Source of the DNA: an uncultured Verrucomicrobiota bacterium
Lineage (GTDB): Bacteria > Verrucomicrobiota > Verrucomicrobiia > Palsa-1439 > CAYGDP01
Direction: 5' to 3'
Assembly (NCBI GenBank): GCA_964348665.1
Contig: CAYGDP010000002.1
Location: 110,033-174,032, forward strand
Length of the DNA: 64,000 nt
Part shown: in pieces, positions 1 through 64,000 of the stretch
How positions within the stretch are numbered: the stretch's first letter is position 1
Layout: every line of letters begins with the position of its first letter
Made by a program: the position numbers and the translations under genes
The notes under the pieces: generated by a model
Told to the model about the DNA's origin: nothing
Database searches by the model: none
The model's input: only the letters and a program-made list of their open reading frames with translations

Positions 1-486
1 GCATTTGAGTTTTTACGGGGAAAAGCGGGGAAGAAAGCGGCGGCGACGGAAGAGACGGGGCCGAATAATGAGGGGGTTTTTCTGGTGACAAAACAGATTG
101 TTGGGAAATTTCCAAACTACAAACAGGTTATCCCATCCGAGACCAAAGAGCGGGTGACAATTGAAAGAGAACAGCTTTTGGGTGCCGTTTCCCGGGCGGG
201 TTTACTGACAACAGAAAAAAACAACGCGGTAAAAATGACACTGGCAAAAAACCAGATCATCATCAGCGCAAACACGCCAGAAGTCGGAGAGGCGAAAGAA
301 ACACTAACAGTGAAATATGGAGGAAAAGAGTTTTCGATAGGATTCAACCCCGGATTTTTATTGGAAGCTTTGCGAGCTCTGGACACCGACGAGGTTTCAC
401 TGGAGTTGACGGATGAACTAAGCCCCGCGATTCTGAAGATCAACGGCCCGTTTCTCTATGTGGTGATGCCGATGCGGATGAACTAG
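1..486 (+). CDS. dnaN: DNA polymerase III beta sliding clamp, C-terminal part (5' end outside window)
   Basis: Reading frame is open from nt 1. The tail '...GKFPNYKQVIP...FNPGFLLEALRAL...YVVMPMRMN' matches the conserved DnaN C-terminus (E. coli '...GRFPDYRRVLP...YVVMPMRL'). Confidence 0.85.
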   Translation, partial: AFEFLRGKAGKKAAATEETGPNNEGVFLVTKQIVGKFPNYKQVIPSETKERVTIEREQLLGAVSRAGLLTTEKNNAVKMTLAKNQIIISANTPEVGEAKETLTVKYGGKEFSIGFNPGFLLEALRALDTDEVSLELTDELSPAILKINGPFLYVVMPMRMN

Positions 487-541
487 TGTGGGCCGGGAAG
501 GTCAAAAGAAGAGCGGCGAGAATACCGAAAGCCGCACACCC

Positions 542-2983
542 ATGAAGCGGCGGATAAAAACAATCGGATGGATCGTCTTGGCGTTGCTTATTTTGGGAGG
601 AATTGGGGTTTGGATTCTGCTCACCCGGCTGCCGTCAATCACGGCGCAAAAACTGTCGAAAAAACTGAATGGAGCAGTGGTCACAGTAAGCACTGCAACG
701 ATTCACACAGGAAGACTGGAGCTTAACGACGTTCGCATCCACCTCCCTGACGAACCCGAGGGGGTGCGGATAAAAAAAATGACATTGGAAGGGAGCATGA
801 CGCAGCTCTATCGGGGAGAACCAGAGCGGGTGAAATTAGATCGCCCGCGAATCAGAGTAAAAGTAGAAGAAGACGGACAATGGAACCTGCAGCGGCTATT
901 CAAGAACGGAGAATCGGGAAAGGGAAAAACATTTCCCGCGATAGCGATGGCCAGCGGAGAAATAAAGCTCGGCAAAAACCCCTGGGAGGTTGAATCGGCC
1001 CCAATCCAAATAGAGACAGCAGAAGTGGAAATGAGGGAGGGAAAATTGGGGGAGATCAAGATTCAGGGAGAAATCAAAAGGGCAACAATCCGGGGGCGGA
1101 AGATCGATGGGGTGCAGATTAGAATGGACACAAAGGGGCGGAAAATCGCAGGCACAGTAAGCGGGGGGATCGAAGGGGGAATGGCGCGCGTGGATTTTTT
1201 GATTGATCCTGAAGCAAAACGAGGAAAGGTGGAAGGCAGGGCAGAAAATATTTCGTTGGAAGGGATAAAGAGCGGCACAGAAACAATGGAGGAAAAAGAG
1301 AAAAGAGCAGGCAGGGTCAATGGCAAAGTGTCGGTGGAAATTAAAAGTGAATTGGATTGGGGAACAGACACAATCAAGATGGACGGCAGTGTTACACTCG
1401 CCAGCCAGGAAGGAATTGAAAGGAGGGAAAGCAGCTTGGAGACCGGTGCAATTACCGCGGAGATTCCATTCACAGTGGAGGGAAAAACCAACGGTGGGGA
1501 AACGGAACTGAAATTAGGGGAGATCACCGCCATGGCCGCGTCACTCAAACTCGGCTGGCCAGTGGAATTTAAAAAGACCATCGTAAAAGGGAGATGGGAC
1601 GGGAAAACAGTCGTGGCGACTCTGCAAACCGAAGTCTTGCCGACAGGACAAATCGAACTGTCAATTCAAGGGCCGCTCTGGCCGGAGCCGAAACTTTCCT
1701 TTGAGGCGGAATTGAAAGAAACAGACCTGGCAAGGGCAGATTCACTCGTTACCGACACAGCGCTGCGCGGCTCGCTGACGGCGACCACAGCGGGCAAGGC
1801 TACGTGGACATGGGAAGAAGGGAAACGATTTTCGATCAATCGGGATGAGCCGCTTCAGTGGGTTGCCACCGGAGAGCTAAAGATAGCACGGGGCGGATTT
1901 TCCACGAAATATGAGGGGGGAGTAGAGGCAGAAGCAATAGACGGACAAATTTCATTTTCGATGGAGGGCATCAACAATCGCGCAAAAAGCCTGCGCCTCG
2001 CAGAGAATCGGCCTGTCAGCCTGAAGATCGGCGCCGCTCGGGTGGGGGGGAAAGAAATTTTGGCCGGGTTGAATATCACAAACGCGAGCGGGGAGTTTCC
2101 GATGCGAGGCGAAGAAAAACTGGAGAGAGCGACGATGAGTGCCGGGTTAAGCGCTGACAGGCTTATCATCGCCGACACAATAGCCACCGGGATTCGCGCG
2201 CCGAAAATCGAGCTAAACGAAGGCGAGTTGAAGTTTGGAGAAACCACCATTGAGATGATATCTATTGGCAAAGACACGAGTGGGGAAAAAATCCAAATCA
2301 AGGAATTGGCGGCCACGCGTGACGGAGAAGGGACATGGCAATCGACTGCAAAAGGATCTGCGCTAACCTCGCTCGGCAGCATCCAGTACGGCAAACTCCG
2401 GCTGTACGAAGTGACGGCGAAACTGGCCGTGGCGAGCGGGGTGCTTCGGGCGAGCGACCTTCGCGCCAAGGGATTCGGCGCGGCCTTCGATGGCGAGGCG
2501 ACGGTGAACTTTTTGGGTGAACCGGTCGTCGAATTGCGGGGAAGCGTGGATAACTTGAATTTGCACCGTTTTATGCAGAAGGAAAAGATTGAGGCATTTG
2601 ACGTGGATGGGCCGCTCCAAGGGACGGTGCGGTTAAAGTTGCACGGAGTTGATTGGGAGGATTTGCACGAAGACAACCTTGAGGTGCATCTCTCTGCCAC
2701 CAAGGCAGGGCAGCTTTATTTTGCCGAGAACGATTGGATCCGCGATTTAAAGAAAAAACAGCCCGCAATGGAAAAGTTACTGCTTGAGGGCGGTAATCAA
2801 ATCGCGTATGAAACCGCTGAAATCTCGCTCCGTCGGCAAGCCCAAGATCTCACCGGCGAATTTTCATTTCGAGGGCCCAAAGTGGCGCTCACCATCCCGT
2901 TGACGTATCAGGGCGGGACACTCGAAAAGTTGGTGAACCGGTTGAAAAGCCTCTCGGGCGCGAAAATCAAAGGAGAATTCTAA
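542..2983 (+). CDS. large envelope protein with N-terminal TM anchor, AsmA/TamB-like (tentative)
   Basis: Long ORF (an alternative GTG start lies at 488). N-terminal 'MKRRIKTIGWIVLALLILGGIGVWILL' TM helix, then a long repetitive beta-rich region. The family assignment is by architecture only. Confidence 0.5.
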   Translation: MKRRIKTIGWIVLALLILGGIGVWILLTRLPSITAQKLSKKLNGAVVTVSTATIHTGRLELNDVRIHLPDEPEGVRIKKMTLEGSMTQLYRGEPERVKLDRPRIRVKVEEDGQWNLQRLFKNGESGKGKTFPAIAMASGEIKLGKNPWEVESAPIQIETAEVEMREGKLGEIKIQGEIKRATIRGRKIDGVQIRMDTKGRKIAGTVSGGIEGGMARVDFLIDPEAKRGKVEGRAENISLEGIKSGTETMEEKEKRAGRVNGKVSVEIKSELDWGTDTIKMDGSVTLASQEGIERRESSLETGAITAEIPFTVEGKTNGGETELKLGEITAMAASLKLGWPVEFKKTIVKGRWDGKTVVATLQTEVLPTGQIELSIQGPLWPEPKLSFEAELKETDLARADSLVTDTALRGSLTATTAGKATWTWEEGKRFSINRDEPLQWVATGELKIARGGFSTKYEGGVEAEAIDGQISFSMEGINNRAKSLRLAENRPVSLKIGAARVGGKEILAGLNITNASGEFPMRGEEKLERATMSAGLSADRLIIADTIATGIRAPKIELNEGELKFGETTIEMISIGKDTSGEKIQIKELAATRDGEGTWQSTAKGSALTSLGSIQYGKLRLYEVTAKLAVASGVLRASDLRAKGFGAAFDGEATVNFLGEPVVELRGSVDNLNLHRFMQKEKIEAFDVDGPLQGTVRLKLHGVDWEDLHEDNLEVHLSATKAGQLYFAENDWIRDLKKKQPAMEKLLLEGGNQIAYETAEISLRRQAQDLTGEFSFRGPKVALTIPLTYQGGTLEKLVNRLKSLSGAKIKGEF

Positions 2984-2985
2984 TC

Positions 2986-3534
2986 ATGCATGCCAAAATC
3001 ATCTGCCTCGCCATTTTTGCGGCGGGCTGCGCCACCGTGACCGTCAAACAAGAAAAACCGATCGAAATCAAGGTGCGCGTGGACATTTACGAACACGCCG
3101 AGCAAGTGGTGGACGACCTGACGACTCCCCTCCCGAAAGGCAGCAAACCCAAGGGCGAGCACCAGCCGCAGCCCGGTCGGGAATCGGTCTTTGTGGCGAC
3201 ATCAGGCGGAGCAGAACGATCGCTGGACGAAATCAAGAACGCGATCCGCGGTCGATCAGCGAAAGTTCGGTCGCTCAAGACCAGCGGGGGGATCGGAGAG
3301 GACAGCCGCGGGTATCTCAAGCAGATGATCCACTTCGATTCCAAACAAAAAGAGGCGGAGTTAAGCGGGATTGTCGAGTCGGAAAACAATGACCGCCGGG
3401 CGCTCTATGAGAAGGAAGCAGCGACGCAGAAAAAAACTCTCGCGGAGATTGAGAGCGCCTTTGCGGCCGCCTGGCAGAAAAAGGCGGAAACAGGCGACTG
3501 GGTCGAGGAAAATGGAAAGTGGAAGAAAAAATAG
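2986..3534 (+). CDS. lipoprotein, function unknown
   Basis: Signal peptide with lipobox 'LAIFAAGCAT', K/E-rich, 182 aa. Follows the upstream gene directly. Confidence 0.6.
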   Translation: MHAKIICLAIFAAGCATVTVKQEKPIEIKVRVDIYEHAEQVVDDLTTPLPKGSKPKGEHQPQPGRESVFVATSGGAERSLDEIKNAIRGRSAKVRSLKTSGGIGEDSRGYLKQMIHFDSKQKEAELSGIVESENNDRRALYEKEAATQKKTLAEIESAFAAAWQKKAETGDWVEENGKWKKK

Positions 3535-3586
3535 GGGGGCGTCCAAGGAAATTCATTCAAAACGATCAGTGAACGCAAAAAATTCA

Positions 3587-4285
3587 ATGCTGGGGTTAGT
3601 TGTTGCCGTTGGTCTCTCCGCGACTGCGGGAGAAACGCCGCCCAACTCACTTTCACCGGAAGAAAAAACCGGTGGATGGCGATTGCTGTTTGACGGCCAG
3701 TCGCTCCAAGGCTGGCGACCCTTCGGTAAGCCCAGCGGCGCGCCGATTGCCAAGGGCTGGAAGGTGGAGGAGGGCGCGCTCCAGAAACTCGCCGGGCAGA
3801 AAGGCGGCGACATCGTGACCGATTCGACCTACGAGAATTACGAGTTCGCGTGGGAATGGCGGGTGGCAAAGGGTGCCAATAACGGTGTGAAATATCTGGT
3901 CATGGAATCCCGGCCGCAGGCGCCAGGACACGAGTACCAGATGATTGACGATGACGCGTTTTCCAAACTTAACGCAAAGAACAAAACAGGCGCGTTCTAT
4001 GATGTGTTGCCCCCAATCGCCGCCAAGCCTTTGCCCGCTGGGGAATGGAATGTCTCTCGAATTGTGGTGCAAGGAAATCGAGTCGAACATTGGCTCAATG
4101 GCACGAAAGTCCTCGAATACGAACTGGGCAGTGAATCGCTCAAGAGCGCGCTGGCGAACAGCAAGTTCAAGAAATATTCCGACTTCGGCACAAAGATCCG
4201 CGGCAACATCTTGCTGACCGATCACAACGACGAAGCGTGGTTTCGGAATCTCAAGATTCGTGAACTGACCGGCCCGAAACCATGA
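3587..4285 (+). CDS. DUF1080 (3-keto-disaccharide hydrolase-like) domain protein, secreted
   Basis: ATG at 3587 gives a signal peptide 'MLGLVVAVGLSATAG' (the ORF track's upstream start at 3371 overlaps the preceding gene). 'GWRLLFDGQSLQGWRPFG...GWKVEEGAL...NILLTDHNDEAWFRNLKIREL' fits the DUF1080 pattern. Confidence 0.75.
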   Translation: MLGLVVAVGLSATAGETPPNSLSPEEKTGGWRLLFDGQSLQGWRPFGKPSGAPIAKGWKVEEGALQKLAGQKGGDIVTDSTYENYEFAWEWRVAKGANNGVKYLVMESRPQAPGHEYQMIDDDAFSKLNAKNKTGAFYDVLPPIAAKPLPAGEWNVSRIVVQGNRVEHWLNGTKVLEYELGSESLKSALANSKFKKYSDFGTKIRGNILLTDHNDEAWFRNLKIRELTGPKP

Positions 4286-4309
4286 GAACGGTGGCGCGAG
4301 AGCAACGGT

Positions 4310-5962
4310 TTACTGGGCGGTAATGGCGAGATGTTCATAGGCAGCCAGCGCAGCTTCATAGTCGCGAATAGCTTCAGGCGACAGCAACGACTTGCTCCGT
4401 TCCAATTCCTTACGGACGCTGGAGATAAACCAGTCGATTTCCTGTTTCTTTGGGCGGAGCGGTTTGTCGGCGACTTCGACCCACCACGGCGCCGTATGGG
4501 CAAACCGGAATCGTTCCCCATCGCGGGGCTCGAAACATCGCAACGCTATCCACGACGAACCGTCGCACGTCCAGTCGCTTGACACGGCCGCCTCATACGC
4601 GCCGCTCTTGGTTTGTTTCGGTTTCAGCGCGACCGTCTTGACCACGTCGCCATTGACGACAATCTCGACCTCGGAAACCGGCCGTTCGCTGACCACCGCG
4701 CCTTTGATGGCAAGCTTTACCGGCTTACCGCGCTTCGACGAGAACTGTTTTCCAGGAAGATCGTTGTTTATTGTTACCAACAGCATCGGACCAGTCGTGA
4801 CAAAACTGCGCCCTGCTTTGAGTCCCCTTATCCATTCGTCGTAGTCGAATCGTTTCCCCGTGTGGACATAGACCCTGCCAAAACCGAGCGGGACAGGATG
4901 CACCCCGTTGGCGGTGCCCGCGGCGGGACTGATGCGAAACCCCGAATTGAGCAGAGCGTAGTAAGTCTGAAAGCCGAACAGCGTCCACTCGCGCTCCGTA
5001 TTCCCACCCGTGCCAATTTTCATCCACGCGGGAGCCGATTCCGCCCAATTCCGGACGGAAAACTCGGTGGCCCAGTGGTGATTATTCGCCAGCTCGAATA
5101 AATCCGGTTTCACCAACGGGACCAACGCCAGTGACCACGGCCAATTATGTTTTTCGAGGTCCAGCAACGCGCCTTCGCTGCGCGCAAGCGCGGCGATTTT
5201 TGTCACGGGCAACGCGGGCAGATCAAATACGGTGCGGTGATTGACCGCCAACAACGCGCCAAGCGTGTGTTGTTTCTTGGCAGTCGTGAAGATCTCATAC
5301 TCGGTGTTGCGCGGCCAAATGACATGCGAATCGTCAACACGCGTCAATTCCGCATCAAATTTGCCCTTGAAGTTTTGCGGGCTTTTGCTGGGCGGAACGG
5401 AATCGGAGGTCGTCCAATACACCATCGGCAACGCCACATTCAAATCTTCCGCCAGCATCACGTTCAGCAGTTCGCGCGGGTCGCGATGATTGTGGGTGTC
5501 GCCGCTAAACCATCCGCGCGCGGCCATATCCACCCACCGCGCCAACGCAAGCTTGATTTGAATCGGCTCGTTGCCGACTGTTACACGCTGGGTCAGCGGC
5601 AGATATTCCTTGCCGCGCTCGACGGTGAATGTGTAGTTGCCTGGCTCCAGCTCGACGCGGAACGGATGCGCGGAGAGCGTGGTGTGCATTTCCACCGCGT
5701 TTTTGTTTGCCCAGTTTTGTTTTTCGTAACGGATCGCCGACCCGTCCGCCGCTTGGGACACAGGGAAAAACCATTTCCCCACGTCATTCTGAATGTAAAT
5801 CCGCGCGGCGACAGGCTTCTGCGTCGCGGCATCCACGATTTCGCCTGTCAACGGGACCGCGCCAAGTGCGGGAAGCGCCAACCCCAAAATTCCTAGCACC
5901 AGATAAATCCAAGGCTGTGAACAAGAAACACGCAGCGGAGACTGCCAATTCATACAAGACAA
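4310..5962 (-). CDS. PHP-like metallohydrolase (CehA/McbA-family-like) with N-terminal signal
   Basis: 550-aa ORF with a hydrophobic N-terminus and a 'WFSGDTHNHRD' metal-binding motif typical of PHP/CehA-type hydrolases. Confidence 0.5.
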   Translation of the reverse strand: MSCMNWQSPLRVSCSQPWIYLVLGILGLALPALGAVPLTGEIVDAATQKPVAARIYIQNDVGKWFFPVSQAADGSAIRYEKQNWANKNAVEMHTTLSAHPFRVELEPGNYTFTVERGKEYLPLTQRVTVGNEPIQIKLALARWVDMAARGWFSGDTHNHRDPRELLNVMLAEDLNVALPMVYWTTSDSVPPSKSPQNFKGKFDAELTRVDDSHVIWPRNTEYEIFTTAKKQHTLGALLAVNHRTVFDLPALPVTKIAALARSEGALLDLEKHNWPWSLALVPLVKPDLFELANNHHWATEFSVRNWAESAPAWMKIGTGGNTEREWTLFGFQTYYALLNSGFRISPAAGTANGVHPVPLGFGRVYVHTGKRFDYDEWIRGLKAGRSFVTTGPMLLVTINNDLPGKQFSSKRGKPVKLAIKGAVVSERPVSEVEIVVNGDVVKTVALKPKQTKSGAYEAAVSSDWTCDGSSWIALRCFEPRDGERFRFAHTAPWWVEVADKPLRPKKQEIDWFISSVRKELERSKSLLSPEAIRDYEAALAAYEHLAITAQ

Positions 5963-5996
5963 TATCCTATCGATTTACCCCTCCAATGACAAACAG

Positions 5997-6836
5997 CTAA
6001 TCCTTCGCGCCATACTGACGAAGCAGATTGGCGATCTCAATTCGTTTGATATCAGATTGCGCGTACTCGTTTGCAATGGATAAAACCGATCGGCCTCCTT
6101 TGAGCCTGGCATTCACGTTCGCGCCCTTGGCAATGAGCACGTTAACGATCTTTTTGTGGCCGAGCGTTACGGCAACGAAAAGCGGCGTTGAGCCGTCATG
6201 ATCGGCTGTTTCGATGTTGGCATCGGAAGCCAATAGCAACTCAACGACCTCTTTCTTGCCCACCATGGTCGCCCAGTAGAGGGGTGTGCGGCTGCCGGCA
6301 TCTTTCACGTTTACGTCCGCCTTGTGACTCAGTAGGAACCGGATAGCTTCTTTGTGACCGCCCACCGCCGCTCGATGAAGGGGAGAAAACGCATTTTTTT
6401 GTCCCTTCGGGTTTTGCACGGCCTCGGCATCAAGGATGTGCTTGATGATTTTTTCGTTGCCGCCAATGGCCGCCATCATTACGGGTGTGACGTCGCCAAG
6501 CCATACATCTGCGCCGCGTTCCAAGAACGCCTTCACAATCGTTTCGCCATTTGCGGTGATAGCGCTGACCAGCGGCGATTGTCCCCAGCGATTCTGTTCG
6601 TTGACGGCCGCGCCATTTGCCAACAACAGACTCACGACCGGCCTGGCGTTTTTGAGCGCCGCCCAATGAAGCGGCGTATTACCGTTGGGGTCTTTGGCAT
6701 TTACCAGGGCGGGATTTGCCGCAAGCAAGTTCTCCACTTTCTCCTTGTTTCCTCGCATGGCAGCGTCATGAATCTCGTCCCCGAAAGCAATCGCACCCAG
6801 CGCAGTAGCCAAGAGGACGGAGATAACCCTTTTCAT
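5997..6836 (-). CDS. secreted ankyrin-repeat protein
   Basis: Signal peptide 'MKRVISVLLATALGAIA', followed by at least seven ankyrin repeats ('GNTPLHWAALKN...', 'GQSPLVSAI...', 'SPLHRAAVGGHKEAIRFLL...'). Confidence 0.85.
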   Translation of the reverse strand: MKRVISVLLATALGAIAFGDEIHDAAMRGNKEKVENLLAANPALVNAKDPNGNTPLHWAALKNARPVVSLLLANGAAVNEQNRWGQSPLVSAITANGETIVKAFLERGADVWLGDVTPVMMAAIGGNEKIIKHILDAEAVQNPKGQKNAFSPLHRAAVGGHKEAIRFLLSHKADVNVKDAGSRTPLYWATMVGKKEVVELLLASDANIETADHDGSTPLFVAVTLGHKKIVNVLIAKGANVNARLKGGRSVLSIANEYAQSDIKRIEIANLLRQYGAKD

Positions 6837-6839
6837 TTC

Positions 6840-8279
6840 TCACGCCAAAATCGGTTTCACTACTTTCCCATGCACGTCTGTGAGGCGGAAATCGCGGCCT
6901 TGGTAGCGGTAGGTTAGCTTTTCGTGGTCAATGCCGGAGAGATGGAGCATCGTGGCGTGGAGATCGTGGACGGGGACGATGTCTTTAACAGCGCGGTAGC
7001 CGAGTTCATCGGTCTCGCCGTAGGTGACGCCGCCTTTGACGCCGCCGCCTGCCAGCCAGATTGAGAAACTTAAGATGTGATGGTCGCGTCCATCGCCTTG
7101 TGCCATCGGCGTACGCCCGAATTCCCCGCCCCAAATGATCAGCGTGTCATCAAGCATCCCGCGTTGTTTTAAGTCTTTGACCAGCGCCGCACAAGGTTGG
7201 TCCACATCGGCGGCGGCGCTTTTCATGCCGCCCTTGATTCCGCCGTGATGATCCCATGCTCGATGATACAACTGAATGAACCGCACCCCGCGTTCGGCGA
7301 GCCGCCGCGCCATTAAACAATTATTGGCAAAACTGCCGTCGCCGACTTTCTTGATCCCGTAAAGGTCGAGAACATTCTGCGGCTCTTTTTTAAAATCGGT
7401 TAGATCAGGCACGCTGGTCTGCATCTTGAACGCCAGCTCGTACTGGCTGATCCTTGTCTGGATTTCGGGGTCCACGCGTTCTTCCGCAAGCAGGCCGTTC
7501 AGTCGTTGCACTTCCTCGACAACCTGCCGCTGTGTGCTTTGGCAAACGCCTGCGGGATTGCCGATGTAATGGACGGGGTCACCCTTCGACTGAAACTGGA
7601 TGCCCGCGAATCGGCTCGGCAGAAATCCGCTCGACCATTGCCGCGCCGAAACGGGTTGCTGGCCTTGTTTGCCTTGTGTGACCATTACGACGAACCCCGG
7701 CAATTCCTCTGTTTCCGCCCCCAGCCCGTAGAGCCACCACGAACCCATGCTTGGCCGTCCCTTGATCGCTGTGCCGCTGTTCATAAACGCGTGCGCGGGA
7801 TCGTGATTGATTTGTTCGGTCTGCATCGAGCGGATGATGGCGATATCGTCGGCAATCGTGGCGATGTTCGGAAAGTAATCGGAAATCTCCTGTCCTGACT
7901 TGCCATATTTCTGGAACGCGGTCTGCGCGCCATAGGCTTTCAGCGTCATGTTTTGCAGTTGCGCGAGCTGCTGGCCTTTGGTGAACGAGTCGGGGAACGG
8001 TTTGCCGTGGATTTTTTGCAACTCGGGTTTGGAATCGAACGATTCGAACTGGGACGGCCCACCCGCCATGCAAAGATGAATCACCCGCTTGGCTTTCGGC
8101 GCGAAATGCAACGGGTTGACAACGCCGCGCCACCCCGCTTTGCGTGACTCTGCCGCGAACAGATCGCGGCTCAACAACGAGCCGAGTGCGATCCCGCCAA
8201 GGCCGAATGCCGCGCGACCGAGAAAGGTGCGGCGATTGATGTCGAGAGCGTAATCGGGGCAATGACATTGGGGTTTCAT
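6840..8279 (-). CDS. DUF1501 (sulfatase-like) protein with Tat signal
   Basis: 'RRTFLGRAAFGLGG' twin-arginine signal. Lies directly next to a PSCyt/DUF1549/DUF1553 gene, the usual Planctomycetota pairing. Confidence 0.8.
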   Translation of the reverse strand: MKPQCHCPDYALDINRRTFLGRAAFGLGGIALGSLLSRDLFAAESRKAGWRGVVNPLHFAPKAKRVIHLCMAGGPSQFESFDSKPELQKIHGKPFPDSFTKGQQLAQLQNMTLKAYGAQTAFQKYGKSGQEISDYFPNIATIADDIAIIRSMQTEQINHDPAHAFMNSGTAIKGRPSMGSWWLYGLGAETEELPGFVVMVTQGKQGQQPVSARQWSSGFLPSRFAGIQFQSKGDPVHYIGNPAGVCQSTQRQVVEEVQRLNGLLAEERVDPEIQTRISQYELAFKMQTSVPDLTDFKKEPQNVLDLYGIKKVGDGSFANNCLMARRLAERGVRFIQLYHRAWDHHGGIKGGMKSAAADVDQPCAALVKDLKQRGMLDDTLIIWGGEFGRTPMAQGDGRDHHILSFSIWLAGGGVKGGVTYGETDELGYRAVKDIVPVHDLHATMLHLSGIDHEKLTYRYQGRDFRLTDVHGKVVKPILA

Positions 8280-8280
8280 C

Positions 8281-11200
8281 TTAGTATTTGGTAATTGTCT
8301 CGTGCAGATTTAAAACCACCCGGCATACCTGTGTCCAAGCGGACAGCTCGGCAACGTCGGTATTTTCGCCCACCAGCTTGGGCAGGGGCGCCAATCCAAC
8401 ACCTAGCAATTGGTCGGCGTCATCCGGCGTGGCCTTGTAATAAGACCGTTGCTCGGCCAGAAATTTCAGCAGCGAATCGCGCTCTTTCGGTTTGACGGGT
8501 CGCAGAAGCGCGCGCTGGTAGATCCAATCCAAACGATCCGAATCGGACTTCACTTTCGCGGCGAGCGCGTTGGCGGCGAAGACGCGCGAAGCTTCGACGA
8601 ACGTCGGGTCGTTGAGCAGCGTGAGCGCCTGCTGCGGCGTGTTGGAGACGAACCGGAACGCCTGACATTCTTCGCGTCCCGGCGCATCGAAGTTGGCCAG
8701 CATCGGTTGCAAAAACGTCCGTTGCCACCATACATACACGCCGCGCCGATATTGCCGTTCGTCCTTGTCCGGCTGATACTCGCGGTCGGGGAACTGCAAG
8801 GCCTCATAATATTTCGGCGGCTGATACGGGCGGGCGCTCGGTCCGCCGATTTCGAGATTGATAAGCCCCGCGATGGCCAGCGCGTTGTCACGCACCGCCT
8901 CGGCTTCCAACCGGCGCGGGTTTTGCGAGGCGAGCAGGCGATTATTGGGGTCAAGGTCGCGCAATTCCGGCCGCAGATTTGCGCTCTGGCGATAGGTCGC
9001 CGACAGGACGATGATTTTGACGACCCGTTTTACATTCCAACCGCTGTCGCGAAACTCGACAGCGAGCCAGTCGAGCAGTTCGGGATGCGATGGCGGGTCG
9101 CCTTGCAAGCCGAGGTCGTCCACAACCCCGGAAAGCCCAGCGCCGAAAAATTGTTTCCAGAGCCGATTCGCGAACGCGCGAGCCGGGAGCGGGTTTTCTT
9201 TCGAGACAAGCCACTTTACCAAATCCAATCTTGTCGGGCGACCACTGTCGGCGGGCTTGGGCGGTTGCGGTAGAAAACCCGGCGGCGCTGGCTCGACCAA
9301 CTCACCGCTTTCATCCTGCCAATTGCCTCGGGGCAACACACGCGTCGGCTTAGGTTTCACGGCGACTGTAACCATTGTCATGGCGCGTCCCCCGCGACAC
9401 TCGGCCAATTCGATTTGGAGCCGGTGCAGTTCCTCGCGCACATTGGGATCGTAGTCTGTGTTCAGGACGTACGTTTGATGGATCAGGGCTAGTTGTGCAG
9501 CGGTCGGTCTTTTTGAGTTCAGAGCATCCATCAACGGCTTGCCGATGCCCGCGTCGAACAAGATTGGAGCAGCGAAGGGCGTGGCCGAGACGCGCACGCG
9601 GCCAAGCGTCTTCGAGCCGAGCAAAATCGTCAGCGTCTCGCCATCCGCGACGCGGACAGGGTTTTTGAGCAACCAAACGGCGGTCTGCGGTTTTTTCCAA
9701 TCAGCTGTCGAGGTCATCCAGGATTGAGTCACGCCAAGGATAGCCGAGCCGTTAAAATATCGTTCGTTTTTGTGGTCGGCTTCGCCGAAGAAAAACGAAA
9801 GCCGACGGGGCTGTTTTCCTGGTCTGGTGATGGTTGCAACAGGGGTGATGGTGGTAGTTTTGGCGCTGTCGCGCAGCGCGCCGCCCTTGTGCGTTTCGTC
9901 CGGGATCAATTCTACGCGAATTGCCGAGAGCCAGCCTCCGGCGAGCGGGAACTGAAATTCAGTCGTCTCGTCCGCGCCGCCCGAGAAGAGAATCGATCCA
10001 TCTCCCTGCAGGACGGCCTGTGCTTTGGCTTGTTTGGCGGCATCAGATAGTTTCGCGGAAGCCGCAGGTTGCCAGCCGGCCGGATATTTATGGAGGAACG
10101 CGAGGCTTTCGGTTTTCCATGCGTCGAAATCAGCGGCGGACGCCTCGTCCGTCGCAAGACCGGGGGATTCCCGCGAGGCGCGCGAATCGGCACGCGAGGG
10201 CGTGTGCGTTCCCATTTTCGCCAGCGATACGGTCGCCTTTACGGCGATGTCACGTGCTTCCTCTTGAATACGCCGGGTGCGTCGTTGGAGCGACGTCGAT
10301 TCGACCGAAATTTCTGGCGGGAACGGGTGATCATTGGACCAGCCCCGCAGGTCGGGGTTCGGAGTATAATTGTAGTCTTGATAGACGCCCCATTCCCGGA
10401 GATCGGCGAAGAAAGCTTTCATCGCGTAGAAATCACGCGTCGAGAACGGATCAAACTTGTGGTCGTGACATTCACAACAGCCCATTGTCGAGCCGAGCCA
10501 CGCGGTCGCAATAGTACGTACCCGGTCGGCGCCGTATTTGGCCAGATACTCTGCCGGCTGCGCGCCTCCTTCACGGGTCATCATATTCAAGCGATTGAAC
10601 CCTGTCGCGATGCGCTGTTCTTGCGTTGGGTTGGGCAGTAAATCGCCGGCGATTTGTTCCAGAGTGAATTGATCGAAAGGTTTGTTGGCATTGAACGAAT
10701 CAATCACATAATCGCGATACGGGAAAATATTCTGGCCTTGATCGCCGTGGTACCCGACCGTATCAGCGTACCGCACGAGATCGAGCCAGCCTGCCGCCAT
10801 GACCTCGCCGAAATGGGGAGAAGCAAGCAACCGATCCACAGCGCGCTCGTAGGATTTATCACTTCGGTCGCGCAGGAACGCGTCCATTTCCTCCGGGGTC
10901 GGCGGCAGGCCGATCAAGTCGAGCGAAAGGCGGCGCAACAACATGCGCTTGTCAGCTTCGGGCGATGGTTTGATTCCACGCGCATCCAACGACGCGAGAA
11001 TAAAATGATCGATCGGGCTTTTTATTTTGGACTTTTGGCCTTGGACTTTCGGCAATGGAGGACGAACAAGCTTCGTGTACGCCCAATGCGGTTCATACTC
11101 CGCGCCTTGATCAATCCATTTGCCGATGATTTCAATCTGTTGCGGAGTGAGCGATTTGTTGCTTTCCGCCGGTGGCATGTGATCGTCGGGGTCGGACGTC

Positions 11201-11481
11201 GTGATCCGCTTCCACACCTCGCTTTTGGCGCGATCGCGCGGAACGATCGGCAGGCCGCTCTCGTGTTCTGCCACGGCGTTCTCGCGCACATCCAACCGCA
11301 GCTTCGCCTTGCGCGCCTTGGAATCGGGACCATGGCATTTGAAGCACGTGTCGGAAAAAATCGGGCGAACATCGCGATTGAACCTGATTTTTTCACTCAA
11401 CGGCCTTTCCACCGCCGTGGCAGCCAACTTCCATCCCAACACTCCCACCAACAGGGAAAGTCCAAGGCAAAAACGCTGCAT
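8281..11481 (-). CDS. PSCyt1/DUF1549/DUF1553 (PSD1) family protein
   Basis: ATG at 11481 gives a signal peptide 'MQRFCLGLSLLVGVLG' (the ORF track's TTG at 11514 lies upstream). 'CFKCHGPDSKARKAKLRLD' is the planctomycete cytochrome-c-like motif. About 1066 aa. Confidence 0.8.
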   Translation of the reverse strand: MQRFCLGLSLLVGVLGWKLAATAVERPLSEKIRFNRDVRPIFSDTCFKCHGPDSKARKAKLRLDVRENAVAEHESGLPIVPRDRAKSEVWKRITTSDPDDHMPPAESNKSLTPQQIEIIGKWIDQGAEYEPHWAYTKLVRPPLPKVQGQKSKIKSPIDHFILASLDARGIKPSPEADKRMLLRRLSLDLIGLPPTPEEMDAFLRDRSDKSYERAVDRLLASPHFGEVMAAGWLDLVRYADTVGYHGDQGQNIFPYRDYVIDSFNANKPFDQFTLEQIAGDLLPNPTQEQRIATGFNRLNMMTREGGAQPAEYLAKYGADRVRTIATAWLGSTMGCCECHDHKFDPFSTRDFYAMKAFFADLREWGVYQDYNYTPNPDLRGWSNDHPFPPEISVESTSLQRRTRRIQEEARDIAVKATVSLAKMGTHTPSRADSRASRESPGLATDEASAADFDAWKTESLAFLHKYPAGWQPAASAKLSDAAKQAKAQAVLQGDGSILFSGGADETTEFQFPLAGGWLSAIRVELIPDETHKGGALRDSAKTTTITPVATITRPGKQPRRLSFFFGEADHKNERYFNGSAILGVTQSWMTSTADWKKPQTAVWLLKNPVRVADGETLTILLGSKTLGRVRVSATPFAAPILFDAGIGKPLMDALNSKRPTAAQLALIHQTYVLNTDYDPNVREELHRLQIELAECRGGRAMTMVTVAVKPKPTRVLPRGNWQDESGELVEPAPPGFLPQPPKPADSGRPTRLDLVKWLVSKENPLPARAFANRLWKQFFGAGLSGVVDDLGLQGDPPSHPELLDWLAVEFRDSGWNVKRVVKIIVLSATYRQSANLRPELRDLDPNNRLLASQNPRRLEAEAVRDNALAIAGLINLEIGGPSARPYQPPKYYEALQFPDREYQPDKDERQYRRGVYVWWQRTFLQPMLANFDAPGREECQAFRFVSNTPQQALTLLNDPTFVEASRVFAANALAAKVKSDSDRLDWIYQRALLRPVKPKERDSLLKFLAEQRSYYKATPDDADQLLGVGLAPLPKLVGENTDVAELSAWTQVCRVVLNLHETITKY

Positions 11482-11535
11482 GGTATTTTTGTTCGCATGG
11501 TTTAGACCACTCAAACCGCCAAATTGCTCGTTGGT

Positions 11536-12042
11536 TCAAGGGGGTGGCGGCATCACTTCAGTGTGGATTTTCGTCACTTCCGAAGTCCCGCACTTCGAGC
11601 AACGCAAAACGGAAACATTCGAAGTTTCGGTGGGCGCGGCGACCCAGGAACCATCGGGGCGCCTGACCTGACGATGTTGCATGAGGTTGATCCATTGTTC
11701 GTCGGGGATGCTGCTCTCTCGGAGCCGATTTTCGGCAATTATTTTTTCCTCAGGCGACCAACGGAAATAGCGAAAGGGAAAGAAAGTTTTGCAAACGAGG
11801 CATTGGGCGAAATCGGCCAGATAACCGGTGTCCTTGCCACACTTCGGACAAGTAAGAGCCGGGAGTTGACCGGGACTCGCCTTGAAGAATTGTCCGCAAC
11901 TTTCGCAGGCCATCGTATAATGCGCCAGCCGGTCTTGGACAGTCTTCACGCCGTTTGCCGATGGCCTCCCGAAAAACCATTGGCCAAGCCAAATCATCAG
12001 CGCCAGACCAATGAGGAGAGATAAAAAAATGGGCTTCTTCAT
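11536..12042 (-). CDS. membrane-anchored zinc-ribbon protein, hypothetical
   Basis: N-terminal TM helix and several CxxC pairs ('CESCGQ...CPKCG...CLVCK...CSKCG'). Confidence 0.5.
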   Translation of the reverse strand: MKKPIFLSLLIGLALMIWLGQWFFGRPSANGVKTVQDRLAHYTMACESCGQFFKASPGQLPALTCPKCGKDTGYLADFAQCLVCKTFFPFRYFRWSPEEKIIAENRLRESSIPDEQWINLMQHRQVRRPDGSWVAAPTETSNVSVLRCSKCGTSEVTKIHTEVMPPPP

Positions 12043-12075
12043 TTCAGGCTGTTCACGATGGAGACGTCTGGCGGG

Positions 12076-12939
12076 TCAATACCAGTCATGGGCGGGCTCT
12101 GGGGCGGTCGATCCGTCCGGCCAGGCGGCAGCCGCAAGGCACCCCCCCGTGGCGGTCCCGGTGCCTTTGTCTCGCACAACATAGCGCACGCTCCCATTGG
12201 CAAAGAGTACATTGCCCTGGGGATAGTCAGGCTTACCCGAGGTGGACGAGGAGCTTTTAAAATGATGTCGCCAGTGGAGATTTACATCGCAATCGCGATT
12301 GATACAAAAGGTCGGCTCGAAGAGAGCAATCTTGCGAGCCGGCGACACCAACGAGGCCATTCGCTTGCCAAAAAGCGGTTCGAGATCGGTCGAAAAACAC
12401 CCCGTTTGTCGCACATACAAATAACTCGATCCCGCCGAGTCCCAACAGGAAGCACCCGGACAACAATAGATCGTTGCTCCTTCGCCGATGTCCGCTGGAC
12501 AGCGGAACGTTTTCAGTTCTTTGATCCCCGAGCCTTGATTTAAAAAAAAGCGGTTCATCGGCCGGTCGTTGGCGGCCCGACTCGCGCCGCCGCAAGTGCT
12601 GGCGGCACCTTTCTTGCCGCCCAGCCCCCAATCGAGAGAGGAGTTGCTCGTGGAAATATCTGCGTCCCTGGGAAAGCCATTGTATTCCTGTTCGTAGAGG
12701 AGCAGTGCGGTGCCGATGTCATGGAGATTGCTCAAACAATTCACGGCCCACGCTTTCCGGCGCACTCCGCGCAGGGCGGGCAAGAGCAAACCGGCGAGGA
12801 TCATGATGATCGTGACAACGATGAGCAACTCGATCAGACTAAAGGCGCGGCGCGCATCGCGCCCAAGCAGAATTCGACTCAAGGCGTTTTCCTTTCTCGG
12901 ATTGTTCTGCCAATTCAAGGCTGGAACTGTGTCTAACAT
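12076..12939 (-). CDS. DUF1559 / prepilin-type N-terminal cleavage-methylation domain protein
   Basis: 'RRAFSLIELLIVVTIIMILAGLLLPAL' is a type-IV-pilin-like N-terminus. The family is expanded in Planctomycetota. The true start may lie downstream of the listed first codon. Confidence 0.75.
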   Translation of the reverse strand: MLDTVPALNWQNNPRKENALSRILLGRDARRAFSLIELLIVVTIIMILAGLLLPALRGVRRKAWAVNCLSNLHDIGTALLLYEQEYNGFPRDADISTSNSSLDWGLGGKKGAASTCGGASRAANDRPMNRFFLNQGSGIKELKTFRCPADIGEGATIYCCPGASCWDSAGSSYLYVRQTGCFSTDLEPLFGKRMASLVSPARKIALFEPTFCINRDCDVNLHWRHHFKSSSSTSGKPDYPQGNVLFANGSVRYVVRDKGTGTATGGCLAAAAWPDGSTAPEPAHDWY

Positions 12940-13027
12940 TGTGCCAACATATAACTACGGGCTTGTAATTAAACAAACGGATTGTTACTGAATCCCTTCA
13001 GTGAAAATAAGAGGAACAGCTCCAACA

Positions 13028-14125
13028 ATGCAAGTCGTGGCCGATCAAGCGGGGATCTCGCTTGCCACTGTCTCGTATGCACTTCGCAACCACCCCAGCA
13101 TTCCGCCTGCCACGTGCAAACGCATCCAAGCCGTCGCCCGTAAACTTGGTTACCGCCCCAACCCATTGATCTCGACACTCATGAGTCACCTGCGAACAAC
13201 TCGTGCAACGGAATACTTCGAAACCCTCGCGTATATCACCTCGCATTCAGCAAACGACGTTTGGCATCACAAACCAATCTACCGGGATTTTTATGCGGGC
13301 GCGCAAGCGCGCGCCGACGAACAAGGTTTCAAACTGGAAGAGTTCTGGCTTCAGGCGCCGGGCATGACCCCCGACCGGATGAATCAAGTCCTTCGCGCTC
13401 GTGGCATCCGCGGCATTTTGATCGCTCCCCTGCCACAGCCCCGCAGCCAATTATCGTTAGACTGGTCACGCTTTTCCGCCGCCACGATCGGTTGGTCTCT
13501 CGCCTATCCGGCATTGCATCGCGCAGTCTGTCACCACTATCATGCTATTCGACAAGCACTGAAACAATTGAGTCATTTGGGGTATCGCCGCATTGGCTTG
13601 GCGGTAAAGTCGGCTTTTGATGAGCGCGTGGATAATAACTGGCAGGCAGGTTTCGCAGTATACCAGCAATCCGTAAGGAAGGCAAATCGCATCCCTATAC
13701 TATTCATGGGTGACTCAAACCAACACTTGTTTGCTCAATGGTTTATGCAGCACCACCCCGACGCCGTCATTGCCGAAACACAGGTCTTGGATTGGCTAAG
13801 AGCAATTGGTCAACGCGTTCCGAAAGATGTGGGCTTTGCAGGCTTGGAGGTCTCTGCGATGCCGCGCGGCACTGCCGCCATTGACCAGCATATTCGTGTC
13901 ATGGCCGCCGCAGCGGTGGATTTGATCGTCGGCCAACTTCATTGCAACGAGTGCGGAATCCCACCCATTCCCAAAATCGTCATGATCGAAACCACATGGG
14001 TAGGCGGTAAAACTGTCCGTAACCTCAACCAACATCCCGCACCGACCAAGAACATCTCTTCACTGCCGGACGATAAACATGCAAGGCGCCCAGTTGCCTC
14101 TGCGACGCAGGAACATTTACGGTGA
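13028..14125 (+). CDS. LacI-family transcriptional regulator
   Basis: N-terminal HTH 'MQVVADQAGISLATVSYALRN', then a periplasmic-binding-like sugar-binding domain. Confidence 0.8.
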   Translation: MQVVADQAGISLATVSYALRNHPSIPPATCKRIQAVARKLGYRPNPLISTLMSHLRTTRATEYFETLAYITSHSANDVWHHKPIYRDFYAGAQARADEQGFKLEEFWLQAPGMTPDRMNQVLRARGIRGILIAPLPQPRSQLSLDWSRFSAATIGWSLAYPALHRAVCHHYHAIRQALKQLSHLGYRRIGLAVKSAFDERVDNNWQAGFAVYQQSVRKANRIPILFMGDSNQHLFAQWFMQHHPDAVIAETQVLDWLRAIGQRVPKDVGFAGLEVSAMPRGTAAIDQHIRVMAAAAVDLIVGQLHCNECGIPPIPKIVMIETTWVGGKTVRNLNQHPAPTKNISSLPDDKHARRPVASATQEHLR

Positions 14126-14371
14126 GTATTGCAATTCAGATGGAGCGCCGGAATTTTACCATTCCCACTCTGTTCAGGAATGATACCCCCTCGGTGGTAT
14201 CGAAAGCATGGAAGGGTTGAAAACTTGGTCGCTGGCTACAGTGCTGCAGGAGTCGTATACCGCCGAGCTGAGCACAGATTAATCGGGCGAACGCGCCGGC
14301 TAAAACGAACGACTTGTTCATCGCGAACCTTAGACTAGCGAATGCGGTGTGGCGTTGCAACGGCCAAAGCG

Positions 14372-17300
14372 TCAAAACGGGTTCGCGGGTTGCGGCGCGC
14401 GCGCGGGGTGTCCCTCGGGCCGGCGCCGGACTTGCGAGGGCGTGGAATGATCGATTTTGAGATAGACGGATTTTTCGCCCAGAAGAGCCTCGAGTTCGTG
14501 GATCAATGCTTCCGTCGGGCTTACGCGAAACTCCTGATCGGTGTTGAGAAAGACAATTTCTCCGCTGGGATACCGGATGCAGAGTAGAAGCGGACACCGA
14601 CCGGAATGGCGACCGATGATTTCGCGGACGCGAGTGAGGTGATCGGGCTTGGCGGTGGCAGCGCTCAACCGCACATGAACTTCTTTGGTGAACCGGTTGG
14701 CCACGTCCGCGAGAGGGAAAATATCCGCTGCGACAAGCTTGGGCTTGTCCTCGCGCAAATCGACTTTGCCGCTCACAAAGATAGCGCGATCCACAGCGAG
14801 ATATTCACTGCAACGAAGGTAGGTTTCCGGAAAGACGAGCACTTCGACAGCCCCGTCCAGGTCTTCGACGGAGAGAATCGCCATCGCGTCGCCTTTCTTG
14901 GTCGTGCGCGGCTGGAACTTGGTGATGATTCCCCCAAGACGGGTGGTGGCGCCGTCGCGCAGTTCCGTGAGATGACCGGTGGATTTCAACTCGTAGCGTT
15001 GCAGCGTGCTTGCATATTGCGTGAGCGGATGGCCAGTCACATAGAACCCGAGCAGCTCCTTCTCAAAGGCGAGCAGTTGATTTTGCGGCCATTCATCGGT
15101 TTTATATTCGGAAGGCTCTTCCTTGGCAATGTCCGCATCGAGCGTCCCAAAGAGCGAGGTCTGACCTTTGGCGCGGTCTTTTTGCAAACTGGCCGTGCGC
15201 GCCATGACCCGGTCGATATTGTCGAACATTTGCTTGCGCGGTTTGCGGGTAAAATCAAACGCCCCGCATTTGATCAGGCTTTCCAGTGTCTTCCGGTTCA
15301 CAACCCGGCTATCCACACGCTCGCAAAACTCTTCCAGCGATTGGAATCTGCCGCCGTCGTTCCGTGTTTTGAGGATGCTCTCGACAGCAACTTCGCCGAC
15401 GTTTTTAATGGCAGCGAGACCGAACCGGATTTGGTTTTGCCCAACGACGGTGAACCGCATCCCGCTTTCGTTGATATCCGGGGGGAGAACCTCGATGTCC
15501 ATCTCCCGCGTTTCCGCCAAAAATATCTGCAGTTTGTCGGTATTAGCCAGCTCGTTGCTCATCAGGGAGGACATGAACTCAACCGGATAATTGGCCTTGA
15601 GCCACGCGGTTTGGTAGGCGATCATCGCGTAGGCGGCAGCGTGGGATTTGTTGAAACCGTATCCCGCGAAACTTTCGAGTTTTTCAAAGATTTTTTCCGC
15701 CTTGGCTTTGGGGATTTTGTTTTTGTCGTGGCAACCTTTCAGGAAGGACTCCCGTTGCTTCGCCATTTCTTCGGGCTTTTTCTTGCCCATCGCGCGTCGA
15801 AGAACGTCGGCCTGCCCGAGGCTGAATCCCGCGAGGGCGCTGGCGGCTTGCATCACTTGCTCTTGATAAACGAGGATCCCGTAGGTTTCGCGCGCGATCG
15901 GCTCGAGAAGCGGATGGTCGTATTCGATTTTCTCCTTGCCGGTCTTGCGCGCGATAAAATGAGGGATCCATTCCATCGGCCCAGGGCGAAACAGCGCAAT
16001 CAGAGCAATGATATGCTCAAATCGCTCGATGCCGAAATTCCGGCAGAGATCCCGCATCCCGCTGGATTCCAATTGGAAGATGCCGATCGTGTTGGCTTTG
16101 CCAAGCAGCTCGAAGGTTTTCGAGTCGTCGAGCGGAAAATCGTGGACGGTCAGTTTTTTGTGTTTCGTTTGTTCCACGATGCGCAGGGCTTCGTCAATGA
16201 CAGTCAGGGTTTTCAATCCCAGAAAGTCCATCTTGAGCAGGCCCAGTTCACCAAGCGGATTCATCGAGTATTGGGTGACAATTTCCTGATTGCTGCCGCG
16301 CGTGAGTGGGACCATTTCGGTGAGGGGGCGGTCGCTGATGACGACACCCGCGGCGTGCGTGCTCGCGTTGCGAGCCAAGCCCTCGAGGACTTTGCCGGAA
16401 TCGAGGACCTGCTTGGTTTGCGGTTCGTTACGGTAGGCGGCTTTGAGTTCGGCGCTCATTTCGAGGGCGCGGTCGAGCGTCATATTGAGGTCGGGCGGGA
16501 TCATTTTCGCGATGCGATCGGCCTCCCCGTAGCTCAACCCCAACACACGCCCGACGTCGCGAACGACCATTTTGGCGCCGAGCGTGCCGAAGGTGATGAT
16601 TTGGGCGACGCATTCTTCGCCGTATTTTTTTCGCACGTAATCGATCACTTCTCCGCGTCGATAGTAATCAAAATCAATATCGAAGTCGGGCGGGCTGACA
16701 CGTTCCGGGTTTAGGAACCGCTCGAACAGCAATCCGTACCGCATGGGATCGATATCGGTGATCCCGATAAGATACGCGACAATGCTCCCGGCACCGCTGC
16801 CGCGACCCGGCCCGACCGAAATGCCGCGAGTTCGGGCGTAATGGATGAAGTCCCAAACGATAAGGAAATAACTGACGAACCCTGTCTTTTCGATGATTCG
16901 CAGTTCAAATTCCATTCGCTCGATAATCGCCCGATGCTCGGGAGTGGAGGTCGGCTTGTCCAGCTCGATGCCAAACCGTACGCGCAAGCCGTCCGCGCAA
17001 AGTTTTCGAAGATAATTTTCGCGAGAGAGACCATCGGGGGGGCGATAATCCGGGTAACGGATTTTTCCGAACGTGAGCGAAAGGTTGCACTTTTCAGCGA
17101 TCTCCATCGTGTTGCGCAGCGCAACGGGATGATCGGCGAAAAGTTTGGCCATCTCCTCCGGCGATTTGAAGAAGAATTGCTCGCTCGGATACCGCATTCG
17201 GTTCGGGTCGGAGATGTTCGACTGGGTTTGCAGGCAGATGATAATGTCGTGCGGCTTGGCGTGTTCCGGCCGGAGATAGTGAACGTCGTTGGTAGCCACC

Positions 17301-17911
17301 AGCGGCAAGCCGAACTCCTTTGCAAACGCAAGGAGCTGGACGTTGACGGTCTTTTGCAGCTCGACCCCATGGTTTTGCAGTTCGAGGTAGAAATCGCCGG
17401 GCGCAAAGATCGCCTTGTAATCGGCGACGGCCTTGCGCGCCTCGGCGAGCTGGCCGTGTTGCAGGCGGAAATTGATTTCACCCTTAAGACACGCCGAAAG
17501 GCCGATGAGACCCTGACTGTGTTGCGCGAGGATTTCCTTGTCAATCCGCGGTTTATAATAAAAACCGTCCAAATGGGCGGCGCTGATGATTTTGACGAGG
17601 TTTTGATAGCCGACTTCGTCTTTTGCCAGCAGAACGAGATGAAACGACGCTTCTTTCAGCGTGGCGGCCTTTTTTTCGCGGCGATCTCCCGGTGCAATGT
17701 AGGCTTCGCAGCCAATAATCGGTTTCACGCCGCGTTCGCGCGCGGTTTTGTAAAAATCAATCGCTCCATAGAGATTGCCATGGTCGGTGATCGCAAGGGC
17801 AGGGAAATGCAAATCCCGAGCCTTGTTCAGCAAAGGCTCAATCCCACAAATGGAATCAAGCAGGCTGAAATCTGTGTGCTGATGCAAATGAACAAACTCC
17901 GCGCGAGGCAT
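14372..17911 (-). CDS. dnaE: DNA polymerase III alpha subunit
   Basis: ATG at 17911 gives 'MPRAEFVHLHQHTDFSLLDSICG' (PHP domain) and 'ITDHGNLYGAIDFYK'. About 1180 aa with colinear DnaE motifs throughout. Confidence 0.95.
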   Translation of the reverse strand: MPRAEFVHLHQHTDFSLLDSICGIEPLLNKARDLHFPALAITDHGNLYGAIDFYKTARERGVKPIIGCEAYIAPGDRREKKAATLKEASFHLVLLAKDEVGYQNLVKIISAAHLDGFYYKPRIDKEILAQHSQGLIGLSACLKGEINFRLQHGQLAEARKAVADYKAIFAPGDFYLELQNHGVELQKTVNVQLLAFAKEFGLPLVATNDVHYLRPEHAKPHDIIICLQTQSNISDPNRMRYPSEQFFFKSPEEMAKLFADHPVALRNTMEIAEKCNLSLTFGKIRYPDYRPPDGLSRENYLRKLCADGLRVRFGIELDKPTSTPEHRAIIERMEFELRIIEKTGFVSYFLIVWDFIHYARTRGISVGPGRGSGAGSIVAYLIGITDIDPMRYGLLFERFLNPERVSPPDFDIDFDYYRRGEVIDYVRKKYGEECVAQIITFGTLGAKMVVRDVGRVLGLSYGEADRIAKMIPPDLNMTLDRALEMSAELKAAYRNEPQTKQVLDSGKVLEGLARNASTHAAGVVISDRPLTEMVPLTRGSNQEIVTQYSMNPLGELGLLKMDFLGLKTLTVIDEALRIVEQTKHKKLTVHDFPLDDSKTFELLGKANTIGIFQLESSGMRDLCRNFGIERFEHIIALIALFRPGPMEWIPHFIARKTGKEKIEYDHPLLEPIARETYGILVYQEQVMQAASALAGFSLGQADVLRRAMGKKKPEEMAKQRESFLKGCHDKNKIPKAKAEKIFEKLESFAGYGFNKSHAAAYAMIAYQTAWLKANYPVEFMSSLMSNELANTDKLQIFLAETREMDIEVLPPDINESGMRFTVVGQNQIRFGLAAIKNVGEVAVESILKTRNDGGRFQSLEEFCERVDSRVVNRKTLESLIKCGAFDFTRKPRKQMFDNIDRVMARTASLQKDRAKGQTSLFGTLDADIAKEEPSEYKTDEWPQNQLLAFEKELLGFYVTGHPLTQYASTLQRYELKSTGHLTELRDGATTRLGGIITKFQPRTTKKGDAMAILSVEDLDGAVEVLVFPETYLRCSEYLAVDRAIFVSGKVDLREDKPKLVAADIFPLADVANRFTKEVHVRLSAATAKPDHLTRVREIIGRHSGRCPLLLCIRYPSGEIVFLNTDQEFRVSPTEALIHELEALLGEKSVYLKIDHSTPSQVRRRPEGHPARAPQPANPF

Positions 17912-17994
17912 GAGGCGAATATACGAAGCGCGGCATTCGCAAGCAAGACCGCAATGAACTTGCGCAAGGATTCCTGACATGCTAGATTTGCCGC

Positions 17995-18561
17995 ATGAAC
18001 AAGGGGTTGGCCGTCTTTTTTATCGTCCTCGTGTTGGGACTCTGGTTCGCCGTCTCGGTGGGTGGCGCTTTCGCCCGCAAAAATGACCTCGCCGAGCGAG
18101 TTGCCAAAAAACTCGTGGACATCACAAAAGACAATCACGACGAGATCAAGAATTGGGTTGTCGCGGAAGCGCAATCGCTGAATATCCCCCTCACCGCCGC
18201 CGACGTGCGGGTTGGGTTTGAGCCGACAGCCCAAACCACCGTCGCGCAGAATTTTGTCAGCAAACTCGCCGACTTCGAAAACTACCGCGCCGAAATCATC
18301 GTCTATGCTCCCGCGCGTGCTTGGGGAATCACCGTCTCGAGCGAACCCATCAATCGTTGGCAAACCGTTCAAGTCCGCGCAACATCCAAACGCAATGCGG
18401 AGCTTGAAAAAGCGCTCCGAGACACGGATGAAGCCGTTTCGGGAGCGCAGCAACCCGCCGACCAACAACCCGCGCCACCGCCGGCGCGAGGAGATCCGCT
18501 GGGACGGGCGCGGGAGCTGCAAAATCTGCAGAATAAACAAGTCCAGCAACTCGACCAGTAA
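17995..18561 (+). CDS. hypothetical membrane-anchored protein
   Basis: N-terminal TM helix 'LAVFFIVLVLGLWFAVSVGGAF'. Divergent from dnaE. Pro/Gln-rich C-terminus. Confidence 0.5.
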   Translation: MNKGLAVFFIVLVLGLWFAVSVGGAFARKNDLAERVAKKLVDITKDNHDEIKNWVVAEAQSLNIPLTAADVRVGFEPTAQTTVAQNFVSKLADFENYRAEIIVYAPARAWGITVSSEPINRWQTVQVRATSKRNAELEKALRDTDEAVSGAQQPADQQPAPPPARGDPLGRARELQNLQNKQVQQLDQ

Positions 18562-18587
18562 CCATCCTCTTTTGTCAGGAGGTCCCG

Positions 18588-19532
18588 ATGCCGTTCGATT
18601 ACGCACTCGCCCGATTCATCCCCTATCGCGACACAAGCCAATGCGCCCGCGTCCGCGCAATTACGAAAGCCGACATCACCCGGCCCCAGCGCTGGGCGCA
18701 CCGGGATTTCCGCATCCGCGTCATTGAGGACATGGGCGAATTCTACGCCGCCTTCGCCACCGATATTGTCACTCGGATCCAGCAGGCGCGTGATCGGCGC
18801 AAAAAATTTATCGGCATCTTCCCCGTCGGTCCTATGCCGCAGTACGCCATCGCCGCCGAGATGATCAACAAACTCCGCCTCCCCCTGCATCATGTTCACT
18901 CGTTCAATATGGACGAATATGCCGACCAGGACGGCAACACGGCGCCACTCAATTGGCCCGGCAGCTTCCAGCGCGCGATGTGGGAAAGTTTTTTCAGCAA
19001 GATCGACCCCAAACAGCGTCCACCGACCAGGCAGATTCATTTTCCCACCAAAAAAGTCATTCGCGAGTACGGGCGAAGAATCGCCGACCTCGGCGGCGCG
19101 GATGTTTGTTACGGCGGGATAGGCTGGTGCGGGCACATCGCATTTTGGGAGGCGCATCTCGGCTACGAATTCGGAAGCGATCCCTACGACCCCCGCGCTC
19201 TTGCCGCCTACAAAAAAGCAAGCGCCCGATTGGTCGAACTCAATCCCATGACCATCATGCAAAACGCGCTCCATAGCTTCGGCGGCGATTGGTCGTGGAC
19301 ACCACCCAAGGCGAATTCGATCGGCCCCGCCGAAATCCTCGGTGCCAAACATCGAAGTTTCTGGCTCGACGGAGCTTTCCCCGGTGGCGTAAGCTGGCAG
19401 CGATTCATCGCCCGCCTAGTCGCGCACGGGCGGGTGAATACGCTTGTCCCCGGCTCGATTCTGCAGACCGCTCCAACCGATTACAATATCTTCGGGCCGG
19501 TTGCCGACAATGTCGAAATCCACATGGCGTAA
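18588..19532 (+). CDS. glucosamine-6-phosphate deaminase/6-phosphogluconolactonase-family (NagB-like) protein
   Basis: 'GIGWCGHIAFWE' resembles the NagB/Pgl 'GIG.DGH.A' motif. Adjacent to a GlcNAc-deacetylase-family gene. Confidence 0.55.
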   Translation: MPFDYALARFIPYRDTSQCARVRAITKADITRPQRWAHRDFRIRVIEDMGEFYAAFATDIVTRIQQARDRRKKFIGIFPVGPMPQYAIAAEMINKLRLPLHHVHSFNMDEYADQDGNTAPLNWPGSFQRAMWESFFSKIDPKQRPPTRQIHFPTKKVIREYGRRIADLGGADVCYGGIGWCGHIAFWEAHLGYEFGSDPYDPRALAAYKKASARLVELNPMTIMQNALHSFGGDWSWTPPKANSIGPAEILGAKHRSFWLDGAFPGGVSWQRFIARLVAHGRVNTLVPGSILQTAPTDYNIFGPVADNVEIHMA

Positions 19533-19563
19533 TTCGTTCCCAACGCCCGATGATCCAACACGG

Positions 19564-20322
19564 ATGAAATTGAAGCGAACAGCCCTCGCCGTCCTGGCGC
19601 ATCCTGACGATGCGGAGTTTCTCTGCGCCGGGACACTGGAACGATTGCGAACGCGCGGCTGGACAATTCACATCGCGACGATGACGGCCGGCGATTGCGG
19701 CAGCAAAACGCACCCGCCGAAAACGATCGCCCGCATCCGAATGCGCGAAGCCGAACGCGCCGCAAAGGTTCTTCGCGCGAAACTTACGTGCTTGGGTTGC
19801 CTCGACCTGCAGATTTTTTATGACGCTCCCACGCTCCATGCCGTCACGGAACAAGTGCGGCGCGTGAATCCGGCGGTTGTTTTCACCCATTCCCCCGACG
19901 ATTACATGGTGGATCATGAAACCACATCGCGACTGGTTCGCACCGCGGTGTTCGGCGCGCCCATGCCGAATTTTCACACCGGCGCCGACCGACCCGCCCG
20001 CCCGACGGCGTGCGTGCCGCATCTGTACTATGCTGACGCCATCGAAGGGAAAAACATCTTTGGCGAACCAATCCAGCCCTATTTCTATGTGGACATTACG
20101 CGTGTGATGAAGACCAAGGAACGAATGCTTCGGTGCCACGCCAGCCAACGTGCCTGGTTGCGTGCGCAACACGGACTCGATGAATATATCGCGGCCATGC
20201 GCCGCTGGTCAGCCACGCGCGGACGCGAGGCCAACGTGGCTTTTGCCGAGGCATTCCGCCAACATCGCGGTCATGCCTTCCCACAGGACAATCTGGCGGG
20301 CAAAATCCTGGGCGGGGAATGA
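19564..20322 (+). CDS. PIG-L/LmbE-family N-acetylglucosaminyl deacetylase
   Basis: ATG at 19564. 'LAVLAHPDDAEFLCAGTLERL...HIATMTAGDCG' is the LmbE signature. Confidence 0.8.
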   Translation: MKLKRTALAVLAHPDDAEFLCAGTLERLRTRGWTIHIATMTAGDCGSKTHPPKTIARIRMREAERAAKVLRAKLTCLGCLDLQIFYDAPTLHAVTEQVRRVNPAVVFTHSPDDYMVDHETTSRLVRTAVFGAPMPNFHTGADRPARPTACVPHLYYADAIEGKNIFGEPIQPYFYVDITRVMKTKERMLRCHASQRAWLRAQHGLDEYIAAMRRWSATRGREANVAFAEAFRQHRGHAFPQDNLAGKILGGE

Positions 20323-20370
20323 TTTTCATTTACTTTCCGGGGTTTACGCGTAGATTGTCCGCGCTTCGGT

Positions 20371-20444
20371 CGGGGCGTAGCGTAGCTTGGTAGCGCGCTT
20401 GGTTCGGGACCAAGAGGTCGCGGGTTCAAATCCCGCCGCCCCGA
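20371..20444 (+). tRNA. tRNA-Pro (anticodon CGG)
   Basis: Hand-folded cloverleaf: acceptor stem CGGGGCG/CGCCCCG plus discriminator A; D arm GCGT-AGCTTGGTA-GCGC; anticodon stem CTTGG/CCAAG with loop TTCGGGA (U33, anticodon CGG, G37); T arm GCGGG-TTCAAAT-CCCGC. No encoded CCA. Confidence 0.85.
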
Positions 20445-20454
20445 TTTTTTTCAT

Positions 20455-20480
20455 AGGGAGAAGTGGGTCCCCCACTTTTT
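20455..20480 (+). terminator. hairpin plus T-run downstream of tRNA-Pro
   Basis: AAGTGGG-tcc-CCCACTT stem-loop (20461-20477) followed by TTTTT. Confidence 0.4.
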
Positions 20481-20517
20481 CCGTGACAAATCCGTGACAA
20501 ATTTGGTAGTGTCACGG
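20481..20517. promoter_or_regulatory. tandem direct repeats CCGTGACAAAT x2 plus an inverted half-site, candidate integrase arm-type sites
   Basis: 'ccgtgacaaat' at 20481-20491 and again at 20492-20502. An inverted 'gtcacgg' at 20511-20517. Lies between the tRNA 3' end and the integrase start. Confidence 0.35.
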
Positions 20518-20522
20518 GTGTT

Positions 20523-21743
20523 ATGAAGCGTTCCTTTCTTGTCAGCGTTGGTTCCGTTAAAGTCCCTGTTTACGGATTTTCCGGGGGACGGTGGTGCATT
20601 AGTTATTATCAGGAAGGACGGCGACGCCGAGAAACTCGATCTTCCCGTGATGAGGCTCTCCGCCGCGCCAAAGAGGTCGCCGCCGCAATCCACAACCAGA
20701 AAGCTTCTGGGATTGCGCTCACGGGTGCTGACCGTGACGCCTATATGCGCTCGCTGGAAGTGCTCAAACCCTTCGGCGTAAGTCTCCATGAAGCGGTGGA
20801 AACGTATGCGAAGACCAGAGCCAAACTCCAAGCCGTATCGCTCAACGACGTGGTGGATTTTTATCTACGCCACAATCCGACTCGCTTGCCTGCAAAAACC
20901 GTCTCGGAAGTTGCCCAGGAGCTACTGGCCGCCAAGCAACGTGATCACGTAAGCGCCGCCTATCTGAAAGACCTTCGATCACGGCTGCCTCGCATCGGTG
21001 CTGCCTTCGCAATGCCGATCGGGCGAGTGACGCAAGGACAAATCGAGGATTGGCTGCGCTCTTTGCCGAGTTCATTGCGGACACGAAACAATTATCGCAA
21101 CCTCATCGTTATGCTTTGGCGGTTCGCGCGCCAGCGCGGATATCTATTAAGGGATCGGTCCACGGAAGCCGATTCGTTGCCGCGCGCCAAAGACAAAGGA
21201 ACTGAGATCGAGATTTTCCGTCCAAAAGATTTTGCGAAACTGATCTACAAAGCCGATGCGAAATTGGTACCCTTCCTTACCATCGGGGCATTTACGGGTC
21301 TTCGTCACGCCGAGTTGCTTCGCCTTGAATGGGAAGACATTCGTTTTTCTCAGGGGTTTGTCGAAGTAAAAGCGAGTAAAGCAAAGACGGCACAACGGCG
21401 ACTGGTGCCCATCCAATCCAACTTGGCAGCATGGCTCTCACCGTATCGGGAGCGGAAAGGAAAAGTCTGCCCATGGATTCGCGTCGGTCGCACCGTATCA
21501 AAGTTGGCGAAAGATATTGGCATCCGTTGGCCGCAGAATGGTTTGCGGCATTCGTATGCGAGCTATCGCCTTGCTCAATGTCAGGACGCCGCAAAGGTCG
21601 CATTGGAGATGGGGAACACTCCACAGGTAGTTTTCCGTCATTATCGAGAACTGGTCATGCCGCAAGATGCAGCTGCGTGGTGGAGTATTGTCCCCGAGCG
21701 AGCGGCGAATGTGGTATCAATGAGACGTCACCAAATCGGCTAA
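20523..21743 (+). CDS. int: tyrosine-type site-specific integrase
   Basis: C-terminal catalytic motifs 'GLRHAELLRL', 'LRHSYASY', 'VVFRHYRELV' (R..H..R..Y). Begins 79 nt after the tRNA-Pro. Confidence 0.9.
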   Translation: MKRSFLVSVGSVKVPVYGFSGGRWCISYYQEGRRRRETRSSRDEALRRAKEVAAAIHNQKASGIALTGADRDAYMRSLEVLKPFGVSLHEAVETYAKTRAKLQAVSLNDVVDFYLRHNPTRLPAKTVSEVAQELLAAKQRDHVSAAYLKDLRSRLPRIGAAFAMPIGRVTQGQIEDWLRSLPSSLRTRNNYRNLIVMLWRFARQRGYLLRDRSTEADSLPRAKDKGTEIEIFRPKDFAKLIYKADAKLVPFLTIGAFTGLRHAELLRLEWEDIRFSQGFVEVKASKAKTAQRRLVPIQSNLAAWLSPYRERKGKVCPWIRVGRTVSKLAKDIGIRWPQNGLRHSYASYRLAQCQDAAKVALEMGNTPQVVFRHYRELVMPQDAAAWWSIVPERAANVVSMRRHQIG

Positions 21744-21962
21744 TCTCAAAAGGCGCGTGTTTTGAAAAAAGTCTGGCTCGGCTGGATTCGGATTTGAACA
21801 ATACTCATCTGCACGAGGGCAAACCGCTTCCCGCTCGATTGGCAGTCATCGTGAAGTATTTTGCGTGAGGATTTATCTTGTGGCCGGTCTAATTTTCAAG
21901 AACACATTGCCGCATACCGAATGAACGTGATACTTTGAGCGCTCATCGCAGAGAGAATTATC

Positions 21963-22505
21963 GTGACTACCTCGACCAAGGAAGCAGGCGCGTTTCCCAC
22001 TGGGATCCACTGGTTTTGCGTCCATACCCGACCTCGCCAGGAAACGCTGGCCAAGGCCGCGCTGGAAGCCGACGGGATTGCGACCTTCTATCCGAGGTTC
22101 AAGATCAAAAAACGGAGTCGTCATTGGAAAATCTCCTCTCTGTTTCCCAGTTATATTTTCGCCCGTTTCGACGCGGTGGCGCAACTCTCGTGGGTGCGCT
22201 CGGCGCGAGGCGTTTTATACGTGGTAAGTTTCAAAAACTGGCCGGTGGCGGTCAGCAATGAGGTCATCGAAACAATTCGCTCCCGCTGCAAGAACGAGGT
22301 GGTGGATTTGACGGAGGTGGTCAATGAAAACTATCACACACTCCAGTCGGGCGACCGGGTGGAGGTCGAAGACGGGCCGCTCCGGGGAATGCGCGGGATT
22401 TTCCAGAGAAAAACTTCCGATGACGAGCGAGTGGTGATCCTGCTTAAGATTTTGGGATTGTCAGTCGAGGCGGAGTTGCAGCGAGAGGCGGTGGAACGGC
22501 TTTAG
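21963..22505 (+). CDS. specialised NusG-family transcription antiterminator paralog (RfaH/UpxY/LoaP-like)
   Basis: GTG start. N-terminal NGN-like 'IHWFCVHTRPRQETLAKAAL...FYPRF', C-terminal KOW-like 'GDRVEVEDGPLRGMRGIF'. 180 aa, no other transcription genes nearby, immediately upstream of an 18.5-kb gene. Confidence 0.7.
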   Translation: MTTSTKEAGAFPTGIHWFCVHTRPRQETLAKAALEADGIATFYPRFKIKKRSRHWKISSLFPSYIFARFDAVAQLSWVRSARGVLYVVSFKNWPVAVSNEVIETIRSRCKNEVVDLTEVVNENYHTLQSGDRVEVEDGPLRGMRGIFQRKTSDDERVVILLKILGLSVEAELQREAVERL

Positions 22506-22865
22506 ACGACGCGCCGATTGCTTTGAGCGCTAGAAAAAGCTTGTGTAGTTGTGATGGGTTGAAGTAGTTTCGCAGCCTTGTTGGGGCTGGAAGAAAGCCC
22601 AACAAAAAAAGAGCGTCCCTATTGCCGAGGGATGTGGACAGTGAGGTCTAGAGGAGATCGTGAGCAACGCACGAAATCGAAAGACTGGGGGTTGGCAGCC
22701 CGATGGAAATACGGGCGCGCCAATTTTGGCGGGAGCTTTTCCCTTTTTCACTCAGGCCATTGGTTAACGTAGTCCTTCATTTTTCTTCCACCCCCAAGAA
22801 TCCACCAGAGACAGGCAACAATGAGCGTGTGTGCCGGGAGCATGAATTAGACTGTAGAAGCGACA
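22506..22865 (+). promoter_or_regulatory. 360-nt untranslated leader between the NusG paralog and the giant gene
   Basis: No credible ORF. Long leaders carry the recruitment sites of specialised NusG paralogs in characterised systems. Confidence 0.3.
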
Positions 22866-25800
22866 ATGGAAACGGGTCAGAACAATCGGGATCAAGCGGT
22901 GGCTATTGCGCTGAAGGCGTTCGAGGAGAACGCCTTGCGCGAGGCCGTCGCCGTCTCTACGCCACCGGCAGAAGCGGGGATCACGCTGCGGTCAATGTTC
23001 CGAGGAACAACGACCTTCCGGGCGCTGGCCAGAAAGATCGCGACTCTCCTGCCCCGGGTAGCGCCCCGCCGAGAAAGCAAGCTTTTGCGCAAACTTCGCC
23101 ACTTCCAACGTCAGAAGGCTTGCTTGTCGCCGGCTGAAAACCATCTTCAACATCCTTCCTCGACGACGTCTGTTCCTCCAAGAGCGAATCCTAGCGAACG
23201 ACGTGGTATGCCATCACGTTTCACCGCGCCAATCCCACTGACAAGCCGGCTCAAACACCTCGTCTTGGGGAAATGGGGAACGAAGGACAAATCGCCACGG
23301 CGCAAACGCGAGCATCGGTTTCGTCGTGACTTGCGCTACGACCAGTCATTTGTCGCCGAATCGGCGGAACCGCGGCTGATGGCCGGTAGTTTGGCTGGCC
23401 CCAACATCCTAACCGTGATTGACGGCGTGGAAGGAAACGAGGATTGGACGATGGGACTGCCGGAGATCGTCGCCCTTGGAAATAGCCAAGCCGTCCCGCA
23501 AACCAGCGAAGCTCCCCACGCAGCGTCATCCTCCACTAATCATACCGAACCTATAGCCTCAAATGTAACGCTCCCGGCAAATGCCGAGACGACTGCGCAA
23601 GCGATCCAGAGCCTTCAGGAAACAGGGGAGTTTAACCCAGAAGAAGATATTGGATTGCCGTTTCTTAGCTCCGATTCTACATCTAGCGCTTGGAATCCAC
23701 TGAACCCTGATGTGACGGAGGCGTTGCTGTTCCAACTGGCTGAACTGCAACAGCTATTTGCATCTCGGAACGCCTTGGATACAGTAGCGCCCAAGACCCT
23801 CATTGCGCCTTTGGCTCTCGAACCGACGAGCGCCCAAACTGATTCTCAAATTGACCCGTCTCTATTGGCCGGTGATTCGCAAACATCGAACAGTGAGCCG
23901 ACAACGACCGGTTCCGGGTCAACGCCCCAGACAATTTCTCCCGTAACCAATCCCCAATCCTCTCCGACCGGTGATTCACCCGGAAATCGGGACCCTCCGC
24001 CTGATCCTCCTCCACCGGGATTGATTCGCATGGCTTGCTCCGGCTGGACGCTGGTGGAAAGCGGCGGCTCGGAGAGCGGTCGCGGGAGTTTCACGTCTGA
24101 ATCCGGAAGTCTGGCCTTACGAGAAGGAGATTCGTTCCTGGTCTCCATCCAGCGAGCTTTCACCATTCCGCCCAATCCGGCCACGCTGACCTTCACTCTG
24201 GACGAGCTTACCTTTGATACGACCGATCCTGATTTTATCAATGACGCCTTTGAAGCGGCGTTCCTGGACGCGAGCGGGATTTCGCTAGTCCCCGTTATTG
24301 CGAGCAGCCGCGATTCCTTCTTTAACGCCACCGAAGGCGAGCCAGTTGCGCTCGGTTCAAAGACAACCTTCTCCGACCCAACTGTTACGCTCAATATCTC
24401 TTCCTTGCCAGCGGGCAGCACGGGCATTTTGGCCCTCCGTCTGGTCAATAACGACAGCGACGTCAACACGCTGGCCCGCATCCATTGCAATACCCCGCCT
24501 CAAGTAACGGCCAACGACGGTGCGGCCAACGAAGGACAATCGCTGGAGTTTGTCGGCACGTTTATTGATCCGGACATCGGTGACACCCATACGGCGCTCA
24601 TTTCTTGGGGGGATAACACCACCAGCGAAGGAGTTGTCACCGCAACTCAAGACGGTGGGACGGTGACGGCCAGCCACGTTTATGCCGATAACGGCAACTA
24701 CACCATCACCCTGACCGTTTCTGACAACAATGAGGGAGTCGGTAGCGACTCCGCGACCGCCACGATTGCCAACGTAGCGCCTGCCGTCACCGTCGGTCCG
24801 AACCAAACCCACAAAGACAAGGAACTGGCGTTGGATTTTACCATCGGCACGTTTAGCGATCCGGGCTTCACCAGTCCTACCGCCGGCACCGAGGAGACGT
24901 TCACCGCTCTGATTGATTGGGGTGACGGCACCACGCCAAGTGAAGGAACTCTCACCGTTGTGCAAGGCTCAGAGGGCGTGCTTACCACCGGCACGGTTAC
25001 GGCCAACCACGTTTATCAAGGTGGAGGTGTTTACACGGTAACTCTCACGGTCACCGATGACGACCTTGACTCTGGTTCGGCCAGTTTCCAAATTACGATC
25101 CTGCCCACCAAATTCTTCGTTGTGGATCAGGATCGTCGCTCCACGTTCCGTTATGACCGCGACGGCGGATTTGTCAGCGAGTCTGATCTGGGCCAGTTTG
25201 ATTCCCGCCCCCGTGGCGTCGCCAGCGACAGCACAGGCGATACTCTTTGGGTGATTGACGCCAATAAGACCGTCTATGTTTATACCGGCGAGGGTGCCTT
25301 GCTGGGTTCCTGGCAGGACCCCGGCTTAAACCAACCGCAGGACATCACGACTGACGGCACCGACATCTGGATTATCGACACTCCCGACAACGTTGTTTAC
25401 CGCTACTCCGGCGCCGCCAGCCGTCGTTCAGGTTCGCAAGCTCCTGACGCCAGTTTCCCCTTGGTCGTAGAGGATCGCAATCCCACCGGGCTGGTCACCG
25501 ACGGATCGACGTTTTGGGTGACGGATAATTTCGATCATCTAAACAAAGTTTTCGTGTATGACATGACCGGTCAGCTTCTTGGTTCGTGGCTATTGGACCC
25601 CCTCAATGTTGACCCTAGCGGCATTACCCTCAATCCCAACGGGGGCAGCGACCTCTGGGTGGTGGATCGTCTGCGGAATGCGGTTTTCCACTACGCTGAG
25701 TCGCAAGATGTGCGAAGCGGCTCTCTTCTTGTCACGGATACGTTTGCCCTGGCAAATAACAACCGTCACCCGGAAGGCATCGCCGATCCGGAAGTTTTCT

Positions 25801-28800
25801 GGAACGTGGATAGCGATGGATTTTGGGACGATGCCGCCAATTGGGATACCGGCACGGTTCCCAGCCCCACCGATGATGTCATTATTGATCGGCCCACCGC
25901 AAACCCAACCGTTACTATTCGATTTGGCGCTCAATCAGTCAATAGTGTCACCAGCCATGAAGCTCTTGTGTTGTCGGGCGGCACTTTGAGTGTTGCCGCT
26001 CCTTCCGAAGTTAATAACACCTTTACTTTGAGCGGCGGCGATCTGACTGGCGCAGGTCCATTTACAATTAATAACACCATGGATTGGATTGCAGGCCGCC
26101 TGGTCAGCGGCGGTACACTCGTCATTGCCAACACCGCCACGCTCAATCTCATCAACAGCAATGATAAAGACGTTGTTGGTTCTACGCTCAACAATTTCGG
26201 GACGGCCAACTGGAACACTGGCCGCATCCGCACTGGCTCCGGCTCGCTGATTGCCAACAGCGGGCTTTGGATCGCCCAAGCCAACAATCAGATCTCTAAT
26301 GATTATGGTAATGCGCAATCTACTTTCTCCAATAGCGGCAGCTTCCAACACATCGGTAGTTCTAGCAGCCACATCTTTATTGTATATGATAACAACGGCA
26401 GTACCGATGCCACCAACGGCACGCTGCACTTGCGTGCTGGTGGCACTTCCAGCGGCAGCTTCAATGCTGCCAGCCCCGGTGCTCTCTTCTTTGGCGAAGG
26501 CACTCACATCTTGAACGCCTCCTCCTCGGTCAGCGGGAGCGGCACGGTGGGGATTTTCTCAGGCAGCACCATTGTCAACGGCACGTGGAGCGTCAGTGGC
26601 ATCACTGATTTGCAGGGTGGCACCATTGCCTTTAACACCGCCGCCAGTACTGCCACTGGCATCTTCCGCGGTAGTGATCTAGCCGGCAGCGACAGTCTCA
26701 CCGTCACTGACACGATGGACTGGAGCAGCGGTCGGATCGTCAGCGGCGGCACGCTCATCATCGCCAACACCGCCACGCTCAATCTCATCAACAGCAATGA
26801 TAAGGACGTCGTCGGCTCGACGCTCAACAATTTCGGCGCGGTCAACTGGTTCGTTGGTCGCATCCGCACTGGCTCTGGCTCGCTGATTAGCAACAGCGGG
26901 CTTTGGATCGCCCAAGCCAACAACCAGATTTCTAACGACTACGGCAACGCCCAGTCCACCTTCTCCAACTCCGGCAGCTTCCAACACAGCGGCAGCGGCG
27001 ACAGCCACATCTTCATCGTCTATGACAACAACGGCAGTACTGATGTCACCAGCGGCACTTTGCATTTACGCGGCGGGGGCAACAGCAGCGGCAGTTTCAA
27101 CGCGCCGACCCCGGGCCGACTCCTCTTTGGCGAAGGCACGCACACTTTGAGCGCCAGTTCCTCCATCAGCGGCTCAGGCACGCTTGGCATCTTCAGTGGT
27201 AGCGCCGTTGTCAACGGTTCCTGGACAGTCAGCGGCATCACTGATCTGCAAGGCGGCACGATCAGCTTCAATACGGCGGCTTCTACAGTGACAGGCATCT
27301 TCCGTGGCAGCGATCTGGCTGGCAGCGGCAGCCTGACGGTGAGCAATGCGATGGACTGGAGCAGTGGTCGGGTCGTCAGTGGCGGCACGCTCATCATCGC
27401 CAACACCGCAACGCTCAATCTCATCAACAGCAACGACAAAGACGTCGTCGGTTCGACGCTCAACAATTTTGGGACTGTCAATTGGAATGCTGGCCGCATT
27501 CGCACTGGCTCCGACTCGCTGATTGCAAACAGCGGCCTCTGGATCGCCCAGGCCAATAACCAGATTTCTAACGACTATGGCAACGCTCAGTCCACCTTCT
27601 CCAACTCCGGCAGCTTCCAACACAGCGGCAGCGGTGATAGCCATATCTTCATCGTCTTTGACAACAACGGCAGTACTGATGTCACCAGTGGTACCTTGCA
27701 TTTACGCGGCGGGGGCAACAGTAGCGGCAGTTTCAACGCGCCGACCCCAGGCCGACTCCTCTTCGGCGAAGGCACTCACACCTTTAGCGCTTCCTCCTCG
27801 GTCAGTGGCAGTGGCACGCTTGGCATCTTCAGCGGTAGCGCCATTGTCAACGGTAGTTGGATGGTCAGTGGCATCACTGACCTACAAGGCGGTACAATCG
27901 CCTTTAACACAGCAGCCAGCACCATCACTGGCATCTTTCGTGGCAGCGATCTCACCGGCACTGGTTCTCTGACGGTGAGCAATACGATGGACTGGAGCAG
28001 CGGTCGAATCGTCAGCGGCGGCACGCTCACTATCGCTAACACCGCCACCCTCAGTCTCATCAACAACAATGACAAAGACATCGTCGGTTCAACGCTGGCC
28101 AATTTCGGGACGGTCAACTGGCTCGCTGGCCGCATCCGTACTGGTTCTGGTGCGCTGATTAGCAATAGCGGTCTCTGGATCGCCCAAGCCAACAATCAAA
28201 TCTCTAACGATTACGGCAATGCCCAATCCACTTTCTCCAACTCTGGCGGCTTCCAACATAGCGGCAGCGGCGACAGCCACATCTTCATCGTCTATGACAA
28301 CAACGGCTCTACCGATGTCCCCAGCGGCACGCTGCACCTGCGCGGTGGCGGCAATAGCAGTGGTAGTTTCAGCACCACCTCACCCAGCGCGCTCTTCTTT
28401 GGCGAAGGCACCCACACTCTAACCGCCACTTCCTCGGTCAGCGGATCAGGCACAGTGGGCATCTTTAGCGGCAGCGCCATTGTCAACGGTTCTTGGGTGG
28501 TCAGCGGCACGACAGATTTACAGGGCGGCACCATCGCCTTTAATACAGCCGCTTCCACGGTGACAGGAATCTTCCGTGGTAGCGATCTCACCGGCTCCGA
28601 CTCTCTCACCGTCACAGATACGATGGACTGGCAGCGAGGTCGAGTAGTCAGCGGCGGCACGCTTGTCATTGCCAACACCGCCACGCTCAATCTCATCAAC
28701 AGCAATGACAAAGACATCGTCGGTTCGACGCTCAGCAATTTCGGGACTGTCAATTGGAACGCTGGCCGCATCCGCACTGGTTCTGGTGCGCTGATTGCCA

Positions 28801-31800
28801 ACAACGGGCTTTGGACAGCCCAGGCCAACAACCAGATTTCTAACGACTACGGCAACGCTCAGTCCACTTTCTCCAACTTCGGCAGCTTCCAACACACCGG
28901 CACGTCCAGCAGCCACATCTTTATTGTCTATGACAACGATGGCAGCACGCAAGTCACCAGCGGCACTTTGCATTTGCGAGGCGGGGGCAACAGCAGCGGC
29001 AGCTTCAACGCCACCAGTCCTGGCGCGCTCTTCTTTGGCGAAGGTACTCATACTTTGAGTGCCACTTCCTCGGTCACCGGCAGTGGCACGCTTGGCATCT
29101 TCACCGGCAGCACGGTGGTCAACGGCTCCTGGACAGTCAGCGGCACCACCGATCTGCAGGGCGGCACCATCAGCTTCAATACGGCGGCTACAACGGTCAA
29201 CGCCTTGCTCCGTGGCAGTGATGTTGCGGGCAGCGGCAGCCTCACGGTAAGCGGGACGATGAGTTGGACCGCGGGCCGGATCGTAAACGGAGCGACCTTG
29301 ATTGGGACTCACGGAGCGACCTTGAATCTGATCGGCGGGAATGAAGACATCGTTGGTTCGACCTTGAATAACGATGGAACTGTCAACTGGACCAGCGGCC
29401 GCATCCGGACCGGTTTCGGAACGCACATCAACAACGACGGCCTTTGGATCGCCCAAGCCAACAACGCCATCGTCAACGACTACGGCGGCGCGCAATCCAC
29501 TTTCTCCAACAGCGGCATCTTCCGCCAACAGGGCAGCGGCACAACCACGATTGCGATTGATTTTATCAACTTTGGCTCGGTCGAGATTCTGACCGGCACG
29601 CTTAGTTTCACCGGCGCTTATACCCAGACTGGCGGCGTCACCGCGTTGGAGGGAGGCAGTCTGAGTTCCACTCAAACTCTCACCATTCAAGGCGGCGTCT
29701 TGACCGGCATCGGAACGATCTTTGCCAACGTCGTAAACGGCGGCGAACTTGGACCGGGCGCTTCAATTGGGATGGACGTCGGCATCCTCAATCTCGCCGG
29801 CAATTATACCCAGACGACCACCGGCTCGCTGCATATTCAGCTCTTCGATGTTGGCGCGGGGATCGGGTTCGATCAATTCCGGGTCGCCGGCGCGGTGACT
29901 CTGGAAGGGGGCATCAACCTCGCCCTCGAATCCACGATACCCCTATCGGGAGAAATCATCTTCCTCGACAACGACGCGACCGACGGTGTGACGGGAACCT
30001 TCGTGGGTTTGCCCCAAAACACCTTTGTGATGCTCAACGACGACCTGTATCAACTTAGCTACAGCGGGGGCAGCGGCAACGACGTGAGCCTCCAACGCGT
30101 CGTGGGTATTACCATCACCAACGTCAGTCTTCCCGAAGGCGATTTGGGGATAACCGATTTCATCTTCACGGTCAGTCTGGACCAACCCGGCACCACGTCG
30201 CTAACTCTCGACTACGCCACCAAGGATGGCACGGCCACCTCCGCGCATGATTACGTGGCGACCACCGGCTCGCTCACCTTCGCGCCGGGCGAAGTCACCA
30301 AGCCGATCACCGTCCCGGTCAACGGCGACAACGCCAGCGCGACCGACGAGACGTTCTTTGTGGAGATCGTCAATCGCATCCTGGTGTTCTCGCCCAACAC
30401 CACCCGAATCGGCATCGGAACGATCCTCAATGACGACAACGAACTTTACGACGCCGAAGAACGATTCCTCTTTACCACGACGGAGGATTTCCACGAAGGA
30501 ACGCTCTCCTCCAACCTCACTGCGACCCAGGTGCCCGATGAAATGGGACTGATGGCGCAATTCCCCTTCTTCCCTTACGTGAACATCGCCGCATCCGCCC
30601 GGGGCACGATCATCCGTCTGGATGCCAACACGGGTGAGATTCTCGGCGAATACCTCACCGCGCCCGATGGGATGGGACGCAATCCCTCCGCGACCGCGGT
30701 GGACCTCTTGGGCAACGTCTGGGTCGCCAATCGCGATGAATCCTCGGATGGCAAAGGATCGGTGACCCGAATCGCCCTTGTCATCGGCGGCACGCGCGGC
30801 ATCAAAAATCCCGACGGCAGTTTCACGCCCGATCCCGGCGGCCAATATCTTCAAGGACCCTTCCTCTATTCCACGGCCATTGACCGCGATGGCGACGGCC
30901 TGATTAAAACCTCCTTTGGTCTGGGCAACATACTTGCCTGGAACAACGCCGGCGGGACGGATTCGCTGGGCGGCGTTTTCACGGCGGAAGACGAACTCAT
31001 CATCAATTACACCCGCGTCAGCGGCACCAGGACGGGCACCGTCGCCATTGACGGCAACAACGATCTCTGGGTGGGCGGCGTGGGCGATCACGACCACGAA
31101 AAAATCAGCGGCGTCACCGGTCAGCCGATTCCCGGCACCCAGTTTAACACCGGTCGCGCCGGCTTCGGCGGTCTGGTGGATCGCAACGGCGTGCTCTGGT
31201 CATCGAACTCGCTGATCCGCTTCGTTCCCAACGTCAATCCGCCGCCGGCGGGCACCAGCGCCAGCATCGGCAACAATTACGGAATCGCGACCGACCCGCG
31301 CACGGGTCACATCTGGATCACCAACGGCGGGATTGGATGCAGCTACGGTCTCTTCGAGTTGGATTCGGATGGCCGCGTGCTGAACCGCTACCCGCAACCA
31401 TTCCCCTCCCAAGGAGTGGCGGTGGACGCCAACAGCCACGTCTGGGTGGCGCAGATGTTTGGCTCGAAGGTTTGGCATCTTGCACCCGACCCCAACGATC
31501 CGACCCGACACATCACGGTCGGGTTTGTCACCGGCTTTCACGAGGTCAACGCGCTGGCGGTGGACCCGAATGGCAAGATTTGGGTCGCCGAACGAGGCAA
31601 TCGCGCCAGCCGCATTGATCCCAGCGCGGGCGACATCGGCGCAGGCGGTTACCCGGTGGGCGCGATTGAATTGAGCGTTGCTCTGGGTCTGGGGGCGGGT
31701 CCTGACAACTACAGCGACATGACCGGCTTTGTCTCGCACAGCTTGGTCCCGCAAGGCGTCTGGACGCACACCATTGACGGCGAACAAGACCGAACGGGCT

Positions 31801-34800
31801 GGGGAGTTGTCGTTGTGGACGCGACCATCCCCGTGGGGACAAGCATGGTGGTGCAAGTGCGCGCCGCCGACAGCTTGAGTGATCTGGCGAGCCTGCCCTA
31901 CATCACGATCCAGTCCGGCCAAATCCTCCACGACGTCGCCGGTCGGTTCTTGCAACTCAAAGTCACCGTCGTCTCCGAGGACGACGCCACTCGTCCGAGC
32001 GTGCAAGCGATCTCCATTTATAAATTGCCGCCGCCGACCATCACGGTCTCCAGCCCCGCCAACGGCGAGCGATTCGACGCGGGCAGTTCGATTCTGATTA
32101 CCGGCCTAGCCGCTTCCGGCCGTCCCTTTATCGCCGAGACGGGAACGCAGATTCCCAATCGGATCGCCACGGTCACCGCCAATGGAACGACCGTCGAGGC
32201 GCTGGACTTGATTGGGAATTTCTTCACCCGAGTCACGCTTTTGCCCGGCGAGAATGTTTATGAGTTTACCGCGTATGACGCCTTCGGCCAGAGCGTCACC
32301 GCAACGCTGACTCTCACCGGCGTGCAAGTGACGGCCGGCGACGTTGATTTCGCGCAGTTGACCGATGTTAGCCGCAGCTTCGTCAGTGAATATGGCCGCA
32401 CCTCGTTTACCGAGAGCGCCGACGTGTTGTATGCCGACCTTGACTCGATTCGCAGCATCGGCTCGTTTTACGTGGATGCGCCTTTCCTGCTCGGGGTGAC
32501 CAACTTCAGCGATTCAAGCGTGCAACTGGCCGACAGCGACGGGGTGACTCCCGATGGTATCGCGTACTACGACCTGAGCAGTCTGGTCATTGACGGCTCG
32601 ATCGCGCCCGGAGAACTGCTCGGCTCGCAAACGCTGGCCTTCTTCAATCCCAACCGCGTTCGGTTCACCTACGATCTGGTCTTCTTGGGTCGCCTCAATC
32701 GCGCGCCCGCGTTTACCACCGTTCCCGATCTTTCGGTTGCCCTGGGCCAGACCTATTCCTACCTCGCCGACGCTGCGGATCCTGATGTGAACCCGCTGAG
32801 CTTCTCGATTCTCTCCGGCCCCGCCGCGATGACCATCGAGAGCGCGACCGGCGCGGTGACGTGGACGCCGATCACAAGCGACCTCGGAACCCATTCCATT
32901 ACCCTTCAAGTCGCCGATGGCCGGGGCGGGTTTGGCCGGCAACATTACTTGCTCTCGGTCACTGCCGTTCCGCCGAATCGTCCGCCGGTCTTCACCTCGA
33001 TTCCAACGGTTGTTGGCAACGTCAACCTCACCTATAATTATTTGGCCACCGCAACCGACACGGACAACGACGCGCTGATCTTCTCCCTGCTTAGCGGGCC
33101 GCAAGGCTTGAGCGTCCATGCCAACGGTCTTGTCACTTGGACGCCCACCGCCGACCAGCTCGGAGTTCAAAATGTGGTTCTCACTGTTTCCGATGGCCAC
33201 GGCGGCGACGCCTTCCAAAGCTTCGCCATTTTCGTCAGCCAGGAACCGGGCAATCACCCGCCCGTGATCGTCACCCAACCGATCACCACGGGGTTCGCGG
33301 GAACCGCTTACACCTACGACGTGGATGCCCTTGACGCGGACAACGATTCTTTGACCTATTCCCTGACGACCTTCCCAGCGGGGATGACCATTGACGGAAT
33401 GACGGGATTGATTTCATGGAATCCAACGTTGAGCGACGTGGGAAATCACGTCGTCACCGTCCGCGTGAGCGAGAATCGCGGCGGGATCGGCGAACAGAGT
33501 TTCTTCCTCTCGGTTCAAGGGCAAGCCCCCGCCCAAATCCGCGGCGCGAAATTCAACGATCTGGACGGGAACGGCGTCCGCGCTTCCGAAGAACCCGGTC
33601 TTGCCAATTGGGCGATCTATCTAGATCAAAACGGCAATGGCCGGCGCGACTTTGGCGAGTCGGTCAGGCTTACCGATGTCAACGGAAACTATTCCTTCGA
33701 TAATCTTCTGCCCGGCGATTATCTCGTCGCCGAGGAAGCTCAGCGCGGGTTTAGCCAGACGGCTCCCCTGGGCGGAACATACGCGGTCAGCGTCGCCAAC
33801 GGCCAGATCGTCGCGGGACTGGATTTCGGCAACAAGCAGGTGGCGGTTGTGGAAGAGCAGCCGCCCTTCTTCGTGACCGAGCCGATTACTGAAGCGATTG
33901 CAAGCCAGACCTATCTCTACGAAGCCGCCGCGACCGATCCCAATTTCGATGCGCTCAGCTTCGATCTCCTGGTCAAACCCGCCGGGATGCTGGTGGATCC
34001 CGTAACCGGCGTCGTGATCTGGGAACCCACCGCCGCCCAGGTCGGTGTGCACGACGTCGTGCTGCGAGTTTCGGACGGCAACGGCGGCAGCGACGAGCAA
34101 TCCTTCCAAATCATCGTCAGCCCCGCCAATAACCCGCCTTCCATCACTTCGGTTCCATTCGGTCCCGCCTTGGTCGGCCTGCTCTACCAATATCAAGTCC
34201 GCGCGCAAGACGCCGACGGCGACGCGCTGACGTTCCAATTGGTGACTGCGCCCTCCGGAATGACCCTCTCTTTCCTCACTCCTCAATCCTCAATCCTCTC
34301 CTGGACGCCAACCTTCAGTCAGATTGGGACTCACGCCGTCGCCATCACCGTCGCCGATGGTCGTGGCGGAATGGACGCGCAGAGCTTTGATCTCGCCGTG
34401 GCCGTTGCCAATGACGCTCCTGCCATCACCTCGACGCCGACTGCCCCCGCCGTTGTCGGGTTCCCGTATCAGTATCAAGCGCGAGCTTCCGATCCCAATG
34501 GCGATCCGCTCACCTTCCGCTTGGACGTCGCCCCCTCGGGCATGGTGATTGATCATTTGAGCGGCCTTTTGACGTGGACGGCGACCGCCGATCAGGTCGG
34601 TACCAATCAAGTCAGCATCGCCGTGACCGATGGCCGGGGCGGGATCGCCACCCAGTCGTTTGGATTGCCCACCGTCACTGAAGCGGTCAACGACGCCCCT
34701 CAAATCACTTCCTCGCCTCCCGCGCCCGCCGTTGTCGGCTTCCCTTATCGGTATCAGGTGGAAGCATCCGATCCCAATGGCGATCCGCTCACTTTCAGTC

Positions 34801-37800
34801 TCGATACCGCTCCCAGTGGGATGACGATGGATAGCCAGACAGGGCTTGTCTCGTACACCGCTACCGCCGGTCAGGTCGGCAATCAACCCGTCGCCATCAC
34901 GGTCGCCGACGGTCGCGGCGGATTCTTTACGCAGTCGTTTGATTTGCCCGTGGTGACCAGCGCCCCAAATGACGCGCCAACCATTGTCTCCGAGCCGCTC
35001 GGCCCCGCCGTCGTGGATGCGCCCTATCGTTACCAAGTGGAAGCCACAGACGTAAATGGCGACCTGATTACGTTCCAACTCACCACCGCTCCCAGCGGAA
35101 TGCTGATTGACTCCGCCACGGGACTGATCTCATGGACGCCGACCGCCGCCCAGGTGGGAACCCAGAATGTCGCCGTCTCGGCTAGCGACGGTCGGGGCGG
35201 CGTCGCCACGCAGTCGTTTGGGCTGCCCGTCGTGACGCAGACGATCGCCAATGAGCCGCCTTCCATCAGTTCCACGCCGCGCATCAATGCCGCTGTTGGT
35301 TCGCTCTATCTCTATGCGGTCGTGGCCACCGATCCCAATCATGACGTCCTGACTTATTCTCTGCCAATCGCCCCCGCAGGCATGACGGTGGATGCCGATG
35401 GTTTGATCCGTTGGACGCCGACGTCCGCTCAACTCGGACCGAACTTTGCGCGGCTGGAAATCTCTGATGGCCGAGGCGCTATTGTGGGACAAGAGTTTAA
35501 CGTCAACGTCACCACCGAGTTCACCAATCAGCCGCCGATTATCGTTTCCAACCCGACGGGTTCAGCTCTTGTGGGTGATCTCTATCGTTATGACGCTGTC
35601 GCCTCCGACCCCGATCATGACCCGCTCACATGGACGCTGGTCAGCGGCCCGGCGGGAATGTCCATGGATTCGCAGCTTGGCTCGCTGCGTTGGACGCCCA
35701 ACGCGGATCAAGCAGGATTCCAACCCGCTGTCATCCAAGTCAGCGATCCCTTCGGCGGTTCTTCAACCCAAAGCTTCACGGTGGCGGTTCGCTTGGTCAA
35801 TATCGCCCCCAGCATTACTTCCACGCCGCTGACCAGCGCCGTGGTCGGCAAGACGTATGTTTATGCCGTCCGCGCCACCGACCCTGAAAACGATCCGCTG
35901 GCCTTCTTCCTGACCAGCGCTCCGGCGGGAATGACCATGGACGCGGGGACGGGATTGATCCTGTGGACGCCGACCAGCGCGCAGGCGGGCAGCGCGAGCG
36001 TCTCGGTGGCGGTTTCCGACGGGCAAGCCTTCTCTTCCCAAAATTATTCCATCACCGTGCTGGCCACGGCGGAGAATGCCCCGCCGGTGGTGACCTCCAC
36101 CCCGCCGTTCTTTGCGACGGTGGATACGCTCTACACTTATATTGTCACCGCCGTTGACCCGGAATCCGAGCCGATCACGTTCACGCTGACCGAAGCTCCT
36201 GCGGGAATGACGCTCACCCCAGTCACCAATAACGAGTCACAAATCACTTGGACGCCGTCTGCGGCGGACATTGGTTTCCACACCGTCTCGATCGTGGTGA
36301 CCGACCCGCATGGCGCGCCGAGCGCGCAGCGCTTCACCATCGGTGTGGCTGATCCCAACAATCCCAATCCGCCGATTGCGGATATTTCCAACATCGCGGA
36401 GAACCAAGTGGTGCGGGATGGATTGTTTGATCTGGTTGGCATCGCCAATGATCTCGACCCGACCGACGCGGTCTCTTACCAGTTGAGCCTTTTCCTGCCC
36501 GATGGCACGTTTGTCCGAGACATGACGCCCGCTCCGCTCAACGCGCAAGGCTTCCATGTGGGTCGGGTTTCCGGCGGTGACAATCTTGCCACGCTGGACT
36601 TCACGATGTTGGAGAACGGCGTTTACCAACTCGATCTGACGGTGAGAGGCGGCAACGATTTCGACTCGGACACCGTCACCTTCGCGTTGGACAGCAATCT
36701 CAAGGTCGGCCAGTTCGGTTTCTCACAGCAAGATTTGGTGATTCCTGTCAGCGGCATCCCGCTCTCGGTGATTCGCACGTACAACTCGCTCAATCCGAGA
36801 GACGGAGATTTCGGGTTCTCGTGGACATACTCGATCAGCGACGTGGAGTTTACCACCGATGAGTTCCGCGTCCCTGCCGAGGACATTGATGGCACAAACT
36901 TTAGCCTGCGCGACGGTGGCGGGCGCAACATCACTCTCACGCTCCCCGATGGGCGGCGGACAACGTTCGCGTTCTCGCTGACGCCCGGTCTTTCGGACGC
37001 TTCGGGTGTGTCTTGTTTCTGTTACCAAGCTTTCTGGACGGCCCCGCCCGGCGTCTATTACACCCTCCAACCGACCGTCTCCAATAAGCTCATCCAACTC
37101 CCCGGCCTAACGCCGTTCTGGGAAGCGGCGGGCTTGGGCACGCCGATGGATGCGTTTGATTTCAAGAGCTTCATCCTGACGGGCAAAGACGGCGCGCGGG
37201 TTGATCGTTCCGGCCACCGCACCGACGGCTTCCCGCTGGGCCACACCGCCACCGGCGGCACGCGCTACGTCATCGAGCGGGAAGATTTGGGTGAACACTT
37301 TGTCCTCACCGAGGAAGGCGCGAGCCTCTTCGTCCACACTTATGGCGAGGGGAAACTCACACAAGTCATTGATCGAAATGGGAACACGACGGTTATTAGC
37401 AACGATCAAATCGCTTCCTTTAATGCCTTGGGTGACCCAATACGTTTGATTACATTCGACCGGAATCCTGAAGGTCGCATCGTAGCCATTACTGACCCAC
37501 TGGGCGCACAAATGACTTATGAATATGACTCTTTGGGCAACCTCACCTCCGCAACCGACCGAGTTGGCAATACCACCCAATATGTCTATGGAAATCCCAG
37601 TTTATCGCACTACATTACAGAGATAATAGATCCACTTGGCCGAACAACCGCTCGGACGGAATATGATGATAACGGACGCATCATCGCTACGATTGACGCG
37701 AAGGGCAATCGTGTGGAGTTCAACTACGACTTGTCGGGACACACGCAGACAATTTTCAACGGGCTTGGTATCCCGGCAATTTACACCTATGACACGCGTG

Positions 37801-40800
37801 GGAATGTAACGGAGAGAACACAGTTCCTCGATGGCATGGCGGTTGTCAATCATTGGATTTACGACGGCAACAATAACTTACTCACCCACGTTGACCCTCT
37901 GGGCAATACGCGCAACTACACATACGATTCACAAGGGAACGTGCTATCGGTGACTGATCCTCATGGCGCAGACCAGAATCCTGAGGAGTTCACAATACGT
38001 TACACCTATGACGAGTTCGGTAATAGCACCAGCGTCATGCTGCCGACTGGAGCAGCGGAATTTTCGACGTATGACTCCAATGGGAATCTGCTGGCAATCA
38101 CCAATGAGGACGCCGTGGTGTTGAGTTCATGGACGTTCGACGCGGTGGGAAACACGACCTCCGAGACCGATGCGTTCGGGACATTCTCCTACCAATATGA
38201 TTCGGTCGGCAACAATATCAGCTTCACTGATTCCATAGGCAATACGATCACCAGCACCTACGATGCGAACGGCCAGATCACGACGATGACGGATAACGGG
38301 GTGACCTCGACATTCCAATACGACGAAAATGGTCGGGAGACATCCTCGGATTACGGCAATGGTATCACGGCCAACTATGGTTACAGTTTCCAAGACGAAT
38401 GGACGACGCTGGATGCACCGACAATCGGACATCTTGGGCGCGAGTTTGACGAAACAGGGCGGTTAGGCGGCTGGGAGTTGACGAACGGCAGCACGATAGA
38501 TTTCGATTACAACGCGGCGGGGCAATTGACCCAACAGGTTGATCCAATGGGGAACGTGACGCAATATGAATATGATGATCTAGGTCGTGTGGTTAGCGTC
38601 GTAGACGTGGCGACGGGTGCCGTGACGACGAAGGAATATGATCTCGCAAACCGCGTGATTCGGACTACGGATGCAGAAGGAAACTCGCAAACTTTCAGCT
38701 ACGGACCGGATGGCCGGCTCGCAGCGACGAGTGATGCGAATGGAAATGTCTTATTATACAGCTACACATTATTCACCACGTCTGTGACCGATCCGTTGGG
38801 ACGGACGACGACAACGGAGTTCTCGGAGCTTGGTGTGCCGATCCGCACGATCAATCCCGATGGGACGGAATCGAGCGCGAGCTACTTGGATGGGGTGATT
38901 GATGACCCCGATGAGTTCCCCACGTCACTGGTGGATGAAGGCGGTCATGTGCGGTCGTACACGTATGACGACGTTGGCCGACTTTCGACGGCAACGGATT
39001 TAGGCGGGAGCGTTTACAATTATAATTACGGGTTAGATGGTCTTTCTTCTATCCTTGGTCCCACCAGCGAGACGCTTGGCTTCACGTACGATATTATTGG
39101 AAATCGCAGCACGATGACCTTTGGGGATGGGGGCGTGCAGAGCTATTCCTACGGGGCGAACAATTTACCTTCTGTGGTAACGCTGCCGTCGGGCGAAACG
39201 ATTAGCCTCCTCTACGATGACGCAGGTCGCACGACCTCGCGTATGACTTCCGAGGGAGAATCTGCAACATACTCCTACAACGCCAATGACCAAGTTACCG
39301 TGCAGCAGGATAACACGGGCATTACCAGTTACACGTATGACGAAATCGGAAATTTGCAGCGCATTGATTATCCGACCACTGCGAGCGTCGAATACGGATA
39401 TGATTTGCTGGGACGCGTGATCTCTGTGACGGCCAAGGAATCTCCGACTGCGTTAGGTTACACAACGCTTTATCACTATAACGAAATCGGGAATCTCGAC
39501 CAAGTGACCGACCCGTTGGGTGGGGTGACGACGTATGAATATGATGAGGTTTATCGGCTAGGCAAACGAACATTGCCCAACGGAATCGAGACGACCTACG
39601 AATACAATGACAGCGATCAAGTGACAGTCATCATCCACAAGGATAGCGGCAGCAATGTGATTGCATCGCTGCGCTACGAGCGTCAGGGAATCGGTGAGCC
39701 AAGCAAGATCACGCGCGAAGACGACTCGTATGTGTTGCTCGGTTACGATAACGCGCTACGCATGACCAGCGAAGCCTATTTTGATCCCAACAACGTGCTT
39801 ATCGAGCAAATCACTTATCAATATGACGACGCGGGAAATCGGGTCGGCAGAACGACGGCGTTGGGAGCGAGCACATACAACTACCAGACGGGCTTCCGTC
39901 TCACAGCGGTGGACGGGCCAGGCAGCGATGATGAATCCTACAGCTATGATTCGGATGGAAACACAACCGCGATCAGCCGCGACGGATTGAATCTGATGCT
40001 AACTTATGACAGCTACGGACACGTGACAGGTGTGCAAGGGCTGGCGGGCGGCGCGACAGAAACGTATACCTATGACGCTATGGGTCGGCGCGTGGGAATA
40101 GCAAACGGAGCGGGTGACATTAGGAACTTCCTCGTCGCGCCGACATTGGCAGATGGACTTGAACAACCGTATCTGGTGACCGACGTCAGCGGCGCGGTTC
40201 AGATGGGCTACGCGTACGTAGGCGAGACGCCGTTGCTGCGCTTCGATGCCAGCGGCCAGCCAGTTTATTACCTTGACGACGCGATGGGATCAGTGATCGG
40301 ATTGGCGAACGCCAGCGGTCAAGGTGTTGCAAGCTTCCAATACGACGGCTTCGGAAATCCGCGAGTGGTAACCGGCGACTCTGCTGCACCCGCGACCATC
40401 GGTGGCGACTTCCGTTTTCACGGACAATGGCTTGACATCTCCACTCAGCTATATTCCATGCGTGCTCGCACTTACGACCCACAGACCGGTCGATTCCTCA
40501 GTCGCGACCCCATCGAAATGGACCAGTTCACACCCGAGATGATGAATTTCTACATCTTCGCAAACTCAAATACGCACCTCTTTCGCGATCCGAGTGGGTT
40601 GTTTTCACTAATCGAATTAAATTTGACGACACTAATCCAAGGTTTTCTACAAGGTATACGCGCGCTAGCTGTACATGAAGCTAAGCAGTATGTTAAGCAA
40701 CAGGCGTTTGGAGCGGCTGGTAGTTTTTTTGTTAACTCGATCGCTTCGTTCGTGCCAGGGCTCCATGAATTTGGAAGTAACCTGTCTTCGATAACTGGCA

Positions 40801-41399
40801 CGGACTTTGAAGGGATAATCAAGAATACGATCTGTGGTTTAGCCGAGCCGATTTCTTCTATTATTCCAATCGGGGTTAGATTCCAAGTGAAGGTCCTTGC
40901 ACAAAATACGCCTTCTCCCGAGGGGATTCTTCGTGCAGGAACACCGGTTTCACCAGGAATAGGTTGTAGCGGTTCCTCTGAAGCTTATAGGAATGCTTCA
41001 AATCCATTTCTTAGGCTCTCGTTTACGGGAGGGAAAAAGCAAAGGTTCAACTCCGCCGATTTTGTATTTCGGAATGGCGATGTCGTTAGATACTCTACGA
41101 GAAACCATCCCGTACCCCAGAGGCCTAAAGGCTGGGCAATAGGTGATTCAAAACGAACCGCGGTGACTGCCTATCTGTCAGCGAAAACGAATTCAACGCA
41201 GTGGCGCGCTATCACGGCCTACGCTAGTTTATATGGTAGCCAACAATACATACCTTTCGCTTTTTACGTGACTTTGTTACGAAACAGCCAGAATGCAACC
41301 TTTGGAAGGCCACAGGCAATTATAATGCAGAGTAGTGCTCTGCGTAGTGGGACGGTAGTTTCAGTTTTTAGCTTATTCCCCGTGCCAAGTATTTATTGA
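22866..41399 (+). CDS. giant 6177-aa multidomain adhesin-like RHS/YD-repeat polymorphic toxin
   Basis: Single uninterrupted ORF of 18,534 nt. Domain order: P/S/T-rich N-terminus; PKD-like domains; beta-propeller-like region; 6 x 212-aa tandem repeats; Calx-beta ('DYATKDGTATSAHDYVATTGSLTFAPGE'); second propeller-like region; 12 cadherin-like/putative-Ig repeats; one SdrD-B-like domain; YD repeats ('YEYDSLGNLTSATDRVGNTTQYVY...'); RHS core 'YSMRARTYDPQTGRFLSRDP...RDPSGL'; about 265-aa C-terminal module. Confidence 0.9.
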   Translation: METGQNNRDQAVAIALKAFEENALREAVAVSTPPAEAGITLRSMFRGTTTFRALARKIATLLPRVAPRRESKLLRKLRHFQRQKACLSPAENHLQHPSSTTSVPPRANPSERRGMPSRFTAPIPLTSRLKHLVLGKWGTKDKSPRRKREHRFRRDLRYDQSFVAESAEPRLMAGSLAGPNILTVIDGVEGNEDWTMGLPEIVALGNSQAVPQTSEAPHAASSSTNHTEPIASNVTLPANAETTAQAIQSLQETGEFNPEEDIGLPFLSSDSTSSAWNPLNPDVTEALLFQLAELQQLFASRNALDTVAPKTLIAPLALEPTSAQTDSQIDPSLLAGDSQTSNSEPTTTGSGSTPQTISPVTNPQSSPTGDSPGNRDPPPDPPPPGLIRMACSGWTLVESGGSESGRGSFTSESGSLALREGDSFLVSIQRAFTIPPNPATLTFTLDELTFDTTDPDFINDAFEAAFLDASGISLVPVIASSRDSFFNATEGEPVALGSKTTFSDPTVTLNISSLPAGSTGILALRLVNNDSDVNTLARIHCNTPPQVTANDGAANEGQSLEFVGTFIDPDIGDTHTALISWGDNTTSEGVVTATQDGGTVTASHVYADNGNYTITLTVSDNNEGVGSDSATATIANVAPAVTVGPNQTHKDKELALDFTIGTFSDPGFTSPTAGTEETFTALIDWGDGTTPSEGTLTVVQGSEGVLTTGTVTANHVYQGGGVYTVTLTVTDDDLDSGSASFQITILPTKFFVVDQDRRSTFRYDRDGGFVSESDLGQFDSRPRGVASDSTGDTLWVIDANKTVYVYTGEGALLGSWQDPGLNQPQDITTDGTDIWIIDTPDNVVYRYSGAASRRSGSQAPDASFPLVVEDRNPTGLVTDGSTFWVTDNFDHLNKVFVYDMTGQLLGSWLLDPLNVDPSGITLNPNGGSDLWVVDRLRNAVFHYAESQDVRSGSLLVTDTFALANNNRHPEGIADPEVFWNVDSDGFWDDAANWDTGTVPSPTDDVIIDRPTANPTVTIRFGAQSVNSVTSHEALVLSGGTLSVAAPSEVNNTFTLSGGDLTGAGPFTINNTMDWIAGRLVSGGTLVIANTATLNLINSNDKDVVGSTLNNFGTANWNTGRIRTGSGSLIANSGLWIAQANNQISNDYGNAQSTFSNSGSFQHIGSSSSHIFIVYDNNGSTDATNGTLHLRAGGTSSGSFNAASPGALFFGEGTHILNASSSVSGSGTVGIFSGSTIVNGTWSVSGITDLQGGTIAFNTAASTATGIFRGSDLAGSDSLTVTDTMDWSSGRIVSGGTLIIANTATLNLINSNDKDVVGSTLNNFGAVNWFVGRIRTGSGSLISNSGLWIAQANNQISNDYGNAQSTFSNSGSFQHSGSGDSHIFIVYDNNGSTDVTSGTLHLRGGGNSSGSFNAPTPGRLLFGEGTHTLSASSSISGSGTLGIFSGSAVVNGSWTVSGITDLQGGTISFNTAASTVTGIFRGSDLAGSGSLTVSNAMDWSSGRVVSGGTLIIANTATLNLINSNDKDVVGSTLNNFGTVNWNAGRIRTGSDSLIANSGLWIAQANNQISNDYGNAQSTFSNSGSFQHSGSGDSHIFIVFDNNGSTDVTSGTLHLRGGGNSSGSFNAPTPGRLLFGEGTHTFSASSSVSGSGTLGIFSGSAIVNGSWMVSGITDLQGGTIAFNTAASTITGIFRGSDLTGTGSLTVSNTMDWSSGRIVSGGTLTIANTATLSLINNNDKDIVGSTLANFGTVNWLAGRIRTGSGALISNSGLWIAQANNQISNDYGNAQSTFSNSGGFQHSGSGDSHIFIVYDNNGSTDVPSGTLHLRGGGNSSGSFSTTSPSALFFGEGTHTLTATSSVSGSGTVGIFSGSAIVNGSWVVSGTTDLQGGTIAFNTAASTVTGIFRGSDLTGSDSLTVTDTMDWQRGRVVSGGTLVIANTATLNLINSNDKDIVGSTLSNFGTVNWNAGRIRTGSGALIANNGLWTAQANNQISNDYGNAQSTFSNFGSFQHTGTSSSHIFIVYDNDGSTQVTSGTLHLRGGGNSSGSFNATSPGALFFGEGTHTLSATSSVTGSGTLGIFTGSTVVNGSWTVSGTTDLQGGTISFNTAATTVNALLRGSDVAGSGSLTVSGTMSWTAGRIVNGATLIGTHGATLNLIGGNEDIVGSTLNNDGTVNWTSGRIRTGFGTHINNDGLWIAQANNAIVNDYGGAQSTFSNSGIFRQQGSGTTTIAIDFINFGSVEILTGTLSFTGAYTQTGGVTALEGGSLSSTQTLTIQGGVLTGIGTIFANVVNGGELGPGASIGMDVGILNLAGNYTQTTTGSLHIQLFDVGAGIGFDQFRVAGAVTLEGGINLALESTIPLSGEIIFLDNDATDGVTGTFVGLPQNTFVMLNDDLYQLSYSGGSGNDVSLQRVVGITITNVSLPEGDLGITDFIFTVSLDQPGTTSLTLDYATKDGTATSAHDYVATTGSLTFAPGEVTKPITVPVNGDNASATDETFFVEIVNRILVFSPNTTRIGIGTILNDDNELYDAEERFLFTTTEDFHEGTLSSNLTATQVPDEMGLMAQFPFFPYVNIAASARGTIIRLDANTGEILGEYLTAPDGMGRNPSATAVDLLGNVWVANRDESSDGKGSVTRIALVIGGTRGIKNPDGSFTPDPGGQYLQGPFLYSTAIDRDGDGLIKTSFGLGNILAWNNAGGTDSLGGVFTAEDELIINYTRVSGTRTGTVAIDGNNDLWVGGVGDHDHEKISGVTGQPIPGTQFNTGRAGFGGLVDRNGVLWSSNSLIRFVPNVNPPPAGTSASIGNNYGIATDPRTGHIWITNGGIGCSYGLFELDSDGRVLNRYPQPFPSQGVAVDANSHVWVAQMFGSKVWHLAPDPNDPTRHITVGFVTGFHEVNALAVDPNGKIWVAERGNRASRIDPSAGDIGAGGYPVGAIELSVALGLGAGPDNYSDMTGFVSHSLVPQGVWTHTIDGEQDRTGWGVVVVDATIPVGTSMVVQVRAADSLSDLASLPYITIQSGQILHDVAGRFLQLKVTVVSEDDATRPSVQAISIYKLPPPTITVSSPANGERFDAGSSILITGLAASGRPFIAETGTQIPNRIATVTANGTTVEALDLIGNFFTRVTLLPGENVYEFTAYDAFGQSVTATLTLTGVQVTAGDVDFAQLTDVSRSFVSEYGRTSFTESADVLYADLDSIRSIGSFYVDAPFLLGVTNFSDSSVQLADSDGVTPDGIAYYDLSSLVIDGSIAPGELLGSQTLAFFNPNRVRFTYDLVFLGRLNRAPAFTTVPDLSVALGQTYSYLADAADPDVNPLSFSILSGPAAMTIESATGAVTWTPITSDLGTHSITLQVADGRGGFGRQHYLLSVTAVPPNRPPVFTSIPTVVGNVNLTYNYLATATDTDNDALIFSLLSGPQGLSVHANGLVTWTPTADQLGVQNVVLTVSDGHGGDAFQSFAIFVSQEPGNHPPVIVTQPITTGFAGTAYTYDVDALDADNDSLTYSLTTFPAGMTIDGMTGLISWNPTLSDVGNHVVTVRVSENRGGIGEQSFFLSVQGQAPAQIRGAKFNDLDGNGVRASEEPGLANWAIYLDQNGNGRRDFGESVRLTDVNGNYSFDNLLPGDYLVAEEAQRGFSQTAPLGGTYAVSVANGQIVAGLDFGNKQVAVVEEQPPFFVTEPITEAIASQTYLYEAAATDPNFDALSFDLLVKPAGMLVDPVTGVVIWEPTAAQVGVHDVVLRVSDGNGGSDEQSFQIIVSPANNPPSITSVPFGPALVGLLYQYQVRAQDADGDALTFQLVTAPSGMTLSFLTPQSSILSWTPTFSQIGTHAVAITVADGRGGMDAQSFDLAVAVANDAPAITSTPTAPAVVGFPYQYQARASDPNGDPLTFRLDVAPSGMVIDHLSGLLTWTATADQVGTNQVSIAVTDGRGGIATQSFGLPTVTEAVNDAPQITSSPPAPAVVGFPYRYQVEASDPNGDPLTFSLDTAPSGMTMDSQTGLVSYTATAGQVGNQPVAITVADGRGGFFTQSFDLPVVTSAPNDAPTIVSEPLGPAVVDAPYRYQVEATDVNGDLITFQLTTAPSGMLIDSATGLISWTPTAAQVGTQNVAVSASDGRGGVATQSFGLPVVTQTIANEPPSISSTPRINAAVGSLYLYAVVATDPNHDVLTYSLPIAPAGMTVDADGLIRWTPTSAQLGPNFARLEISDGRGAIVGQEFNVNVTTEFTNQPPIIVSNPTGSALVGDLYRYDAVASDPDHDPLTWTLVSGPAGMSMDSQLGSLRWTPNADQAGFQPAVIQVSDPFGGSSTQSFTVAVRLVNIAPSITSTPLTSAVVGKTYVYAVRATDPENDPLAFFLTSAPAGMTMDAGTGLILWTPTSAQAGSASVSVAVSDGQAFSSQNYSITVLATAENAPPVVTSTPPFFATVDTLYTYIVTAVDPESEPITFTLTEAPAGMTLTPVTNNESQITWTPSAADIGFHTVSIVVTDPHGAPSAQRFTIGVADPNNPNPPIADISNIAENQVVRDGLFDLVGIANDLDPTDAVSYQLSLFLPDGTFVRDMTPAPLNAQGFHVGRVSGGDNLATLDFTMLENGVYQLDLTVRGGNDFDSDTVTFALDSNLKVGQFGFSQQDLVIPVSGIPLSVIRTYNSLNPRDGDFGFSWTYSISDVEFTTDEFRVPAEDIDGTNFSLRDGGGRNITLTLPDGRRTTFAFSLTPGLSDASGVSCFCYQAFWTAPPGVYYTLQPTVSNKLIQLPGLTPFWEAAGLGTPMDAFDFKSFILTGKDGARVDRSGHRTDGFPLGHTATGGTRYVIEREDLGEHFVLTEEGASLFVHTYGEGKLTQVIDRNGNTTVISNDQIASFNALGDPIRLITFDRNPEGRIVAITDPLGAQMTYEYDSLGNLTSATDRVGNTTQYVYGNPSLSHYITEIIDPLGRTTARTEYDDNGRIIATIDAKGNRVEFNYDLSGHTQTIFNGLGIPAIYTYDTRGNVTERTQFLDGMAVVNHWIYDGNNNLLTHVDPLGNTRNYTYDSQGNVLSVTDPHGADQNPEEFTIRYTYDEFGNSTSVMLPTGAAEFSTYDSNGNLLAITNEDAVVLSSWTFDAVGNTTSETDAFGTFSYQYDSVGNNISFTDSIGNTITSTYDANGQITTMTDNGVTSTFQYDENGRETSSDYGNGITANYGYSFQDEWTTLDAPTIGHLGREFDETGRLGGWELTNGSTIDFDYNAAGQLTQQVDPMGNVTQYEYDDLGRVVSVVDVATGAVTTKEYDLANRVIRTTDAEGNSQTFSYGPDGRLAATSDANGNVLLYSYTLFTTSVTDPLGRTTTTEFSELGVPIRTINPDGTESSASYLDGVIDDPDEFPTSLVDEGGHVRSYTYDDVGRLSTATDLGGSVYNYNYGLDGLSSILGPTSETLGFTYDIIGNRSTMTFGDGGVQSYSYGANNLPSVVTLPSGETISLLYDDAGRTTSRMTSEGESATYSYNANDQVTVQQDNTGITSYTYDEIGNLQRIDYPTTASVEYGYDLLGRVISVTAKESPTALGYTTLYHYNEIGNLDQVTDPLGGVTTYEYDEVYRLGKRTLPNGIETTYEYNDSDQVTVIIHKDSGSNVIASLRYERQGIGEPSKITREDDSYVLLGYDNALRMTSEAYFDPNNVLIEQITYQYDDAGNRVGRTTALGASTYNYQTGFRLTAVDGPGSDDESYSYDSDGNTTAISRDGLNLMLTYDSYGHVTGVQGLAGGATETYTYDAMGRRVGIANGAGDIRNFLVAPTLADGLEQPYLVTDVSGAVQMGYAYVGETPLLRFDASGQPVYYLDDAMGSVIGLANASGQGVASFQYDGFGNPRVVTGDSAAPATIGGDFRFHGQWLDISTQLYSMRARTYDPQTGRFLSRDPIEMDQFTPEMMNFYIFANSNTHLFRDPSGLFSLIELNLTTLIQGFLQGIRALAVHEAKQYVKQQAFGAAGSFFVNSIASFVPGLHEFGSNLSSITGTDFEGIIKNTICGLAEPISSIIPIGVRFQVKVLAQNTPSPEGILRAGTPVSPGIGCSGSSEAYRNASNPFLRLSFTGGKKQRFNSADFVFRNGDVVRYSTRNHPVPQRPKGWAIGDSKRTAVTAYLSAKTNSTQWRAITAYASLYGSQQYIPFAFYVTLLRNSQNATFGRPQAIIMQSSALRSGTVVSVFSLFPVPSIY
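26079..29894 (+). repeat. six near-identical 636-nt (212-aa) tandem coding repeats inside the giant gene
   Basis: The motif 'atggactggagcag[c/t]ggtcg[g/a]atcgtcagcgg' recurs at 26715, 27351, 27987 and 28623, always 636 nt apart. Diverged copies sit at 26079 and 29259. Confidence 0.85.
32700..36355 (+). repeat. 12 cadherin-like/putative-Ig domain repeats (about 92 aa each), interrupted by one SdrD-B-like domain at about 33530-33840
   Basis: Recurrent '..PP.ITS.P...A.VG..Y.Y...A.DPD.D.L.F.L...P.GM.ID..TGL.SWTPT..Q.G...V...V.DGRGG...Q.F' units starting near 32700, 32985, 33255, 33860, 34130, 34420, 34690, 34965, 35250, 35530, 35800 and 36075. Confidence 0.7.
36596..36679 (+). repeat. 84-nt segment duplicated at 43110-43193 (one mismatch)
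   Basis: 'gacttcacgatg[t/c]tggagaacggcgtttaccaactcgatctgacggtgagaggcggcaacgatttcgactcggacaccgtcac' occurs in both places. Flanks are about 80% identical (36360-36440 vs 42906-42990). Confidence 0.85.
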
Positions 41400-41601
41400 A
41401 AGGCGGCTTATGTCGGTAACACTATGGACATCGGTAGCACTCGATTTTTGGACATACGAGCCGGGCCATGGTCACAATGACAAATTTACCGAATTAAAAT
41501 CCGGTTCGTTGGATGCCCTCATAAGGTAAGGACAAAGAGCATGCAGCACATAAATGCAGAGTATCTTTGTAAAGATTAACCGTACTAAGGATAAAATAAG
41601 A

Positions 41602-42138
41602 ATGAATACGAATGATCCTTTCGGGAAAGTCATTTGGCAGGCTCAACAAGCGATAGACGACAGTGATTTCAATAAACTGAAAGACCTAATTGTTGAAAAC
41701 CTCTGGCTGAAAAATCCTTTGGAAGACACGGGGGGATCGCTCTTACACTACGCGGTAACGAACCGAAACCCTGGGGCTGTAGAATTCCTAATTTCCGAAG
41801 GTCTAGACGTAAACATGAAAGACCTAGAAAGTGTTAACACACCGCTCTTAATAGCGGTTGAAGAAGAAGACGCAGAAATAACAGAGTTACTCCTCCAGCT
41901 CGGCGCGGATGTAAACTGCCGAAATCCAAACGGGTGTACTCCTCTACACCTCGCAGCGAAGAGTGGGAATACTGAAATCGCAAAAATCCTGATTTTTTAC
42001 GAAGCGGATGTAAATGCTCGAGATATTTTCGACGGGTGGTCTCCCCTTGACTACGCGTTGGCAGAAGAACGATCAGGCGTTGCGGACATGCTTCGTAGGA
42101 GCGGGGCAAGACAGTTTGGCAAAGGGACCGACAAATGA
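41602..42138 (+). CDS. ankyrin-repeat protein, candidate immunity protein 1
   Basis: ATG at 41602 with RBS 'aagga'. Ankyrin repeats ('GGSLLHYAVTNRNPGAVEFLISEGLDVNMKD...', 'GCTPLHLAAKSGNTEIAKILIFYEADVN'). Immediately downstream of the RHS C-terminal module. Low GC. Confidence 0.7.
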   Translation: MNTNDPFGKVIWQAQQAIDDSDFNKLKDLIVENLWLKNPLEDTGGSLLHYAVTNRNPGAVEFLISEGLDVNMKDLESVNTPLLIAVEEEDAEITELLLQLGADVNCRNPNGCTPLHLAAKSGNTEIAKILIFYEADVNARDIFDGWSPLDYALAEERSGVADMLRRSGARQFGKGTDK

Positions 42139-42776
42139 GATTCCTGAAAAATTTTTTTGGATCGGTAAAAAAAACAGAGTCGCCGGCGGGTGGCACTGTT
42201 TTGGGGACGTTACTTCAAGCGAAGGAGGCGATTGACACGGAAAACGTTGTGACACTTGAGTCATTGTTGCGTAAACATCCCTCACTCGGCGAGGAACTTG
42301 ATGACTTGGGCTGGTCGCTATTGCATTATGCAGTGGCTCATTACAAGCTTCAGTCGATAGCGCGAATGCTCTCATGCGGATTGAACGTTAATATTTCCAC
42401 AAAGAATGGAAATTGTACGCCTTTGTTTTTTGCGTGTGCTGGGAATGGTCCAATAGAAATGGCACAACTGCTGATTGAACACGGAGCAGACGTTAATTGG
42501 AGAGACGAAGAAGGTGGAACAGCGCTTCATGCGGCAGCAAACCATAACCGAACAGACCTAATTACTCTTCTGATAGCAAAGGGATCTGAGGTAAATGTAA
42601 AAAGGAAGGCCGATGGATGGACTCCACTACATTGTGCAGATAATCTTGAGACGGTAAAGTTGCTCATAGAAAAAGGGGCAAATTCAGCAGCACGGGACAG
42701 GTGTCGACGCACGCGGATGGATATTGCAAGGGGAGCAAAGCAAAACGACATAGCCGAATTTTTGCAGAGATTGTAA
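42135..42776 (+). CDS. ankyrin-repeat protein, candidate immunity protein 2
   Basis: Start overlaps the previous stop (ATGA). Ankyrin repeats ('GWSLLHYAVAHYKLQSIARML', 'GNCTPLFFACAGNGPIEMAQLLIEHGADVN', 'GGTALHAAANHNRTDLITLLIAKGSEVN'). Confidence 0.7.
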   Translation: MRFLKNFFGSVKKTESPAGGTVLGTLLQAKEAIDTENVVTLESLLRKHPSLGEELDDLGWSLLHYAVAHYKLQSIARMLSCGLNVNISTKNGNCTPLFFACAGNGPIEMAQLLIEHGADVNWRDEEGGTALHAAANHNRTDLITLLIAKGSEVNVKRKADGWTPLHCADNLETVKLLIEKGANSAARDRCRRTRMDIARGAKQNDIAEFLQRL

Positions 42777-42830
42777 TTGTTGTTGTGGCTCAGGAGATTG
42801 TGGTGCGGTGGCAGTTTTTGAGATAACGCG

Positions 42831-43202
42831 ATGCAAACGAGATTGAATACGACGCCGTTGTTGTTGTGGCTTCTCTTGCAAAAGCAAGAGCAGCGGGAAG
42901 TTGCGCCGATTGCGGATATTTCCAATATCGCGGAAAACCAAATCGTCCGTGATGGACTCTTCGATCTCATCGGTGTCGCTGACGACGCTGACCCAGCGGA
43001 CATAGTTTCCTGGGAAGTCACTGTTCAATCGGTGGCACAGGCGTCCCTGCCTGTGGTTCTATTGACAGGTTCAAATCGGGTTTCAGGGGGAGATTCCTTT
43101 GGCATCCTCGACTTCACGATGCTGGAGAACGGCGTTTACCAACTCGATCTGACGGTGAGAGGCGGCAACGATTTCGACTCGGACACCGTCACTTTCTGTT
43201 AA
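42831..43202 (+). pseudogene. orphan fragment homologous to an internal segment of the giant toxin gene (pre-YD-repeat region), with its own N-terminal hydrophobic leader
   Basis: 123 aa, 'MQTRLNTTPLLLWLLLQKQEQREVAPIADISNIAENQIVRDGLFDL...FTMLENGVYQLDLTVRGGNDFDSDTVTFC'. Matches giant-gene aa about 4500-4610. Stops 3 codons after nucleotide identity ends. Confidence 0.6.
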
Positions 43203-43403
43203 AGGCCGAATTGACGTCGTACGCGATGACCGAATTCTGATCATACGATTTTTCCGAGTTGACCGCGCTCTCATCATATTTTGCGCCCGATTTCGTCATA
43301 GCGGCATCGCGAGTTATGACCGTGCTGGTCTTTCGCCCACTCACGCGATTTCGGCTGCGCTCTCATCATAGCGATAGGACGGTAGCGGCTCTTTTCTGTT
43401 ATC

Positions 43404-43712
43404 TCACCGTTTCCCGGTGAGTTCTTTCATGGCTTGGTCGAACGACAGTCCGAGCACTTTCATGTAGAAATCAATGGCGTTGCCCGCCTGATTTTGCTCC
43501 GGCCAGCGCCAATACGACGATTTGAGGATCAAGCCCTTGTACTGTTGGACCTCGTAGTTGCCGCCGGTCAACCGATCAATGCCCTGATTGGGCGTTGAGT
43601 TCGACAAACCTAACAGCCATAACGTCTTTTCGATCAAGTCCGTCTCTTCATCCCGATACCTTGAGACTACACTCGCTCCCCTCATAGAGAAAATTTCTAG
43701 CACAGCTACCAT
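43404..43712 (-). CDS. hypothetical protein
   Basis: 102-aa ORF, last in a three-gene minus-strand arrangement with overlapping boundaries. Hairpin CTCACCG/CGGTGAG sits at its 3' end. Confidence 0.3.
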   Translation of the reverse strand: MVAVLEIFSMRGASVVSRYRDEETDLIEKTLWLLGLSNSTPNQGIDRLTGGNYEVQQYKGLILKSSYWRWPEQNQAGNAIDFYMKVLGLSFDQAMKELTGKR

Positions 43713-43900
43713 CGCGCCTCGACAAGGTAGAGGGGCATCCCATTCTGTTCATACTGGAGGATATCCGATTCTTCCAGATTGTCGTACACCATGATTCGGT
43801 TCGTTTTGGTAATGACGGCACGGTGCCCGAGTCGGCGATGTTTCTCCGCTTTGACTTGCGCATCCCGTTCATTATCGAAAACGTCTATTTCAATGTTCAT
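43706..43900 (-). CDS. hypothetical small protein
   Basis: 64-aa ORF overlapping both neighbours. Could be a frameshifted part of a longer gene together with 43404-43712. Confidence 0.25.
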   Translation of the reverse strand: MNIEIDVFDNERDAQVKAEKHRRLGHRAVITKTNRIMVYDNLEESDILQYEQNGMPLYLVEARW

Positions 43901-45165
43901 GGTGAGTTACCTTTCTTTCGCGGCAGATTCCGTCCGATCGCTGGCACGCTAGTGCCGTGCACACTTTTCAAATCGGTTTTCAACACACTAAGTGGCTTGC
44001 CAGCAAACCTGCTGACCCAGTTCGGCGGTGTTCGGTCCAAACCCGTGTTTTCGACTAAAACTTTCAGTTTATTCCCATCAACTTTTCCAGTCCCGTCGTT
44101 CACGTAGTCAAGAATCTCTTTTAGAATGATCTCCTCTTGGCGAAGCTGCCTTAACGCTTCCTGTCGTACCGTTAGAGTCTGGCTGAGTAGCGATTGTGTT
44201 GGAATGGGATCACCCAGTTCACCATCTTCCATAATCTGCAGGTCAAACCCGATATAACCGACAACCAGCGGCTGCGGAAACTTTTCTATTAGAGATACCG
44301 TACGTCCGGAAGCAGATGCCAGTTTAAGCGTGCCTCCTGGGATCGCAGTATCTACTGATTTACTGAGCGCTTCCATTGCTTCGGTGTATCTTTTTCCTGG
44401 CTCATTGGGATCAAGCCGCAGAAGATCAACAGGTTTTGGTGCTCCGCCGGAAACCGACCCAGCATACGATTCGGCACTTGAAACCATAATGTTTACCTTA
44501 CCGGTTAGATATACTCGATTGACTACACGCAGATAACTGGCTCCCCTCTCCGTCGGAGCATAATTCTGAAGAAATTGACGGTGTTTTTCTCCCCATACCT
44601 CGACCTGCTCACGCAGCGACAGTAAGTCCACCCCGTATGTGTAAGCGTCCTTAATTGTAATACTGCCATGCGCTTGGCCGGCGCCTAAGAGATTCAAGGC
44701 GACGGGCACACCTTGAACCGGCAAAGCCAGACTCAAACCCGCGCCGCGCTGCACGCTAAACGAGTAGGAGGGAAATGCGGCGTGAGGAGCCTCGTCCCAG
44801 CCATCTTTCTTGGACTGCCAATGGAGCGGTGGACGATTCTCACCGTTGACTCCAAATGCGCCGCGATAAAATGCCTCATACCCAAGCGGGCGCAGTCGGG
44901 CCACAAGATTCTCCAGCGGCAGAAAGCCTTTCGCTTCGTAAAGCTTAATCTGCTTTTCAATCGGCGTCTGCACCAAGAACACGTCTCCCGGCTGCAAATC
45001 CTCCGTCAAAGGATAGACGGGAATGACTTGGCTGGCACGAATGACCAGCGACCAGTCTTTGGCCACCCGCGCCAGTTGTGTGCTTGTAGCGCGTGTCGTG
45101 CCGCATCCCGATAAACCAAGCAATGTCGCAACAAGGATAATTCCGCTGACAATATGCCAATGCAT
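43897..45165 (-). CDS. lipoprotein, function unknown
   Basis: ATG at 45165 with RBS 'aaggaggg'. Lipobox 'ILVATLLGLSGCGT'. About 420 aa. Confidence 0.6.
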   Translation of the reverse strand: MHWHIVSGIILVATLLGLSGCGTTRATSTQLARVAKDWSLVIRASQVIPVYPLTEDLQPGDVFLVQTPIEKQIKLYEAKGFLPLENLVARLRPLGYEAFYRGAFGVNGENRPPLHWQSKKDGWDEAPHAAFPSYSFSVQRGAGLSLALPVQGVPVALNLLGAGQAHGSITIKDAYTYGVDLLSLREQVEVWGEKHRQFLQNYAPTERGASYLRVVNRVYLTGKVNIMVSSAESYAGSVSGGAPKPVDLLRLDPNEPGKRYTEAMEALSKSVDTAIPGGTLKLASASGRTVSLIEKFPQPLVVGYIGFDLQIMEDGELGDPIPTQSLLSQTLTVRQEALRQLRQEEIILKEILDYVNDGTGKVDGNKLKVLVENTGLDRTPPNWVSRFAGKPLSVLKTDLKSVHGTSVPAIGRNLPRKKGNSP

Positions 45166-45303
45166 CAAATCCCTCCTTGCATGGTTCTCTAGCAACTTAA
45201 TTTTCTGCCTGCAACTACAATTCGTTTTCCAAAATCAATTGTGTTCTCACCAGTTTTTTAGTAGAGACGAGTCGCAACCAAGAGATCGGTTCGAAAGGAG
45301 GCG

Positions 45304-46632
45304 TTGATGCCAATCGTTTTACTTCACGGATGGAATGGGACCTCGGATAGCCTTCAAGCACTTGCCAAGTGGCTTTCGAGGCAGGGATTTACCACGGTGG
45401 ACATTTTTCTTGGCGATTATCTCTCCATGAACGACGAGATCACGCTCTACGATCTCGGCTTTGCGTTCCAACGGGCGTTGCGAGATAAGAAAATACCGCA
45501 AACCCGTCACAGCTTCGATTTGATCGTCCACAGCACAGGCGGGTTGGTTGCTCGCGAATACCTTCGGCAGATTTGTCAGGGCGATGCCACCAAAACTCCG
45601 ATTAAGCATCTTTGCATGCTCGCACCGGCGAACTTCGGATCTCCCTTGGCAAAGAAGGGAAAATCGCTTTTGGGGAGAGTTCTCTTAGGCTGGGACTGGG
45701 ACCACCTTTTCCAGACCGGTGAGAAAATCCTTGATGCCCTGGAACTCGCATCTCCTTATACTTGGCAGCTGGCTGATGACGATCTCTTTACTCCTCGTTT
45801 TAAGATATTTTCACCCGAGCACACATTGACAACGGTGTTAGTGGGCACACGCGCGTTTGAATCTGGCATTGGCAGAACCCAGCATGAGAATGGCTCGGAT
45901 AACACCGTGCGCGTTTCCACGGCCAATTTGAACGCTCACAAGATTCAGTTGGATTTTTCAGAACCAACCTCGCCGAAAATGTCCAATATCCCCCGGAATG
46001 TCGGCAAGATCGCCTTCGGCGTTTTCGACCGAAGTCACAGTTCAATTTTGGACCCGAATGCAAAACTACAACGAGAGGACTGGACGAAAGCTCTGCTGGG
46101 ATCCCTTCGCGTGTCCGCCGAGAGTTACGAAACGCATGTTCAGCTTTGTGAGAAAATCACCGGCGAAACTTTCTCAGGGAAGAAAAAGGACAACCCCGAG
46201 TGGTATCATGAATACATGCACGTCGTCTTCCGATTGCGCGACCAGCACGGTCATCCGATTGACGATTATTTTATTGAGTTTTATCAGGAAAAAAATGACC
46301 CCAAGGACGCCGTGTTTGCGAAGATTCACTCGGAAATCTTGGAAAAAGTGGCTGCGAACTCGACCGACAAGAGCTGTCGAAGCTTCCTTTTCGACATCAC
46401 CGACTTAACGACATATCTCTCGAAGAGCCACGCCAAGGTGAAGATGAGCCTATGCGCTGCCCATCTTTCGGAGAGGATCCGGTTCAGAAACCCTCCGAAC
46501 GAACCTACTGCCGGAATTGATGTTTTCAGTAATACAGACCGCAGCCTTGTCTTCCCCAACGAACCTGTGCTCGTTGAAATTACTCTCTATCGAGACCCCA
46601 GTGAAAAGGTCTTCCGGCTAAAGAAGCTGTGA
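45304..46632 (+). CDS. alpha/beta-hydrolase-fold lipase/esterase-like protein with C-terminal extension
   Basis: RBS 'aaaggagg'. 'PIVLLHGWNGTSDS' and nucleophile-elbow 'VHSTGG'. C-terminal 250 aa of unknown fold. Divergent from the lipoprotein gene. Confidence 0.65.
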   Translation: MMPIVLLHGWNGTSDSLQALAKWLSRQGFTTVDIFLGDYLSMNDEITLYDLGFAFQRALRDKKIPQTRHSFDLIVHSTGGLVAREYLRQICQGDATKTPIKHLCMLAPANFGSPLAKKGKSLLGRVLLGWDWDHLFQTGEKILDALELASPYTWQLADDDLFTPRFKIFSPEHTLTTVLVGTRAFESGIGRTQHENGSDNTVRVSTANLNAHKIQLDFSEPTSPKMSNIPRNVGKIAFGVFDRSHSSILDPNAKLQREDWTKALLGSLRVSAESYETHVQLCEKITGETFSGKKKDNPEWYHEYMHVVFRLRDQHGHPIDDYFIEFYQEKNDPKDAVFAKIHSEILEKVAANSTDKSCRSFLFDITDLTTYLSKSHAKVKMSLCAAHLSERIRFRNPPNEPTAGIDVFSNTDRSLVFPNEPVLVEITLYRDPSEKVFRLKKL

Positions 46633-46699
46633 CGACTGATAACGCCCCAAGGCGGCTTTGGTCGCCAAGGACAATACTTTTCAAGGAATTTTCGATTCC

Positions 46700-47734
46700 T
46701 CAACCTCCTCGGGCGAGGCTCTTTAAAAAATCCTTCCGCACACTATCCAACCCTTGCAGAGTTTCGACGCGAACCAACCGGATGTTCAATCGCTGTGCCG
46801 TCGGTCCGAGCAGTACGCCCGTTTCCGGCTGCTTAAACTGGATCTCTTGCGGAACGATTTTGTGTTCCTCGATTAGGTCCAACAATTTGGGGACAAACTT
46901 CTGAGGTGTGGTTCCCGACGATTCGAACTCAATCGCAAGTATGAAATCCGATTCCTGATCCACTACCATGCATACATAAGGGAAGAATGGTCTTGCGTCC
47001 TTCCCCTCTTGAACCGGCGAGGGCGAATAGAAAAAATCCAATTCCCAAATTTGTTTCTGCGGGTAGTTGGCGCGATGGATTCGAGAAATGCGATCTTCGT
47101 CCGGTTGGATCGGCTGAGGTGAGGGAGGTTTCCAATCTGGGAGTTCCAACCATTGATCTGTCCAAACAAGCTGCCCTCCCTCTTTCTGAGGAACCCTCAC
47201 GAGACAACGACCTCGATCAGGCGTCAGAAGGAACGGCGTTTCTTTGGTTCGCCGGCCAATTTCAATGGCTTGCTCAAGAACAACCGCTAGAAATCGTGTT
47301 TCGGAAGCATCTAGGAACCAAGGGAAATATCCCGGCGAGAAACTTCGGAATTGTGGCCACGCATGCTTGCCCGGAAAATTCATCCCGAGCGTTTTGATCA
47401 GATTTCGATTGGTTGAATTCAGCGCACTCCTTTCCTCAAACTCCACCATGAGGCATTTCATTATCACCAATAAATCGGTGTCGTCGTAGCCGAGATCGCG
47501 GGCAAACACCCGACGATAAGAGTGTAGCCCTTCTGCTCCCCGATAGACACTTAAACCAAAAACTTCTCCCAATTGCCCGAGCACACCGCAGTAACCGACC
47601 TCCCCGCTGTCGGGGTCTTGTACTCCGAAGAGATCACCGTCGCTCATCCATTTCCAGCATTCGATCTGGCGGAAGCGGTCCGCCGTCTCGTATAATCTCC
47701 GCCACTCGTCTAAGGATGGTTGCTTGTCATTCAC
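46700..47734 (-). CDS. hypothetical protein (344 aa)
   Basis: Long clean ORF upstream of and co-oriented with the second integrase. No recognised motif. Confidence 0.5.
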   Translation of the reverse strand: MNDKQPSLDEWRRLYETADRFRQIECWKWMSDGDLFGVQDPDSGEVGYCGVLGQLGEVFGLSVYRGAEGLHSYRRVFARDLGYDDTDLLVIMKCLMVEFEERSALNSTNRNLIKTLGMNFPGKHAWPQFRSFSPGYFPWFLDASETRFLAVVLEQAIEIGRRTKETPFLLTPDRGRCLVRVPQKEGGQLVWTDQWLELPDWKPPSPQPIQPDEDRISRIHRANYPQKQIWELDFFYSPSPVQEGKDARPFFPYVCMVVDQESDFILAIEFESSGTTPQKFVPKLLDLIEEHKIVPQEIQFKQPETGVLLGPTAQRLNIRLVRVETLQGLDSVRKDFLKSLARGG

Positions 47735-47807
47735 AGATTCAGAAGGACTCTAGCCTATCGCGAAGACCGAAAAAAGCAACATCTCGCTGAATTACGGCCT
47801 CGCCGCT

Positions 47808-48950
47808 TTAGCGCGCAGTGGTTACCACTTTTCCACGAGTCTTTTGCTCAATCTGGTAAACTGTTTCTAGGTAGCTGCTCTGCATGGCGTTCATTCTATT
47901 TTCCAACCGCTGAATGGTTTCGTTCTTAATCTTCTCGGCTTGTTGGAGTTTAGTGAGCTCGTCTTTCAGGGTACCGATCTCGGTGTTGGTGAATTTGGTA
48001 TCGAGGTTCTTGTTTTCCATCCCCGCGCGTGAAATGTAGACGTCGGGCATGTTGCTGCTGAACCGCCATCCATAACGATAGCAAAGCTCTTGACGATTGA
48101 GTTGCGTTGCGTAGTGCGTCGCCGAGCTGTGGCGGAAGAGATGAGGATGGATTTCCTTTTTCAATATCTCATTGCCGAGCCTGCGTAGAAACATTCTCAT
48201 TCCTCCGTAGGTTGCCTTGAACACGGGATCGGTCGATTTGATTCCTTCGGCGATTCTCTCTTTGAGATATTCCCTGACGGCATCGAGGGAATGTCGCCAG
48301 TAGAGCGAAATCGTCCTGCCCTTGGTCTTGCTGTATTCCTCCTTGAGAGTGATTTTAACGAAATTATCTTTGCTCTCTGGCAAATGAACATCTTCGTAGC
48401 GGATATTGATAAATTCCTCTGCCCGCGCCCCTGAATCGAACAAAACAGCGATGATGAAGCGCTGTTCTGTCGTGCGACAGCCGCTGAATAACTTTTCCAC
48501 CTCTCGCTCAGAGAGATAATCTGGTGTCTTTTCCTTGTAGCGAGTGTCGAGCCAACCCACCAGTTTGATTGCTTTCACCTGCCCAAGTCGCCAGCGCATG
48601 AACACCTTGAACGCCTTTCGCAAATCGACTTTCGTAGAGTGAGAATAGGGAACTTTCTTGAGATGACTTCGGATTTTGTCCTGGCTCAGCGCTTTCTCGA
48701 ATTCTTCCACGTCCTTCAAGGTGATCTGCGCCGTCGGCTTGGCAAAGAATTGGAGCACGACCTTCAAGGAATCGAGATACCTCGCCCGTGAGGACTCCCC
48801 TACCTTTCGTCCCCGATTGATTCTTCCCAGTTCCAACTCCGAGATAAAACGCTGCACGTCTTTTTTGGTGGACTCAGGAACTTTCCACTTTACAACCCCC
48901 TTCAATTTTCCTGCTACCCCTTTGCCGTATGCTTGGATTTTGAGATTCAT
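47808..48950 (-). CDS. tyrosine-type site-specific recombinase/integrase (second copy)
   Basis: 'PHLFRHSSATHYATQ...LCYRYGW' catalytic region. N-terminal SAM-like and core-binding domains. Confidence 0.85.
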   Translation of the reverse strand: MNLKIQAYGKGVAGKLKGVVKWKVPESTKKDVQRFISELELGRINRGRKVGESSRARYLDSLKVVLQFFAKPTAQITLKDVEEFEKALSQDKIRSHLKKVPYSHSTKVDLRKAFKVFMRWRLGQVKAIKLVGWLDTRYKEKTPDYLSEREVEKLFSGCRTTEQRFIIAVLFDSGARAEEFINIRYEDVHLPESKDNFVKITLKEEYSKTKGRTISLYWRHSLDAVREYLKERIAEGIKSTDPVFKATYGGMRMFLRRLGNEILKKEIHPHLFRHSSATHYATQLNRQELCYRYGWRFSSNMPDVYISRAGMENKNLDTKFTNTEIGTLKDELTKLQQAEKIKNETIQRLENRMNAMQSSYLETVYQIEQKTRGKVVTTAR

Positions 48951-49214
48951 GTTTCCGGGCCACGACGGGCGGGTATTTAAGCTTTACGGGATTTGCACGC
49001 TTTTGTTCAATGGCCCCGAAGTACTTTGCACGAAAGCGTTCAAATCCCTGACCGATTCTCGGTCGTCCTCTTTATCCCGCACTGGTGTCGTAGAACCTCG
49101 CACCATTCCAAGTCAGTACTTCCAAGTATAAAAATCTTTCTGCTAAACACGGTCATGTCAATCTGCCAAGCATGGGACAACAATCTTTATAAACTCCGAC
49201 CTCACAGATATGAA

Positions 49215-49547
49215 ATGGCACAGGAACAAATAGATGAATTACAAAGGGCCGAGGAATGCTATCAACAATATCAAGCGCATACTGAAAAAGGCGACATGCG
49301 CTCTGCTCTTGCCGTCTATCACGCTGACCCCGGGCCGCTCTTGTCGGCGATGCCGCAAAACCAAATTGCCTTTCTTTACTTTCTTGTCCTGACTCTGGCA
49401 GGTGTTGACGAGGCGAACCTATTTAGGAAAAGAATCAGCTACGCAATCTCCACAGTGCACGAACAATTGCAATGGGCAGAGGACCAAGCGGCAAAACTAA
49501 ATCCTAAATTGAGTCTTGCCGGATTGGATGACAGCTCAAAGCGATAA
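49215..49547 (+). CDS. hypothetical protein
   Basis: ORF ending in '...LSLAGLDDSSKR'. Its last 30 nt are repeated at 50551-50580. Confidence 0.3.
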   Translation: MAQEQIDELQRAEECYQQYQAHTEKGDMRSALAVYHADPGPLLSAMPQNQIAFLYFLVLTLAGVDEANLFRKRISYAISTVHEQLQWAEDQAAKLNPKLSLAGLDDSSKR

Positions 49548-49551
49548 ATCC
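49521..49551. repeat. 30-nt imperfect direct repeat (copy 1), partner at 50551-50580
   Basis: 'ggattggatgacagctcaaagcgataaatcc' versus 'cattggatgacagcccaaggcgataaatcc' (27/30 identical). They bracket the pRiA4b ORF-3 gene. Confidence 0.7.
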
Positions 49552-49600
49552 ACTCCGTTTTCCCTAAATATGGAAAACAGCTTCCGGCTGGGTTCATGAT

Positions 49601-49768
49601 CTACCCGACCGGAAAATCCTGCTCGAATTTTTTCTGGATGGATTTGAGGATTTTCAAAGCGGCTTCGAGGACTTCCGGGGAATACTGATCGAGATTCAAC
49701 GGGTCGGTAATTTCTGGCTGCACCTTCGGATCGGGCGACATCTTTTCCGGAATCTCTGCCTGCTTCAT
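49601..49768 (-). CDS. small hypothetical protein (55 aa), below the 60-aa ORF-track cutoff
   Basis: Hand translation 'MKQAEIPEKMSPDPKVQPEITDPLNLDQYSPEVLEAALKILKSIQKKFEQDFPVG' (ATG at 49768, TAG at 49601). Helical, protein-like composition. Confidence 0.25.
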   Translation of the reverse strand: MKQAEIPEKMSPDPKVQPEITDPLNLDQYSPEVLEAALKILKSIQKKFEQDFPVG

Positions 49769-49939
49769 AACGGACAAAAAACAAACCAGGTTTAAAAAGT
49801 TTCAACACAAACGATTCGGAAACTGGCGCTTAGGGCCAGATGTTTACCGCGACGCATTTGACTTCGTGCAGACAATTTCATATTCTTCGCACCGTGACCC
49901 TTTGCAAATACGCAGACCAACTCGAACCGGGGACAAGCG

Positions 49940-50506
49940 ATGATCTTACCTCTCAAATCTGACGCAACGGTCTATCAAATCAAGGTCACATTGAAAGACA
50001 CCCGCCCACCGATCTGGCGGCGTTTTCAGGTAACTGGCGAAACCCGCCTATCCAAACTGCACGATACTGTCCAGGTGGTAATGGGCTGGACGAATTCGCA
50101 TTTGCACGAATTTGTCATCGGCGACCGACATTACGGCGAGCCTGACGAGGACAGCCCGGACGAGCTCATCGACGAGAGGAACGTGCTCGTAAGTCAGGTT
50201 GTTGACCAAGAAGGGCAGACGTTTGGTTACGATTATGATTTTGGAGACGATTGGAATCATGAACTTTTGGTGGAGAAGATTCTTCCGAATGAAGCCGGGG
50301 TGCGCTACCCCCGGTGCTTGGAAGGCGCACGCGCGTGCCCTCCCGAAGACAGCGGAGGTCCATGGGGATATGAGGAAAAACTGCAAATTCTCAAGAATCC
50401 AGCCCATCCTAACCATCGCGAGATTGCAACGTGGATGAGGAAGAAATTTGACGCGGAGGCCTTCGATCTTAGCGCGACTAACAAGGCTCTAAAGTCAATT
50501 CGATAG
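49940..50506 (+). CDS. plasmid pRiA4b ORF-3 family protein
   Basis: 'YQIKVTLKDTRPPIWRRFQV...LHDTVQVVMGWTNSHLHEF' is the characteristic N-terminal signature of this family. Confidence 0.75.
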   Translation: MILPLKSDATVYQIKVTLKDTRPPIWRRFQVTGETRLSKLHDTVQVVMGWTNSHLHEFVIGDRHYGEPDEDSPDELIDERNVLVSQVVDQEGQTFGYDYDFGDDWNHELLVEKILPNEAGVRYPRCLEGARACPPEDSGGPWGYEEKLQILKNPAHPNHREIATWMRKKFDAEAFDLSATNKALKSIR

Positions 50507-50620
50507 CAAGGCTCTGGTTCGAAAAAAACTCATACCGCTCTGCCTTCCCGCATTGGATGACAGCCCAAGGCGATAAATCCCTCTTATGTTTGTTGAGATT
50601 ACTGGAAAGGGCATGGTAAT

Positions 50621-50890
50621 ATGGCACCCGTTATGAGCGCAAAATTCAAAGCGATCGAAGCTAAGGCCGACTACGATTCGGCTTGGGTGGATGCTGAACA
50701 ACTCGGTGAAGACGATTTTAAGATCGGCCCCAGTTCCAAGCTGGGAGGTGTTTCAGTTTTGCGATGGTGCAAATGCTCCGCACTGGGAAAGGGTTCGAGC
50801 CCGAATCTCAAAGCGTTTCGGTTCATTCTGAAAAACGCCCGAGATGTTGCAAAATTTCAACCCGACCAAGTGATGGATCTTGAATCGTAA
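50621..50890 (+). CDS. hypothetical small protein
   Basis: 89-aa ORF, no motif. Confidence 0.3.
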   Translation: MAPVMSAKFKAIEAKADYDSAWVDAEQLGEDDFKIGPSSKLGGVSVLRWCKCSALGKGSSPNLKAFRFILKNARDVAKFQPDQVMDLES

Positions 50891-51041
50891 AAGCAGATGG
50901 GTAGTTTTTTTAGCTCAAAAGGTTCGGAAAATTCTAGAAAAATGGGGTTCCCCTTTCTAGCCTGATGTTTGACCGATGCATATCGGTTTATTTTTTTGAG
51001 AATTTCGTGCGATGAACCCCACACATACTACGTATGTGTAT

Positions 51042-51383
51042 TCAGTCATACTTTTTGCGCAAGAAAATCCGATACGGGCGGTGTGTCTTGTTTCTGGCCG
51101 ACTGTGCGCGGTCGTAATAAACCAGCAGCTCGGAGTCTTTCGAGTCGAGCGGGACGGTATTGGCCAAAAAACGCAGGGCTAGGCCAACAGTGGAGGCACT
51201 GCGATTGCAGAGTTTCATGAGCCGTGAAAGGCTCAAAGGATACTGATAGCAAGACCGAGTACGATAGAGGATTTGGTAGTAAAAGACAATTTTTTGGTAA
51301 ACAAGCGCCAGAAGTTTCGCTTGCCGCTGATCGAGTTCCTCCACGATCCCCGACCTAATCCAAAGTCGCTTCTCCATTTCCAC
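51042..51383 (-). CDS. small helix-turn-helix-like protein
   Basis: 113 aa. 'LSRLMKLCNRSASTVGLALRFLAN' is HTH-like. Overlaps the end of the ATPase gene (same operon). Confidence 0.4.
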   Translation of the reverse strand: MEMEKRLWIRSGIVEELDQRQAKLLALVYQKIVFYYQILYRTRSCYQYPLSLSRLMKLCNRSASTVGLALRFLANTVPLDSKDSELLVYYDRAQSARNKTHRPYRIFLRKKYD

Positions 51384-52728
51384 CTCCCGCCAAAAAATCG
51401 TCTCCGACCGTTCCCTTCTTCACGGGCACGAGCGGAAACTTCACGTGAGAGGGCGAGATTCGGCCTTTGATTTTCACAATCCCTTCTCCCACGGCTAAAC
51501 GATCCAGAAATACCTCATCACCGAGCTCAAGAAAAAGAGCACGCTTGGCTGTCATGATGTCATCCTCGTGCTGCAATCCCAGATAAATCTGCGTGTTGGA
51601 ATTACCCAGCACATAGATCGGCAGCAGTGAAGGATGCTGAGTGATCGTGACCAATCCCTCGCCGAATCCACGGATTTCTCGGAAGACGTTTTCGAGGCTG
51701 TTGGACGCCTGTTTTTCAATATATGTCTTAGGAAAAAGATTGTGAACTTCCTCCAAGAAAGTGACGTGCCGCAAGCTTTCGGTCTCGCCCTGTCCCAAGC
51801 GATAGAGATGAATCCAGCGCAGGATGATGTCGCTAAAGAACACACGTAGCGGCTTGGGTAATTCTTGGTCGAGCTCGATGATGATGGGTTTTTCCAGAAG
51901 CTCTTCGAGCTTCAAGGGGTGTCTGGCATTAAACGCCCCACCCGAAGGGCCAAAGATAAAAGTTTTTAGGATTCTTGAACAACTATCCTGCCAGAGCATT
52001 CGACGCCCTCGGAAATGCAGGCGTTGTAGTTCCTCATTGGCGTCGAAGAAATTTGGATAACGCTCGAAAGTATTATCGTAGATTCCTGCTTTCTCGAACT
52101 CTTTGTCGAAAATCTCCATGAAAATATCCGCCACTCCCGGACCGGAAATGTGGGATTTCTCAAGCGCCTCAGCTACGACAGCAATCCAAGTTTTCGGATG
52201 AACACCGGGCGGAGCGCGCAGAGGATTCCAATTGAAAGAGGAAGCCGTTTTTCTACCAACAGAAAATATTTTCATCTCTTTCAGCTTCGGGTGCTCTAAA
52301 GTGAAAAGATCGCGATAGCTACGTTTCCAATCTACGACGAGAAAGGGGATGTCCCTTCCCAAGAGACCGAGCAAGAGAAGCTGTGCCACATTGGTTTTAC
52401 CGGCGCCTGTGATGGAAAAAATCCCAATATGCTTTAAGAAATTCTCTCGCGTCAGGTAGAGTGGATAGCAGGGCTTCTGATCATAAACGACCGTTCCAAG
52501 AAAAATCTCTCCCTTGGCAGCCTCGGCGGGCGGCGGGGGAAGCAGGATGGGCATTTTATCTACGGCTCCTCCCAAATGCTGCGCCGCGAAAATCTGTATC
52601 AACGACTCTGCTTCCCGCTTGGAATCGAGGGTCTCAGCCGTCGCGTAGCCCAGCCAGAGCATATCGGCTCGCTTGCCCACGATGGGTTTCAATTTCTTGC
52701 AAATGTCTTTAAGTTCACGATCCAGCAT
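51355..52728 (-). CDS. HerA/FtsK-superfamily (DUF87-like) P-loop ATPase
   Basis: Walker A 'FSITGAGKTNVAQLLL', Walker B 'IIIELDQE'. 457 aa. Confidence 0.7.
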   Translation of the reverse strand: MLDRELKDICKKLKPIVGKRADMLWLGYATAETLDSKREAESLIQIFAAQHLGGAVDKMPILLPPPPAEAAKGEIFLGTVVYDQKPCYPLYLTRENFLKHIGIFSITGAGKTNVAQLLLLGLLGRDIPFLVVDWKRSYRDLFTLEHPKLKEMKIFSVGRKTASSFNWNPLRAPPGVHPKTWIAVVAEALEKSHISGPGVADIFMEIFDKEFEKAGIYDNTFERYPNFFDANEELQRLHFRGRRMLWQDSCSRILKTFIFGPSGGAFNARHPLKLEELLEKPIIIELDQELPKPLRVFFSDIILRWIHLYRLGQGETESLRHVTFLEEVHNLFPKTYIEKQASNSLENVFREIRGFGEGLVTITQHPSLLPIYVLGNSNTQIYLGLQHEDDIMTAKRALFLELGDEVFLDRLAVGEGIVKIKGRISPSHVKFPLVPVKKGTVGDDFLAGGGNGEATLD

Positions 52729-53182
52729 GTTCGAGGAAAATCGCGCGGCCTTTGGACTGCTGATGGGTTTCCCAGATTTCCAGGAAATCCTTCATGACCA
52801 TCGCCACATCGCGCCAGCACTCGACCTCCTGTTGTCGACGCTCGGTCTGTAGATCGAAAAGCTGCTGATAAAATATGGATTTCTCGCTGTGTTCGCGAAG
52901 ATGGTAATTGGCAGCGTTATCGAGGCGATTTAGCATTTCTTGGACGGCTTCCTGCTGGGAATCCACACCTCGCAGATTGCGTCCCATCACATTCAATCGA
53001 ACCAGAATCTCTGCCGTGAGGACTTCCAGCTTGGTGTGGAGAAGCTTGGATTTCTGGTGGACGAGATTTTCTAAGTCAGATTCATCTAGGGAATCATTTT
53101 CGGGTTGCTGGGTTACATTGCTATACTGCGGTATACCGATTTCCGAAAGCCTTAAATAGGGTGATTTTTCCATGTTTTGCAC
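52715..53182 (-). CDS. coiled-coil hypothetical protein, first gene of the ATPase operon
   Basis: 155 aa, heptad-rich. Its stop overlaps the ATPase start. Confidence 0.45.
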   Translation of the reverse strand: MQNMEKSPYLRLSEIGIPQYSNVTQQPENDSLDESDLENLVHQKSKLLHTKLEVLTAEILVRLNVMGRNLRGVDSQQEAVQEMLNRLDNAANYHLREHSEKSIFYQQLFDLQTERRQQEVECWRDVAMVMKDFLEIWETHQQSKGRAIFLEHAGS

Positions 53183-53201
53183 TCCTAGGAGTACAAAAAC
53201 G

Positions 53202-53954
53202 ATGAATATAACTTCGTTCCCATCAAACAGTTCGGAAATTCAGCATCGGCGATTTTCCCAACCGATTGTATGCCAACTATTTTTATTGAAAATTGTGCGC
53301 CTCGCGATGGGCAAGCTCAACCAGCATCACCAATGGCTTATGCGAGGCAGTCAACGATGGGCAATCGCCGAAGTCTTGGTAAGACCCATGACTGGACTGG
53401 AAATCATGCGGGACTCTAGAAAACGCAATAGTCACATTCAAATGCCCGATGTTTTGTTTATCCTACACCAGCTCGAACAGAAGGGGCTGGCGTACTGCCT
53501 GAATCCGCAGCAAACGACTGGCAAGCTGTATTTTTGGACAAAGTTGGGAAGAGCAGTGATCTCAAAGCAATCTGGCCATATCCTTCGGGCCATCGACCGA
53601 AAAATCAATTGGAACCTCTACTCTTACATTGTACGCGCCAAAGTTCGACGCCGGGTGCTGCTGGAACTGTCAAAACTACAGGAAAACGAGGTGAAGGAGT
53701 TGACCACAACGAGAATCCGCAAATCCTTGAATACGAACTTTCCTATTGGACTGAATCCCACGATCCGAGCCCTGAAAGAGCTTTCGGATCTCATGCTGGT
53801 TCGGTGCGTCGGATTTACCGAGAAACGGAACCTGAAGATTTACCAATTGACGGAAATCGGCGAAAGAATCGCAGACAATTTACGTCAACCAGTCGTCGCT
53901 CTTGCTGTGGATAGGTCATCAGACCTGCGACAACCATTGGGAAAACCTTTTTAA
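53202..53954 (+). CDS. hypothetical protein with two winged-helix-like segments
   Basis: Divergent from the ATPase operon (the ORF track's start at 53172 overlaps it, ATG at 53202 does not). 'WAIAEVLVRPMTGLEIMR' and 'RVLLELSKLQENEVKELT' are wHTH-like. Confidence 0.4.
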   Translation: MNITSFPSNSSEIQHRRFSQPIVCQLFLLKIVRLAMGKLNQHHQWLMRGSQRWAIAEVLVRPMTGLEIMRDSRKRNSHIQMPDVLFILHQLEQKGLAYCLNPQQTTGKLYFWTKLGRAVISKQSGHILRAIDRKINWNLYSYIVRAKVRRRVLLELSKLQENEVKELTTTRIRKSLNTNFPIGLNPTIRALKELSDLMLVRCVGFTEKRNLKIYQLTEIGERIADNLRQPVVALAVDRSSDLRQPLGKPF

Positions 53955-53976
53955 ACAAAAACCACATCTTTAGTGG

Positions 53977-54660
53977 ATGGGTGGGAAATATTATGCGCCA
54001 TTGGCCTACGTCGAGAAATATTACCGCGAGGACGCCGAAGATGATGTCCGCTTTCCAAAGGAAGCGAAGTTTTGGCGGTCGTTTTTGAAGCAAGTGCAAG
54101 GCAAGTCCGTTTTGAGCGTGGGATGCGGACCGCAATTTTACGATGATTGCCAATTTTTCAAGAGCGTGCCGAAGGAATATGTCGGAATGGACGTGAACCG
54201 AGCAGTTTTTGATTTCTTGCGCAGCTCGACTCATACGAGACTGATAAATGGGAAGAAATACGCCGCGCGCCACGGCATTCGGACGAAACTGATCTGCGGA
54301 GACATCACTCGATATTGCATGAGGTTTATGGAGCGATTCGATACAATCCTTGCTGTGGGGGTGTTGGGAAACTTCGGTGAGGAAAAACTTGGCCAACTGG
54401 TAGAATATCTCCATGAGTATCTGAAAAAAGGCGGATTGCTGATTAACGTGGAATGGACGGACTGCCATCTGCCTACTAGGGAATTCCATAAAAAATTGCA
54501 GTACCGTTTTTACGCCGACCGAGTTCCTAGCATGGAGACGATCGCGAAGATTCTCAAGGAGAAAGGCTTCTCAATTGAACGGCAAGCGGTATTCGACGTG
54601 GAGAATCCAAAGGCATACGGCTGGGGAAAAATCTACGGCTACGTTGCCAGGAAGCGATAG
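53977..54660 (+). CDS. class I SAM-dependent methyltransferase
   Basis: Motif I 'SVLSVGCGPQ', acidic motif II 'YVGMDVN'. 227 aa. Confidence 0.65.
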   Translation: MGGKYYAPLAYVEKYYREDAEDDVRFPKEAKFWRSFLKQVQGKSVLSVGCGPQFYDDCQFFKSVPKEYVGMDVNRAVFDFLRSSTHTRLINGKKYAARHGIRTKLICGDITRYCMRFMERFDTILAVGVLGNFGEEKLGQLVEYLHEYLKKGGLLINVEWTDCHLPTREFHKKLQYRFYADRVPSMETIAKILKEKGFSIERQAVFDVENPKAYGWGKIYGYVARKR

Positions 54661-54700
54661 GGGTCTTGAATCGAACGCTTCTCGCTGATACAACGCCAGT

Positions 54701-55552
54701 GTGAAACTCTTGAGTGTATCCCGCGACATTGGCATTGAGATGCGCGACCTCGTGCGGCTAGAGAAGAAGCGGAGCCGATACCACGTGATTAAGCTCTATC
54801 GGCATGCACATTTGGGCAAGATTCTTTTCATGGACGGCCAAATCATGCACGTCGAAGCCTGGGCGCCTCTCTATCACGAACCGCTCGTGCATCTGCCAAT
54901 TGCATTTCAGAAAAGGCCAGTAAGCGTATTGATCCTTGGGGGTGGATCGTTTTTTGCCGCGCACGAAGTTCTGAAATACAAATCTATCAAACGAGTCTTG
55001 ATGGTAGAACATGATGATGCAGTCATGGAACTGACTCGCAAATACTATTCGCACGCAAGAAAATGCTTGGCCGATCCTCGACTGGAGGTGCGTTGCTGCG
55101 ATGCTTATCGGTTTGAAATGACTTCGACTGAAAAATTTGATCTGGTTGTAAACGATGGAGTCGATCTTCTTTCGCTTGTCGGACATAAGGCTATATCATC
55201 GCCCTTTGAGAGGATGGCAGACTTGCTCACACCGACAGGAATCTGTTCGGATGTTATCGATAGGCATTTATTTGAGCGCTCATGGATAGCGAAGACGATT
55301 AAAGAAGTTACCAGTCGGCACCGAGTTTCCGTTTCCATTCTACCTATTCCCGAATACCCAGGAACTTTGCATGCTTTGGTTCTTTGGGGCCGCGACAAAC
55401 AACTTAGTCAGGAGCTCAAGCGTCCTGTTAACCTCGAACAGCGGAAATGGATCGATTCTCCCCAATCAAACCCATGTTCGTATTACGATCCTCGCCAATT
55501 GTCGCATTATTTATTTTTACCGCCTTACGCGCAACGTTTGCTGGCGCGATGA
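54701..55552 (+). CDS. spermidine-synthase (PABS)-like protein with a degenerate signature
   Basis: 'ILFMDGQIMHVEAWAPLYHEPLVHLP' and 'VLILGGGSFFAAHEVLKY' parallel PABS '...YHE...HLP' and 'VLIIGGGDGGVLREVL', but the conserved GGGDGG aspartate is replaced. Confidence 0.55.
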   Translation: MKLLSVSRDIGIEMRDLVRLEKKRSRYHVIKLYRHAHLGKILFMDGQIMHVEAWAPLYHEPLVHLPIAFQKRPVSVLILGGGSFFAAHEVLKYKSIKRVLMVEHDDAVMELTRKYYSHARKCLADPRLEVRCCDAYRFEMTSTEKFDLVVNDGVDLLSLVGHKAISSPFERMADLLTPTGICSDVIDRHLFERSWIAKTIKEVTSRHRVSVSILPIPEYPGTLHALVLWGRDKQLSQELKRPVNLEQRKWIDSPQSNPCSYYDPRQLSHYLFLPPYAQRLLAR

Positions 55553-55621
55553 AGGCGGACAATGTCTCCCTCCAAACTGTTTGTAGGCAATCCATATTAA
55601 AATGGCACACTACGATTTCGC

Positions 55622-55792
55622 ATGGCAAAACCTTCCCTCTCCAAAATTTTCCAAGAATTGCGCGATCTCCTCCGCGAGATCCAAGACCACCTGCAACAAG
55701 CCCAGAGCGCGTTTGGCGACATTGACGCCAAGTTGGATTATTTCATCAAGAACCTGCATCGCTATCCCGTGAATCATATTTCCCATGAATAA
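55622..55792 (+). CDS. small coiled-coil protein (56 aa), below the ORF-track cutoff
   Basis: Hand translation 'MAKPSLSKIFQELRDLLREIQDHLQQAQSAFGDIDAKLDYFIKNLHRYPVNHISHE'. Followed by the CTGACTT/AAGTCAG hairpin. Confidence 0.3.
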   Translation: MAKPSLSKIFQELRDLLREIQDHLQQAQSAFGDIDAKLDYFIKNLHRYPVNHISHE

Positions 55793-55981
55793 TTTGAAGC
55801 AAGCCTAGAGCCTGACTTTTTCAAGTCAGCCGCTCTCTTGTTTCGCCTTTTCACGTTCTCACGTGAAAAGAACCTAGAAATGTCCAGCCAACCCACGGAA
55901 TCACCTGGGTTGTGTAGCTGGGCGTTTAACCACGATCGTTTTGCATTTGTGCAGAGCGATCGCAATCGAAAGGAGAAAACC

Positions 55982-56344
55982 ATGAACGTATGTACTCTCT
56001 CCGGGAAACTCGTGGATAATGCCGTGGTCAATGGAGCAGAATTCAAAGCTCTGTTTTTCACGGTGCTCACGAAGTACGGATACAACACAACGGAGAAGAA
56101 GGATCGCGTGGCGTATGTACCCTGCGTCATGTGGAATCCAAACCAGGAGATTGAAAAACTCCTCGTCGAAAACGGCAAAGGCCTATGGATCGAAGTCGAA
56201 GGTAGGGTCGCTCGTTCCAGTTATGAAGAGAACGGTCAGCGTAAATTCAACACTGAAGTCGTTGTGAAGAATCGGACGTTGAACGTGCTCAAGAGAAACG
56301 GAACGGGACACGGTGAGTCTATCGAGAAAGGAGCATCGCAATGA
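55982..56344 (+). CDS. SSB-like OB-fold protein 1
   Basis: ATG at 55982 with RBS 'aaaggagaaaac'. 'MNVCTLSGKLV...LWIEVEGRVARSSYEENGQRKFNTEVVVKN' parallels SSB 'IEGRL..R.W.D..G.KR..TEIVV'. No acidic C-terminal tail. Confidence 0.6.
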   Translation: MNVCTLSGKLVDNAVVNGAEFKALFFTVLTKYGYNTTEKKDRVAYVPCVMWNPNQEIEKLLVENGKGLWIEVEGRVARSSYEENGQRKFNTEVVVKNRTLNVLKRNGTGHGESIEKGASQ

Positions 56345-56694
56345 ACGTGTGTATCCTTTCTGGATGGCTCATGAACAACGCCCTCGCTCCAAAAACAGAA
56401 TCCCATGCCTTGTTTTTTACCTTGGTCACAAAATTCGGGTATGACAAGGCGGCTAGGAGGAATCTGATTACTGGTGTGCGGTGCGTGATGTTCGATCCGT
56501 CGCCTGAGATCGAGAAACTGCTGGTTGAGAAGGGAAAGAAGCTGGCAGTGGAAACAGAGGGTTACGTTCGCTTTTGGCGCTACAATGCCAAGGGCGGGTG
56601 TAAACTCGAAGCGGAAGTTGTCGTCAAAAACGACAGCTTTACGGTGTGGAGGCGGTTTCAAGGTCGAGCTTCCCAGAAAGGAGGCTCGCCATGA
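56341..56694 (+). CDS. SSB-like OB-fold protein 2 (paralog of the upstream gene)
   Basis: Start overlaps the upstream stop (ATGA). 'MNVCILSGWLM...LAVETEGYVRFWRYNAKGGCKLEAEVVVKN'. Confidence 0.6.
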   Translation: MNVCILSGWLMNNALAPKTESHALFFTLVTKFGYDKAARRNLITGVRCVMFDPSPEIEKLLVEKGKKLAVETEGYVRFWRYNAKGGCKLEAEVVVKNDSFTVWRRFQGRASQKGGSP

Positions 56695-57152
56695 ATGCGC
56701 TAGCGCAGCCCAAGGAATACAAAGTAGTTGCCTTGCGGGAATGCCCAACACCGATGGAACTGCAATCGTGCGATTGCCCTAGCAAAGCAGCCGAGTATTG
56801 GAATCGGAACGTCATCACGGCGTCTTATTTCAATCCCGACTGCGAGTGCTTTGTAGTGGTGATGCTCAATACCAAGAACCGCGTCAAAGGCCATTATTTG
56901 GTTTCATTTGGCACAGTTAACGCGAGCTTGGTACACGCTCGGGAAGTATTTCGAGCGGCCATCATTGCAGGTTCGACGAGCGTCTTGCTGATGCACAATC
57001 ACCCCAGCGGTGATCCGACACCTTCAAGCGAGGATGTCCGCATCACCAAGCAACTGGTTCAAGCAGGCAAGATTCTCGGCATTGAAGTCATGGACCACGT
57101 GATTGTCGGTTATGACAAGCACGTTTCACTTAAGGAGTTGGGACTGTTGTAA
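56691..57152 (+). CDS. RadC-like JAB-domain (DUF2466) protein
   Basis: RBS 'aaaggagg'. 'LLMHNHPSGDPTPSSEDVRITKQL...GIEVMDHVIV' is the JAMM/RadC signature. Confidence 0.85.
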   Translation: MNALAQPKEYKVVALRECPTPMELQSCDCPSKAAEYWNRNVITASYFNPDCECFVVVMLNTKNRVKGHYLVSFGTVNASLVHAREVFRAAIIAGSTSVLLMHNHPSGDPTPSSEDVRITKQLVQAGKILGIEVMDHVIVGYDKHVSLKELGLL

Positions 57153-57171
57153 GGCAAAAAACCGTAAGAAA

Positions 57172-57203
57172 CGCTGCTCTCTTAGCGGAGAGCGGCTTTT
57201 TTT
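57172..57203 (+). terminator. rho-independent terminator after the RadC-like gene
   Basis: GC-rich hairpin 'gctgctct...agagcggc' followed by TTTTTTT. Confidence 0.5.
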
Positions 57204-57232
57204 GTTTAACCCAAAAAAGAAAGGAGAACTAT

Positions 57233-57736
57233 ATGGGAGCTGATCTTTACATTGTGGAGATTAGCCTGCCAATCCAAGAGTGGTATGAGCCGCTCTTTGA
57301 TAAGGCGGTAAGGCAAAGAAATCTCTGGCCGAAAGGTTCAGAGAGGGAGCAGAAAGCGCACAAGGACGTGGTGAGATATTACAACCTGATGCACGCAGCG
57401 GGATATTTCAGCGATCCTTATGACGCGAGCAGTTTGCTCAAACATCTCGGACTCTCTTGGTGGTCGGACGTCCTGCCCCTGTGCGACCAAGACCGTCGTC
57501 TTGAAGACGAAAGCTTGAGGAAGTTCCGCGCAATGGTAGGGCGCAATCCCGTGCAGTATCCGACCGAGGAAGAGTTCAAGAAAGAACTGGTAGCTCTGGA
57601 AGACGGCAGGAAAAGTCTGGATGCATGGTGCAGATACTTCGCAGCGAAGCACATGACGCTGATGTTGTTTCTGGACCAGGCACTTTTGCTGGATGCCGCC
57701 GTGCATTGCTCCTTTGGAATTCCTGACGGAAGATAG
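57233..57736 (+). CDS. hypothetical protein, 'MGADLYI' family paralog A
   Basis: RBS 'aaaggaga'. 167 aa. Shares 'MGADLYI..L.....YKPLF(D/E)KAV.QR...P.......K.......Y..L....GYF.D.Y...LLK.LGLSWW..V.PL' with the gene at 58514. Confidence 0.55.
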   Translation: MGADLYIVEISLPIQEWYEPLFDKAVRQRNLWPKGSEREQKAHKDVVRYYNLMHAAGYFSDPYDASSLLKHLGLSWWSDVLPLCDQDRRLEDESLRKFRAMVGRNPVQYPTEEEFKKELVALEDGRKSLDAWCRYFAAKHMTLMLFLDQALLLDAAVHCSFGIPDGR

Positions 57737-57850
57737 GGCAACGCTGGGAAGCGACCTGAGCGCCGGCAGGACTGTCACGCCAATGCGGCAAGACAACCTG
57801 CTCCTCGTCTTTCACGGCGGGGAGCAGGTCTGTTTTTCCGTCGCTGGCAT

Positions 57851-57936
57851 CGGAATAAACCCCGGAATTAACCCGGAATAAAGCCAGAATAAACCCGGAA
57901 TTAAGTTTATTCCGGTCTATTCCGAGGAATAAATCC
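57851..57936. repeat. iteron-like array of eight GGAATWAA units (six direct, two inverted) at 10-11 bp phasing
   Basis: 'cGGAATAAAccccGGAATTAAcccGGAATAAAgccaGAATAAAcccGGAATTAAgTTTATTCCggtctATTCCgaGGAATAAAtcc'. Confidence 0.55.
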
Positions 57937-58038
57937 TTCTGTTTGGCACCGCGCTTCCTTACGGGGATGCGACTGCTGGGCAGAATCGCTCGGTATCAGC
58001 CGCGGATCGCAGCGGCAATTCAAGAAGGAGAAACAACC

Positions 58039-58443
58039 ATGAATACAGTAGAGAAGTTGCAGTGTACCCAAGACCCGCTCTCGGTCTATGAAGAAACCGC
58101 GAGAGCTTATGCGGATTGTACAATCGGCGGAAAGGAAGGGGGAAAGTTGCGGAATCTGAATTTCCGCGCTTCCGCTCCTTTGCGCCTGCTCGAATGGATG
58201 GAGTGCATGAAACGCGCTACTCCTGAAGGATACAACCAGTTCAACGCCGTACGAGTCGGACGGGTTCTGGCGCAACTCGGCGTTAGTCTGGATGCGGTGT
58301 TCATTCCCGCTCGGGAGTACAGCGTTTGCGTTTATGTACGGGCCGATGGATGGCTCTTGCAACATATCCTCAACAACGCTGCCGCTCTGCAGGCCGATGA
58401 AGCCGATATCGTGGACGGCGAGTTGCGTTTGTGGTGGGATTAA
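58039..58443 (+). CDS. hypothetical protein
   Basis: ATG at 58039 with RBS 'aaggag'. 134 aa, no motif. Confidence 0.45.
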   Translation: MNTVEKLQCTQDPLSVYEETARAYADCTIGGKEGGKLRNLNFRASAPLRLLEWMECMKRATPEGYNQFNAVRVGRVLAQLGVSLDAVFIPAREYSVCVYVRADGWLLQHILNNAAALQADEADIVDGELRLWWD

Positions 58444-58513
58444 ATGGAGGGTCGCGCAATGCGGCCTCCTCCCACTTTTAATCATCAACAATCGAAAGAA
58501 AGGAGACGTGTGT

Positions 58514-59002
58514 ATGGGTGCAGACCTCTATATCCATCAGCTCTACGATCCGACGAAAGAAAGGTATAAGCCGCTTTTTGAAAAAGCGGTAATGCAGAGG
58601 GATTCATTTCCACGAGATTCGAAGGAATGGAAAGTGGCCCAACGGAAAGTCTGGAAGTACTTCGACCTGATGAATTCCAAGGGCTACTTCCGCGATTCGT
58701 ATAGCACGGCAAACGTGCTTCGGACGCTGGGTTTATCGTGGTGGCGAAATGTGATCCCCCTGCTTAACAAAAAGAACGAACTGGAAGGCAAGAACCTGAA
58801 AAAGTTCCGCAAGATGGTAGCCAATGCAAAACAACGTCTGCCAACGAAAGCGGAGCTTCAGAAAGATGGAGCGCGTGGAAAACGATCGGGAGCAAACCGT
58901 TTGAAGATGTGGCGCAAGTATTACATCAGGAAACGAGCGCGACTCATCGCGTTTCTCGACGAGGCGATCAAACGGAATCACTCGATCCACTGCTCGCTCT
59001 GA
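58514..59002 (+). CDS. hypothetical protein, 'MGADLYI' family paralog B
   Basis: ATG at 58514 with RBS 'aaaggagacg'. Colinear with paralog A over the first 100 aa or so. Basic C-terminal tail. Confidence 0.55.
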   Translation: MGADLYIHQLYDPTKERYKPLFEKAVMQRDSFPRDSKEWKVAQRKVWKYFDLMNSKGYFRDSYSTANVLRTLGLSWWRNVIPLLNKKNELEGKNLKKFRKMVANAKQRLPTKAELQKDGARGKRSGANRLKMWRKYYIRKRARLIAFLDEAIKRNHSIHCSL

Positions 59003-59125
59003 CTGAAAAAACTGGCGTGCGGCTTCGCTTACACGCGCGGCCGCATGACAGAACAGAAACGGGTTTTGTGGAATCCCCCGCAAACCCGAAAAAACCAACA
59101 AACCCCAAAAGAAAGGAACATCAAC

Positions 59126-60202
59126 ATGAAGAATGAAAGTATCACGTTGTATTACCGTGAAGGTTCATCGGACAAAGTTTATCAAGCGGCCATTGAAGAA
59201 AAGAACGGCGGGTTCGTCGTTAACTTCGCCTTTGGCCGTCGGGGCAGCACGTTACAGACGGGGACGAAAACAGCATCACCTGTAAGCTTCGAGGAAGCAA
59301 AGCGGGTCTATGACAAACTGGTAGCTTCCAAGGTCGGAAAGGGTTACACACCGGGCGCAGACGGGACTCCTTACGCGCAAACCGAAGAAGCAGGACGCGT
59401 AAGCGGGTTTCTGCCGCAGTTGTGTAATCCAGTCAGAGAGGACGAGGTTGCGTGCATCCTCCCTGACAAAAGCTATTGGATGGAAGAAAAGTTCGACGGA
59501 AAGCGCATGTTGCTTCGCAAAGAAGGACAGAACGTTGTCGGCATCAATCGGAAGGGTCTGGTTGTTGCATTGCCGCAGCCGTTGATTATGGCAGCGCAAA
59601 AGTATGACGAGAGCTTCCTGCTCGATGGCGAATGCGTCGGAGAGACGCTTCACGTCTTCGACTTGCTCCTCCTGAACGGCGAGAAAATGGTAGGTCTCGC
59701 GATGTGTGAACGGCGACACACATTGGAGGAGCTGCTGCAGATTGACGATCCGCACTTGTTGCTCGTTGAGACAGAGAAATCGGTGGCGGGAAAGGCTGAG
59801 AAGTTTACCTACTTCAAAGCCATGCGAAAAGAAGGCGTCGTGTTCAAGCGATACAACGCCCCTTACGCTCCAGGACGGCCTGCCAATGGTAGCGGATGGT
59901 TCAAGCACAAATTCGTCACAAGTGGATCGTTCATAGTGAGCCGTGTGAACGCCGATCGCCGCAGCGTCGGTCTTGAAGTATTCGAGGAGAGAAAACGCAT
60001 CGGAGTCGGCAATGTCACGATACCCGTTAACGCCGAAGTGCCAATAGTAGGCGACATCATCGAGGTACGTTACCTCTACGCCTATCGTGGTGGGAGTCTG
60101 TTTCAACCCGTGTATCTGGGACCGCGAGATGATCTCTCGTTGCTCGATTGCACGGTGCGAGAGTTGAAGTATCGCGCAGAAGATAGTGAAGAAGAGGCAT
60201 AA
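59126..60202 (+). CDS. WGR-domain / ATP-dependent DNA ligase fusion protein
   Basis: ATG at 59126 with RBS 'aaaggaa'. N-terminal WGR-like domain ('ITLYYREGSSDKVYQA...FAFGRRGSTLQTG...EEAKRVYDKLVASKVGKGY'). Ligase motifs: I 'EEKFDGKR', III 'LLDGE', IV 'EGVVFKR', V 'GWFKHKF', VI 'PVYLGPRDD'. Confidence 0.85.
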   Translation: MKNESITLYYREGSSDKVYQAAIEEKNGGFVVNFAFGRRGSTLQTGTKTASPVSFEEAKRVYDKLVASKVGKGYTPGADGTPYAQTEEAGRVSGFLPQLCNPVREDEVACILPDKSYWMEEKFDGKRMLLRKEGQNVVGINRKGLVVALPQPLIMAAQKYDESFLLDGECVGETLHVFDLLLLNGEKMVGLAMCERRHTLEELLQIDDPHLLLVETEKSVAGKAEKFTYFKAMRKEGVVFKRYNAPYAPGRPANGSGWFKHKFVTSGSFIVSRVNADRRSVGLEVFEERKRIGVGNVTIPVNAEVPIVGDIIEVRYLYAYRGGSLFQPVYLGPRDDLSLLDCTVRELKYRAEDSEEEA

Positions 60203-60301
60203 GCCTTTTTCTTCTGGGATTAGGTCGAGACGCCGTGCCCTGCGGCGTCCGATCTACTTCTCATCTAAAAAATCAGAAATCCAAAACAGAAAGGAAAATG
60301 T

Positions 60302-60697
60302 ATGTGCATCAATTGGAAAATAATTCACAAGTACACTCGTGCTGATGCAATCAGAGACGGAGTGCTTGTGGACTTGCGACAGGGAGAGTTGGCAGAGGTC
60401 GTTGAGAATGCCGGGATCAAAGTTCCAGTGGCAATGACGCGTACTGCATTCGAGCGTTATGTTTCACTAACGCAAGCAGCACAGGAAGCGGGCAACGACA
60501 TAAAGGGTCGGCTCTGGGACATCCTTTGGATGTATCGGTGCGCCGCGCAGAAGAATCCTCATGAAAGCGTGATGTGCTTTTCATTCTACTGCGTCGTGGA
60601 TCAGCCTAAGCCGAAAAAGTGCGAGATCAAGGTAATAGTCGGTCCAGGAGACGATCCTGCGCCCGTATTGACGTTCCTGCTACCCAAAGAAGATTGA
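60302..60697 (+). CDS. hypothetical protein
   Basis: 131 aa, in the same operon between the ligase and ArdC-like genes. Confidence 0.4.
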   Translation: MCINWKIIHKYTRADAIRDGVLVDLRQGELAEVVENAGIKVPVAMTRTAFERYVSLTQAAQEAGNDIKGRLWDILWMYRCAAQKNPHESVMCFSFYCVVDQPKPKKCEIKVIVGPGDDPAPVLTFLLPKED

Positions 60698-60777
60698 GCG
60701 CTAGGCGGCTTAGCTTTCATGCAAGGCCCGGCGGTCATTCAAAATTCAGAAAAAAATCAAACCGAAAGGAAAATACC

Positions 60778-61668
60778 ATGAACAAAGTGTATGAAATTGT
60801 CACGCAACGTATCATCAATGCGTTGGAACAAGGAGAAATCCCGTGGCGACCGCGATTCAGCGTTGACAAAGGCTTGCCACGCAACGCCGTCTCGAAAAAG
60901 CCCTATCGGGGCGTTAATCTCCTGTTGCTCTGGCTTGCTAGATATCAGGACAATCGCTTCCTGACGTTTAAGCAAGCAAAGGAAATGGGCGGGGAAGTAA
61001 AGAAGGGAGAGCACGGTTGGCCGGTAATCTTTTGGAAACTCCAAGAGATAGACGAAACCATCCCAAGCACGGGAGAGTTAAAGCAAGTTCCTGTGTTGAG
61101 ATACTACACCGTGTTCAATGTATCGCAGTGCAGTGGATTGGGCTTGCCAAAGATTATTGAGGTGAGTGAGTTCACGCCTATTGAAATGGGCGAGCGCATT
61201 CTCCTCGGCTATCCCAATCCGCCCTGCGTCTTCTATGGAAAAGGCTGCGGTTGTTATCGGCCGTCCGATGACATTGTGGAGATGCCGCGCCCTGAAACGT
61301 TCCAGAAAAATGAGCACTACTACTCCGTGCTTTTCCACGAGCTAGTGCATAGCACAGGACACGCGAAGCGGCTAAATCGCGAGGAAATAGCCACGCCAAA
61401 GAAATTCGGCAGCGAGCCGTACTCACGCGAGGAACTCGTCGCCGAACTTGGTTCTGCGTTTCTCTGTGCGGAGTGCGGAATCGAGCAAGACACGTTGGAG
61501 GATCATGCCGCCTACATTCAAGGTTGGCTCAAGCGACTCAAAGATGATTCGCGTTTGATCGTGTTGGCTGCTGCCGCTGCACAGCGCGCCGCTGATCACA
61601 TTCTTGCGCGGACCTTTGAGTCAGTGGAAAGCTCCGCTGAAACTGCCGCGCCAATGCTCGTATCGTAA
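60778..61668 (+). CDS. ardC: ArdC-like antirestriction protein (N-terminal ssDNA-binding DUF1738-like + C-terminal zincin metallopeptidase)
   Basis: ATG at 60778 with RBS 'aaaggaaaa'. 'IPWRPRFS...PYRGVNLLLLW' N-domain and HExxH 'FHELVHSTGH' C-domain. Confidence 0.8.
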   Translation: MNKVYEIVTQRIINALEQGEIPWRPRFSVDKGLPRNAVSKKPYRGVNLLLLWLARYQDNRFLTFKQAKEMGGEVKKGEHGWPVIFWKLQEIDETIPSTGELKQVPVLRYYTVFNVSQCSGLGLPKIIEVSEFTPIEMGERILLGYPNPPCVFYGKGCGCYRPSDDIVEMPRPETFQKNEHYYSVLFHELVHSTGHAKRLNREEIATPKKFGSEPYSREELVAELGSAFLCAECGIEQDTLEDHAAYIQGWLKRLKDDSRLIVLAAAAAQRAADHILARTFESVESSAETAAPMLVS

Positions 61669-61676
61669 AGGCCGAA

Positions 61677-61717
61677 ACGCCGCACTAAATCTGCGGCGTC
61701 CTAGCGTCACGCGCTAG
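61677..61717. terminator. two consecutive hairpins between convergent genes
   Basis: ACGCCGCA-ctaaatc-TGCGGCGT (61677-61699) and CTAGCG-tcacg-CGCTAG (61701-61717). Confidence 0.4.
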
Positions 61718-61777
61718 CTGATGAGGTCGATACCGTACCGTGACTATCTTAACAGGCAGTGCTTGTGACGCACGCCA

Positions 61778-61984
61778 TTATCGTTTGCCATTTTTCCGGT
61801 GTGCAATTGAGTTTCGTTGTTTTGTGTCATAGACCGAAGAGTTGATGTCGTAAACCCATCGGGGCCATGTTTCGACTTCGTGCTGCACGCGCATGAGTTG
61901 ACGATGCAGGCTGCCTTTTTCTAGCCGAACCATCTGTCTCCCATCTTTGCCAGTCTGAACACTATTGTATTCTCGCATTGACAT
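61778..61984 (-). CDS. small hypothetical protein, downstream partner of the deaminase gene
   Basis: 68-aa ORF 17 nt after the deaminase stop. Confidence 0.3.
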   Translation of the reverse strand: MSMREYNSVQTGKDGRQMVRLEKGSLHRQLMRVQHEVETWPRWVYDINSSVYDTKQRNSIAHRKNGKR

Positions 61985-62001
61985 ATGTCATCACCTCCTT
62001 T

Positions 62002-63645
62002 TCATTTTTTTCTCCGTGCCGGTCTTTTACCGGAACGAACCAAAGCAAGCCGCTGTTTTTTAAGCGCCATGTGAAATTCGTAATCTTCGCTTGCTTCGCG
62101 CAAGATGTAAGATTGATGCGCTAAACGATCAGGATACCTCGGAAGTGCCTCTTGCTTGCGCTTAGCCCAAGTAATGATTTCGCCTTGCTCTTTTCTCGGA
62201 AGCATTGGGAATAGGTCGAAGTATCGCCGAGAGGAAATACCTGAGAATTGCTTGAAGTGAACAAATCTCGAAAGAGGTTCACTGTCATCGACATCAACTT
62301 TTATCGAGTCAGAATGGTGCTCTTGTGCAAAACTTTTTGGATAAGGTTCCGTATAGATCACCTGACGGATTCCAGCCGCAACGATATGCCTGGCACAAAC
62401 GTGGCAGGGAAAGGTCGTGGTGTATAACGTAGCTCCGTCTACTCGAACTCCGCGCCGTGCCGCATCCATTAACGCGGCCATCTCCGCATGCACCGTACGT
62501 GCAAACTCCCCTACCTGCATAAGTGTTCCATCCCCAATTAAACTTAGAATTTCTTGTTCTTTATTCTTCTTAAATGTTTTGGCATTTAAATCCAAGATTC
62601 CTTTGTGGAGCAGTCTCTTTTTATAAAACTTTTCTAACAACTCAAAGAGCCCGGTTTTTTTAACAGTAGTGCCAACATCTGCCCCCAGACGGAAATCACG
62701 GGCATCGCCTTCGTCGCCATTCCAATATTGACCTCCACCGGCTTTGGGTACTTCGTTTGTTCCAACTGATATTATTGATCCATCAGGATCCACAATGGCT
62801 GCCCCAACTTGGCGTGATAAATCTGCAGAACGGAACGCAGCAGACTGGGCAAAAAACATTCCATACTCCTGCCTCGATGGAGAATGGCTCGGATGACGGA
62901 ACAGAAGTTGAACGTATCTTTGAACCGAGATGCGCATTTCCTCAGGATCTCCTACATCTACGAATAGGTCAGCTTTAGAAAATGTGTCGCGCATATTCTG
63001 GCCGAAATCAGCGTATTCTTCTTTTTCATCGCGTTGAATTAACGATTGGGCGATCGGGCGGGACCGATCAGATCTCGGATCCCGTTTTGAATCTGCGATC
63101 CGTTTCGCGAGTCTTAGAACCCTGGACTCCCGTGGTGAGTACGCTGAGATCAAATGAAAGGCATCGCAGTATACCTGTCGGAGGAGTCTTGCCTCATCCG
63201 GATGCTTCAAAGATCTAAGTAGGAATGCAAGATTCGGTACGGGCTTATTCTCGTATTTCCAAAAATCCCTTGGGCCCTTCGGTTGAGGCGGAGGAATTGG
63301 CCTCTTAAATCTTTTCCTCCAGTAAGAGTATCGAATGTCGCGTATCTGATTTATGGCAACAAGTGCCAAGGCATCTCCGCGCTTAAGGGTTTTCCTTAGT
63401 TTATTGCCTGCGTCCATGTGTAAAGTGATCCTTGTATCCTCAGGACTAAGCGGGAGATTCTTCCACTTCCGGAATTGATGCAATAATTCAGCGAGATGTA
63501 TCTCCTGGGTCTTATATCCTACTTCGGAGAGCGAATCTGTAATGGCTTGAGAAACCTCCGTGAGGCCGGCACCTAACGGACCGGCTAAAGCGAAGAATAA
63601 CTCTGGTCTCTCTGACGTGCTGATTTGTTTTTGTTTGAATTCCAT
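62002..63645 (-). CDS. nucleotide-kinase-like + CMP/dCMP-deaminase-domain protein, resembling anti-phage dCTP deaminase (DCD) defence proteins
   Basis: ATG at 63645 with RBS 'gaaagga'. N-terminal P-loop-like 'FFALAGPLGAGLTEV'. C-terminal zinc-deaminase 'HAEMAALMDAARRG...TFPCHVCARHIVAAGIRQVIY' (H-A-E ... P-C-x-x-C). Confidence 0.6.
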   Translation of the reverse strand: MEFKQKQISTSERPELFFALAGPLGAGLTEVSQAITDSLSEVGYKTQEIHLAELLHQFRKWKNLPLSPEDTRITLHMDAGNKLRKTLKRGDALALVAINQIRDIRYSYWRKRFKRPIPPPQPKGPRDFWKYENKPVPNLAFLLRSLKHPDEARLLRQVYCDAFHLISAYSPRESRVLRLAKRIADSKRDPRSDRSRPIAQSLIQRDEKEEYADFGQNMRDTFSKADLFVDVGDPEEMRISVQRYVQLLFRHPSHSPSRQEYGMFFAQSAAFRSADLSRQVGAAIVDPDGSIISVGTNEVPKAGGGQYWNGDEGDARDFRLGADVGTTVKKTGLFELLEKFYKKRLLHKGILDLNAKTFKKNKEQEILSLIGDGTLMQVGEFARTVHAEMAALMDAARRGVRVDGATLYTTTFPCHVCARHIVAAGIRQVIYTEPYPKSFAQEHHSDSIKVDVDDSEPLSRFVHFKQFSGISSRRYFDLFPMLPRKEQGEIITWAKRKQEALPRYPDRLAHQSYILREASEDYEFHMALKKQRLALVRSGKRPARRKK

Positions 63646-63750
63646 TGTGGTCCTTTCTAAGGGAGCTTTTTGTAATTGTCCTCCACATATCCTGCGGACT
63701 TGCAACTCTCAACGCTCTCCATGAGATTTTCGCTCATGATAAAATTCTCT

Positions 63751-64000
63751 TTAGGCAAAGACCCCTCTTATTCTTGCGCACGGCTCGACTTCAGATGGGG
63801 AAAAAATATAAGCGCTGACAGAGTCAAAATAGCCACATCTAAATCGATTCAATGGCAGCCCAACTCGCTTTGAAAGCATCAGAGCGTAAAGGAATACCTG
63901 AGCATGAGCGTTAGTTTCTTCGGATGCCGATGGTTTGTAATCCCAGATGCCTATCTTCAAATCTTCTTCCAAGCGAAGAATATCAATATGTCCCGTAAGA
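63751..64000 (-). CDS. PD-(D/E)xK (RecB-family-like) nuclease domain protein, C-terminal fragment (5' end outside window)
   Basis: Frame is open to the window edge. '...LTGHIDILRLEEDLKIGIWDYKP...' resembles nuclease motifs II-III ('D...E.K', '(I/V)DYK'). Confidence 0.4.
   Translation of the reverse strand, partial: LTGHIDILRLEEDLKIGIWDYKPSASEETNAHAQVFLYALMLSKRVGLPLNRFRCGYFDSVSAYIFSPSEVEPCARIRGVFA

What the first reader, a model, noticed from the sequence alone, without database searches (positions are those of the whole stretch)
55982..61668. Tightly packed single-strand-oriented operon resembling a plasmid/ICE leading region
Nine co-directional genes have strong RBSs and overlapping or short junctions. 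They encode SSB-like x2, RadC-like JAB, the 'MGADLYI' paralog pair with a small gene between, a WGR-ligase, a hypothetical and ArdC-like.

SSB, ArdC and RadC-like genes are typical early-entry 'leading region' functions of conjugative DNA that protect incoming ssDNA and counter host defences. Here they sit in a tRNA island with no relaxase, T4SS or coupling protein in the window.

This may be the establishment/anti-defence module of an integrative mobilisable element. The unknown genes in it are prime anti-defence candidates.
Basis: partly seen in the sequence, partly recalled or inferred. Interest (0 to 1): 0.7.

Follow-up and report, generated by a model that had tools for sequence, protein, structure and literature searches.

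The report
ArdC–SSB–RadC–ligase mobile-element establishment module
A real block of same-strand genes from an integrated mobile element in a Planctomycete/Verrucomicrobium-type genome looks like a kit for protecting and completing newly arrived DNA, but nothing shows that it sits next to a transfer origin, and it is three transcription units rather than one tight operon.

Summary
The nine + strand genes exist as described: two short SSB paralogs, a RadC-like JAB protein, two "MGADLYI" paralogs with a small gene between them, a WGR-fused ATP-dependent DNA ligase, DUF6573 and a full-length ArdC. Each has a GAAAGGA-type ribosome-binding site. Only the first three overlap. The other junctions are 70-302 nt and hold two terminator-like hairpins and an 11-bp repeat array, so there are probably three units.

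Synteny moves the start upstream to a winged-helix gene at 53172.

Relatives support a mobile-element origin:
- The ligase subfamily has at least 372 metagenomic loci.
- In three of them the order is ligase>ArdC>RadC, next to a coupling-protein gene. Two of the three also have a Replic_Relax gene and a primase.
- An Acidobacterial plasmid carries ArdC-ParB-ligase.
- DUF6573 is on 223 plasmids, 136 of them conjugative.
- MGADLYI has about 900 cluster representatives, no Pfam family and no close fold match. It also occurs on 48 viral contigs.

No relaxase, T4SS, coupling protein, oriT or att repeat was found in the 71.7 kb available, and the flank is a defence island. "Establishment/anti-restriction module" is the best reading. 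"Leading region" is untested.

A candidate type II hammerhead ribozyme follows ardC.

The parts
53172..53954 (+). Winged-helix (PadR/EarA-like, weak) DNA-binding protein. Conserved first gene of the module and a likely regulator.
   Evidence: 39% identity, E 1e-46, to the first gene of the syntenic Verrucomicrobia module (L014 256-840). Also opens the module in L069.
53977..55552 (+). Two cargo-like genes in the same direction: a class I SAM methyltransferase (53977-54660) and a spermine/spermidine-synthase-fold protein (54701-55552).
   Evidence: Pfam. Absent from the related modules. The methyltransferase has a weak PADLOC mad2 hit.
55622..55792 (+). Small helical ORF (56 aa), conserved upstream of SSB.
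   Evidence: Similar MAK...LR..L..I..KLD..I proteins sit at the same position in L014 (2549-2728) and L019 (2612-2779). The similarity was judged by eye; phmmer found no homolog among the 80 ligase loci.
55793..55981 (+). Leader with four consecutive hairpins directly before ssb1. The first hairpin (about 55812-55829) is conserved.
   Evidence: Folded as ssDNA: -47 kcal/mol against -21.7 for shuffles, z -7.57. Hairpin 1 is kept with a compensatory change in L014/L019. No sigma-70-like promoter.
55982..56344 (+). ssb1, a short OB-fold SSB (120 aa) with no acidic C-terminal tip.
   Evidence: PF00436 33.1 bits. PHROG 44. C-terminus checked.
56341..56694 (+). ssb2, a paralog of ssb1 (117 aa). Its start overlaps the ssb1 stop by 4 nt.
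   Evidence: 46% identity to ssb1, E 1e-33. No Pfam hit of its own.
56691..57152 (+). RadC-like JAB metalloprotease-fold protein (153 aa, JAB domain only).
   Evidence: PF04002 5.6e-39. HNHPSGDPTPSSED motif. 51-53% identical to the RadC of L014/L019.
57173..57206 (+). Terminator-like hairpin plus T run that ends the ssb-ssb-radC unit.
   Evidence: 10-bp stem followed by TTTTTTTGTT. Terminator-like hairpins follow radC in L014, L019, L115 and L138.
57233..57736 (+). MGADLYI family protein 1 (167 aa).
57796..57829 (+). Strong hairpin (14 pairs) after mgad1, terminator-like.
57850..57940 (.). Array of 11-bp repeats (CGGAATAAACC): five direct copies followed by inverted copies. Candidate protein-binding site (operator, or centromere-/iteron-like).
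   Evidence: TRF period 11, 4.5 copies, score 72.. The motif occurs only once elsewhere in 71.7 kb and is absent from L014, L018 and L019.
58039..58443 (+). Small gene (134 aa) from a rare family.
58514..59002 (+). MGADLYI family protein 2 (162 aa, basic).
   Evidence: 40% identical to mgad1. 50-57% identical to homologs in L005, L015, L018 and L019.
59126..60202 (+). WGR-domain-fused ATP-dependent DNA ligase (358 aa). The start is 59126, not 59045.
   Evidence: Pfam WGR plus DNA_ligase_A_M. KFDG motif I. RBS. At least 372 metagenomic relatives.
60302..60697 (+). DUF6573 protein (131 aa).
   Evidence: PF20213 5e-31. Present on 223 PLSDB plasmids, 136 of them conjugative.
60778..61668 (+). ArdC: an N-terminal ssDNA-binding domain plus a zincin metalloprotease (HELVH).
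   Evidence: Pfam. PDB 6SNA/6I89 (R388 ArdC), E 1.5e-45 over residues 4-276. PHROG anti-restriction family, 6e-75.
61670..61728 (+). Candidate type II hammerhead ribozyme, starting 2 nt after the ardC stop. Predicted cleavage is 3' of C61700.
   Evidence: CUGAUGA, GAAA and GUC are all present, with stems of 8, 7 and 4 bp. The MFE fold is the three-way junction. Rfam score is 26.6 bits, below the gathering score of 37. A second example lies in the homologous module, L014 4867-4917.

Best explanation
The region is part of the backbone of an integrated mobile genetic element in a PVC-type bacterium. It is an 'establishment' module whose products act on the element's own DNA when that DNA is single-stranded or newly arrived.

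Proposed roles:
- The two SSBs coat the single strand.
- ArdC, an ssDNA-binding protein with a metalloprotease domain, counters restriction.
- The WGR-ligase senses and seals nicks or ends, for example to close the completed or recircularised molecule.
- RadC, the MGADLYI pair, the small protein and DUF6573 are accessory factors. Their chemistry is unknown. They are probably directed at host proteins or defences.

Expression is organised in about three units:
- ssb-ssb-radC.
- mgad1.
- small-mgad2-ligase-DUF6573-ardC.

All genes have uniform strong ribosome-binding sites. The units follow structured or repeat-rich control regions, and the last probably ends at a self-cleaving ribozyme.

Shown: gene identities, motif integrity, recurrence of the gene combinations on plasmids and mobile-element-like contigs, and the sequence signals.

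Inferred: the order of events, action in a recipient cell, anti-defence roles for the unknown genes, and ribozyme activity.
For: Gene identities and intact motifs.

Synteny with modules in other genomes:
- L014 (a Verrucomicrobia MAG) and L019/L020 carry wHTH (L014 only)-sORF-SSB-primase-RadC...WGR-ligase-MGADLYI, at 37-53% protein identity to the window.
- L069 carries wHTH-SSB-primase-ligase-RadC.

Links to conjugation genes in relatives:
- L115, L138 and L141 have ligase>ArdC>RadC with a TrwB_AAD_bind/TraG-D_C coupling protein. L138 and L141 also have a Replic_Relax protein and a primase.
- L018 has a coupling-protein-like gene, PDDEXK, MGADLYI, ArdC and a serine recombinase.

Real plasmids:
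- pACPOL3 has ArdC-ParB-WGR-ligase.
- pCIG1485E has SSB...Cas4...Bet...ArdC-like-x-DUF6573...toprim in a one-direction array.
- DUF6573 starts a small-gene array next to the T4SS genes in pSB102 and pP33-1.

RBS uniformity.

The closest analogue is the pLS20-family establishment regulon: ardC plus variable unknown genes, in several operons, each preceded by an inverted-repeat-rich region (PMC8708921). SSBs and anti-restriction genes on one strand typify leading regions (PMC11541004).
Against: - No relaxase, oriT, T4SS or coupling protein was found in the window or the 7.7 kb beyond it.
- No att repeats were found and the element's ends are unknown.
- The block sits between a HerA-like gene set and a defence island (dCTP deaminase, SIR2, PDDEXK and others). 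It could therefore be a stranded remnant.
- No primase or clamp is present here, unlike in many relatives.
- MGADLYI is absent from PLSDB plasmids and common on viral contigs, so it is not specific to conjugation.
- None of the 80 closest ligase loci carries MGADLYI or DUF6573. This exact gene set is a one-off mosaic.
- No expression or functional data exist.
Confidence: 0.55

Rival explanations
1. A true leading region. The block lies next to an undetected oriT of an integrative mobilisable or conjugative element, enters the recipient first, and is transcribed early. Transcription might start from the single strand, using the hairpin-rich region before ssb1 as an ssDNA promoter or priming site.
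For: - All genes are on one strand.
- SSB and ArdC are present.
- Directly before the first SSB gene is a 189-nt stretch with an exceptional ssDNA fold (z -7.57). Frpo elements sit in the same position in known plasmids (PMC11541004).
- Relatives have a coupling protein, and two of them a Replic_Relax gene, within a few kb.
Against: - No relaxase or oriT was found in 71.7 kb.
- No -35/-10 boxes lie in the hairpin region.
- Only hairpin 1 is conserved. The equivalent spacers in L014 and L019 are not unusually structured.
- The G-U-tolerant covariation in hairpin 1 fits an RNA element as well as a DNA one.
Confidence: 0.2
2. A replication/recombination module of a phage-like, satellite or plasmid-like integrative element that is not tied to conjugation. 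SSB, ligase and, in relatives, primase, a beta-clamp-like protein and a PDDEXK nuclease would replicate or repair the element's own genome. ArdC and MGADLYI would be general early genes.
For: Among 80 ligase loci the commonest neighbours are:
- a beta-clamp-like protein (37 loci);
- a PDDEXK nuclease (28);
- DUF1257 (18);
- DUF3150 (16);
- an AAA ATPase (7);
- a primase (4).

MGADLYI lies on 48 IMG/VR viral contigs, often beside a T7 gp4-like primase-helicase. A jumbo phage carries the ligase. Homologs of the small gene sit in phage-like arrays.
Against: - No capsid, terminase or replication initiator is in the window.
- ArdC and DUF6573 are mainly plasmid-borne.
- Coupling-protein genes lie next to the module in several relatives.
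Confidence: 0.2
3. A decayed or domesticated remnant. The genes are leftovers of an old element, now trapped in a defence island, and either inert or co-opted for host DNA repair.
For: - No transfer genes or att sites were found.
- Defence genes flank the block.
- A second integrase lies about 7 kb upstream, which suggests repeated insertions.
Against: - All nine ORFs are intact with catalytic motifs and matched strong RBSs.
- GC content (about 0.51) stays below that of the core region (0.55-0.60).
Confidence: 0.05

Closest known systems
Establishment regulons of pLS20-family conjugative plasmids (ardC plus variable unknown genes)
   Same: - ardC is the anchor gene.
- The partner genes are many and mostly uncharacterised.
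- The genes are split into several operons.
- Each operon is preceded by an inverted-repeat-rich or operator-bearing region. A winged-helix protein is sometimes present (PMC8708921).
   Different: - No sequence similarity to EGeRS1/2.
- The host is a PVC-type bacterium and the element is integrated, not a plasmid.
- The module contains a WGR-ligase, RadC and two SSBs.
- Transient expression has not been tested.
Leading-region anti-defence islands of conjugative plasmids (F, IncI, IncW R388 ardC-ssb region; Samuel et al. 2024)
   Same: - One-strand gene orientation.
- SSB plus an anti-restriction gene (ArdC).
- A structured DNA element just upstream of the SSB gene.
- Strong translation signals (PMC11541004, PMC13478746).
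   Different: - No oriT or relaxase nearby.
- No psiB, ardA or klcA.
- The methyltransferase upstream is a generic class I SAM enzyme, not a recognisable DNA methyltransferase.
- No -35/-10 boxes in the hairpins.
- It carries a ligase and RadC, which that paper's main text does not mention (0 occurrences).
R388 ArdC (PDB 6SNA/6I89)
   Same: Full-length two-domain match, E 1.5e-45, with HExxH intact.
   Different: Activity and target are unknown here. The gene partners differ.
Undescribed WGR-ligase module of environmental mobile elements (PDDEXK, DUF1281_C, RadC, WGR-ligase, beta-clamp-like, DUF3150, DUF1257, DUF2997, AAA ATPase)
   Same: - Ligases 47-66% identical.
- RadC, SSB and the wHTH gene are shared with L014, L019 and L069.
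- MGADLYI lies next to the ligase in L014 and L019.
   Different: - The window lacks the clamp-like protein, the DUF3150/1257/2997/AAA set, the primase and the PDDEXK nuclease.
- It has ArdC, DUF6573, a second SSB and a second MGADLYI instead.
- No paper in the searched library names this module by its DUF families.
Type II hammerhead ribozymes (Rfam RF02276)
   Same: Complete catalytic core and three stems, with stem II open. The position is intergenic on the sense strand.
   Different: The score is below the Rfam gathering threshold. The loops are short, with no evident tertiary contact. Cleavage is untested.

Membership tests
Plasmid/ICE leading region | Lies next to oriT, on the side that enters the recipient first. 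| tested here: inconclusive
   No relaxase, T4SS or coupling-protein domain was found in the ORFs scanned at 1-18, 20.5-22.5 and 41-64 kb, nor in the 7.7 kb downstream. The giant ORF was not scanned. oriT cannot be recognised without its relaxase family. The element's ends are unknown.
Plasmid/ICE leading region | Genes co-oriented on one strand (the T-strand). | tested here: met
   Thirteen consecutive + strand genes lie at 53172-61668. Which strand would be transferred is unknown.
Plasmid/ICE leading region | Enriched in anti-restriction genes, SSBs, methyltransferases or SOS inhibitors. | tested here: met
   ArdC and two SSBs are present. No psiB, ardA, klcA or acr hits.
Plasmid/ICE leading region | Frpo/ssi-type single-strand promoter: a hairpin carrying -35/-10 boxes. 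| tested here: inconclusive
   The ssDNA structure before ssb1 is strong (z -7.57), but no sigma-70-like boxes are there. The host's promoter consensus may differ.
Integrative conjugative/mobilisable element | An integrase with flanking att repeats, plus a relaxase and oriT. | tested here: not met
   Integrases lie at 20523-21743 and 47808-48950. No tRNA-derived or other flanking repeat of 14-15 nt or more was found. No relaxase was found. Only 71.7 kb of the 246-kb contig was available.
ArdC | N-terminal ArdcN ssDNA-binding domain plus a C-terminal zincin domain with HExxH. | tested here: met
   PF08401 3.2e-31 and PF18818 1e-38. HELVH at residue 187. R388 ArdC structure match, E 1.5e-45.
ArdC | Anti-restriction activity during conjugation. 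| not testable with these tools
   Needs mating assays into restricting recipients.
RadC-like JAB | JAB domain with the H-x-H...S-x-x-D metal-binding motif. | tested here: met
   PF04002 133 bits. HNHPSGDPTPSSED. At 153 aa the protein is much shorter than the NCBIfam RadC models (about 212-218 positions) and matches only their C-terminal half.
Bacterial SSB (PF00436) | OB fold matching the family model. | tested here: met
   ssb1 scores 33.1 bits against a cutoff of 26. ssb2 qualifies only through 46% identity to ssb1.
Bacterial SSB (PF00436) | Acidic C-terminal tip (D-D-D-I-P-F type) for partner recruitment. | tested here: not met
   The C-termini are ...GESIEKGASQ and ...RASQKGGSP.
ATP-dependent DNA ligase | Nucleotidyltransferase domain with the KxDG adenylation motif. 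| tested here: met
   PF01068 63.4 bits. KFDG at residue 122. PDB ligase matches cover the nucleotidyltransferase region only.
DUF6573 | Match to PF20213 above the gathering score. | tested here: met
   108 bits against a cutoff of 27, covering the full length.
Hammerhead ribozyme type II | Conserved core (CUGAUGA, GAAA, cleavage triplet UH) at a three-stem junction. | tested here: met
   Window 61670-61728: stems III/I/II of 8, 7 and 4 bp, and the MFE fold equals the junction.
Hammerhead ribozyme type II | Rfam RF02276 gathering score. | tested here: not met
   26.6 bits against 37. A spurious snoRNA hit reached the same E-value in another search.
DNA-mimic anti-restriction proteins (for MGADLYI) | Uniformly strong negative charge that mimics DNA. 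| tested here: not met

The most novel reading that the evidence does not exclude
The block is one mosaic of a widespread but undescribed 'DNA entry kit' of environmental mobile elements and phages. The kit is built around a nick-sensing WGR-ligase. MGADLYI (about 900 sequence clusters, confident model, no close fold relative, invariant N-terminal G-A-D and R-D-x-Y-N residues) would be a new enzyme-like anti-defence or DNA-processing family shared by phages and conjugative elements. Self-cleaving hammerhead ribozymes would punctuate the module's transcripts.
Probability: 0.25. Interest if true: 0.7.

Novelty: new variant of a known kind. Interest (0 to 1): 0.5.

Why it matters
Establishment and anti-defence modules are known almost only from plasmids of Proteobacteria and Firmicutes. 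This locus and its relatives extend them to PVC, Acidobacteria and soil or freshwater lineages.

- They tie ArdC repeatedly to a WGR-fused DNA ligase whose role in mobile-element biology has not been studied.
- MGADLYI is a sizeable unannotated protein family that moves between phages and conjugation-linked modules. That is the profile of an anti-defence or DNA-entry factor worth testing.
- If the hammerhead candidates cleave, they would be an example of ribozyme-based transcript processing in such modules.

Tried and rejected
- **att sites.** A search for a tRNA-Pro-derived att repeat (14-mers) and for any 15-mer linking 19-50.5 kb with 50.5-71.7 kb gave nothing above chance.
- **The small protein and DUF1281_C.** Tested because the position matches, but there is no similarity. 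Its model has no fold neighbour.
- **The wHTH protein as a hidden Replic_Relax relaxase-like protein.** No similarity to the L138/L141 proteins.
- **The HerA-like ATPase (51355-52728) as a coupling protein.** No similarity to the L018 protein. It has only DUF87/HerA hits and weak PADLOC HerA/mad8 hits.
- **The 11-bp repeat array in relatives.** Absent.
- **Hammerheads in relatives.** Rfam at gathering threshold found none in seven related loci. Rfam also did not report the L014 motif.
- **Host name.** Two cluster look-ups returned no names.
- **DUF6573 structure.** The afdb50 library was unavailable.
- **Literature.** Searches for DUF6573, DUF3150, DUF1257, DUF2997 and DUF1281 found nothing on such modules.

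Full report
**1. What is in the sequence**

ORF listing and start-site inspection give nine + strand genes at 55982-61668. The same genes are called on the public contig that holds this window, a 246-kb metagenome contig (ENA ERZ27247820 k141_690336).

Pfam assigns the following:
- ssb1 to SSB (33.1 bits, cutoff 26).
- The third gene to the RadC-like JAB family (5.6e-39).
- The seventh gene to WGR plus the ATP-dependent DNA ligase domain (1.5e-6 and 3e-17).
- The eighth gene to DUF6573 (5e-31).
- The ninth gene to ArdcN plus MPTase-PolyVal (3e-31 and 1e-38).

Further checks:
- ssb2 has no hit of its own but is 46% identical to ssb1.
- The two 'MGADLYI' proteins are 40% identical. Neither they nor the small gene between them match Pfam, NCBIfam, PADLOC or PHROGs.
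- Catalytic motifs are intact: RadC HNHPSGDPTPSSED, ArdC HELVH, ligase KFDG. Both SSBs lack the acidic C-terminal tip.
- ArdC aligns over its whole length with R388 ArdC (PDB 6SNA/6I89, E 1.5e-45).

**2. How far the 'tight operon' holds**

Every gene has a GAAAGGA(G)-type Shine-Dalgarno sequence. Nine of the window's 11 + strand GAAAGGA copies fall in 55968-60770, and eight of them sit just upstream of module start codons. That is clearly non-random.

Only ssb1/ssb2/radC overlap (-4, -4). The remaining gaps are 80, 302, 70, 123, 99 and 80 nt.

- A 10-bp hairpin plus a T run follows radC (57173-57196).
- A 14-bp hairpin follows mgad1 (57796-57829).
- Terminator-like hairpins also follow radC in L014, L019, L115 and L138.

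I therefore read three units: ssb-ssb-radC, then mgad1, then small-mgad2-ligase-DUF6573-ardC.

The 302-nt gap also holds five direct and two to three inverted copies of an 11-bp unit (CGGAATAAACC, 57850-57940). The unit is unique to this locus. It is most simply a protein-binding array, either an operator or a centromere-/iteron-like site.

**3. The module is longer than reported**

The winged-helix gene at 53172-53954 is 39% identical (E 1e-46) to the first gene of a syntenic module in a Verrucomicrobia MAG (L014).

A 56-aa helical ORF (55622-55792) has look-alikes at the same position before SSB in L014 and L019. That similarity was judged by eye. The hairpin just after it is kept with a compensatory change.

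The 189 nt before ssb1 fold into four near-perfect hairpins (ssDNA -47 kcal/mol against -21.7 for shuffles, z -7.57). The equivalent spacers in L014 and L019 are not unusual. No sigma-70-type -35/-10 is present.

**4. Surroundings**

Upstream:
- Core genes lie at 1-20 kb: DnaE and a DUF1501 plus PSCyt1/PSCyt2/PSD1 pair. This indicates a Planctomycetota/Verrucomicrobiota-type host.
- tRNA-Pro lies at 20370, with an integrase beside it, then a NusG-like gene and a 6177-aa ORF.
- Next come ankyrin genes, a second integrase (47808-48950, - strand), a PRiA4_ORF3 protein and a HerA-like ATPase.

Downstream is a defence island. It holds a dCTP deaminase (PADLOC 4e-149), a PDDEXK nuclease, a nucleoside deoxyribosyltransferase, SIR2, GIY-YIG, QueC and Vsr.

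No relaxase, T4SS or coupling-protein domain was found in the ORFs scanned or in the 7.7 kb beyond the window. No att-like repeat was found. The tRNA is 35 kb away, so 'tRNA island' is not established for this block.

**5. Relatives**

*MGADLYI family*
- A profile search gives 906 cluster representatives.
- None is on a PLSDB plasmid.
- Forty-eight are on IMG/VR viral contigs, often near a T7 gp4-like primase-helicase.

Contexts on long contigs:
- L014 and L019/L020 have SSB-primase-RadC...WGR-ligase-MGADLYI-DUF1281_C-DUF3150-DUF1257-DUF2997...AAA.
- L018 has a serine recombinase, a coupling-protein-like gene, PDDEXK, MGADLYI, ArdC and a type I RM system.
- L017 is phage-like.

*WGR-ligase subfamily*
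- It has at least 372 metagenomic loci.
- Among the best 80, the neighbours are a beta-clamp-like protein (37 loci), PDDEXK (28), DUF1257 (18), DUF3150 (16), DUF1281_C (14), RadC (13), ArdC (7), AAA ATPase (7) and primase (4).
- L115, L138 and L141 carry ligase>ArdC>RadC with a large coupling protein (TrwB_AAD_bind plus TraG-D_C). L138 and L141 also carry a Replic_Relax protein and a primase.
- The ligase is on 19 large plasmids and one jumbo phage. On Acidisarcina pACPOL3 it follows ArdC and ParB.

*DUF6573*
- It is on 223 plasmids, 136 of them typed conjugative.
- It lies near the start of a one-direction array of small genes beside the T4SS genes in pSB102 and pP33-1.
- It follows RadC in a Paenibacillus plasmid.
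- In Campylobacter pCIG1485E it lies one gene after an ArdC-like zincin, within an SSB-Cas4-Bet-...-toprim array.

*The small gene* has only four distant homologs. The one whose contigs were looked up lies in phage-like arrays.

**6. Structures**

MGADLYI models with pLDDT 95.6.
- Foldseek against PDB finds nothing.
- The family's pI runs from 4.3 to 10.4, which argues against DNA mimicry.
- Near-invariant polar residues (G2, D4, R29, Q43, R60, D61, Y63, N64, S75-W76-W77, S160) lie in or next to the three predicted strands. This suggests a defined active or binding site (inference).

**7. A ribozyme candidate**

Two nucleotides after the ardC stop, 61670-61728 matches Rfam Hammerhead_II over the full model, but below threshold (26.6 against 37 bits).

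- All core nucleotides are present: CUGAUGA, GAAA and GUC.
- Stems of 8, 7 and 4 bp are present.
- The MFE fold is exactly the junction.

My motif scan covered 1.59 Mb of all fetched loci on both strands. It found only this site and one more, in the homologous L014 module between radC and the next gene (4867-4917). Three shuffles gave 0, 0 and 1 hits.

Rfam did not list the L014 site, and a spurious hit reached the same E-value elsewhere. This remains a candidate.

**8. Interpretation**

The best-supported reading is an establishment-type module of an integrated mobile element. It would protect single-stranded DNA (SSBs), counter restriction (ArdC) and seal nicks or ends (WGR-ligase), with accessory factors of unknown chemistry.

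The nearest described analogue is the pLS20-family establishment regulon: ardC plus variable unknown genes, in several operons, each behind an inverted-repeat-rich or operator-bearing region (PMC8708921). The general leading-region picture of one-strand SSB and anti-restriction genes also applies (PMC11541004; PMC13478746).

The specific 'leading region' claim needs an oriT, which was not found.

A replication/recombination module of a phage-like or plasmid-like element is a serious rival. The clamp, nuclease and primase partners, and the viral distribution of MGADLYI, support it.

A stranded remnant is less likely, given intact genes and matched translation signals.

**9. Verdict**

- It is a new variant of a known kind of module.
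- The unstudied WGR-ligase/ArdC linkage, the MGADLYI family and the hammerhead candidates are the parts worth following.

Noticed in passing
window 61670-61728 (+); L014 4867-4917 (+): Candidate type II hammerhead ribozymes on the sense strand in intergenic positions of two homologous modules. One lies right after ardC in the window, the other after radC in L014. Both have the full catalytic core and three stems, but the window copy scores below the Rfam gathering score and Rfam did not list the L014 copy.
   Followed up: partly
window 57850-57940: Array of 11-bp repeats (CGGAATAAACC): five direct copies then inverted copies. It lies in the 302-nt gap after a strong hairpin and is unique to this locus. 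It may be an operator, or a centromere- or iteron-like site.
   Followed up: partly
window 55793-55981: Four consecutive near-perfect hairpins directly upstream of ssb1 (ssDNA fold z -7.57). They include the palindromes CTTTTCACGT-TCTC-ACGTGAAAAG and CGATCGTTTTGCA-TTTG-TGCAGAGCGATCG. Their function is unknown.
   Followed up: partly
window 21963-22505 and 22866-41399 (+): A NusG-like gene lies a few hundred nt upstream of a single 6177-aa ORF, next to tRNA-Pro and an integrase. Ankyrin-repeat genes follow at 41554-42776. The giant ORF was not analysed.
   Followed up: no
window 62002-63705 (-) and L001 11225-20891: A defence island lies immediately downstream. It holds a dCTP-deaminase defence gene (PADLOC 4e-149), a PDDEXK nuclease, a nucleoside 2-deoxyribosyltransferase, SIR2_2, DUF6884+GIY-YIG, QueC, Vsr, a response regulator and a histidine-kinase-type ATPase.
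   Followed up: partly
window 51042-53182 (-) and 53977-54660 (+): A HerA/DUF87 ATPase with two small unknown genes runs divergently from the module. The ATPase has weak PADLOC hits to HerA and mad8, and the neighbouring methyltransferase has a weak hit to mad2 (the MADS system). The hits are too weak to assign either gene.
   Followed up: partly
L069-L148 (80 metagenome loci), e.g. L099 12644-14125, L114, L126, L144: A recurrent and apparently undescribed gene set surrounds the WGR-ligase: a beta-clamp-like protein of about 494 aa with a long C-terminal tail, PDDEXK, DUF1281_C, DUF3150, DUF1257, DUF2997 and an AAA ATPase.
   Followed up: partly
window 59089-59121, 60267-60299, 60742-60774: Similar A/C-rich leaders of about 33 nt (AAAAAA.CA.AAA.CC.AAA.AGAAAGGAA.AT) precede the ligase, DUF6573 and ardC genes. 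They may be shared translation or processing signals.
   Followed up: no
window 46700-48950 (-): A second tyrosine integrase (47808-48950) lies next to a DUF7309/DUF6930 protein. This suggests more than one insertion event in the 41-64 kb low-GC stretch.
   Followed up: no

What the first reader, a model, noticed from the sequence alone, without database searches (positions are those of the whole stretch)
57851..57936. Array of eight GGAATWAA units with helical (10-11 bp) phasing inside the operon
Six direct and two inverted copies are packed into 86 nt between two genes. Phasing near one helical turn is characteristic of iterons or cooperative regulator binding (replication or transfer origin, or a repressor operator). 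Its location within a leading-region-like operon makes an ori or single-strand initiation site plausible.
Basis: seen in the sequence. Interest (0 to 1): 0.55.

Follow-up and report, generated by a model that had tools for sequence, protein, structure and literature searches.

The report
Phased GGAATWAA protein-binding repeat array
A real, non-random block of eight short DNA repeats, one per helical turn, sits between a terminator and the next gene in a mobile element's establishment/anti-defence gene row; it is most likely a docking array for a cooperative DNA-binding regulator, which is a known kind of element, and not a replication origin.

Summary
Eight CGGAATWAA-type units lie at 57851-57936: six exact and two with one mismatch. 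Their order is five direct, two inverted, one direct, spaced 12, 11, 11, 11, 9, 10 and 10 bp. No other 8-mer in the 64-kb window clusters this densely.

The array sits just after a strong intrinsic terminator that closes gene X, and about 100 bp before gene Y, which has a good ribosome-binding site. The gene row reads SSB-SSB-RadC-X | Y-X'-WGR ligase-DUF6573-ArdC.

One related metagenomic locus, L130, keeps both terminators around its X homologue. It carries three GGAATWAA-type units immediately after the second terminator (p about 7e-4). This points to a selected binding motif that has expanded in the window.

Nothing supports an origin. There is no Rep gene, DnaA box or AT-rich unwinding region, and the single-strand hairpin potential is weak and ambiguous.

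My best reading is a multi-site operator, possibly doubling as a centromere-like site, coated cooperatively by an unidentified regulator that controls the Y-to-ArdC unit. It resembles R388 stbDRs and p576 Reg operators. No binder and no promoter were identified. Confidence is about 0.45, and the finding is of moderate to low interest.

The parts
57173..57206 (+). Terminator-like hairpin plus T-run after RadC
   Evidence: 10-pair stem, 6 GC pairs, followed by TTTTTTTGTT. A counterpart lies upstream of the X homologue in L130 (822-851).
57233..57736 (+). Gene X (167 aa), an unannotated family and a paralogue of X'
   Evidence: 40% identity to X'. A profile search finds 906 representative clusters. 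The AF2 model has pLDDT 85.7 with no PDB or BFVD fold match.
57796..57840 (+). Strong intrinsic-terminator-like hairpin (14 pairs, 9 GC) plus CTGTTTTTCC, closing gene X
   Evidence: I1. Conserved in L130 at 1385-1415.
57851..57905 (.). Five tandem direct units (CGGAATAAACCC, CGGAATTAACC, CGGAATAAAGC, CAGAATAAACC, CGGAATTAAG), period 12/11/11/11
57906..57924 (.). Two inverted units (TTTATTCCG, TCTATTCCG), 10 bp apart. The first forms a convergent palindrome with direct unit 5 (CCGGAAT-N7-ATTCCGG).
   Evidence: (I8, D4).
57925..57936 (.). Last direct unit (AGGAATAAATCC). With the preceding inverted unit it forms the divergent palindrome TCTATTCC-GA-GGAATAAA, the arrangement also seen in L130 (TTAATTCC-C-GGAATAGA).
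   Evidence: (I10).
57937..57984 (+). Imperfect hairpin directly 3' of the array, containing a sigma-54-like TGGCAC-N5-TTCC (57944-57958). Significance is uncertain.
   Evidence: fold; one mismatch at the conserved -12 G; 6 window matches against 5 expected by chance.
58025..58443 (+). AAGGAG ribosome-binding site (58025-58030) and gene Y (58039-58443, 134 aa), the first gene downstream of the array
   Evidence: Only 4 homologues found. AF2 pLDDT 86.8, no PDB fold match.
58514..61668 (+). Rest of the downstream unit: X' (58514-59002), WGR/ATP-dependent DNA ligase (59126-60202), DUF6573 (60302-60697), ArdC (60778-61668)
53202..53954 (+). Double winged-helix protein (weak PadR and EarA-like hits). 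It is the only recognisable DNA-binding candidate in the gene row and is not shown to bind the array.
   Evidence: Its homologues sit in a conserved HerA/DUF87 + ~153-aa + wHTH trio without arrays.

Best explanation
The array is a multi-site protein-binding operator. A small dimeric or oligomerising DNA-binding protein, of ribbon-helix-helix or (winged) helix-turn-helix type and encoded by the element or the host but not yet identified, recognises the ~9-bp core CGGAATWAA. There is one core per helical turn and no gaps, so bound proteins touch their neighbours and coat about 85 bp cooperatively along one face of the DNA. The inverted units at the 3' end supply the dyad sites (convergent and divergent pairs) where binding probably nucleates. 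The coated segment fills the space between the terminator of gene X and the leader of gene Y, so it controls transcription entering or starting at the Y-X'-ligase-DUF6573-ArdC unit. I favour repression (negative feedback or transient expression of establishment and anti-defence genes) over activation, at roughly 60:40. The same nucleoprotein complex could also act as a centromere-like handle for the excised element.

Shown: the array, its statistics, its position, and recurrence of the motif in a relative.

Inferred: that a protein binds it, which protein, the sign of regulation, and that a promoter lies here.
For: - Clustering is far beyond chance, and this is the densest short-repeat cluster in the window.
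- Spacing of 9-12 bp is contiguous across all eight units, and orientations are mixed. Simple slippage does not produce mixed orientation.
- GAAT is invariant in all 8 units and the full 9-bp core carries only 3 mismatches, all outside GAAT.
- Position: terminator 57796-57840, array 57851-57936, then 102 bp to a gene with an AAGGAG site. In relative L187 the equivalent spot (terminator after the X homologue) holds a consensus TTGACA-N17-TATAAC promoter, repeated before the next gene. This is where a promoter and operator are expected.
- In L130, whose X homologue is 52% identical to X' and 41% to X, both terminators are conserved. Directly after the second one come TTAATTCC-C-GGAATAGA and then TTGATTCC, giving 3 units in 60 bp. 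Only 13 of 20000 shuffles of that intergenic region reach this. The rest of the spacer does not align.
- Known precedents exist in the same functional setting. R388 stbDRs are two sets of five 9-bp repeats spaced by 2 nt around the stb promoter, bound by StbA, and serve as operator and segregation site (PMC3098194). ArdK binds direct and inverted repeats at establishment promoters (PMC9723621). The ribbon-helix-helix protein Reg has operators flanking the ardC and other establishment promoters of p576 (PMC8708921).
Against: - No binding protein is identified. X, Y and X' have confident models with no DNA-binding fold match, and no RHH or HTH domain was detected in the nine small or unannotated ORFs of 49.2-62 kb that were scanned.
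- No promoter is recognisable. The sigma-70 scan finds nothing on the + strand here, and the sigma-54-like match is imperfect and not above chance.
- The motif occurs nowhere else in the window or in L001, whereas regulators of establishment regions usually have several operators.
- The array is absent from other relatives (L188, L187, L138 and 48 viral loci). Only one locus supports conservation.
- Near-identical copies from other samples could not be compared for copy-number variation.
Confidence: 0.45

Rival explanations
1. The array is mainly a centromere-like or segregation site (parC, stbDR or omega-site type). The coated array forms a partition complex that tethers or segregates the excised circular element, and any transcriptional effect is secondary.
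For: The architecture matches known centromeres built from contiguous short repeats at about one helical turn. R388 stbDRs have an 11-bp period in sets of five (PMC3098194). From my own knowledge, not re-read here, R1 parC has ten 11-bp iterons and pSM19035 omega has direct and inverted heptads. There is a single copy per element. Drift of about 11.25 bp per unit would wrap the DNA superhelically.
Against: No ParA, ParM, TubZ or adaptor gene lies next to the array or in the window genes scanned. The element is integrated (integrases at 20523 and 47808), so segregation would matter only transiently. Relative L130 has only 3-4 units.
Confidence: 0.12
2. The array is a positive upstream element. 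Either it holds tandem sites for an activator (winged-helix response-regulator style, as in pho boxes at 11-bp period, or enhancer sites for a sigma-54 activator), or it is protein-independent phased A/T-tract DNA acting like an UP element or bend for a promoter just downstream.
For: Five head-to-tail repeats at 11 bp sit immediately upstream of a region lacking a -35 box. TGGCAC-N5-TTCC lies 10 bp after the array. Unrelated phage contigs carry 3-6 GGAATTA or GGAATAAA units at 11-bp period directly abutting TTGAAA-type -35 boxes (L190/L223, L204). Predicted curvature over the direct repeats is at the 95th percentile of the window (a rough wedge model with parameters entered from memory).
Against: The sigma-54 match has the conserved -12 G replaced, is not above chance, and is not conserved in L130 or L188. 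No enhancer-binding protein or response regulator was seen among the scanned genes. Curvature is unexceptional: ten other sites in the window bend more. The inverted units are not expected for head-to-tail activators.
Confidence: 0.13
3. The array is an origin-type site: iterons of a replication origin, a single-strand initiation or ssDNA-promoter element of a conjugative leading region, an oriT accessory site, or a clt-like site for the element's HerA/FtsK-type ATPase.
For: The gene context looks like a leading region (SSB x2, RadC, ArdC, ligase). Direct repeats can be read as three 22-nt super-units of 82-86% identity (D2). A HerA/DUF87 ATPase and a double winged-helix protein are encoded 4-6 kb upstream. 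The whole 302-nt spacer folds better than shuffles (z about -4).
Against: No Rep, relaxase or T4SS gene was found among the genes scanned in the window, nor in the Pfam-labelled gene calls of L001 (to about 68.4 kb in window coordinates). There are no DnaA or IHF sites and no AT-rich unwinding element, and the flanks are 60-67% GC. The fold signal comes from the terminator and a leader hairpin; the array alone gives z -1.8 and -2.3 with many competing pairings and no hairpin-embedded -35/-10. Elements sharing the HerA + wHTH trio have no such array. There is no Rfam match.
Confidence: 0.08
4. The array is a functionless, or no longer functional, tandem expansion. An ancestral single palindromic site or chance sequence was amplified by replication slippage and local inversion, and the array is evolutionarily transient.
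For: The array is unique to this lineage: 8 units here against 3-4 in L130 and none in L188, L187 or L138. The five direct units are contiguous 11-mers, as slippage would give. Unrelated genomes carry many tandem repeats with similar units, several of them in repeat stretches that look protein-coding.
Against: The copies have diverged (82% matches) yet keep GAAT in all 8. Inverted units are interleaved at helical spacing. The motif recurs at the orthologous position in L130 while the surrounding spacer is unalignable. The placement is regulatory.
Confidence: 0.15

Closest known systems
stbDRs of IncW plasmid R388 (StbA-binding direct repeats)
   Same: Both are contiguous short repeats with an 11-bp period in sets of five. 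Both lie at a promoter in the establishment/leading part of a mobile element that also carries ssb and ardC. The stbDRs serve as both operator and segregation site (PMC3098194).
   Different: The sequences differ (TTGCATCAT against CGGAATWAA). The stbDRs are all direct, lie upstream of the gene for their own binding protein and next to oriT, and have extra copies in other promoters. Here no StbA-like gene, oriT or second site was found, and two units are inverted.
Reg (ribbon-helix-helix) operators of p576 and ArdK/KorA-family operators at establishment-gene promoters
   Same: These are repressor sites built from direct and/or inverted repeats that flank or overlap promoters of ardC-type establishment genes, giving transient expression after transfer (PMC8708921, PMC9723621).
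   Different: Those operators have two half-sites per promoter and are repeated at several promoters. Here eight units sit at one place, and no Reg, ArdK or KorA homologue was detected.
parC of plasmid R1 (ParR) and omega-repressor heptad arrays of pSM19035 (my own knowledge, not re-read here)
   Same: Many contiguous units (11-bp iterons, or 7-bp heptads in direct and inverted orientation) are coated cooperatively by a ribbon-helix-helix dimer. They act as promoter operator and centromere together.
   Different: Those arrays lie directly upstream of the par or omega genes that encode the binder and a partner ATPase. No such genes are near this array.
Pho boxes and OmpR/PhoB-family tandem sites (my own knowledge)
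   Same: Head-to-tail direct repeats with a 10-11-bp period replace a -35 element and are bound by winged-helix domains.
   Different: They act as activators, usually with 2-6 repeats all in one orientation, and belong to host regulons. Here there are inverted units and no identified response regulator.
Iteron origins (Rep_3 type) and F-type ssDNA promoters (Frpo)
   Same: Both involve repeats or inverted repeats in non-coding DNA of mobile elements, and Frpo elements precede leading-region ssb and anti-defence genes (PMC11541004).
   Different: Iterons are 17-22 bp, adjacent to rep, DnaA boxes and an AT-rich region. Frpo is a long defined hairpin carrying -35/-10 boxes. None of these features is present here.

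Membership tests
Contiguous short-repeat operator/centromere arrays (stbDR, parC or omega-site kind) | At least 4 contiguous short units at about one helical turn (or 7 bp), direct and/or inverted | tested here: met
   8 units spaced 9-12 bp, in the order 5 direct, 2 inverted, 1 direct.
Contiguous short-repeat operator/centromere arrays (stbDR, parC or omega-site kind) | The array overlaps or flanks a promoter | tested here: inconclusive
   It lies between a terminator and a gene with an RBS, and L187 has a consensus promoter at the same spot. No promoter is recognisable in the window itself.
Contiguous short-repeat operator/centromere arrays (stbDR, parC or omega-site kind) | The cognate small DNA-binding protein (RHH or HTH) is encoded next to the array | tested here: not met
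   The neighbours X, Y and X' have no Pfam, PHROG, PDB or BFVD DNA-binding match. The nearest candidate is a double wHTH 4 kb upstream.
Contiguous short-repeat operator/centromere arrays (stbDR, parC or omega-site kind) | Specific cooperative binding of the protein to the repeats | not testable with these tools
   Needs EMSA, footprinting or DAP-seq.
Iteron-type replication origin | Iterons of 17-22 bp (about two helical turns) in tandem | tested here: not met
   The unit is 11 bp. 22-nt super-units reach only 82-86% identity and do not alternate consistently.
Iteron-type replication origin | Adjacent initiator (rep) gene | tested here: not met
   No Rep family hit among genes from 49 to 62 kb.
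Iteron-type replication origin | DnaA boxes and an AT-rich unwinding element beside the repeats | tested here: not met
   No DnaA box with up to one mismatch in 57300-58500. The flanks are 33-47% A+T.
ssDNA promoter / single-strand initiation site of leading regions (Frpo/ssi) | A long, well-defined hairpin in one strand that reconstitutes -35/-10 boxes | tested here: not met
   The array folds at -14 to -16 kcal/mol, z -1.8 and -2.3, with MFE frequency below 0.4%. No boxes were found.
ssDNA promoter / single-strand initiation site of leading regions (Frpo/ssi) | Located upstream of leading-region ssb or anti-defence genes, on the transferred strand | tested here: inconclusive
   The gene content fits, but no oriT or relaxase was found, so the transferred strand and the 'leading' status are unknown.
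oriT | A relaxase gene and nick region nearby | tested here: not met
   No relaxase or T4SS domain in the window genes scanned or in the L001 gene table.
Sigma-54 promoter with upstream activator sites | -24 GG / -12 GC promoter at correct spacing | tested here: inconclusive
   TGGCAC-N5-TTCC at 57944 has C in place of the -12-region G. There are 6 window matches against 5.0 expected. It is not conserved in L130 or L188.
Sigma-54 promoter with upstream activator sites | A cognate AAA+ enhancer-binding protein | not tested
   None appeared among the genes scanned, but neither the host genome nor the rest of the 246-kb contig was available.

The most novel reading that the evidence does not exclude
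The array may be the cis site of an undescribed system. One option is that the widespread, unannotated X-family protein, the only gene shared by the two motif-bearing loci, binds it. The other is that it is a clt-like loading or recognition site for the element's HerA/FtsK-type ATPase plus double winged-helix module, marking where double-stranded transfer or segregation of this integrative element begins.
Probability: 0.07. Interest if true: 0.65.

Novelty: new member of a known kind. Interest (0 to 1): 0.3.

Why it matters
If the array is an operator, it marks a control point that splits an establishment/anti-defence gene row (SSB, RadC | ligase, DUF6573, ArdC). The element is an integrative one from an uncultivated bacterium. 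Regulation of such rows is known only for a few model plasmids. The array offers a clean, easily synthesised bait for fishing out the regulator, which is 8 sites in 85 bp. It would also help annotate X, Y and X', which belong to unannotated families; the X family has at least 906 sequence clusters. In itself it does not change current understanding, because phased repeat arrays bound by cooperative regulators are well known in mobile elements.

Tried and rejected
- **Pattern scan of 185,579 species genomes for two adjacent units.** The 120 loci returned were mostly single chance matches or unrelated tandem repeats. The Verrucomicrobiales array L048 lies at the end of an unrelated chromosomal gene.
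- **Three-unit pattern in IMG/VR.** The 35 hits are AT-rich viral tandem repeats, several inside repeat stretches that look protein-coding, and are not homologous.
- **Y homologues.** Only four exist, sitting among small leading-region-like genes, with no arrays.
- **Word-index search for X.** It gave only two homologues. The profile search then showed a large family, but 48 viral loci and L138, L187 and L188 lack arrays next to the gene.
- **Ligase relatives in metagenomes.** They are not syntenic.
- **Elements sharing the wHTH + HerA trio.** None has an array, so the wHTH protein cannot be tied to the array.
- **Structure prediction and fold search of X and Y.** The models are confident but have no matches, so there is no evidence for or against DNA binding.
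- **PHROGs, PADLOC, PDB sequence searches, PLSDB plasmids and GenBank phages.** Nothing was found for X, Y, X' or the spacer.
- **Rfam.** Nothing relevant.
- **Intrinsic curvature.** Only the 95th percentile, so it is rejected as a sufficient explanation.
- **Host taxonomy.** It could not be established: cluster look-up returned no names. The host promoter consensus is therefore unknown.
- **Copy-number polymorphism.** It could not be assessed. The exact 62-aa ORF across units 1-3 is on 4 contigs and Y on 5, but near-identical places are collapsed by the tool.

Full report
**1. The observation**

The sequence at 57851-57936 reads CGGAATAAACCC CGGAATTAACC CGGAATAAAGC CAGAATAAACC CGGAATTAAG TTTATTCCGG TCTATTCCG AGGAATAAATCC. 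GGAATWAA has seven exact matches in the 64-kb window, and six of them lie within 82 bp here.

With one mismatch allowed there are eight units. Six are direct (57852, 57864, 57875, 57886, 57897, 57926) and two are inverted (57906, 57916). No other 90-bp stretch of the window has more than two, and 200 composition-preserving block shuffles never exceeded four.

Tandem Repeats Finder reports period 11 and 4.5 copies. A motif-free scan of every 8-mer ranks this array first in the window, with 8 units against 5 for the runner-up.

Two qualifications apply: two units are degenerate, and the array is not inside an uninterrupted operon.

**2. Anatomy and surroundings**

The + strand carries these genes:
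- a double winged-helix gene (53202-53954)
- two methyltransferase-fold genes
- SSB (55982-56344) and an SSB-like gene (56341-56694)
- RadC (56646-57152)
- X (57233-57736)
- Y (58039-58443)
- X' (58514-59002), 40% identical to X
- a WGR/ATP-dependent ligase, DUF6573 and ArdC (to 61668)

Terminator-like hairpins with T-runs follow RadC (57173-57206) and X (57796-57840; 14 pairs, 9 of them G-C). The array starts 10 bp after the second T-run. It ends 102 bp before the ATG of Y, which has an AAGGAG site 8 nt upstream.

The window also holds tRNA-Pro followed by an integrase (20370-21743), a second integrase (47808-48950) and a HerA/DUF87 ATPase. Defence-type genes lie downstream on the other strand. 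The setting is therefore an integrated mobile element whose gene row resembles the establishment/anti-defence (leading) regions of conjugative elements. No relaxase, T4SS or Rep gene was seen.

**3. Comparative evidence**

The window comes from a metagenome contig (ENA ERZ27247820, 246 kb). Close relatives are scarce:
- Y has four distant homologues, none with an array.
- X looked rare by word-index search, but a profile search shows a large unannotated family of 906 representative clusters.
- Forty-eight viral-contig loci, plus L138, L187 and L188, have no array beside the gene.

The informative relative is L130, whose X homologue is 52% identical to X'. It keeps counterparts of both terminators. 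Directly after the second one it has TTAATTCC-C-GGAATAGA, and 42 bp further on TTGATTCC. That is three units within 60 bp, which 13 of 20000 shuffles of that spacer reach. The divergent pair mirrors the window's TCTATTCC-GA-GGAATAAA. The rest of the spacer does not align.

In L187 the same position holds a consensus sigma-70 promoter, repeated before the next gene. In L188 it holds a different palindrome. The spot after the X terminator is therefore a regulatory spacer in this family. The GGAAT motif is conserved in one sister lineage, and the window's array is an expansion of it.

**4. Tests of the origin ideas**

- No DnaA box (one mismatch allowed) or IHF consensus lies in 57300-58500, and the flanks are GC-rich, so there is no unwinding element.
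- No initiator gene is adjacent.
- The array as single-stranded DNA folds at -14 to -16 kcal/mol, with z -1.8 and -2.3 and negligible MFE frequency, meaning many competing pairings.
- The better z-score of the whole spacer (about -4) comes from the terminator and a leader hairpin at 57937-57984.
- Rfam gives nothing.
- Elements that share the HerA + ~153-aa + wHTH trio have no such array within 10 kb.

**5. Who binds, and where is the promoter?**

Neither question could be settled.

AF2 models of X (pLDDT 85.7) and Y (86.8) have no significant PDB or BFVD matches. Nine small or unannotated ORFs of the 49.2-62 kb part of the element show no RHH or HTH domain. The only recognisable DNA-binding candidate is the double winged-helix protein 4 kb upstream.

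No sigma-70-like promoter is detected on the + strand. Such matches are not enriched in this genome segment anyway, and the host is unknown.

A sigma-54-like TGGCAC-N5-TTCC lies 10 bp after the array. However, it has the conserved -12 G replaced, it is no more frequent than chance, and it is not conserved in the relatives.

Predicted intrinsic curvature is only at the 95th percentile (rough model).

**6. Interpretation**

The most economical reading is a cooperative protein-binding array that acts as an operator for the Y-to-ArdC unit. It might also serve as a centromere-like site.

The precedents are close in both architecture and setting:
- R388 stbDRs: five plus five 9-bp repeats spaced by 2 nt, bound by StbA, acting as operator and segregation site (PMC3098194).
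- ArdK/KorA operators: direct or inverted repeats at establishment promoters (PMC9723621).
- Reg (RHH) operators flanking ardC promoters in p576 (PMC8708921).
- From general knowledge: R1 parC, omega heptads and pho boxes.

The array fails the membership feature 'binder encoded alongside', and binding itself cannot be tested here. I therefore describe it as working like these arrays, not as a member of any named system.

The rivals keep appreciable weight:
- an activator or UP-like element
- a partition site as the main role
- an origin-type site
- a neutral expansion

**7. Verdict**

The feature is real, and it is probably a regulatory protein-binding array. It is a new instance of a known kind, in a poorly known element. 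Interest is moderate to low unless the binder proves to be one of the unannotated families.

Noticed in passing
window 20370-21743: tRNA-Pro(CGG) is followed by a tyrosine integrase. Between them lie TCCGTGACAAA x2 at 11-bp period (20480-20502) and an inverted TGTCACGG (~20511-20518), which look like arm sites or an operator. No repeat of the tRNA 3' end was found elsewhere in the window, so the island's far end lies beyond 64 kb or is degenerate.
   Followed up: partly
window 22866-41399: A single 6177-aa ORF follows the first integrase, and two ankyrin-repeat genes follow it (41554-42776). Their function was not examined.
   Followed up: no
window 55848-55869: A perfect palindrome, TTTTCACGT-N4-ACGTGAAAA, lies upstream of the first SSB gene, just after a terminator-like hairpin. 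Its half-sites resemble parS (from memory). It may be a second, different operator of the same gene row.
   Followed up: no
window 57233-57736 and 58514-59002 (X, X'): Paralogous ~165-aa proteins share the motifs MGADLYI, GYFRDSYN, LSWW and HCSL. They have no Pfam, PHROG, PADLOC, PDB or BFVD match, yet a profile search finds 906 representative clusters, and 48 IMG/VR loci encode relatives. This is a widespread unannotated family of mobile elements and phages.
   Followed up: partly
window 51355-53954; L134 6698-10579; L136 7668-10213: A conserved trio recurs in unrelated contigs with different, often defence-type, cargo: a DUF87/HerA-like ATPase (~459 aa), a ~153-aa protein, and a divergently transcribed PadR-like winged-helix protein (double PadR + EarA-like in the window copy). 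It looks like the core of an undescribed element or system.
   Followed up: partly
window 57937-57984: An imperfect hairpin directly after the array contains a sigma-54-like TGGCAC-N5-TTCC (57944-57958). The match is not statistically distinguishable from chance.
   Followed up: partly
L188 2962-3183; L130 from 1619: In two relatives the gene after the X homologue encodes a ~73-aa protein (MKNITVKYGVDSITKQ...). Just upstream of its RBS, both relatives have a CA-rich leader (ACAACAAACAAA...AGAAAGG). A similar leader precedes the ligase gene in the window (59080-59125).
   Followed up: no
L190 7686-7715 (= L223 6013-6042); L204 48-77: Unrelated low-GC viral contigs carry 3-6 GGAATTA or GGAATAAA units at 11-bp period directly abutting a TTGAAA -35-like box and TATAAT-like -10. 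This looks like a convergent 'phased repeat upstream of a promoter' architecture.
   Followed up: no
window 62002-63645 (- strand) and L001 13964-20405: Downstream on the opposite strand is a run of defence-type genes: a deaminase-domain protein, PD-(D/E)XK, nucleoside 2-deoxyribosyltransferase, SIR2, DUF6884/GIY-YIG and QueC.
   Followed up: no

What the first reader, a model, noticed from the sequence alone, without database searches (positions are those of the whole stretch)
59126..60202. Fusion of a WGR domain to a minimal ATP-dependent DNA ligase
The N-terminal about 90 aa carry WGR-like hallmarks ('AFGRRGS', flanking helices). A complete set of nucleotidyltransferase ligase motifs I, III, IV, V and VI follows.

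The WGR domain is best known as the DNA-break-sensing module of PARPs. Fused to a ligase on a mobile element, it may target the ligase to nicks or breaks in incoming DNA, for repair of restriction damage or sealing after integration.
Basis: partly seen in the sequence, partly recalled or inferred. Interest (0 to 1): 0.6.

Follow-up and report, generated by a model that had tools for sequence, protein, structure and literature searches.

The report
WGR-domain DNA ligase on integrative element
The gene really does encode a small ATP-dependent DNA ligase with an N-terminal WGR domain of the kind PARP enzymes use to sense DNA breaks, but this fusion belongs to a large family already noted in the literature and in databases, so it is a well-supported but fairly ordinary, biochemically untested find.

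Summary
Window 59126..60202 (+) encodes a 358-aa protein with three parts. The first is a WGR domain: Pfam PF05406 scores 28.7 bits against a cut-off of 22, and the predicted fold is closest to the PARP1 and PARP2 WGR domains. The second is an ATP-dependent ligase nucleotidyltransferase domain (PF01068, 63 bits). The third is a C-terminal OB-like domain. Motifs I, III, IIIa, IV and V, including the adenylation lysine K122, are invariant in 34 aligned homologues.

The fusion is not new. More than 5,600 relatives exist, mostly in Planctomycetota and Verrucomicrobiota, and also on plasmids of Actinomycetota, Pseudomonadota and Acidobacteriota and on phage contigs. NCBI names them 'WGR domain-containing protein'. 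A 2020 ligase review already describes bacterial WGR-ligases. I found no biochemical study of one.

The gene lies in a low-GC island with an integrase, a HerA-like ATPase, SSB, RadC and ArdC. Most homologues instead sit between a PD-(D/E)XK nuclease and a sliding-clamp-like gene plus DUF932.

The most likely function is a self-contained nick-sealing ligase serving the mobile element's own DNA. The WGR domain would replace the DNA-binding domain of larger ligases as the nick and 5'-phosphate binder. That mechanism is inferred, not shown. Verdict: a new member of a known kind, of modest interest.

The parts
59126..60202 (+). Complete gene for the 358-aa WGR-ligase, stop codon included
   Evidence: ORF and sequence. 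The identical protein P0001 is called on public contigs. Pfam finds WGR and DNA_ligase_A_M.
59135..59359 (+). WGR domain, residues about 4-78: four beta-strands and a long helix, with the F36-G37-R38 motif
   Evidence: Pfam PF05406 scores 28.7-32.1 bits against a cut-off of 22. The AF2 model has pLDDT 84. Its best TM matches are PARP1 WGR 2cr9 (TMq 0.64) and PARP2 WGR-DNA complexes 6f5b and 9zqb (TMq 0.61-0.65, rmsd 1.9-2.1 A). hhalign places F36-G37-R38 on PARP1 W589-G590-R591.
59360..59434 (+). Conserved linker, residues 79-103: the rest of 'KGYTPGxDGTPY' (residues 72-83, starting in the WGR domain) and '...PQLxNP'
   Evidence: Residues in and around it are invariant in the 34-sequence alignment: K72, G73, P76, G77, G80, T81, P82, Y83, Q98, L99 and N101. 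The 'G[TS]PY' motif is found in only 48 of 81 ligases at the genome loci, so it marks a subfamily. Model confidence is lower here (pLDDT about 68-83).
59435..59914 (+). Nucleotidyltransferase (adenylation) domain, residues 104-263, with motifs I-V; the K122 codon is 59489-59491
   Evidence: PF01068 scores 63.4 bits. NCBIfam NHEJ_ligase_lig gives E 3.9e-20, which is below its cut-off. PDB sequence hits are archaeal ligases and Mtu LigD. Motif residues are invariant. pLDDT is 90-97.
59915..60160 (+). C-terminal OB-like domain, residues 264-345, with a motif VI-like 'FQPVYLGPRDD'
   Evidence: The model has five strands at 265-333. The whole-core structural alignment to mycobacterial LigD LigDom 6nhz gives TMt 0.68 over 308 columns. 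No Pfam OB model matches.
60302..60697 (+). Downstream neighbour, a 131-aa DUF6573 protein
   Evidence: Pfam PF20213 in the precomputed annotation. Homologues lie within 4 kb of the ligase in 2 of the 80 other loci, one upstream and one downstream.
60778..61668 (+). ArdC-type anti-restriction protein (ArdcN plus MPTase-PolyVal), same strand
   Evidence: PHROG 7245 'anti-restriction protein' E 6.4e-75. An ArdC-like gene also lies near the WGR-ligase on Acidisarcina plasmid pACPOL3 and in L060.
55982..57152 (+). SSB (55982..56344), an unknown 117-aa gene, and a RadC/JAB protein (56691..57152), upstream on the same strand
   Evidence: Pfam SSB and RadC. RadC lies near the ligase in 7 of 80 other loci, and an SSB lies upstream in the related element L002/L106.
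57233..59002 (+). Three unknown genes between RadC and the ligase: paralogues 57233..57736 and 58514..59002, and a 134-aa ORF at 58039..58443
   Evidence: Gene calls. The paralogues are 40% identical, E 2e-46. None has a Pfam or PHROG hit.
51022..53173 (-). g5, a HerA-like ATPase (DUF87, 51355..52728) and g7: backbone genes shared with the related element in L002/L106
   Evidence: Pfam DUF87. PADLOC HerA hits are weak. The protein is 72% identical in L002, with the same gene order ahead of SSB and the ligase.
47808..48950 (-). Tyrosine recombinase (integrase), the probable left end of the element
   Evidence: Pfam Phage_integrase E 6.1e-12. The related compact element L106 also carries an integrase.

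Best explanation
The gene encodes an active, stand-alone ATP-dependent DNA ligase built from three modules.

The C-terminal two-thirds is a minimal LigD-like catalytic core, a nucleotidyltransferase domain plus an OB-like domain. By the standard ligase chemistry it self-adenylylates on K122, transfers AMP to a 5'-phosphate, and seals the nick.

The N-terminal WGR domain takes the place of the separate DNA-binding domain, zinc finger or latch that other ligases use. I infer that it binds the break itself: an aromatic residue (F36) stacks on the 5'-terminal sugar and R38 contacts the 3' side, as W151 and R153 do in PARP2. This would give a small enzyme affinity and specificity for 5'-phosphorylated nicks.

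The enzyme is carried by an integrative mobile element, together with an integrase, a HerA-like ATPase, SSB, RadC and ArdC. It most probably seals nicks in the element's own DNA during replication, transfer, establishment or repair of nuclease damage, without relying on the host's NAD-dependent ligase.

Shown: the domain content, conserved catalytic residues, fold similarity, family size and mobile-element context. Inferred: ligase activity, the nick-sensing role of WGR, and the biological role.
For: Domains:
- Pfam WGR and DNA_ligase_A_M both score above their cut-offs.
- The PHROG 'ATP-dependent DNA ligase' family matches at E 1.7e-21.
- All catalytic motif residues are invariant in 34 homologues. 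They are present in 77-81 of 81 ligases at genome loci and in all 19 plasmid or viral copies in which a ligase ORF was picked out.

Structure:
- The full-length model has pLDDT 87.
- The core is closest to the mycobacterial LigD ligase domain (6nhz, TMt 0.68).
- The N-terminal domain's best TM matches are PARP1 and PARP2 WGR domains, including DNA-bound PARP2 WGR (rmsd about 2 A, Foldseek probability 0.94-0.99).
- hhalign puts F-G-R on PARP1 W589-G590-R591. PMC6294510 shows those positions contact the nick.

Modular fusion:
- Two viral relatives lack the WGR domain (L100, L102).
- Others carry two WGR domains before the ligase.

Mobile context:
- Window annotation.
- GC content drops.
- The related 10-kb element L106 has the same HerA-like ATPase, SSB, ligase and integrase set between chromosomal genes.
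- Full-length homologues lie on 18 annotated plasmids. Eighteen IMG/VR contigs hold relatives, two of them without the WGR domain, and one jumbo phage carries one.
- Up to three copies occur per genome.
- The partners in other loci are DNA-metabolism genes: a PD-(D/E)XK nuclease in 49-50 of 80 loci, a sliding-clamp-like protein in 38-39, DUF932 in 33, and a DnaG-like primase.
Against: - No activity has been measured for any member of this family that I could find.
- The W of W-G-R is replaced by F or Y.
- The sequence link between this WGR domain and PARP WGR is weak: hhalign probability is 25%, Foldseek E-values are 0.1-1, and a profile search of the PDB finds only 2ra8 at E 0.34.
- Whether PARP2's 5'-phosphate-binding Tyr201 has an equivalent here was not established.
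- No Pfam OB model hits the C-terminus, and an aromatic residue stands where, as I recall it, other ligases' motif VI begins with a basic residue.
- The gene's immediate neighbours in the window are mostly not conserved around homologues (RadC 7 of 80, ArdC 1 of 80). The 'leading-region' or anti-restriction reading therefore rests on few loci.
- No conjugation machinery or att sites were found in the window.
Confidence: 0.6

Rival explanations
1. It is a host non-homologous end-joining ligase of the LigD type, as JGI annotates many homologues. It would work with Ku on chromosomal double-strand breaks.
For: JGI names many relatives 'bifunctional non-homologous end joining protein LigD'. The best NCBIfam and structural matches are LigD ligase domains.
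Against: NCBIfam NHEJ_ligase_lig scores 72.3 bits against a cut-off of 227.75, and DNA ligase D scores 57.6 against 373.2. The protein is only 358 aa and has no polymerase or phosphoesterase domain. No Ku gene appears within 10 kb here or in the four other annotated loci examined. Multi-copy carriage and presence on plasmids and phages point to mobile elements.
Confidence: 0.06
2. It acts on RNA or RNA-containing junctions rather than plain DNA nicks. It could be an RNA ligase, or a ligase that seals nicks with a 3'-ribonucleotide, with WGR acting as an RNA-binding or hybrid-binding module.
For: Pfam RNA_ligase gives a weak hit (E 0.0017, 18.9 bits), and that family is precomputed for many homologues. 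PGAP names two plasmid homologues 'RNA ligase family protein'. The 2020 review says WGR functions in RNA binding in other proteins. From my own knowledge, LigD-type ligase domains prefer a 3'-ribonucleotide at the nick.
Against: The RNA_ligase score is below its cut-off of 27, while the DNA-ligase model is well above its own. The core has the NTase plus OB layout seen in DNA ligases. The conserved partners are DNA-metabolism proteins: SSB, a clamp-like protein, a PD-(D/E)XK nuclease and a primase.
Confidence: 0.12
3. The ligase is real, but the WGR domain is not a nick sensor. It could be a general nucleic-acid-binding or protein-interaction module, for example one that docks onto the clamp-like partner. 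It could also be an autoinhibitory switch, like the allosteric role WGR plays in PARPs.
For: Bacterial WGR domains occur in many non-repair architectures. This subfamily is also found fused to TerB-C or HEAT repeats, and MolR-like transcription factors carry WGR (PMC7824862). The canonical Trp is not kept. Similarity to PARP WGR is mostly at the fold level.
Against: The arginine and an aromatic residue of the motif are invariant or nearly so in 80 of 81 family members. A ligase's substrate is exactly what PARP2's WGR recognises. Small ligases need some extra DNA-binding element, and none other is present.
Confidence: 0.2

Closest known systems
Bacterial WGR-containing ATP-dependent ligases noted by Williamson and Leiros 2020 (NAR 48:8225, PMC7470946). 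The review describes an 'NT-OB_2-WGR' cluster from delta-proteobacteria and Planctomycetia, and a third Prochlorococcus marinus ligase with an N-terminal WGR.
   Same: Same architecture, an N-terminal WGR on a small NTase plus OB ligase, and the same phyla. Most relatives here are Planctomycetota and Verrucomicrobiota. These ligases are likewise uncharacterised biochemically.
   Different: Pfam does not recognise an OB_2 or any other OB domain in this protein or in the listed homologues. Identity with that exact cluster is therefore likely but not proven. The review does not discuss mobile-element carriage or the conserved partner genes found here.
Ligase domain of bacterial LigD (M. tuberculosis and M. 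smegmatis, PDB 1vs0 and 6nhz)
   Same: Closest solved structure and closest curated HMM for the catalytic core. Same motifs I-VI layout.
   Different: There are no polymerase or phosphoesterase domains and no Ku partner. Scores are far below the family cut-offs. About 20% identity. This protein has a WGR domain, which LigD lacks.
Human DNA ligase III N-terminal PARP-like zinc finger (PDB 3l2p context)
   Same: Same design idea: a ligase core extended at the N-terminus by a break-sensing module of a kind also used by PARP1. This comparison comes from my own knowledge. 3l2p is among the structural hits to the core.
   Different: The sensor module is different (a zinc finger, not WGR). Ligase III also has a full DNA-binding domain. 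The enzyme is eukaryotic.
WGR domains of PARP1, PARP2 and PARP3
   Same: Same fold (TMq 0.57-0.65, rmsd about 2 A for PARP2). The G-R of the signature motif is conserved, with an aromatic residue at the W position. Pfam family membership is above the cut-off.
   Different: This domain is shorter, about 75 aa against about 115. It is not attached to an ADP-ribosyltransferase. W is replaced by F or Y. Equivalents of the other PARP2 DNA contacts (K130, Y132, K179, K183, Y201) were not established.
Minimal ligases that use other DNA-binding add-ons: Chlorella virus ligase (latch), Lig E (none), Pmar-Lig and ASFV ligase (their own N-terminal domains)
   Same: A small NTase plus OB core that needs an extra element to hold nicked DNA. 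Lig E, Pmar-Lig and the ASFV ligase appear among the structural matches (6gdr, 6rar, 6imj).
   Different: The add-on here is a WGR domain, which none of those enzymes has.

Membership tests
ATP-dependent DNA ligase (nucleotidyltransferase superfamily, Pfam PF01068) | HMM score above the curated cut-off | tested here: met
   63.4 bits against 26.2, E 3.1e-17. PHROG 114 'ATP-dependent DNA ligase' E 1.7e-21.
ATP-dependent DNA ligase (nucleotidyltransferase superfamily, Pfam PF01068) | Motif I KxDGxR with the adenylation lysine, plus motifs III, IIIa, IV and V | tested here: met
   K122, D124, G125, R127, D167, G168, E169, F178, D179, E236, G237, V239, K241, K260 and K262 are invariant in 34 sequences. 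The motifs are present in 77-81 of 81 family members at genome loci.
ATP-dependent DNA ligase (nucleotidyltransferase superfamily, Pfam PF01068) | C-terminal OB domain with motif VI | tested here: inconclusive
   The model shows a five-stranded C-terminal domain, and the core aligns over 308 columns to LigD NTase plus OB. 'QP...R.D' is conserved. However, no Pfam OB model matches, even at E 10.
ATP-dependent DNA ligase (nucleotidyltransferase superfamily, Pfam PF01068) | ATP-dependent self-adenylylation and nick sealing | not testable with these tools
   This needs an enzyme assay. No published assay of a WGR-ligase was found.
WGR domain (Pfam PF05406) | HMM score above the curated cut-off | tested here: met
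   28.7 bits for the full protein and 32.1 bits for the N-terminal 105 aa, against a cut-off of 22.
WGR domain (Pfam PF05406) | WGR fold (antiparallel sheet plus helix) as in PARP1 and PARP2 | tested here: met
   The best TM matches of the N-terminal model are 2cr9, 6f5b, 6usj, 9zq9 and 9zqb (TMq 0.61-0.65, probability 0.97-0.99), although Foldseek E-values are only 0.1-1.
WGR domain (Pfam PF05406) | Signature Trp-Gly-Arg | tested here: inconclusive
   The motif here is F36-G37-R38. G and R are invariant, and the first position is F or Y across the family. It aligns to PARP1 W589-G590-R591.
LigD (NHEJ ligase; NCBIfam TIGR02776 and TIGR02779) | Score above the equivalog cut-off | tested here: not met
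   72.3 bits against 227.75, and 57.6 bits against 373.2.
LigD (NHEJ ligase; NCBIfam TIGR02776 and TIGR02779) | Polymerase and phosphoesterase domains, and/or a Ku partner gene | tested here: not met
   The only Pfam domains are WGR and the NTase. No Ku family appears in the neighbourhood annotations.
'NT-OB_2-WGR' ligase cluster of Williamson and Leiros 2020 | Bacterial ATP-dependent ligase with an annotated WGR domain, from Planctomycetia or delta-proteobacteria | tested here: met
   The relatives are overwhelmingly Planctomycetota and Verrucomicrobiota proteins carrying PF05406 and PF01068. Review text.
'NT-OB_2-WGR' ligase cluster of Williamson and Leiros 2020 | Pfam DNA_ligase_OB_2 domain | tested here: not met
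   There is no OB_2 hit in this protein or in the precomputed Pfam lists of the 120 closest homologues.
Conjugative-element leading-region or anti-restriction gene set | Position next to SSB and anti-restriction genes, close to an oriT, relaxase or type IV secretion system | tested here: inconclusive
   SSB, RadC and ArdC lie on the same strand within 3.2 kb. An ArdC-like gene and ParB lie next to the homologue on pACPOL3. No relaxase, type IV secretion or oriT genes were seen in the window or in L001.

The most novel reading that the evidence does not exclude
The WGR-ligase is a dedicated establishment or counter-defence factor of mobile elements. It would be an ATP-powered nick-sealing enzyme that keeps incoming or replicating element DNA intact in two situations: when host nucleases nick or cut it, or when NAD-depleting defences disable the host's NAD-dependent LigA. 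In most relatives it would work as a three-part module with a Cas4-like PD-(D/E)XK nuclease and an element-encoded sliding clamp. That module would be a bacterial mobile-element analogue of the flap-nuclease, PCNA and ligase trio.
Probability: 0.2. Interest if true: 0.6.

Novelty: new member of a known kind. Interest (0 to 1): 0.3.

Why it matters
If the inferred mechanism holds, this family shows that bacteria and their mobile elements solved the 'small ligase needs a nick sensor' problem with the same domain that PARPs use to detect breaks. This parallels the PARP-like zinc finger of human ligase III.

A compact 358-aa ligase with a built-in nick-recognition module could also be useful as a reagent.

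The family is large (thousands of members), is linked to mobile elements, and as far as I could find has never been assayed. A single biochemical study would therefore annotate a great many genes. As a discovery, though, the architecture is already on record.

Tried and rejected
1. A longer ORF from the ATG at 59045 (385 aa). Rejected, because public gene calls and homologue N-termini support 59126.
2. The antisense ORF 59276..60106 (276 aa) and its 'conserved' cluster in 78 loci. This is a shadow of the conserved ligase frame, not a gene.
3. A test of whether the window's neighbours (SSB, RadC, unknowns, DUF6573, ArdC, defence genes) travel with the ligase. Mostly they do not: RadC 7 of 80, DUF6573 2 of 80, ArdC 1 of 80, SSB 1 of 80. 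The 'anti-restriction operon' idea could not be generalised.
4. A search for element ends. The 3' end of tRNA-Pro is not repeated in the window or in L001. Direct repeats around the island are short, lie inside genes and look like chance matches.
5. The promoter and terminator scan was no better than shuffled sequence. Only the terminator-like hairpins after RadC (57173..57196) and at 57796..57829 look convincing.
6. A profile of the N-terminal domain against PDB sequences found only 2ra8 at E 0.34. Sequence alone does not reach PARP.
7. Pfam on the isolated C-terminus found no OB model.
9. Literature searches for any assay of a WGR-ligase, or for an ArdC/RadC/ligase association, found nothing beyond the 2020 review.
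10. The exact-sequence cluster look-up gave no source name for this protein.
Full report

Yes. An ORF on the + strand ends at 60202, and the ATG at 59126 gives 358 aa. An in-frame ATG at 59045 would add 27 residues. Public gene calls give exactly the 358-aa product (P0001, 100% identical), and homologue N-termini align at 'MxxESITLYY'. The finding's coordinates are therefore correct.

Pfam finds a WGR domain (PF05406, residues 13-78, E 1.5e-6, 28.7 bits against a gathering cut-off of 22). The N-terminal 105 aa alone score 32.1 bits. Pfam also finds the ATP-dependent ligase adenylation domain (PF01068, E 3.1e-17, 63.4 bits against 26.2).

In an alignment of 34 homologues at 50-71% identity, these residues are invariant:
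- motif I: K122, D124, G125, R127;
- motif III: D167, G168, E169;
- motif IIIa: F178, D179;
- motif IV: E236, G237, V239, K241;
- motif V: K260, K262;
- a motif VI-like stretch: Q327, P328, R334, D336;
- in the WGR signature 'AFGRRG': A35, G37, R38, G40.

A regular-expression census of 81 family ligases from genome loci finds K.DG.R in 77, [FYW]GR.G in 80, DGE in 81 and EG.V.K in 81.

**2. Anatomy**

An AlphaFold2 model built on the 34-sequence alignment has mean pLDDT 87.3. It shows:
- an N-terminal unit of four strands and a helix (residues 4-71);
- a less confident conserved linker (72-103). It contains 'KGYTPGxDGTPY', which is invariant in the close subfamily but present in only 48 of 81 wider members;
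- a high-confidence NTase domain (about 104-263);
- a five-stranded C-terminal domain (265-333).

Against the PDB, the whole model is closest to the ligase domain of mycobacterial LigD (6nhz, TMt 0.68 over 308 columns; 1vs0). Many archaeal, viral and human ligases follow. The C-terminal domain is thus OB-like by structure, although no Pfam OB model recognises it even at E 10.

A separate model of residues 1-89 (pLDDT 84.4) has as its best TM-score matches:
- PARP1 WGR, 2cr9 (TMq 0.64, probability 0.99);
- PARP2 WGR bound to 5'-phosphorylated DNA, 6f5b (TMq 0.61, rmsd 2.1 A);
- PARP2 WGR on nicked nucleosomes, 9zq9 and 9zqb (TMq 0.62-0.65, rmsd 1.9-2.1 A).

The Foldseek E-values are only 0.1-1, as expected for a domain of about 75 residues.

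A profile-to-sequence comparison places F36-G37-R38 on PARP1 W589-G590-R591, and the following helix on the PARP1 helix (E 7.8e-4 for the single comparison, probability 25%).

[quoted passage not shown] Y201 and K130 read the 5'-phosphate (PMC6294510). The ligase family keeps the arginine and has an aromatic F or Y at the W position. I could not establish equivalents of the other contacts.

**3. How common is it, and is it already known?**

The word-indexed search returned 5,607 proteins at E <= 1e-3. Its top 120 are all proteins of about 305-375 aa, most with PF05406 and PF01068 precomputed.

Where a source names them, NCBI calls them 'WGR domain-containing protein' and JGI calls them 'bifunctional non-homologous end joining protein LigD'. 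The N-terminal 89 aa alone hit 2,416 representative clusters at 50% identity in 1.84 billion proteins, and 1,244 at E <= 1e-10. Most hits are ligase-length proteins or fragments.

Other architectures exist in this WGR subfamily:
- two WGR domains before the ligase (P0121, P0122, P0212, P0249);
- WGR with TerB-C;
- WGR with HEAT repeats.

Two viral relatives have the ligase core without WGR (L100, L102).

The 2020 review by Williamson and Leiros (PMC7470946) already reports a large bacterial cluster from delta-proteobacteria and Planctomycetia in which more than two thirds of the ligases carry a WGR domain. It also reports a Prochlorococcus ligase with an N-terminal WGR. Five further literature searches found no biochemical or genetic study of such an enzyme. 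The architecture is therefore known, and the function is not.

**4. Context in the window**

A tRNA-Pro gene (20370..20445) is followed directly by an integrase (20523..21743). Next come a 6,177-aa RHS-repeat protein (22866..41399) and an ankyrin protein. From about 40 kb onward the GC content falls from 0.53-0.62 to 0.46-0.52.

A second integrase lies at 47808..48950 (-). To its right the order is:
- a PRiA4_ORF3 protein;
- a minus-strand trio, g5, a HerA-like DUF87 ATPase and g7;
- g8 and two methyltransferase-like genes;
- then, all on the + strand: SSB, an unknown gene, RadC, three unknown genes (two are paralogues, 40% identical), the WGR-ligase, DUF6573 and ArdC. ArdC matches ArdcN plus MPTase-PolyVal, and PHROG 'anti-restriction protein' at E 6e-75.

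Immediately beyond, on the minus strand, comes a run of defence-type genes:
- a dCTP-deaminase defence protein (PADLOC E 1e-148);
- a PD-(D/E)XK protein;
- a nucleoside deoxyribosyltransferase;
- a SIR2_2 protein;
- a fused PDC-M57A/B candidate;
- QueC and Vsr.

No relaxase, type IV secretion genes or att repeats were found.

The closest genomic relative with usable flanks is L002/L106, a Verrucomicrobiia MAG whose ligase is 63% identical. Its ligase lies in a compact element of about 10 kb between ordinary chromosomal genes. The gene order is DUF4143; g5, DUF87 (72% identical) and g7; a toxin-antitoxin pair; a g8-like gene; SSB; two small genes; the ligase; a 132-aa gene; a MoxR-like ATPase; a 422-aa gene; and an integrase. 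The ligase is therefore part of the conserved backbone of a small integrative element, not a chance passenger.

**5. Context of the wider family**

In 80 loci from species-representative genomes, the window's own neighbours are rarely found (RadC 7, DUF6573 2, ArdC 1, SSB 1).

Clustering all ORFs in those loci shows a different, strongly conserved, co-directional arrangement:
- an unknown protein of about 196 aa (43-48 loci; a relative in L086 has a weak, sub-threshold GemA resemblance);
- a Cas4-like PD-(D/E)XK nuclease with a C-terminal cysteine cluster (49-50 loci; PF12705 E 9e-31);
- a small protein of about 196 aa with hydrophobic stretches that look membrane-spanning (17-21 loci; not formally predicted);
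- the ligase;
- a roughly 500-aa sliding-clamp-like protein (38-39 loci; PHROG 'DNA polymerase processivity factor' E 3e-26, with weak DnaN Pfam hits);
- DUF932 (33 loci).

DUF1257, an AAA ATPase, DUF3150, a DnaG-like primase, WYL regulators and integrases appear nearby in smaller numbers. In the clade nearest the window (L086), the order is ligase, small gene, the unknown protein, then PD-(D/E)XK, with an integrase upstream.

Several genomes carry two or three copies (for example FR_30: L018, L027, L042).

Full-length homologues lie on 18 annotated plasmids. These include plasmids of Mycobacterium avium, Mycolicibacterium, Tsukamurella, Variovorax, Rhodanobacter, Acidisarcina and a P. aeruginosa megaplasmid. 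On Acidisarcina pACPOL3 the order is ArdC-like, ParB, WGR-ligase. One jumbo phage and 18 IMG/VR contigs also carry relatives.

The common thread is carriage by mobile elements, alongside DNA replication and repair genes.

**6. Most likely mechanism**

Shown: a conserved, apparently intact ATP-dependent ligase core with a genuine WGR domain at its N-terminus, on an integrative element.

Inferred from the established chemistry of the nucleotidyltransferase ligases: K122 is adenylylated by ATP, AMP is passed to the 5'-phosphate of a nick, and the 3'-OH attacks to seal it.

Inferred from PARP2 structures: the WGR domain supplies the extra DNA contact that a minimal NTase plus OB core needs. It would sit on the nick with F36 and R38 and possibly read the 5'-phosphate. 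It would thus play the part of the DNA-binding domain of Lig1 or LigB, the latch of the Chlorella virus ligase, or the PARP-like zinc finger of human ligase III (comparison from my own knowledge).

Inferred from context: the enzyme serves the element's own DNA. It could seal after replication or second-strand synthesis, after integration or excision, or after nuclease damage, independently of the host's NAD-dependent LigA. I put about 0.8 on 'active ATP-dependent polynucleotide ligase', about 0.55 on 'WGR is the nick or end sensor', about 0.4 on a specific establishment or anti-restriction role, and 0.6 on the composite statement.

**7. Rivals**

- A LigD-type NHEJ role is unlikely. NCBIfam scores are far below the cut-offs, there are no polymerase or phosphoesterase domains, and there is no Ku gene.
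- An RNA or ribonucleotide-junction substrate cannot be excluded. The evidence for it is a weak RNA_ligase hit, PGAP naming of some homologues, and the review's remark on RNA binding.
- WGR could be a generic binder, a docking site for the clamp-like partner, or a regulatory switch rather than a nick sensor. Its occurrence in unrelated architectures keeps that open.

**8. Novelty and score**

The fusion is real, conserved and mechanistically suggestive. It is also already recorded in a review and in routine annotation, and this copy is one of thousands, so it is a new member of a known kind.

What may be new is the comparative picture:
- the linkage to mobile elements;
- the PD-(D/E)XK, ligase and clamp-like module;
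- the variants with two tandem WGR domains.

That picture is descriptive and untested. Interest is 0.3.

The most novel reading not excluded is that these ligases are establishment or counter-defence factors that keep mobile DNA sealed in the face of host nucleases or NAD depletion. I give that a probability of about 0.2, and an interest of about 0.6 if true.

Noticed in passing
window 62002..63645 (-), continuing in L001 14626..21077 (beyond the window end): There is a minus-strand defence island directly after ArdC. It holds a dCTP-deaminase defence protein (PADLOC dCTPase E 1.4e-148), a PD-(D/E)XK protein, a nucleoside 2-deoxyribosyltransferase and a SIR2_2 protein (weak ThsA-like). It also holds a fused PDC-M57A+B candidate (DUF6884 plus GIY-YIG), QueC and Vsr.
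   Followed up: partly
window 22866..41399 (+): A single 6,177-aa ORF carries PKD, Calx-beta, He_PIG, Big_9, cadherin-like, DUF6531 and RHS-repeat domains. This is a giant polymorphic-toxin-type surface protein. An ankyrin-repeat protein follows at 42135..42776.
   Followed up: partly
window 20370..21743: tRNA-Pro(CGG) is followed immediately by a tyrosine integrase, a classic island insertion site. The tRNA 3' end is not repeated anywhere in the window or in L001. GC content falls from about 0.53-0.62 to 0.46-0.52 from about 40 kb onward.
   Followed up: partly
window 57233..57736 and 58514..59002 (+): Two paralogous genes of unknown function (167 and 162 aa, 40% identity, E 2e-46, both starting 'MGADLYI') bracket a third unknown gene at 58039..58443, between RadC and the ligase. 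None has a Pfam or PHROG hit, and no homologue appears in the 80 ligase loci.
   Followed up: partly
loci L002-L081, for example L085 8437..12714, L051 8226..9044 and L045 5535..7058: Most family members sit in a conserved co-directional block. Its order is an unknown protein of about 196 aa, a Cas4-like PD-(D/E)XK nuclease, a small protein with hydrophobic stretches, the WGR-ligase, a roughly 500-aa sliding-clamp-like protein, and DUF932. The nuclease, clamp and ligase combination resembles the flap-nuclease, PCNA and ligase trio, and I did not find it described in my literature searches.
   Followed up: partly
proteins P0121, P0122, P0212, P0249 (442-501 aa); P0223; P0206: This WGR subfamily has variants with two tandem WGR domains ahead of the ligase core. 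Others are fused to TerB-C or to a HEAT-repeat protein. Two WGR domains bridge a double-strand break in PARP2 crystals, so the tandem forms might handle double-strand ends.
   Followed up: partly
L106 4518..15133 (Verrucomicrobiae MAG JAJVHY010000012.1): A compact integrative element of about 10 kb shares the window's backbone: g5, a HerA-like ATPase (72% identical), g7, a g8-like gene, SSB and the ligase. It also has a DUF433-PIN toxin-antitoxin pair, a MoxR-like ATPase and an integrase. No capsid or type IV secretion genes are visible, so its mode of transfer is unclear.
   Followed up: partly
window 49515..49551 and 50544..50580: A 37-nt imperfect direct repeat (89% identity, 1,029 bp apart) brackets the PRiA4_ORF3-family gene (49940..50506). 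Its meaning is unknown.
   Followed up: no
window 59276..60106 (-): A 276-aa antisense ORF lies inside the ligase gene and appears 'conserved' in 78 loci. This is a shadow of the conserved sense frame, not an independent gene.
   Followed up: yes
L085 16589..20743 (-): Near one homologue lies a 1,384-aa protein that joins Y-family polymerase domains (IMS, IMS_C) to PHP and DnaE-type polymerase domains. It is next to a LexA-like gene and looks like an ImuB-DnaE2-like fusion.
   Followed up: no
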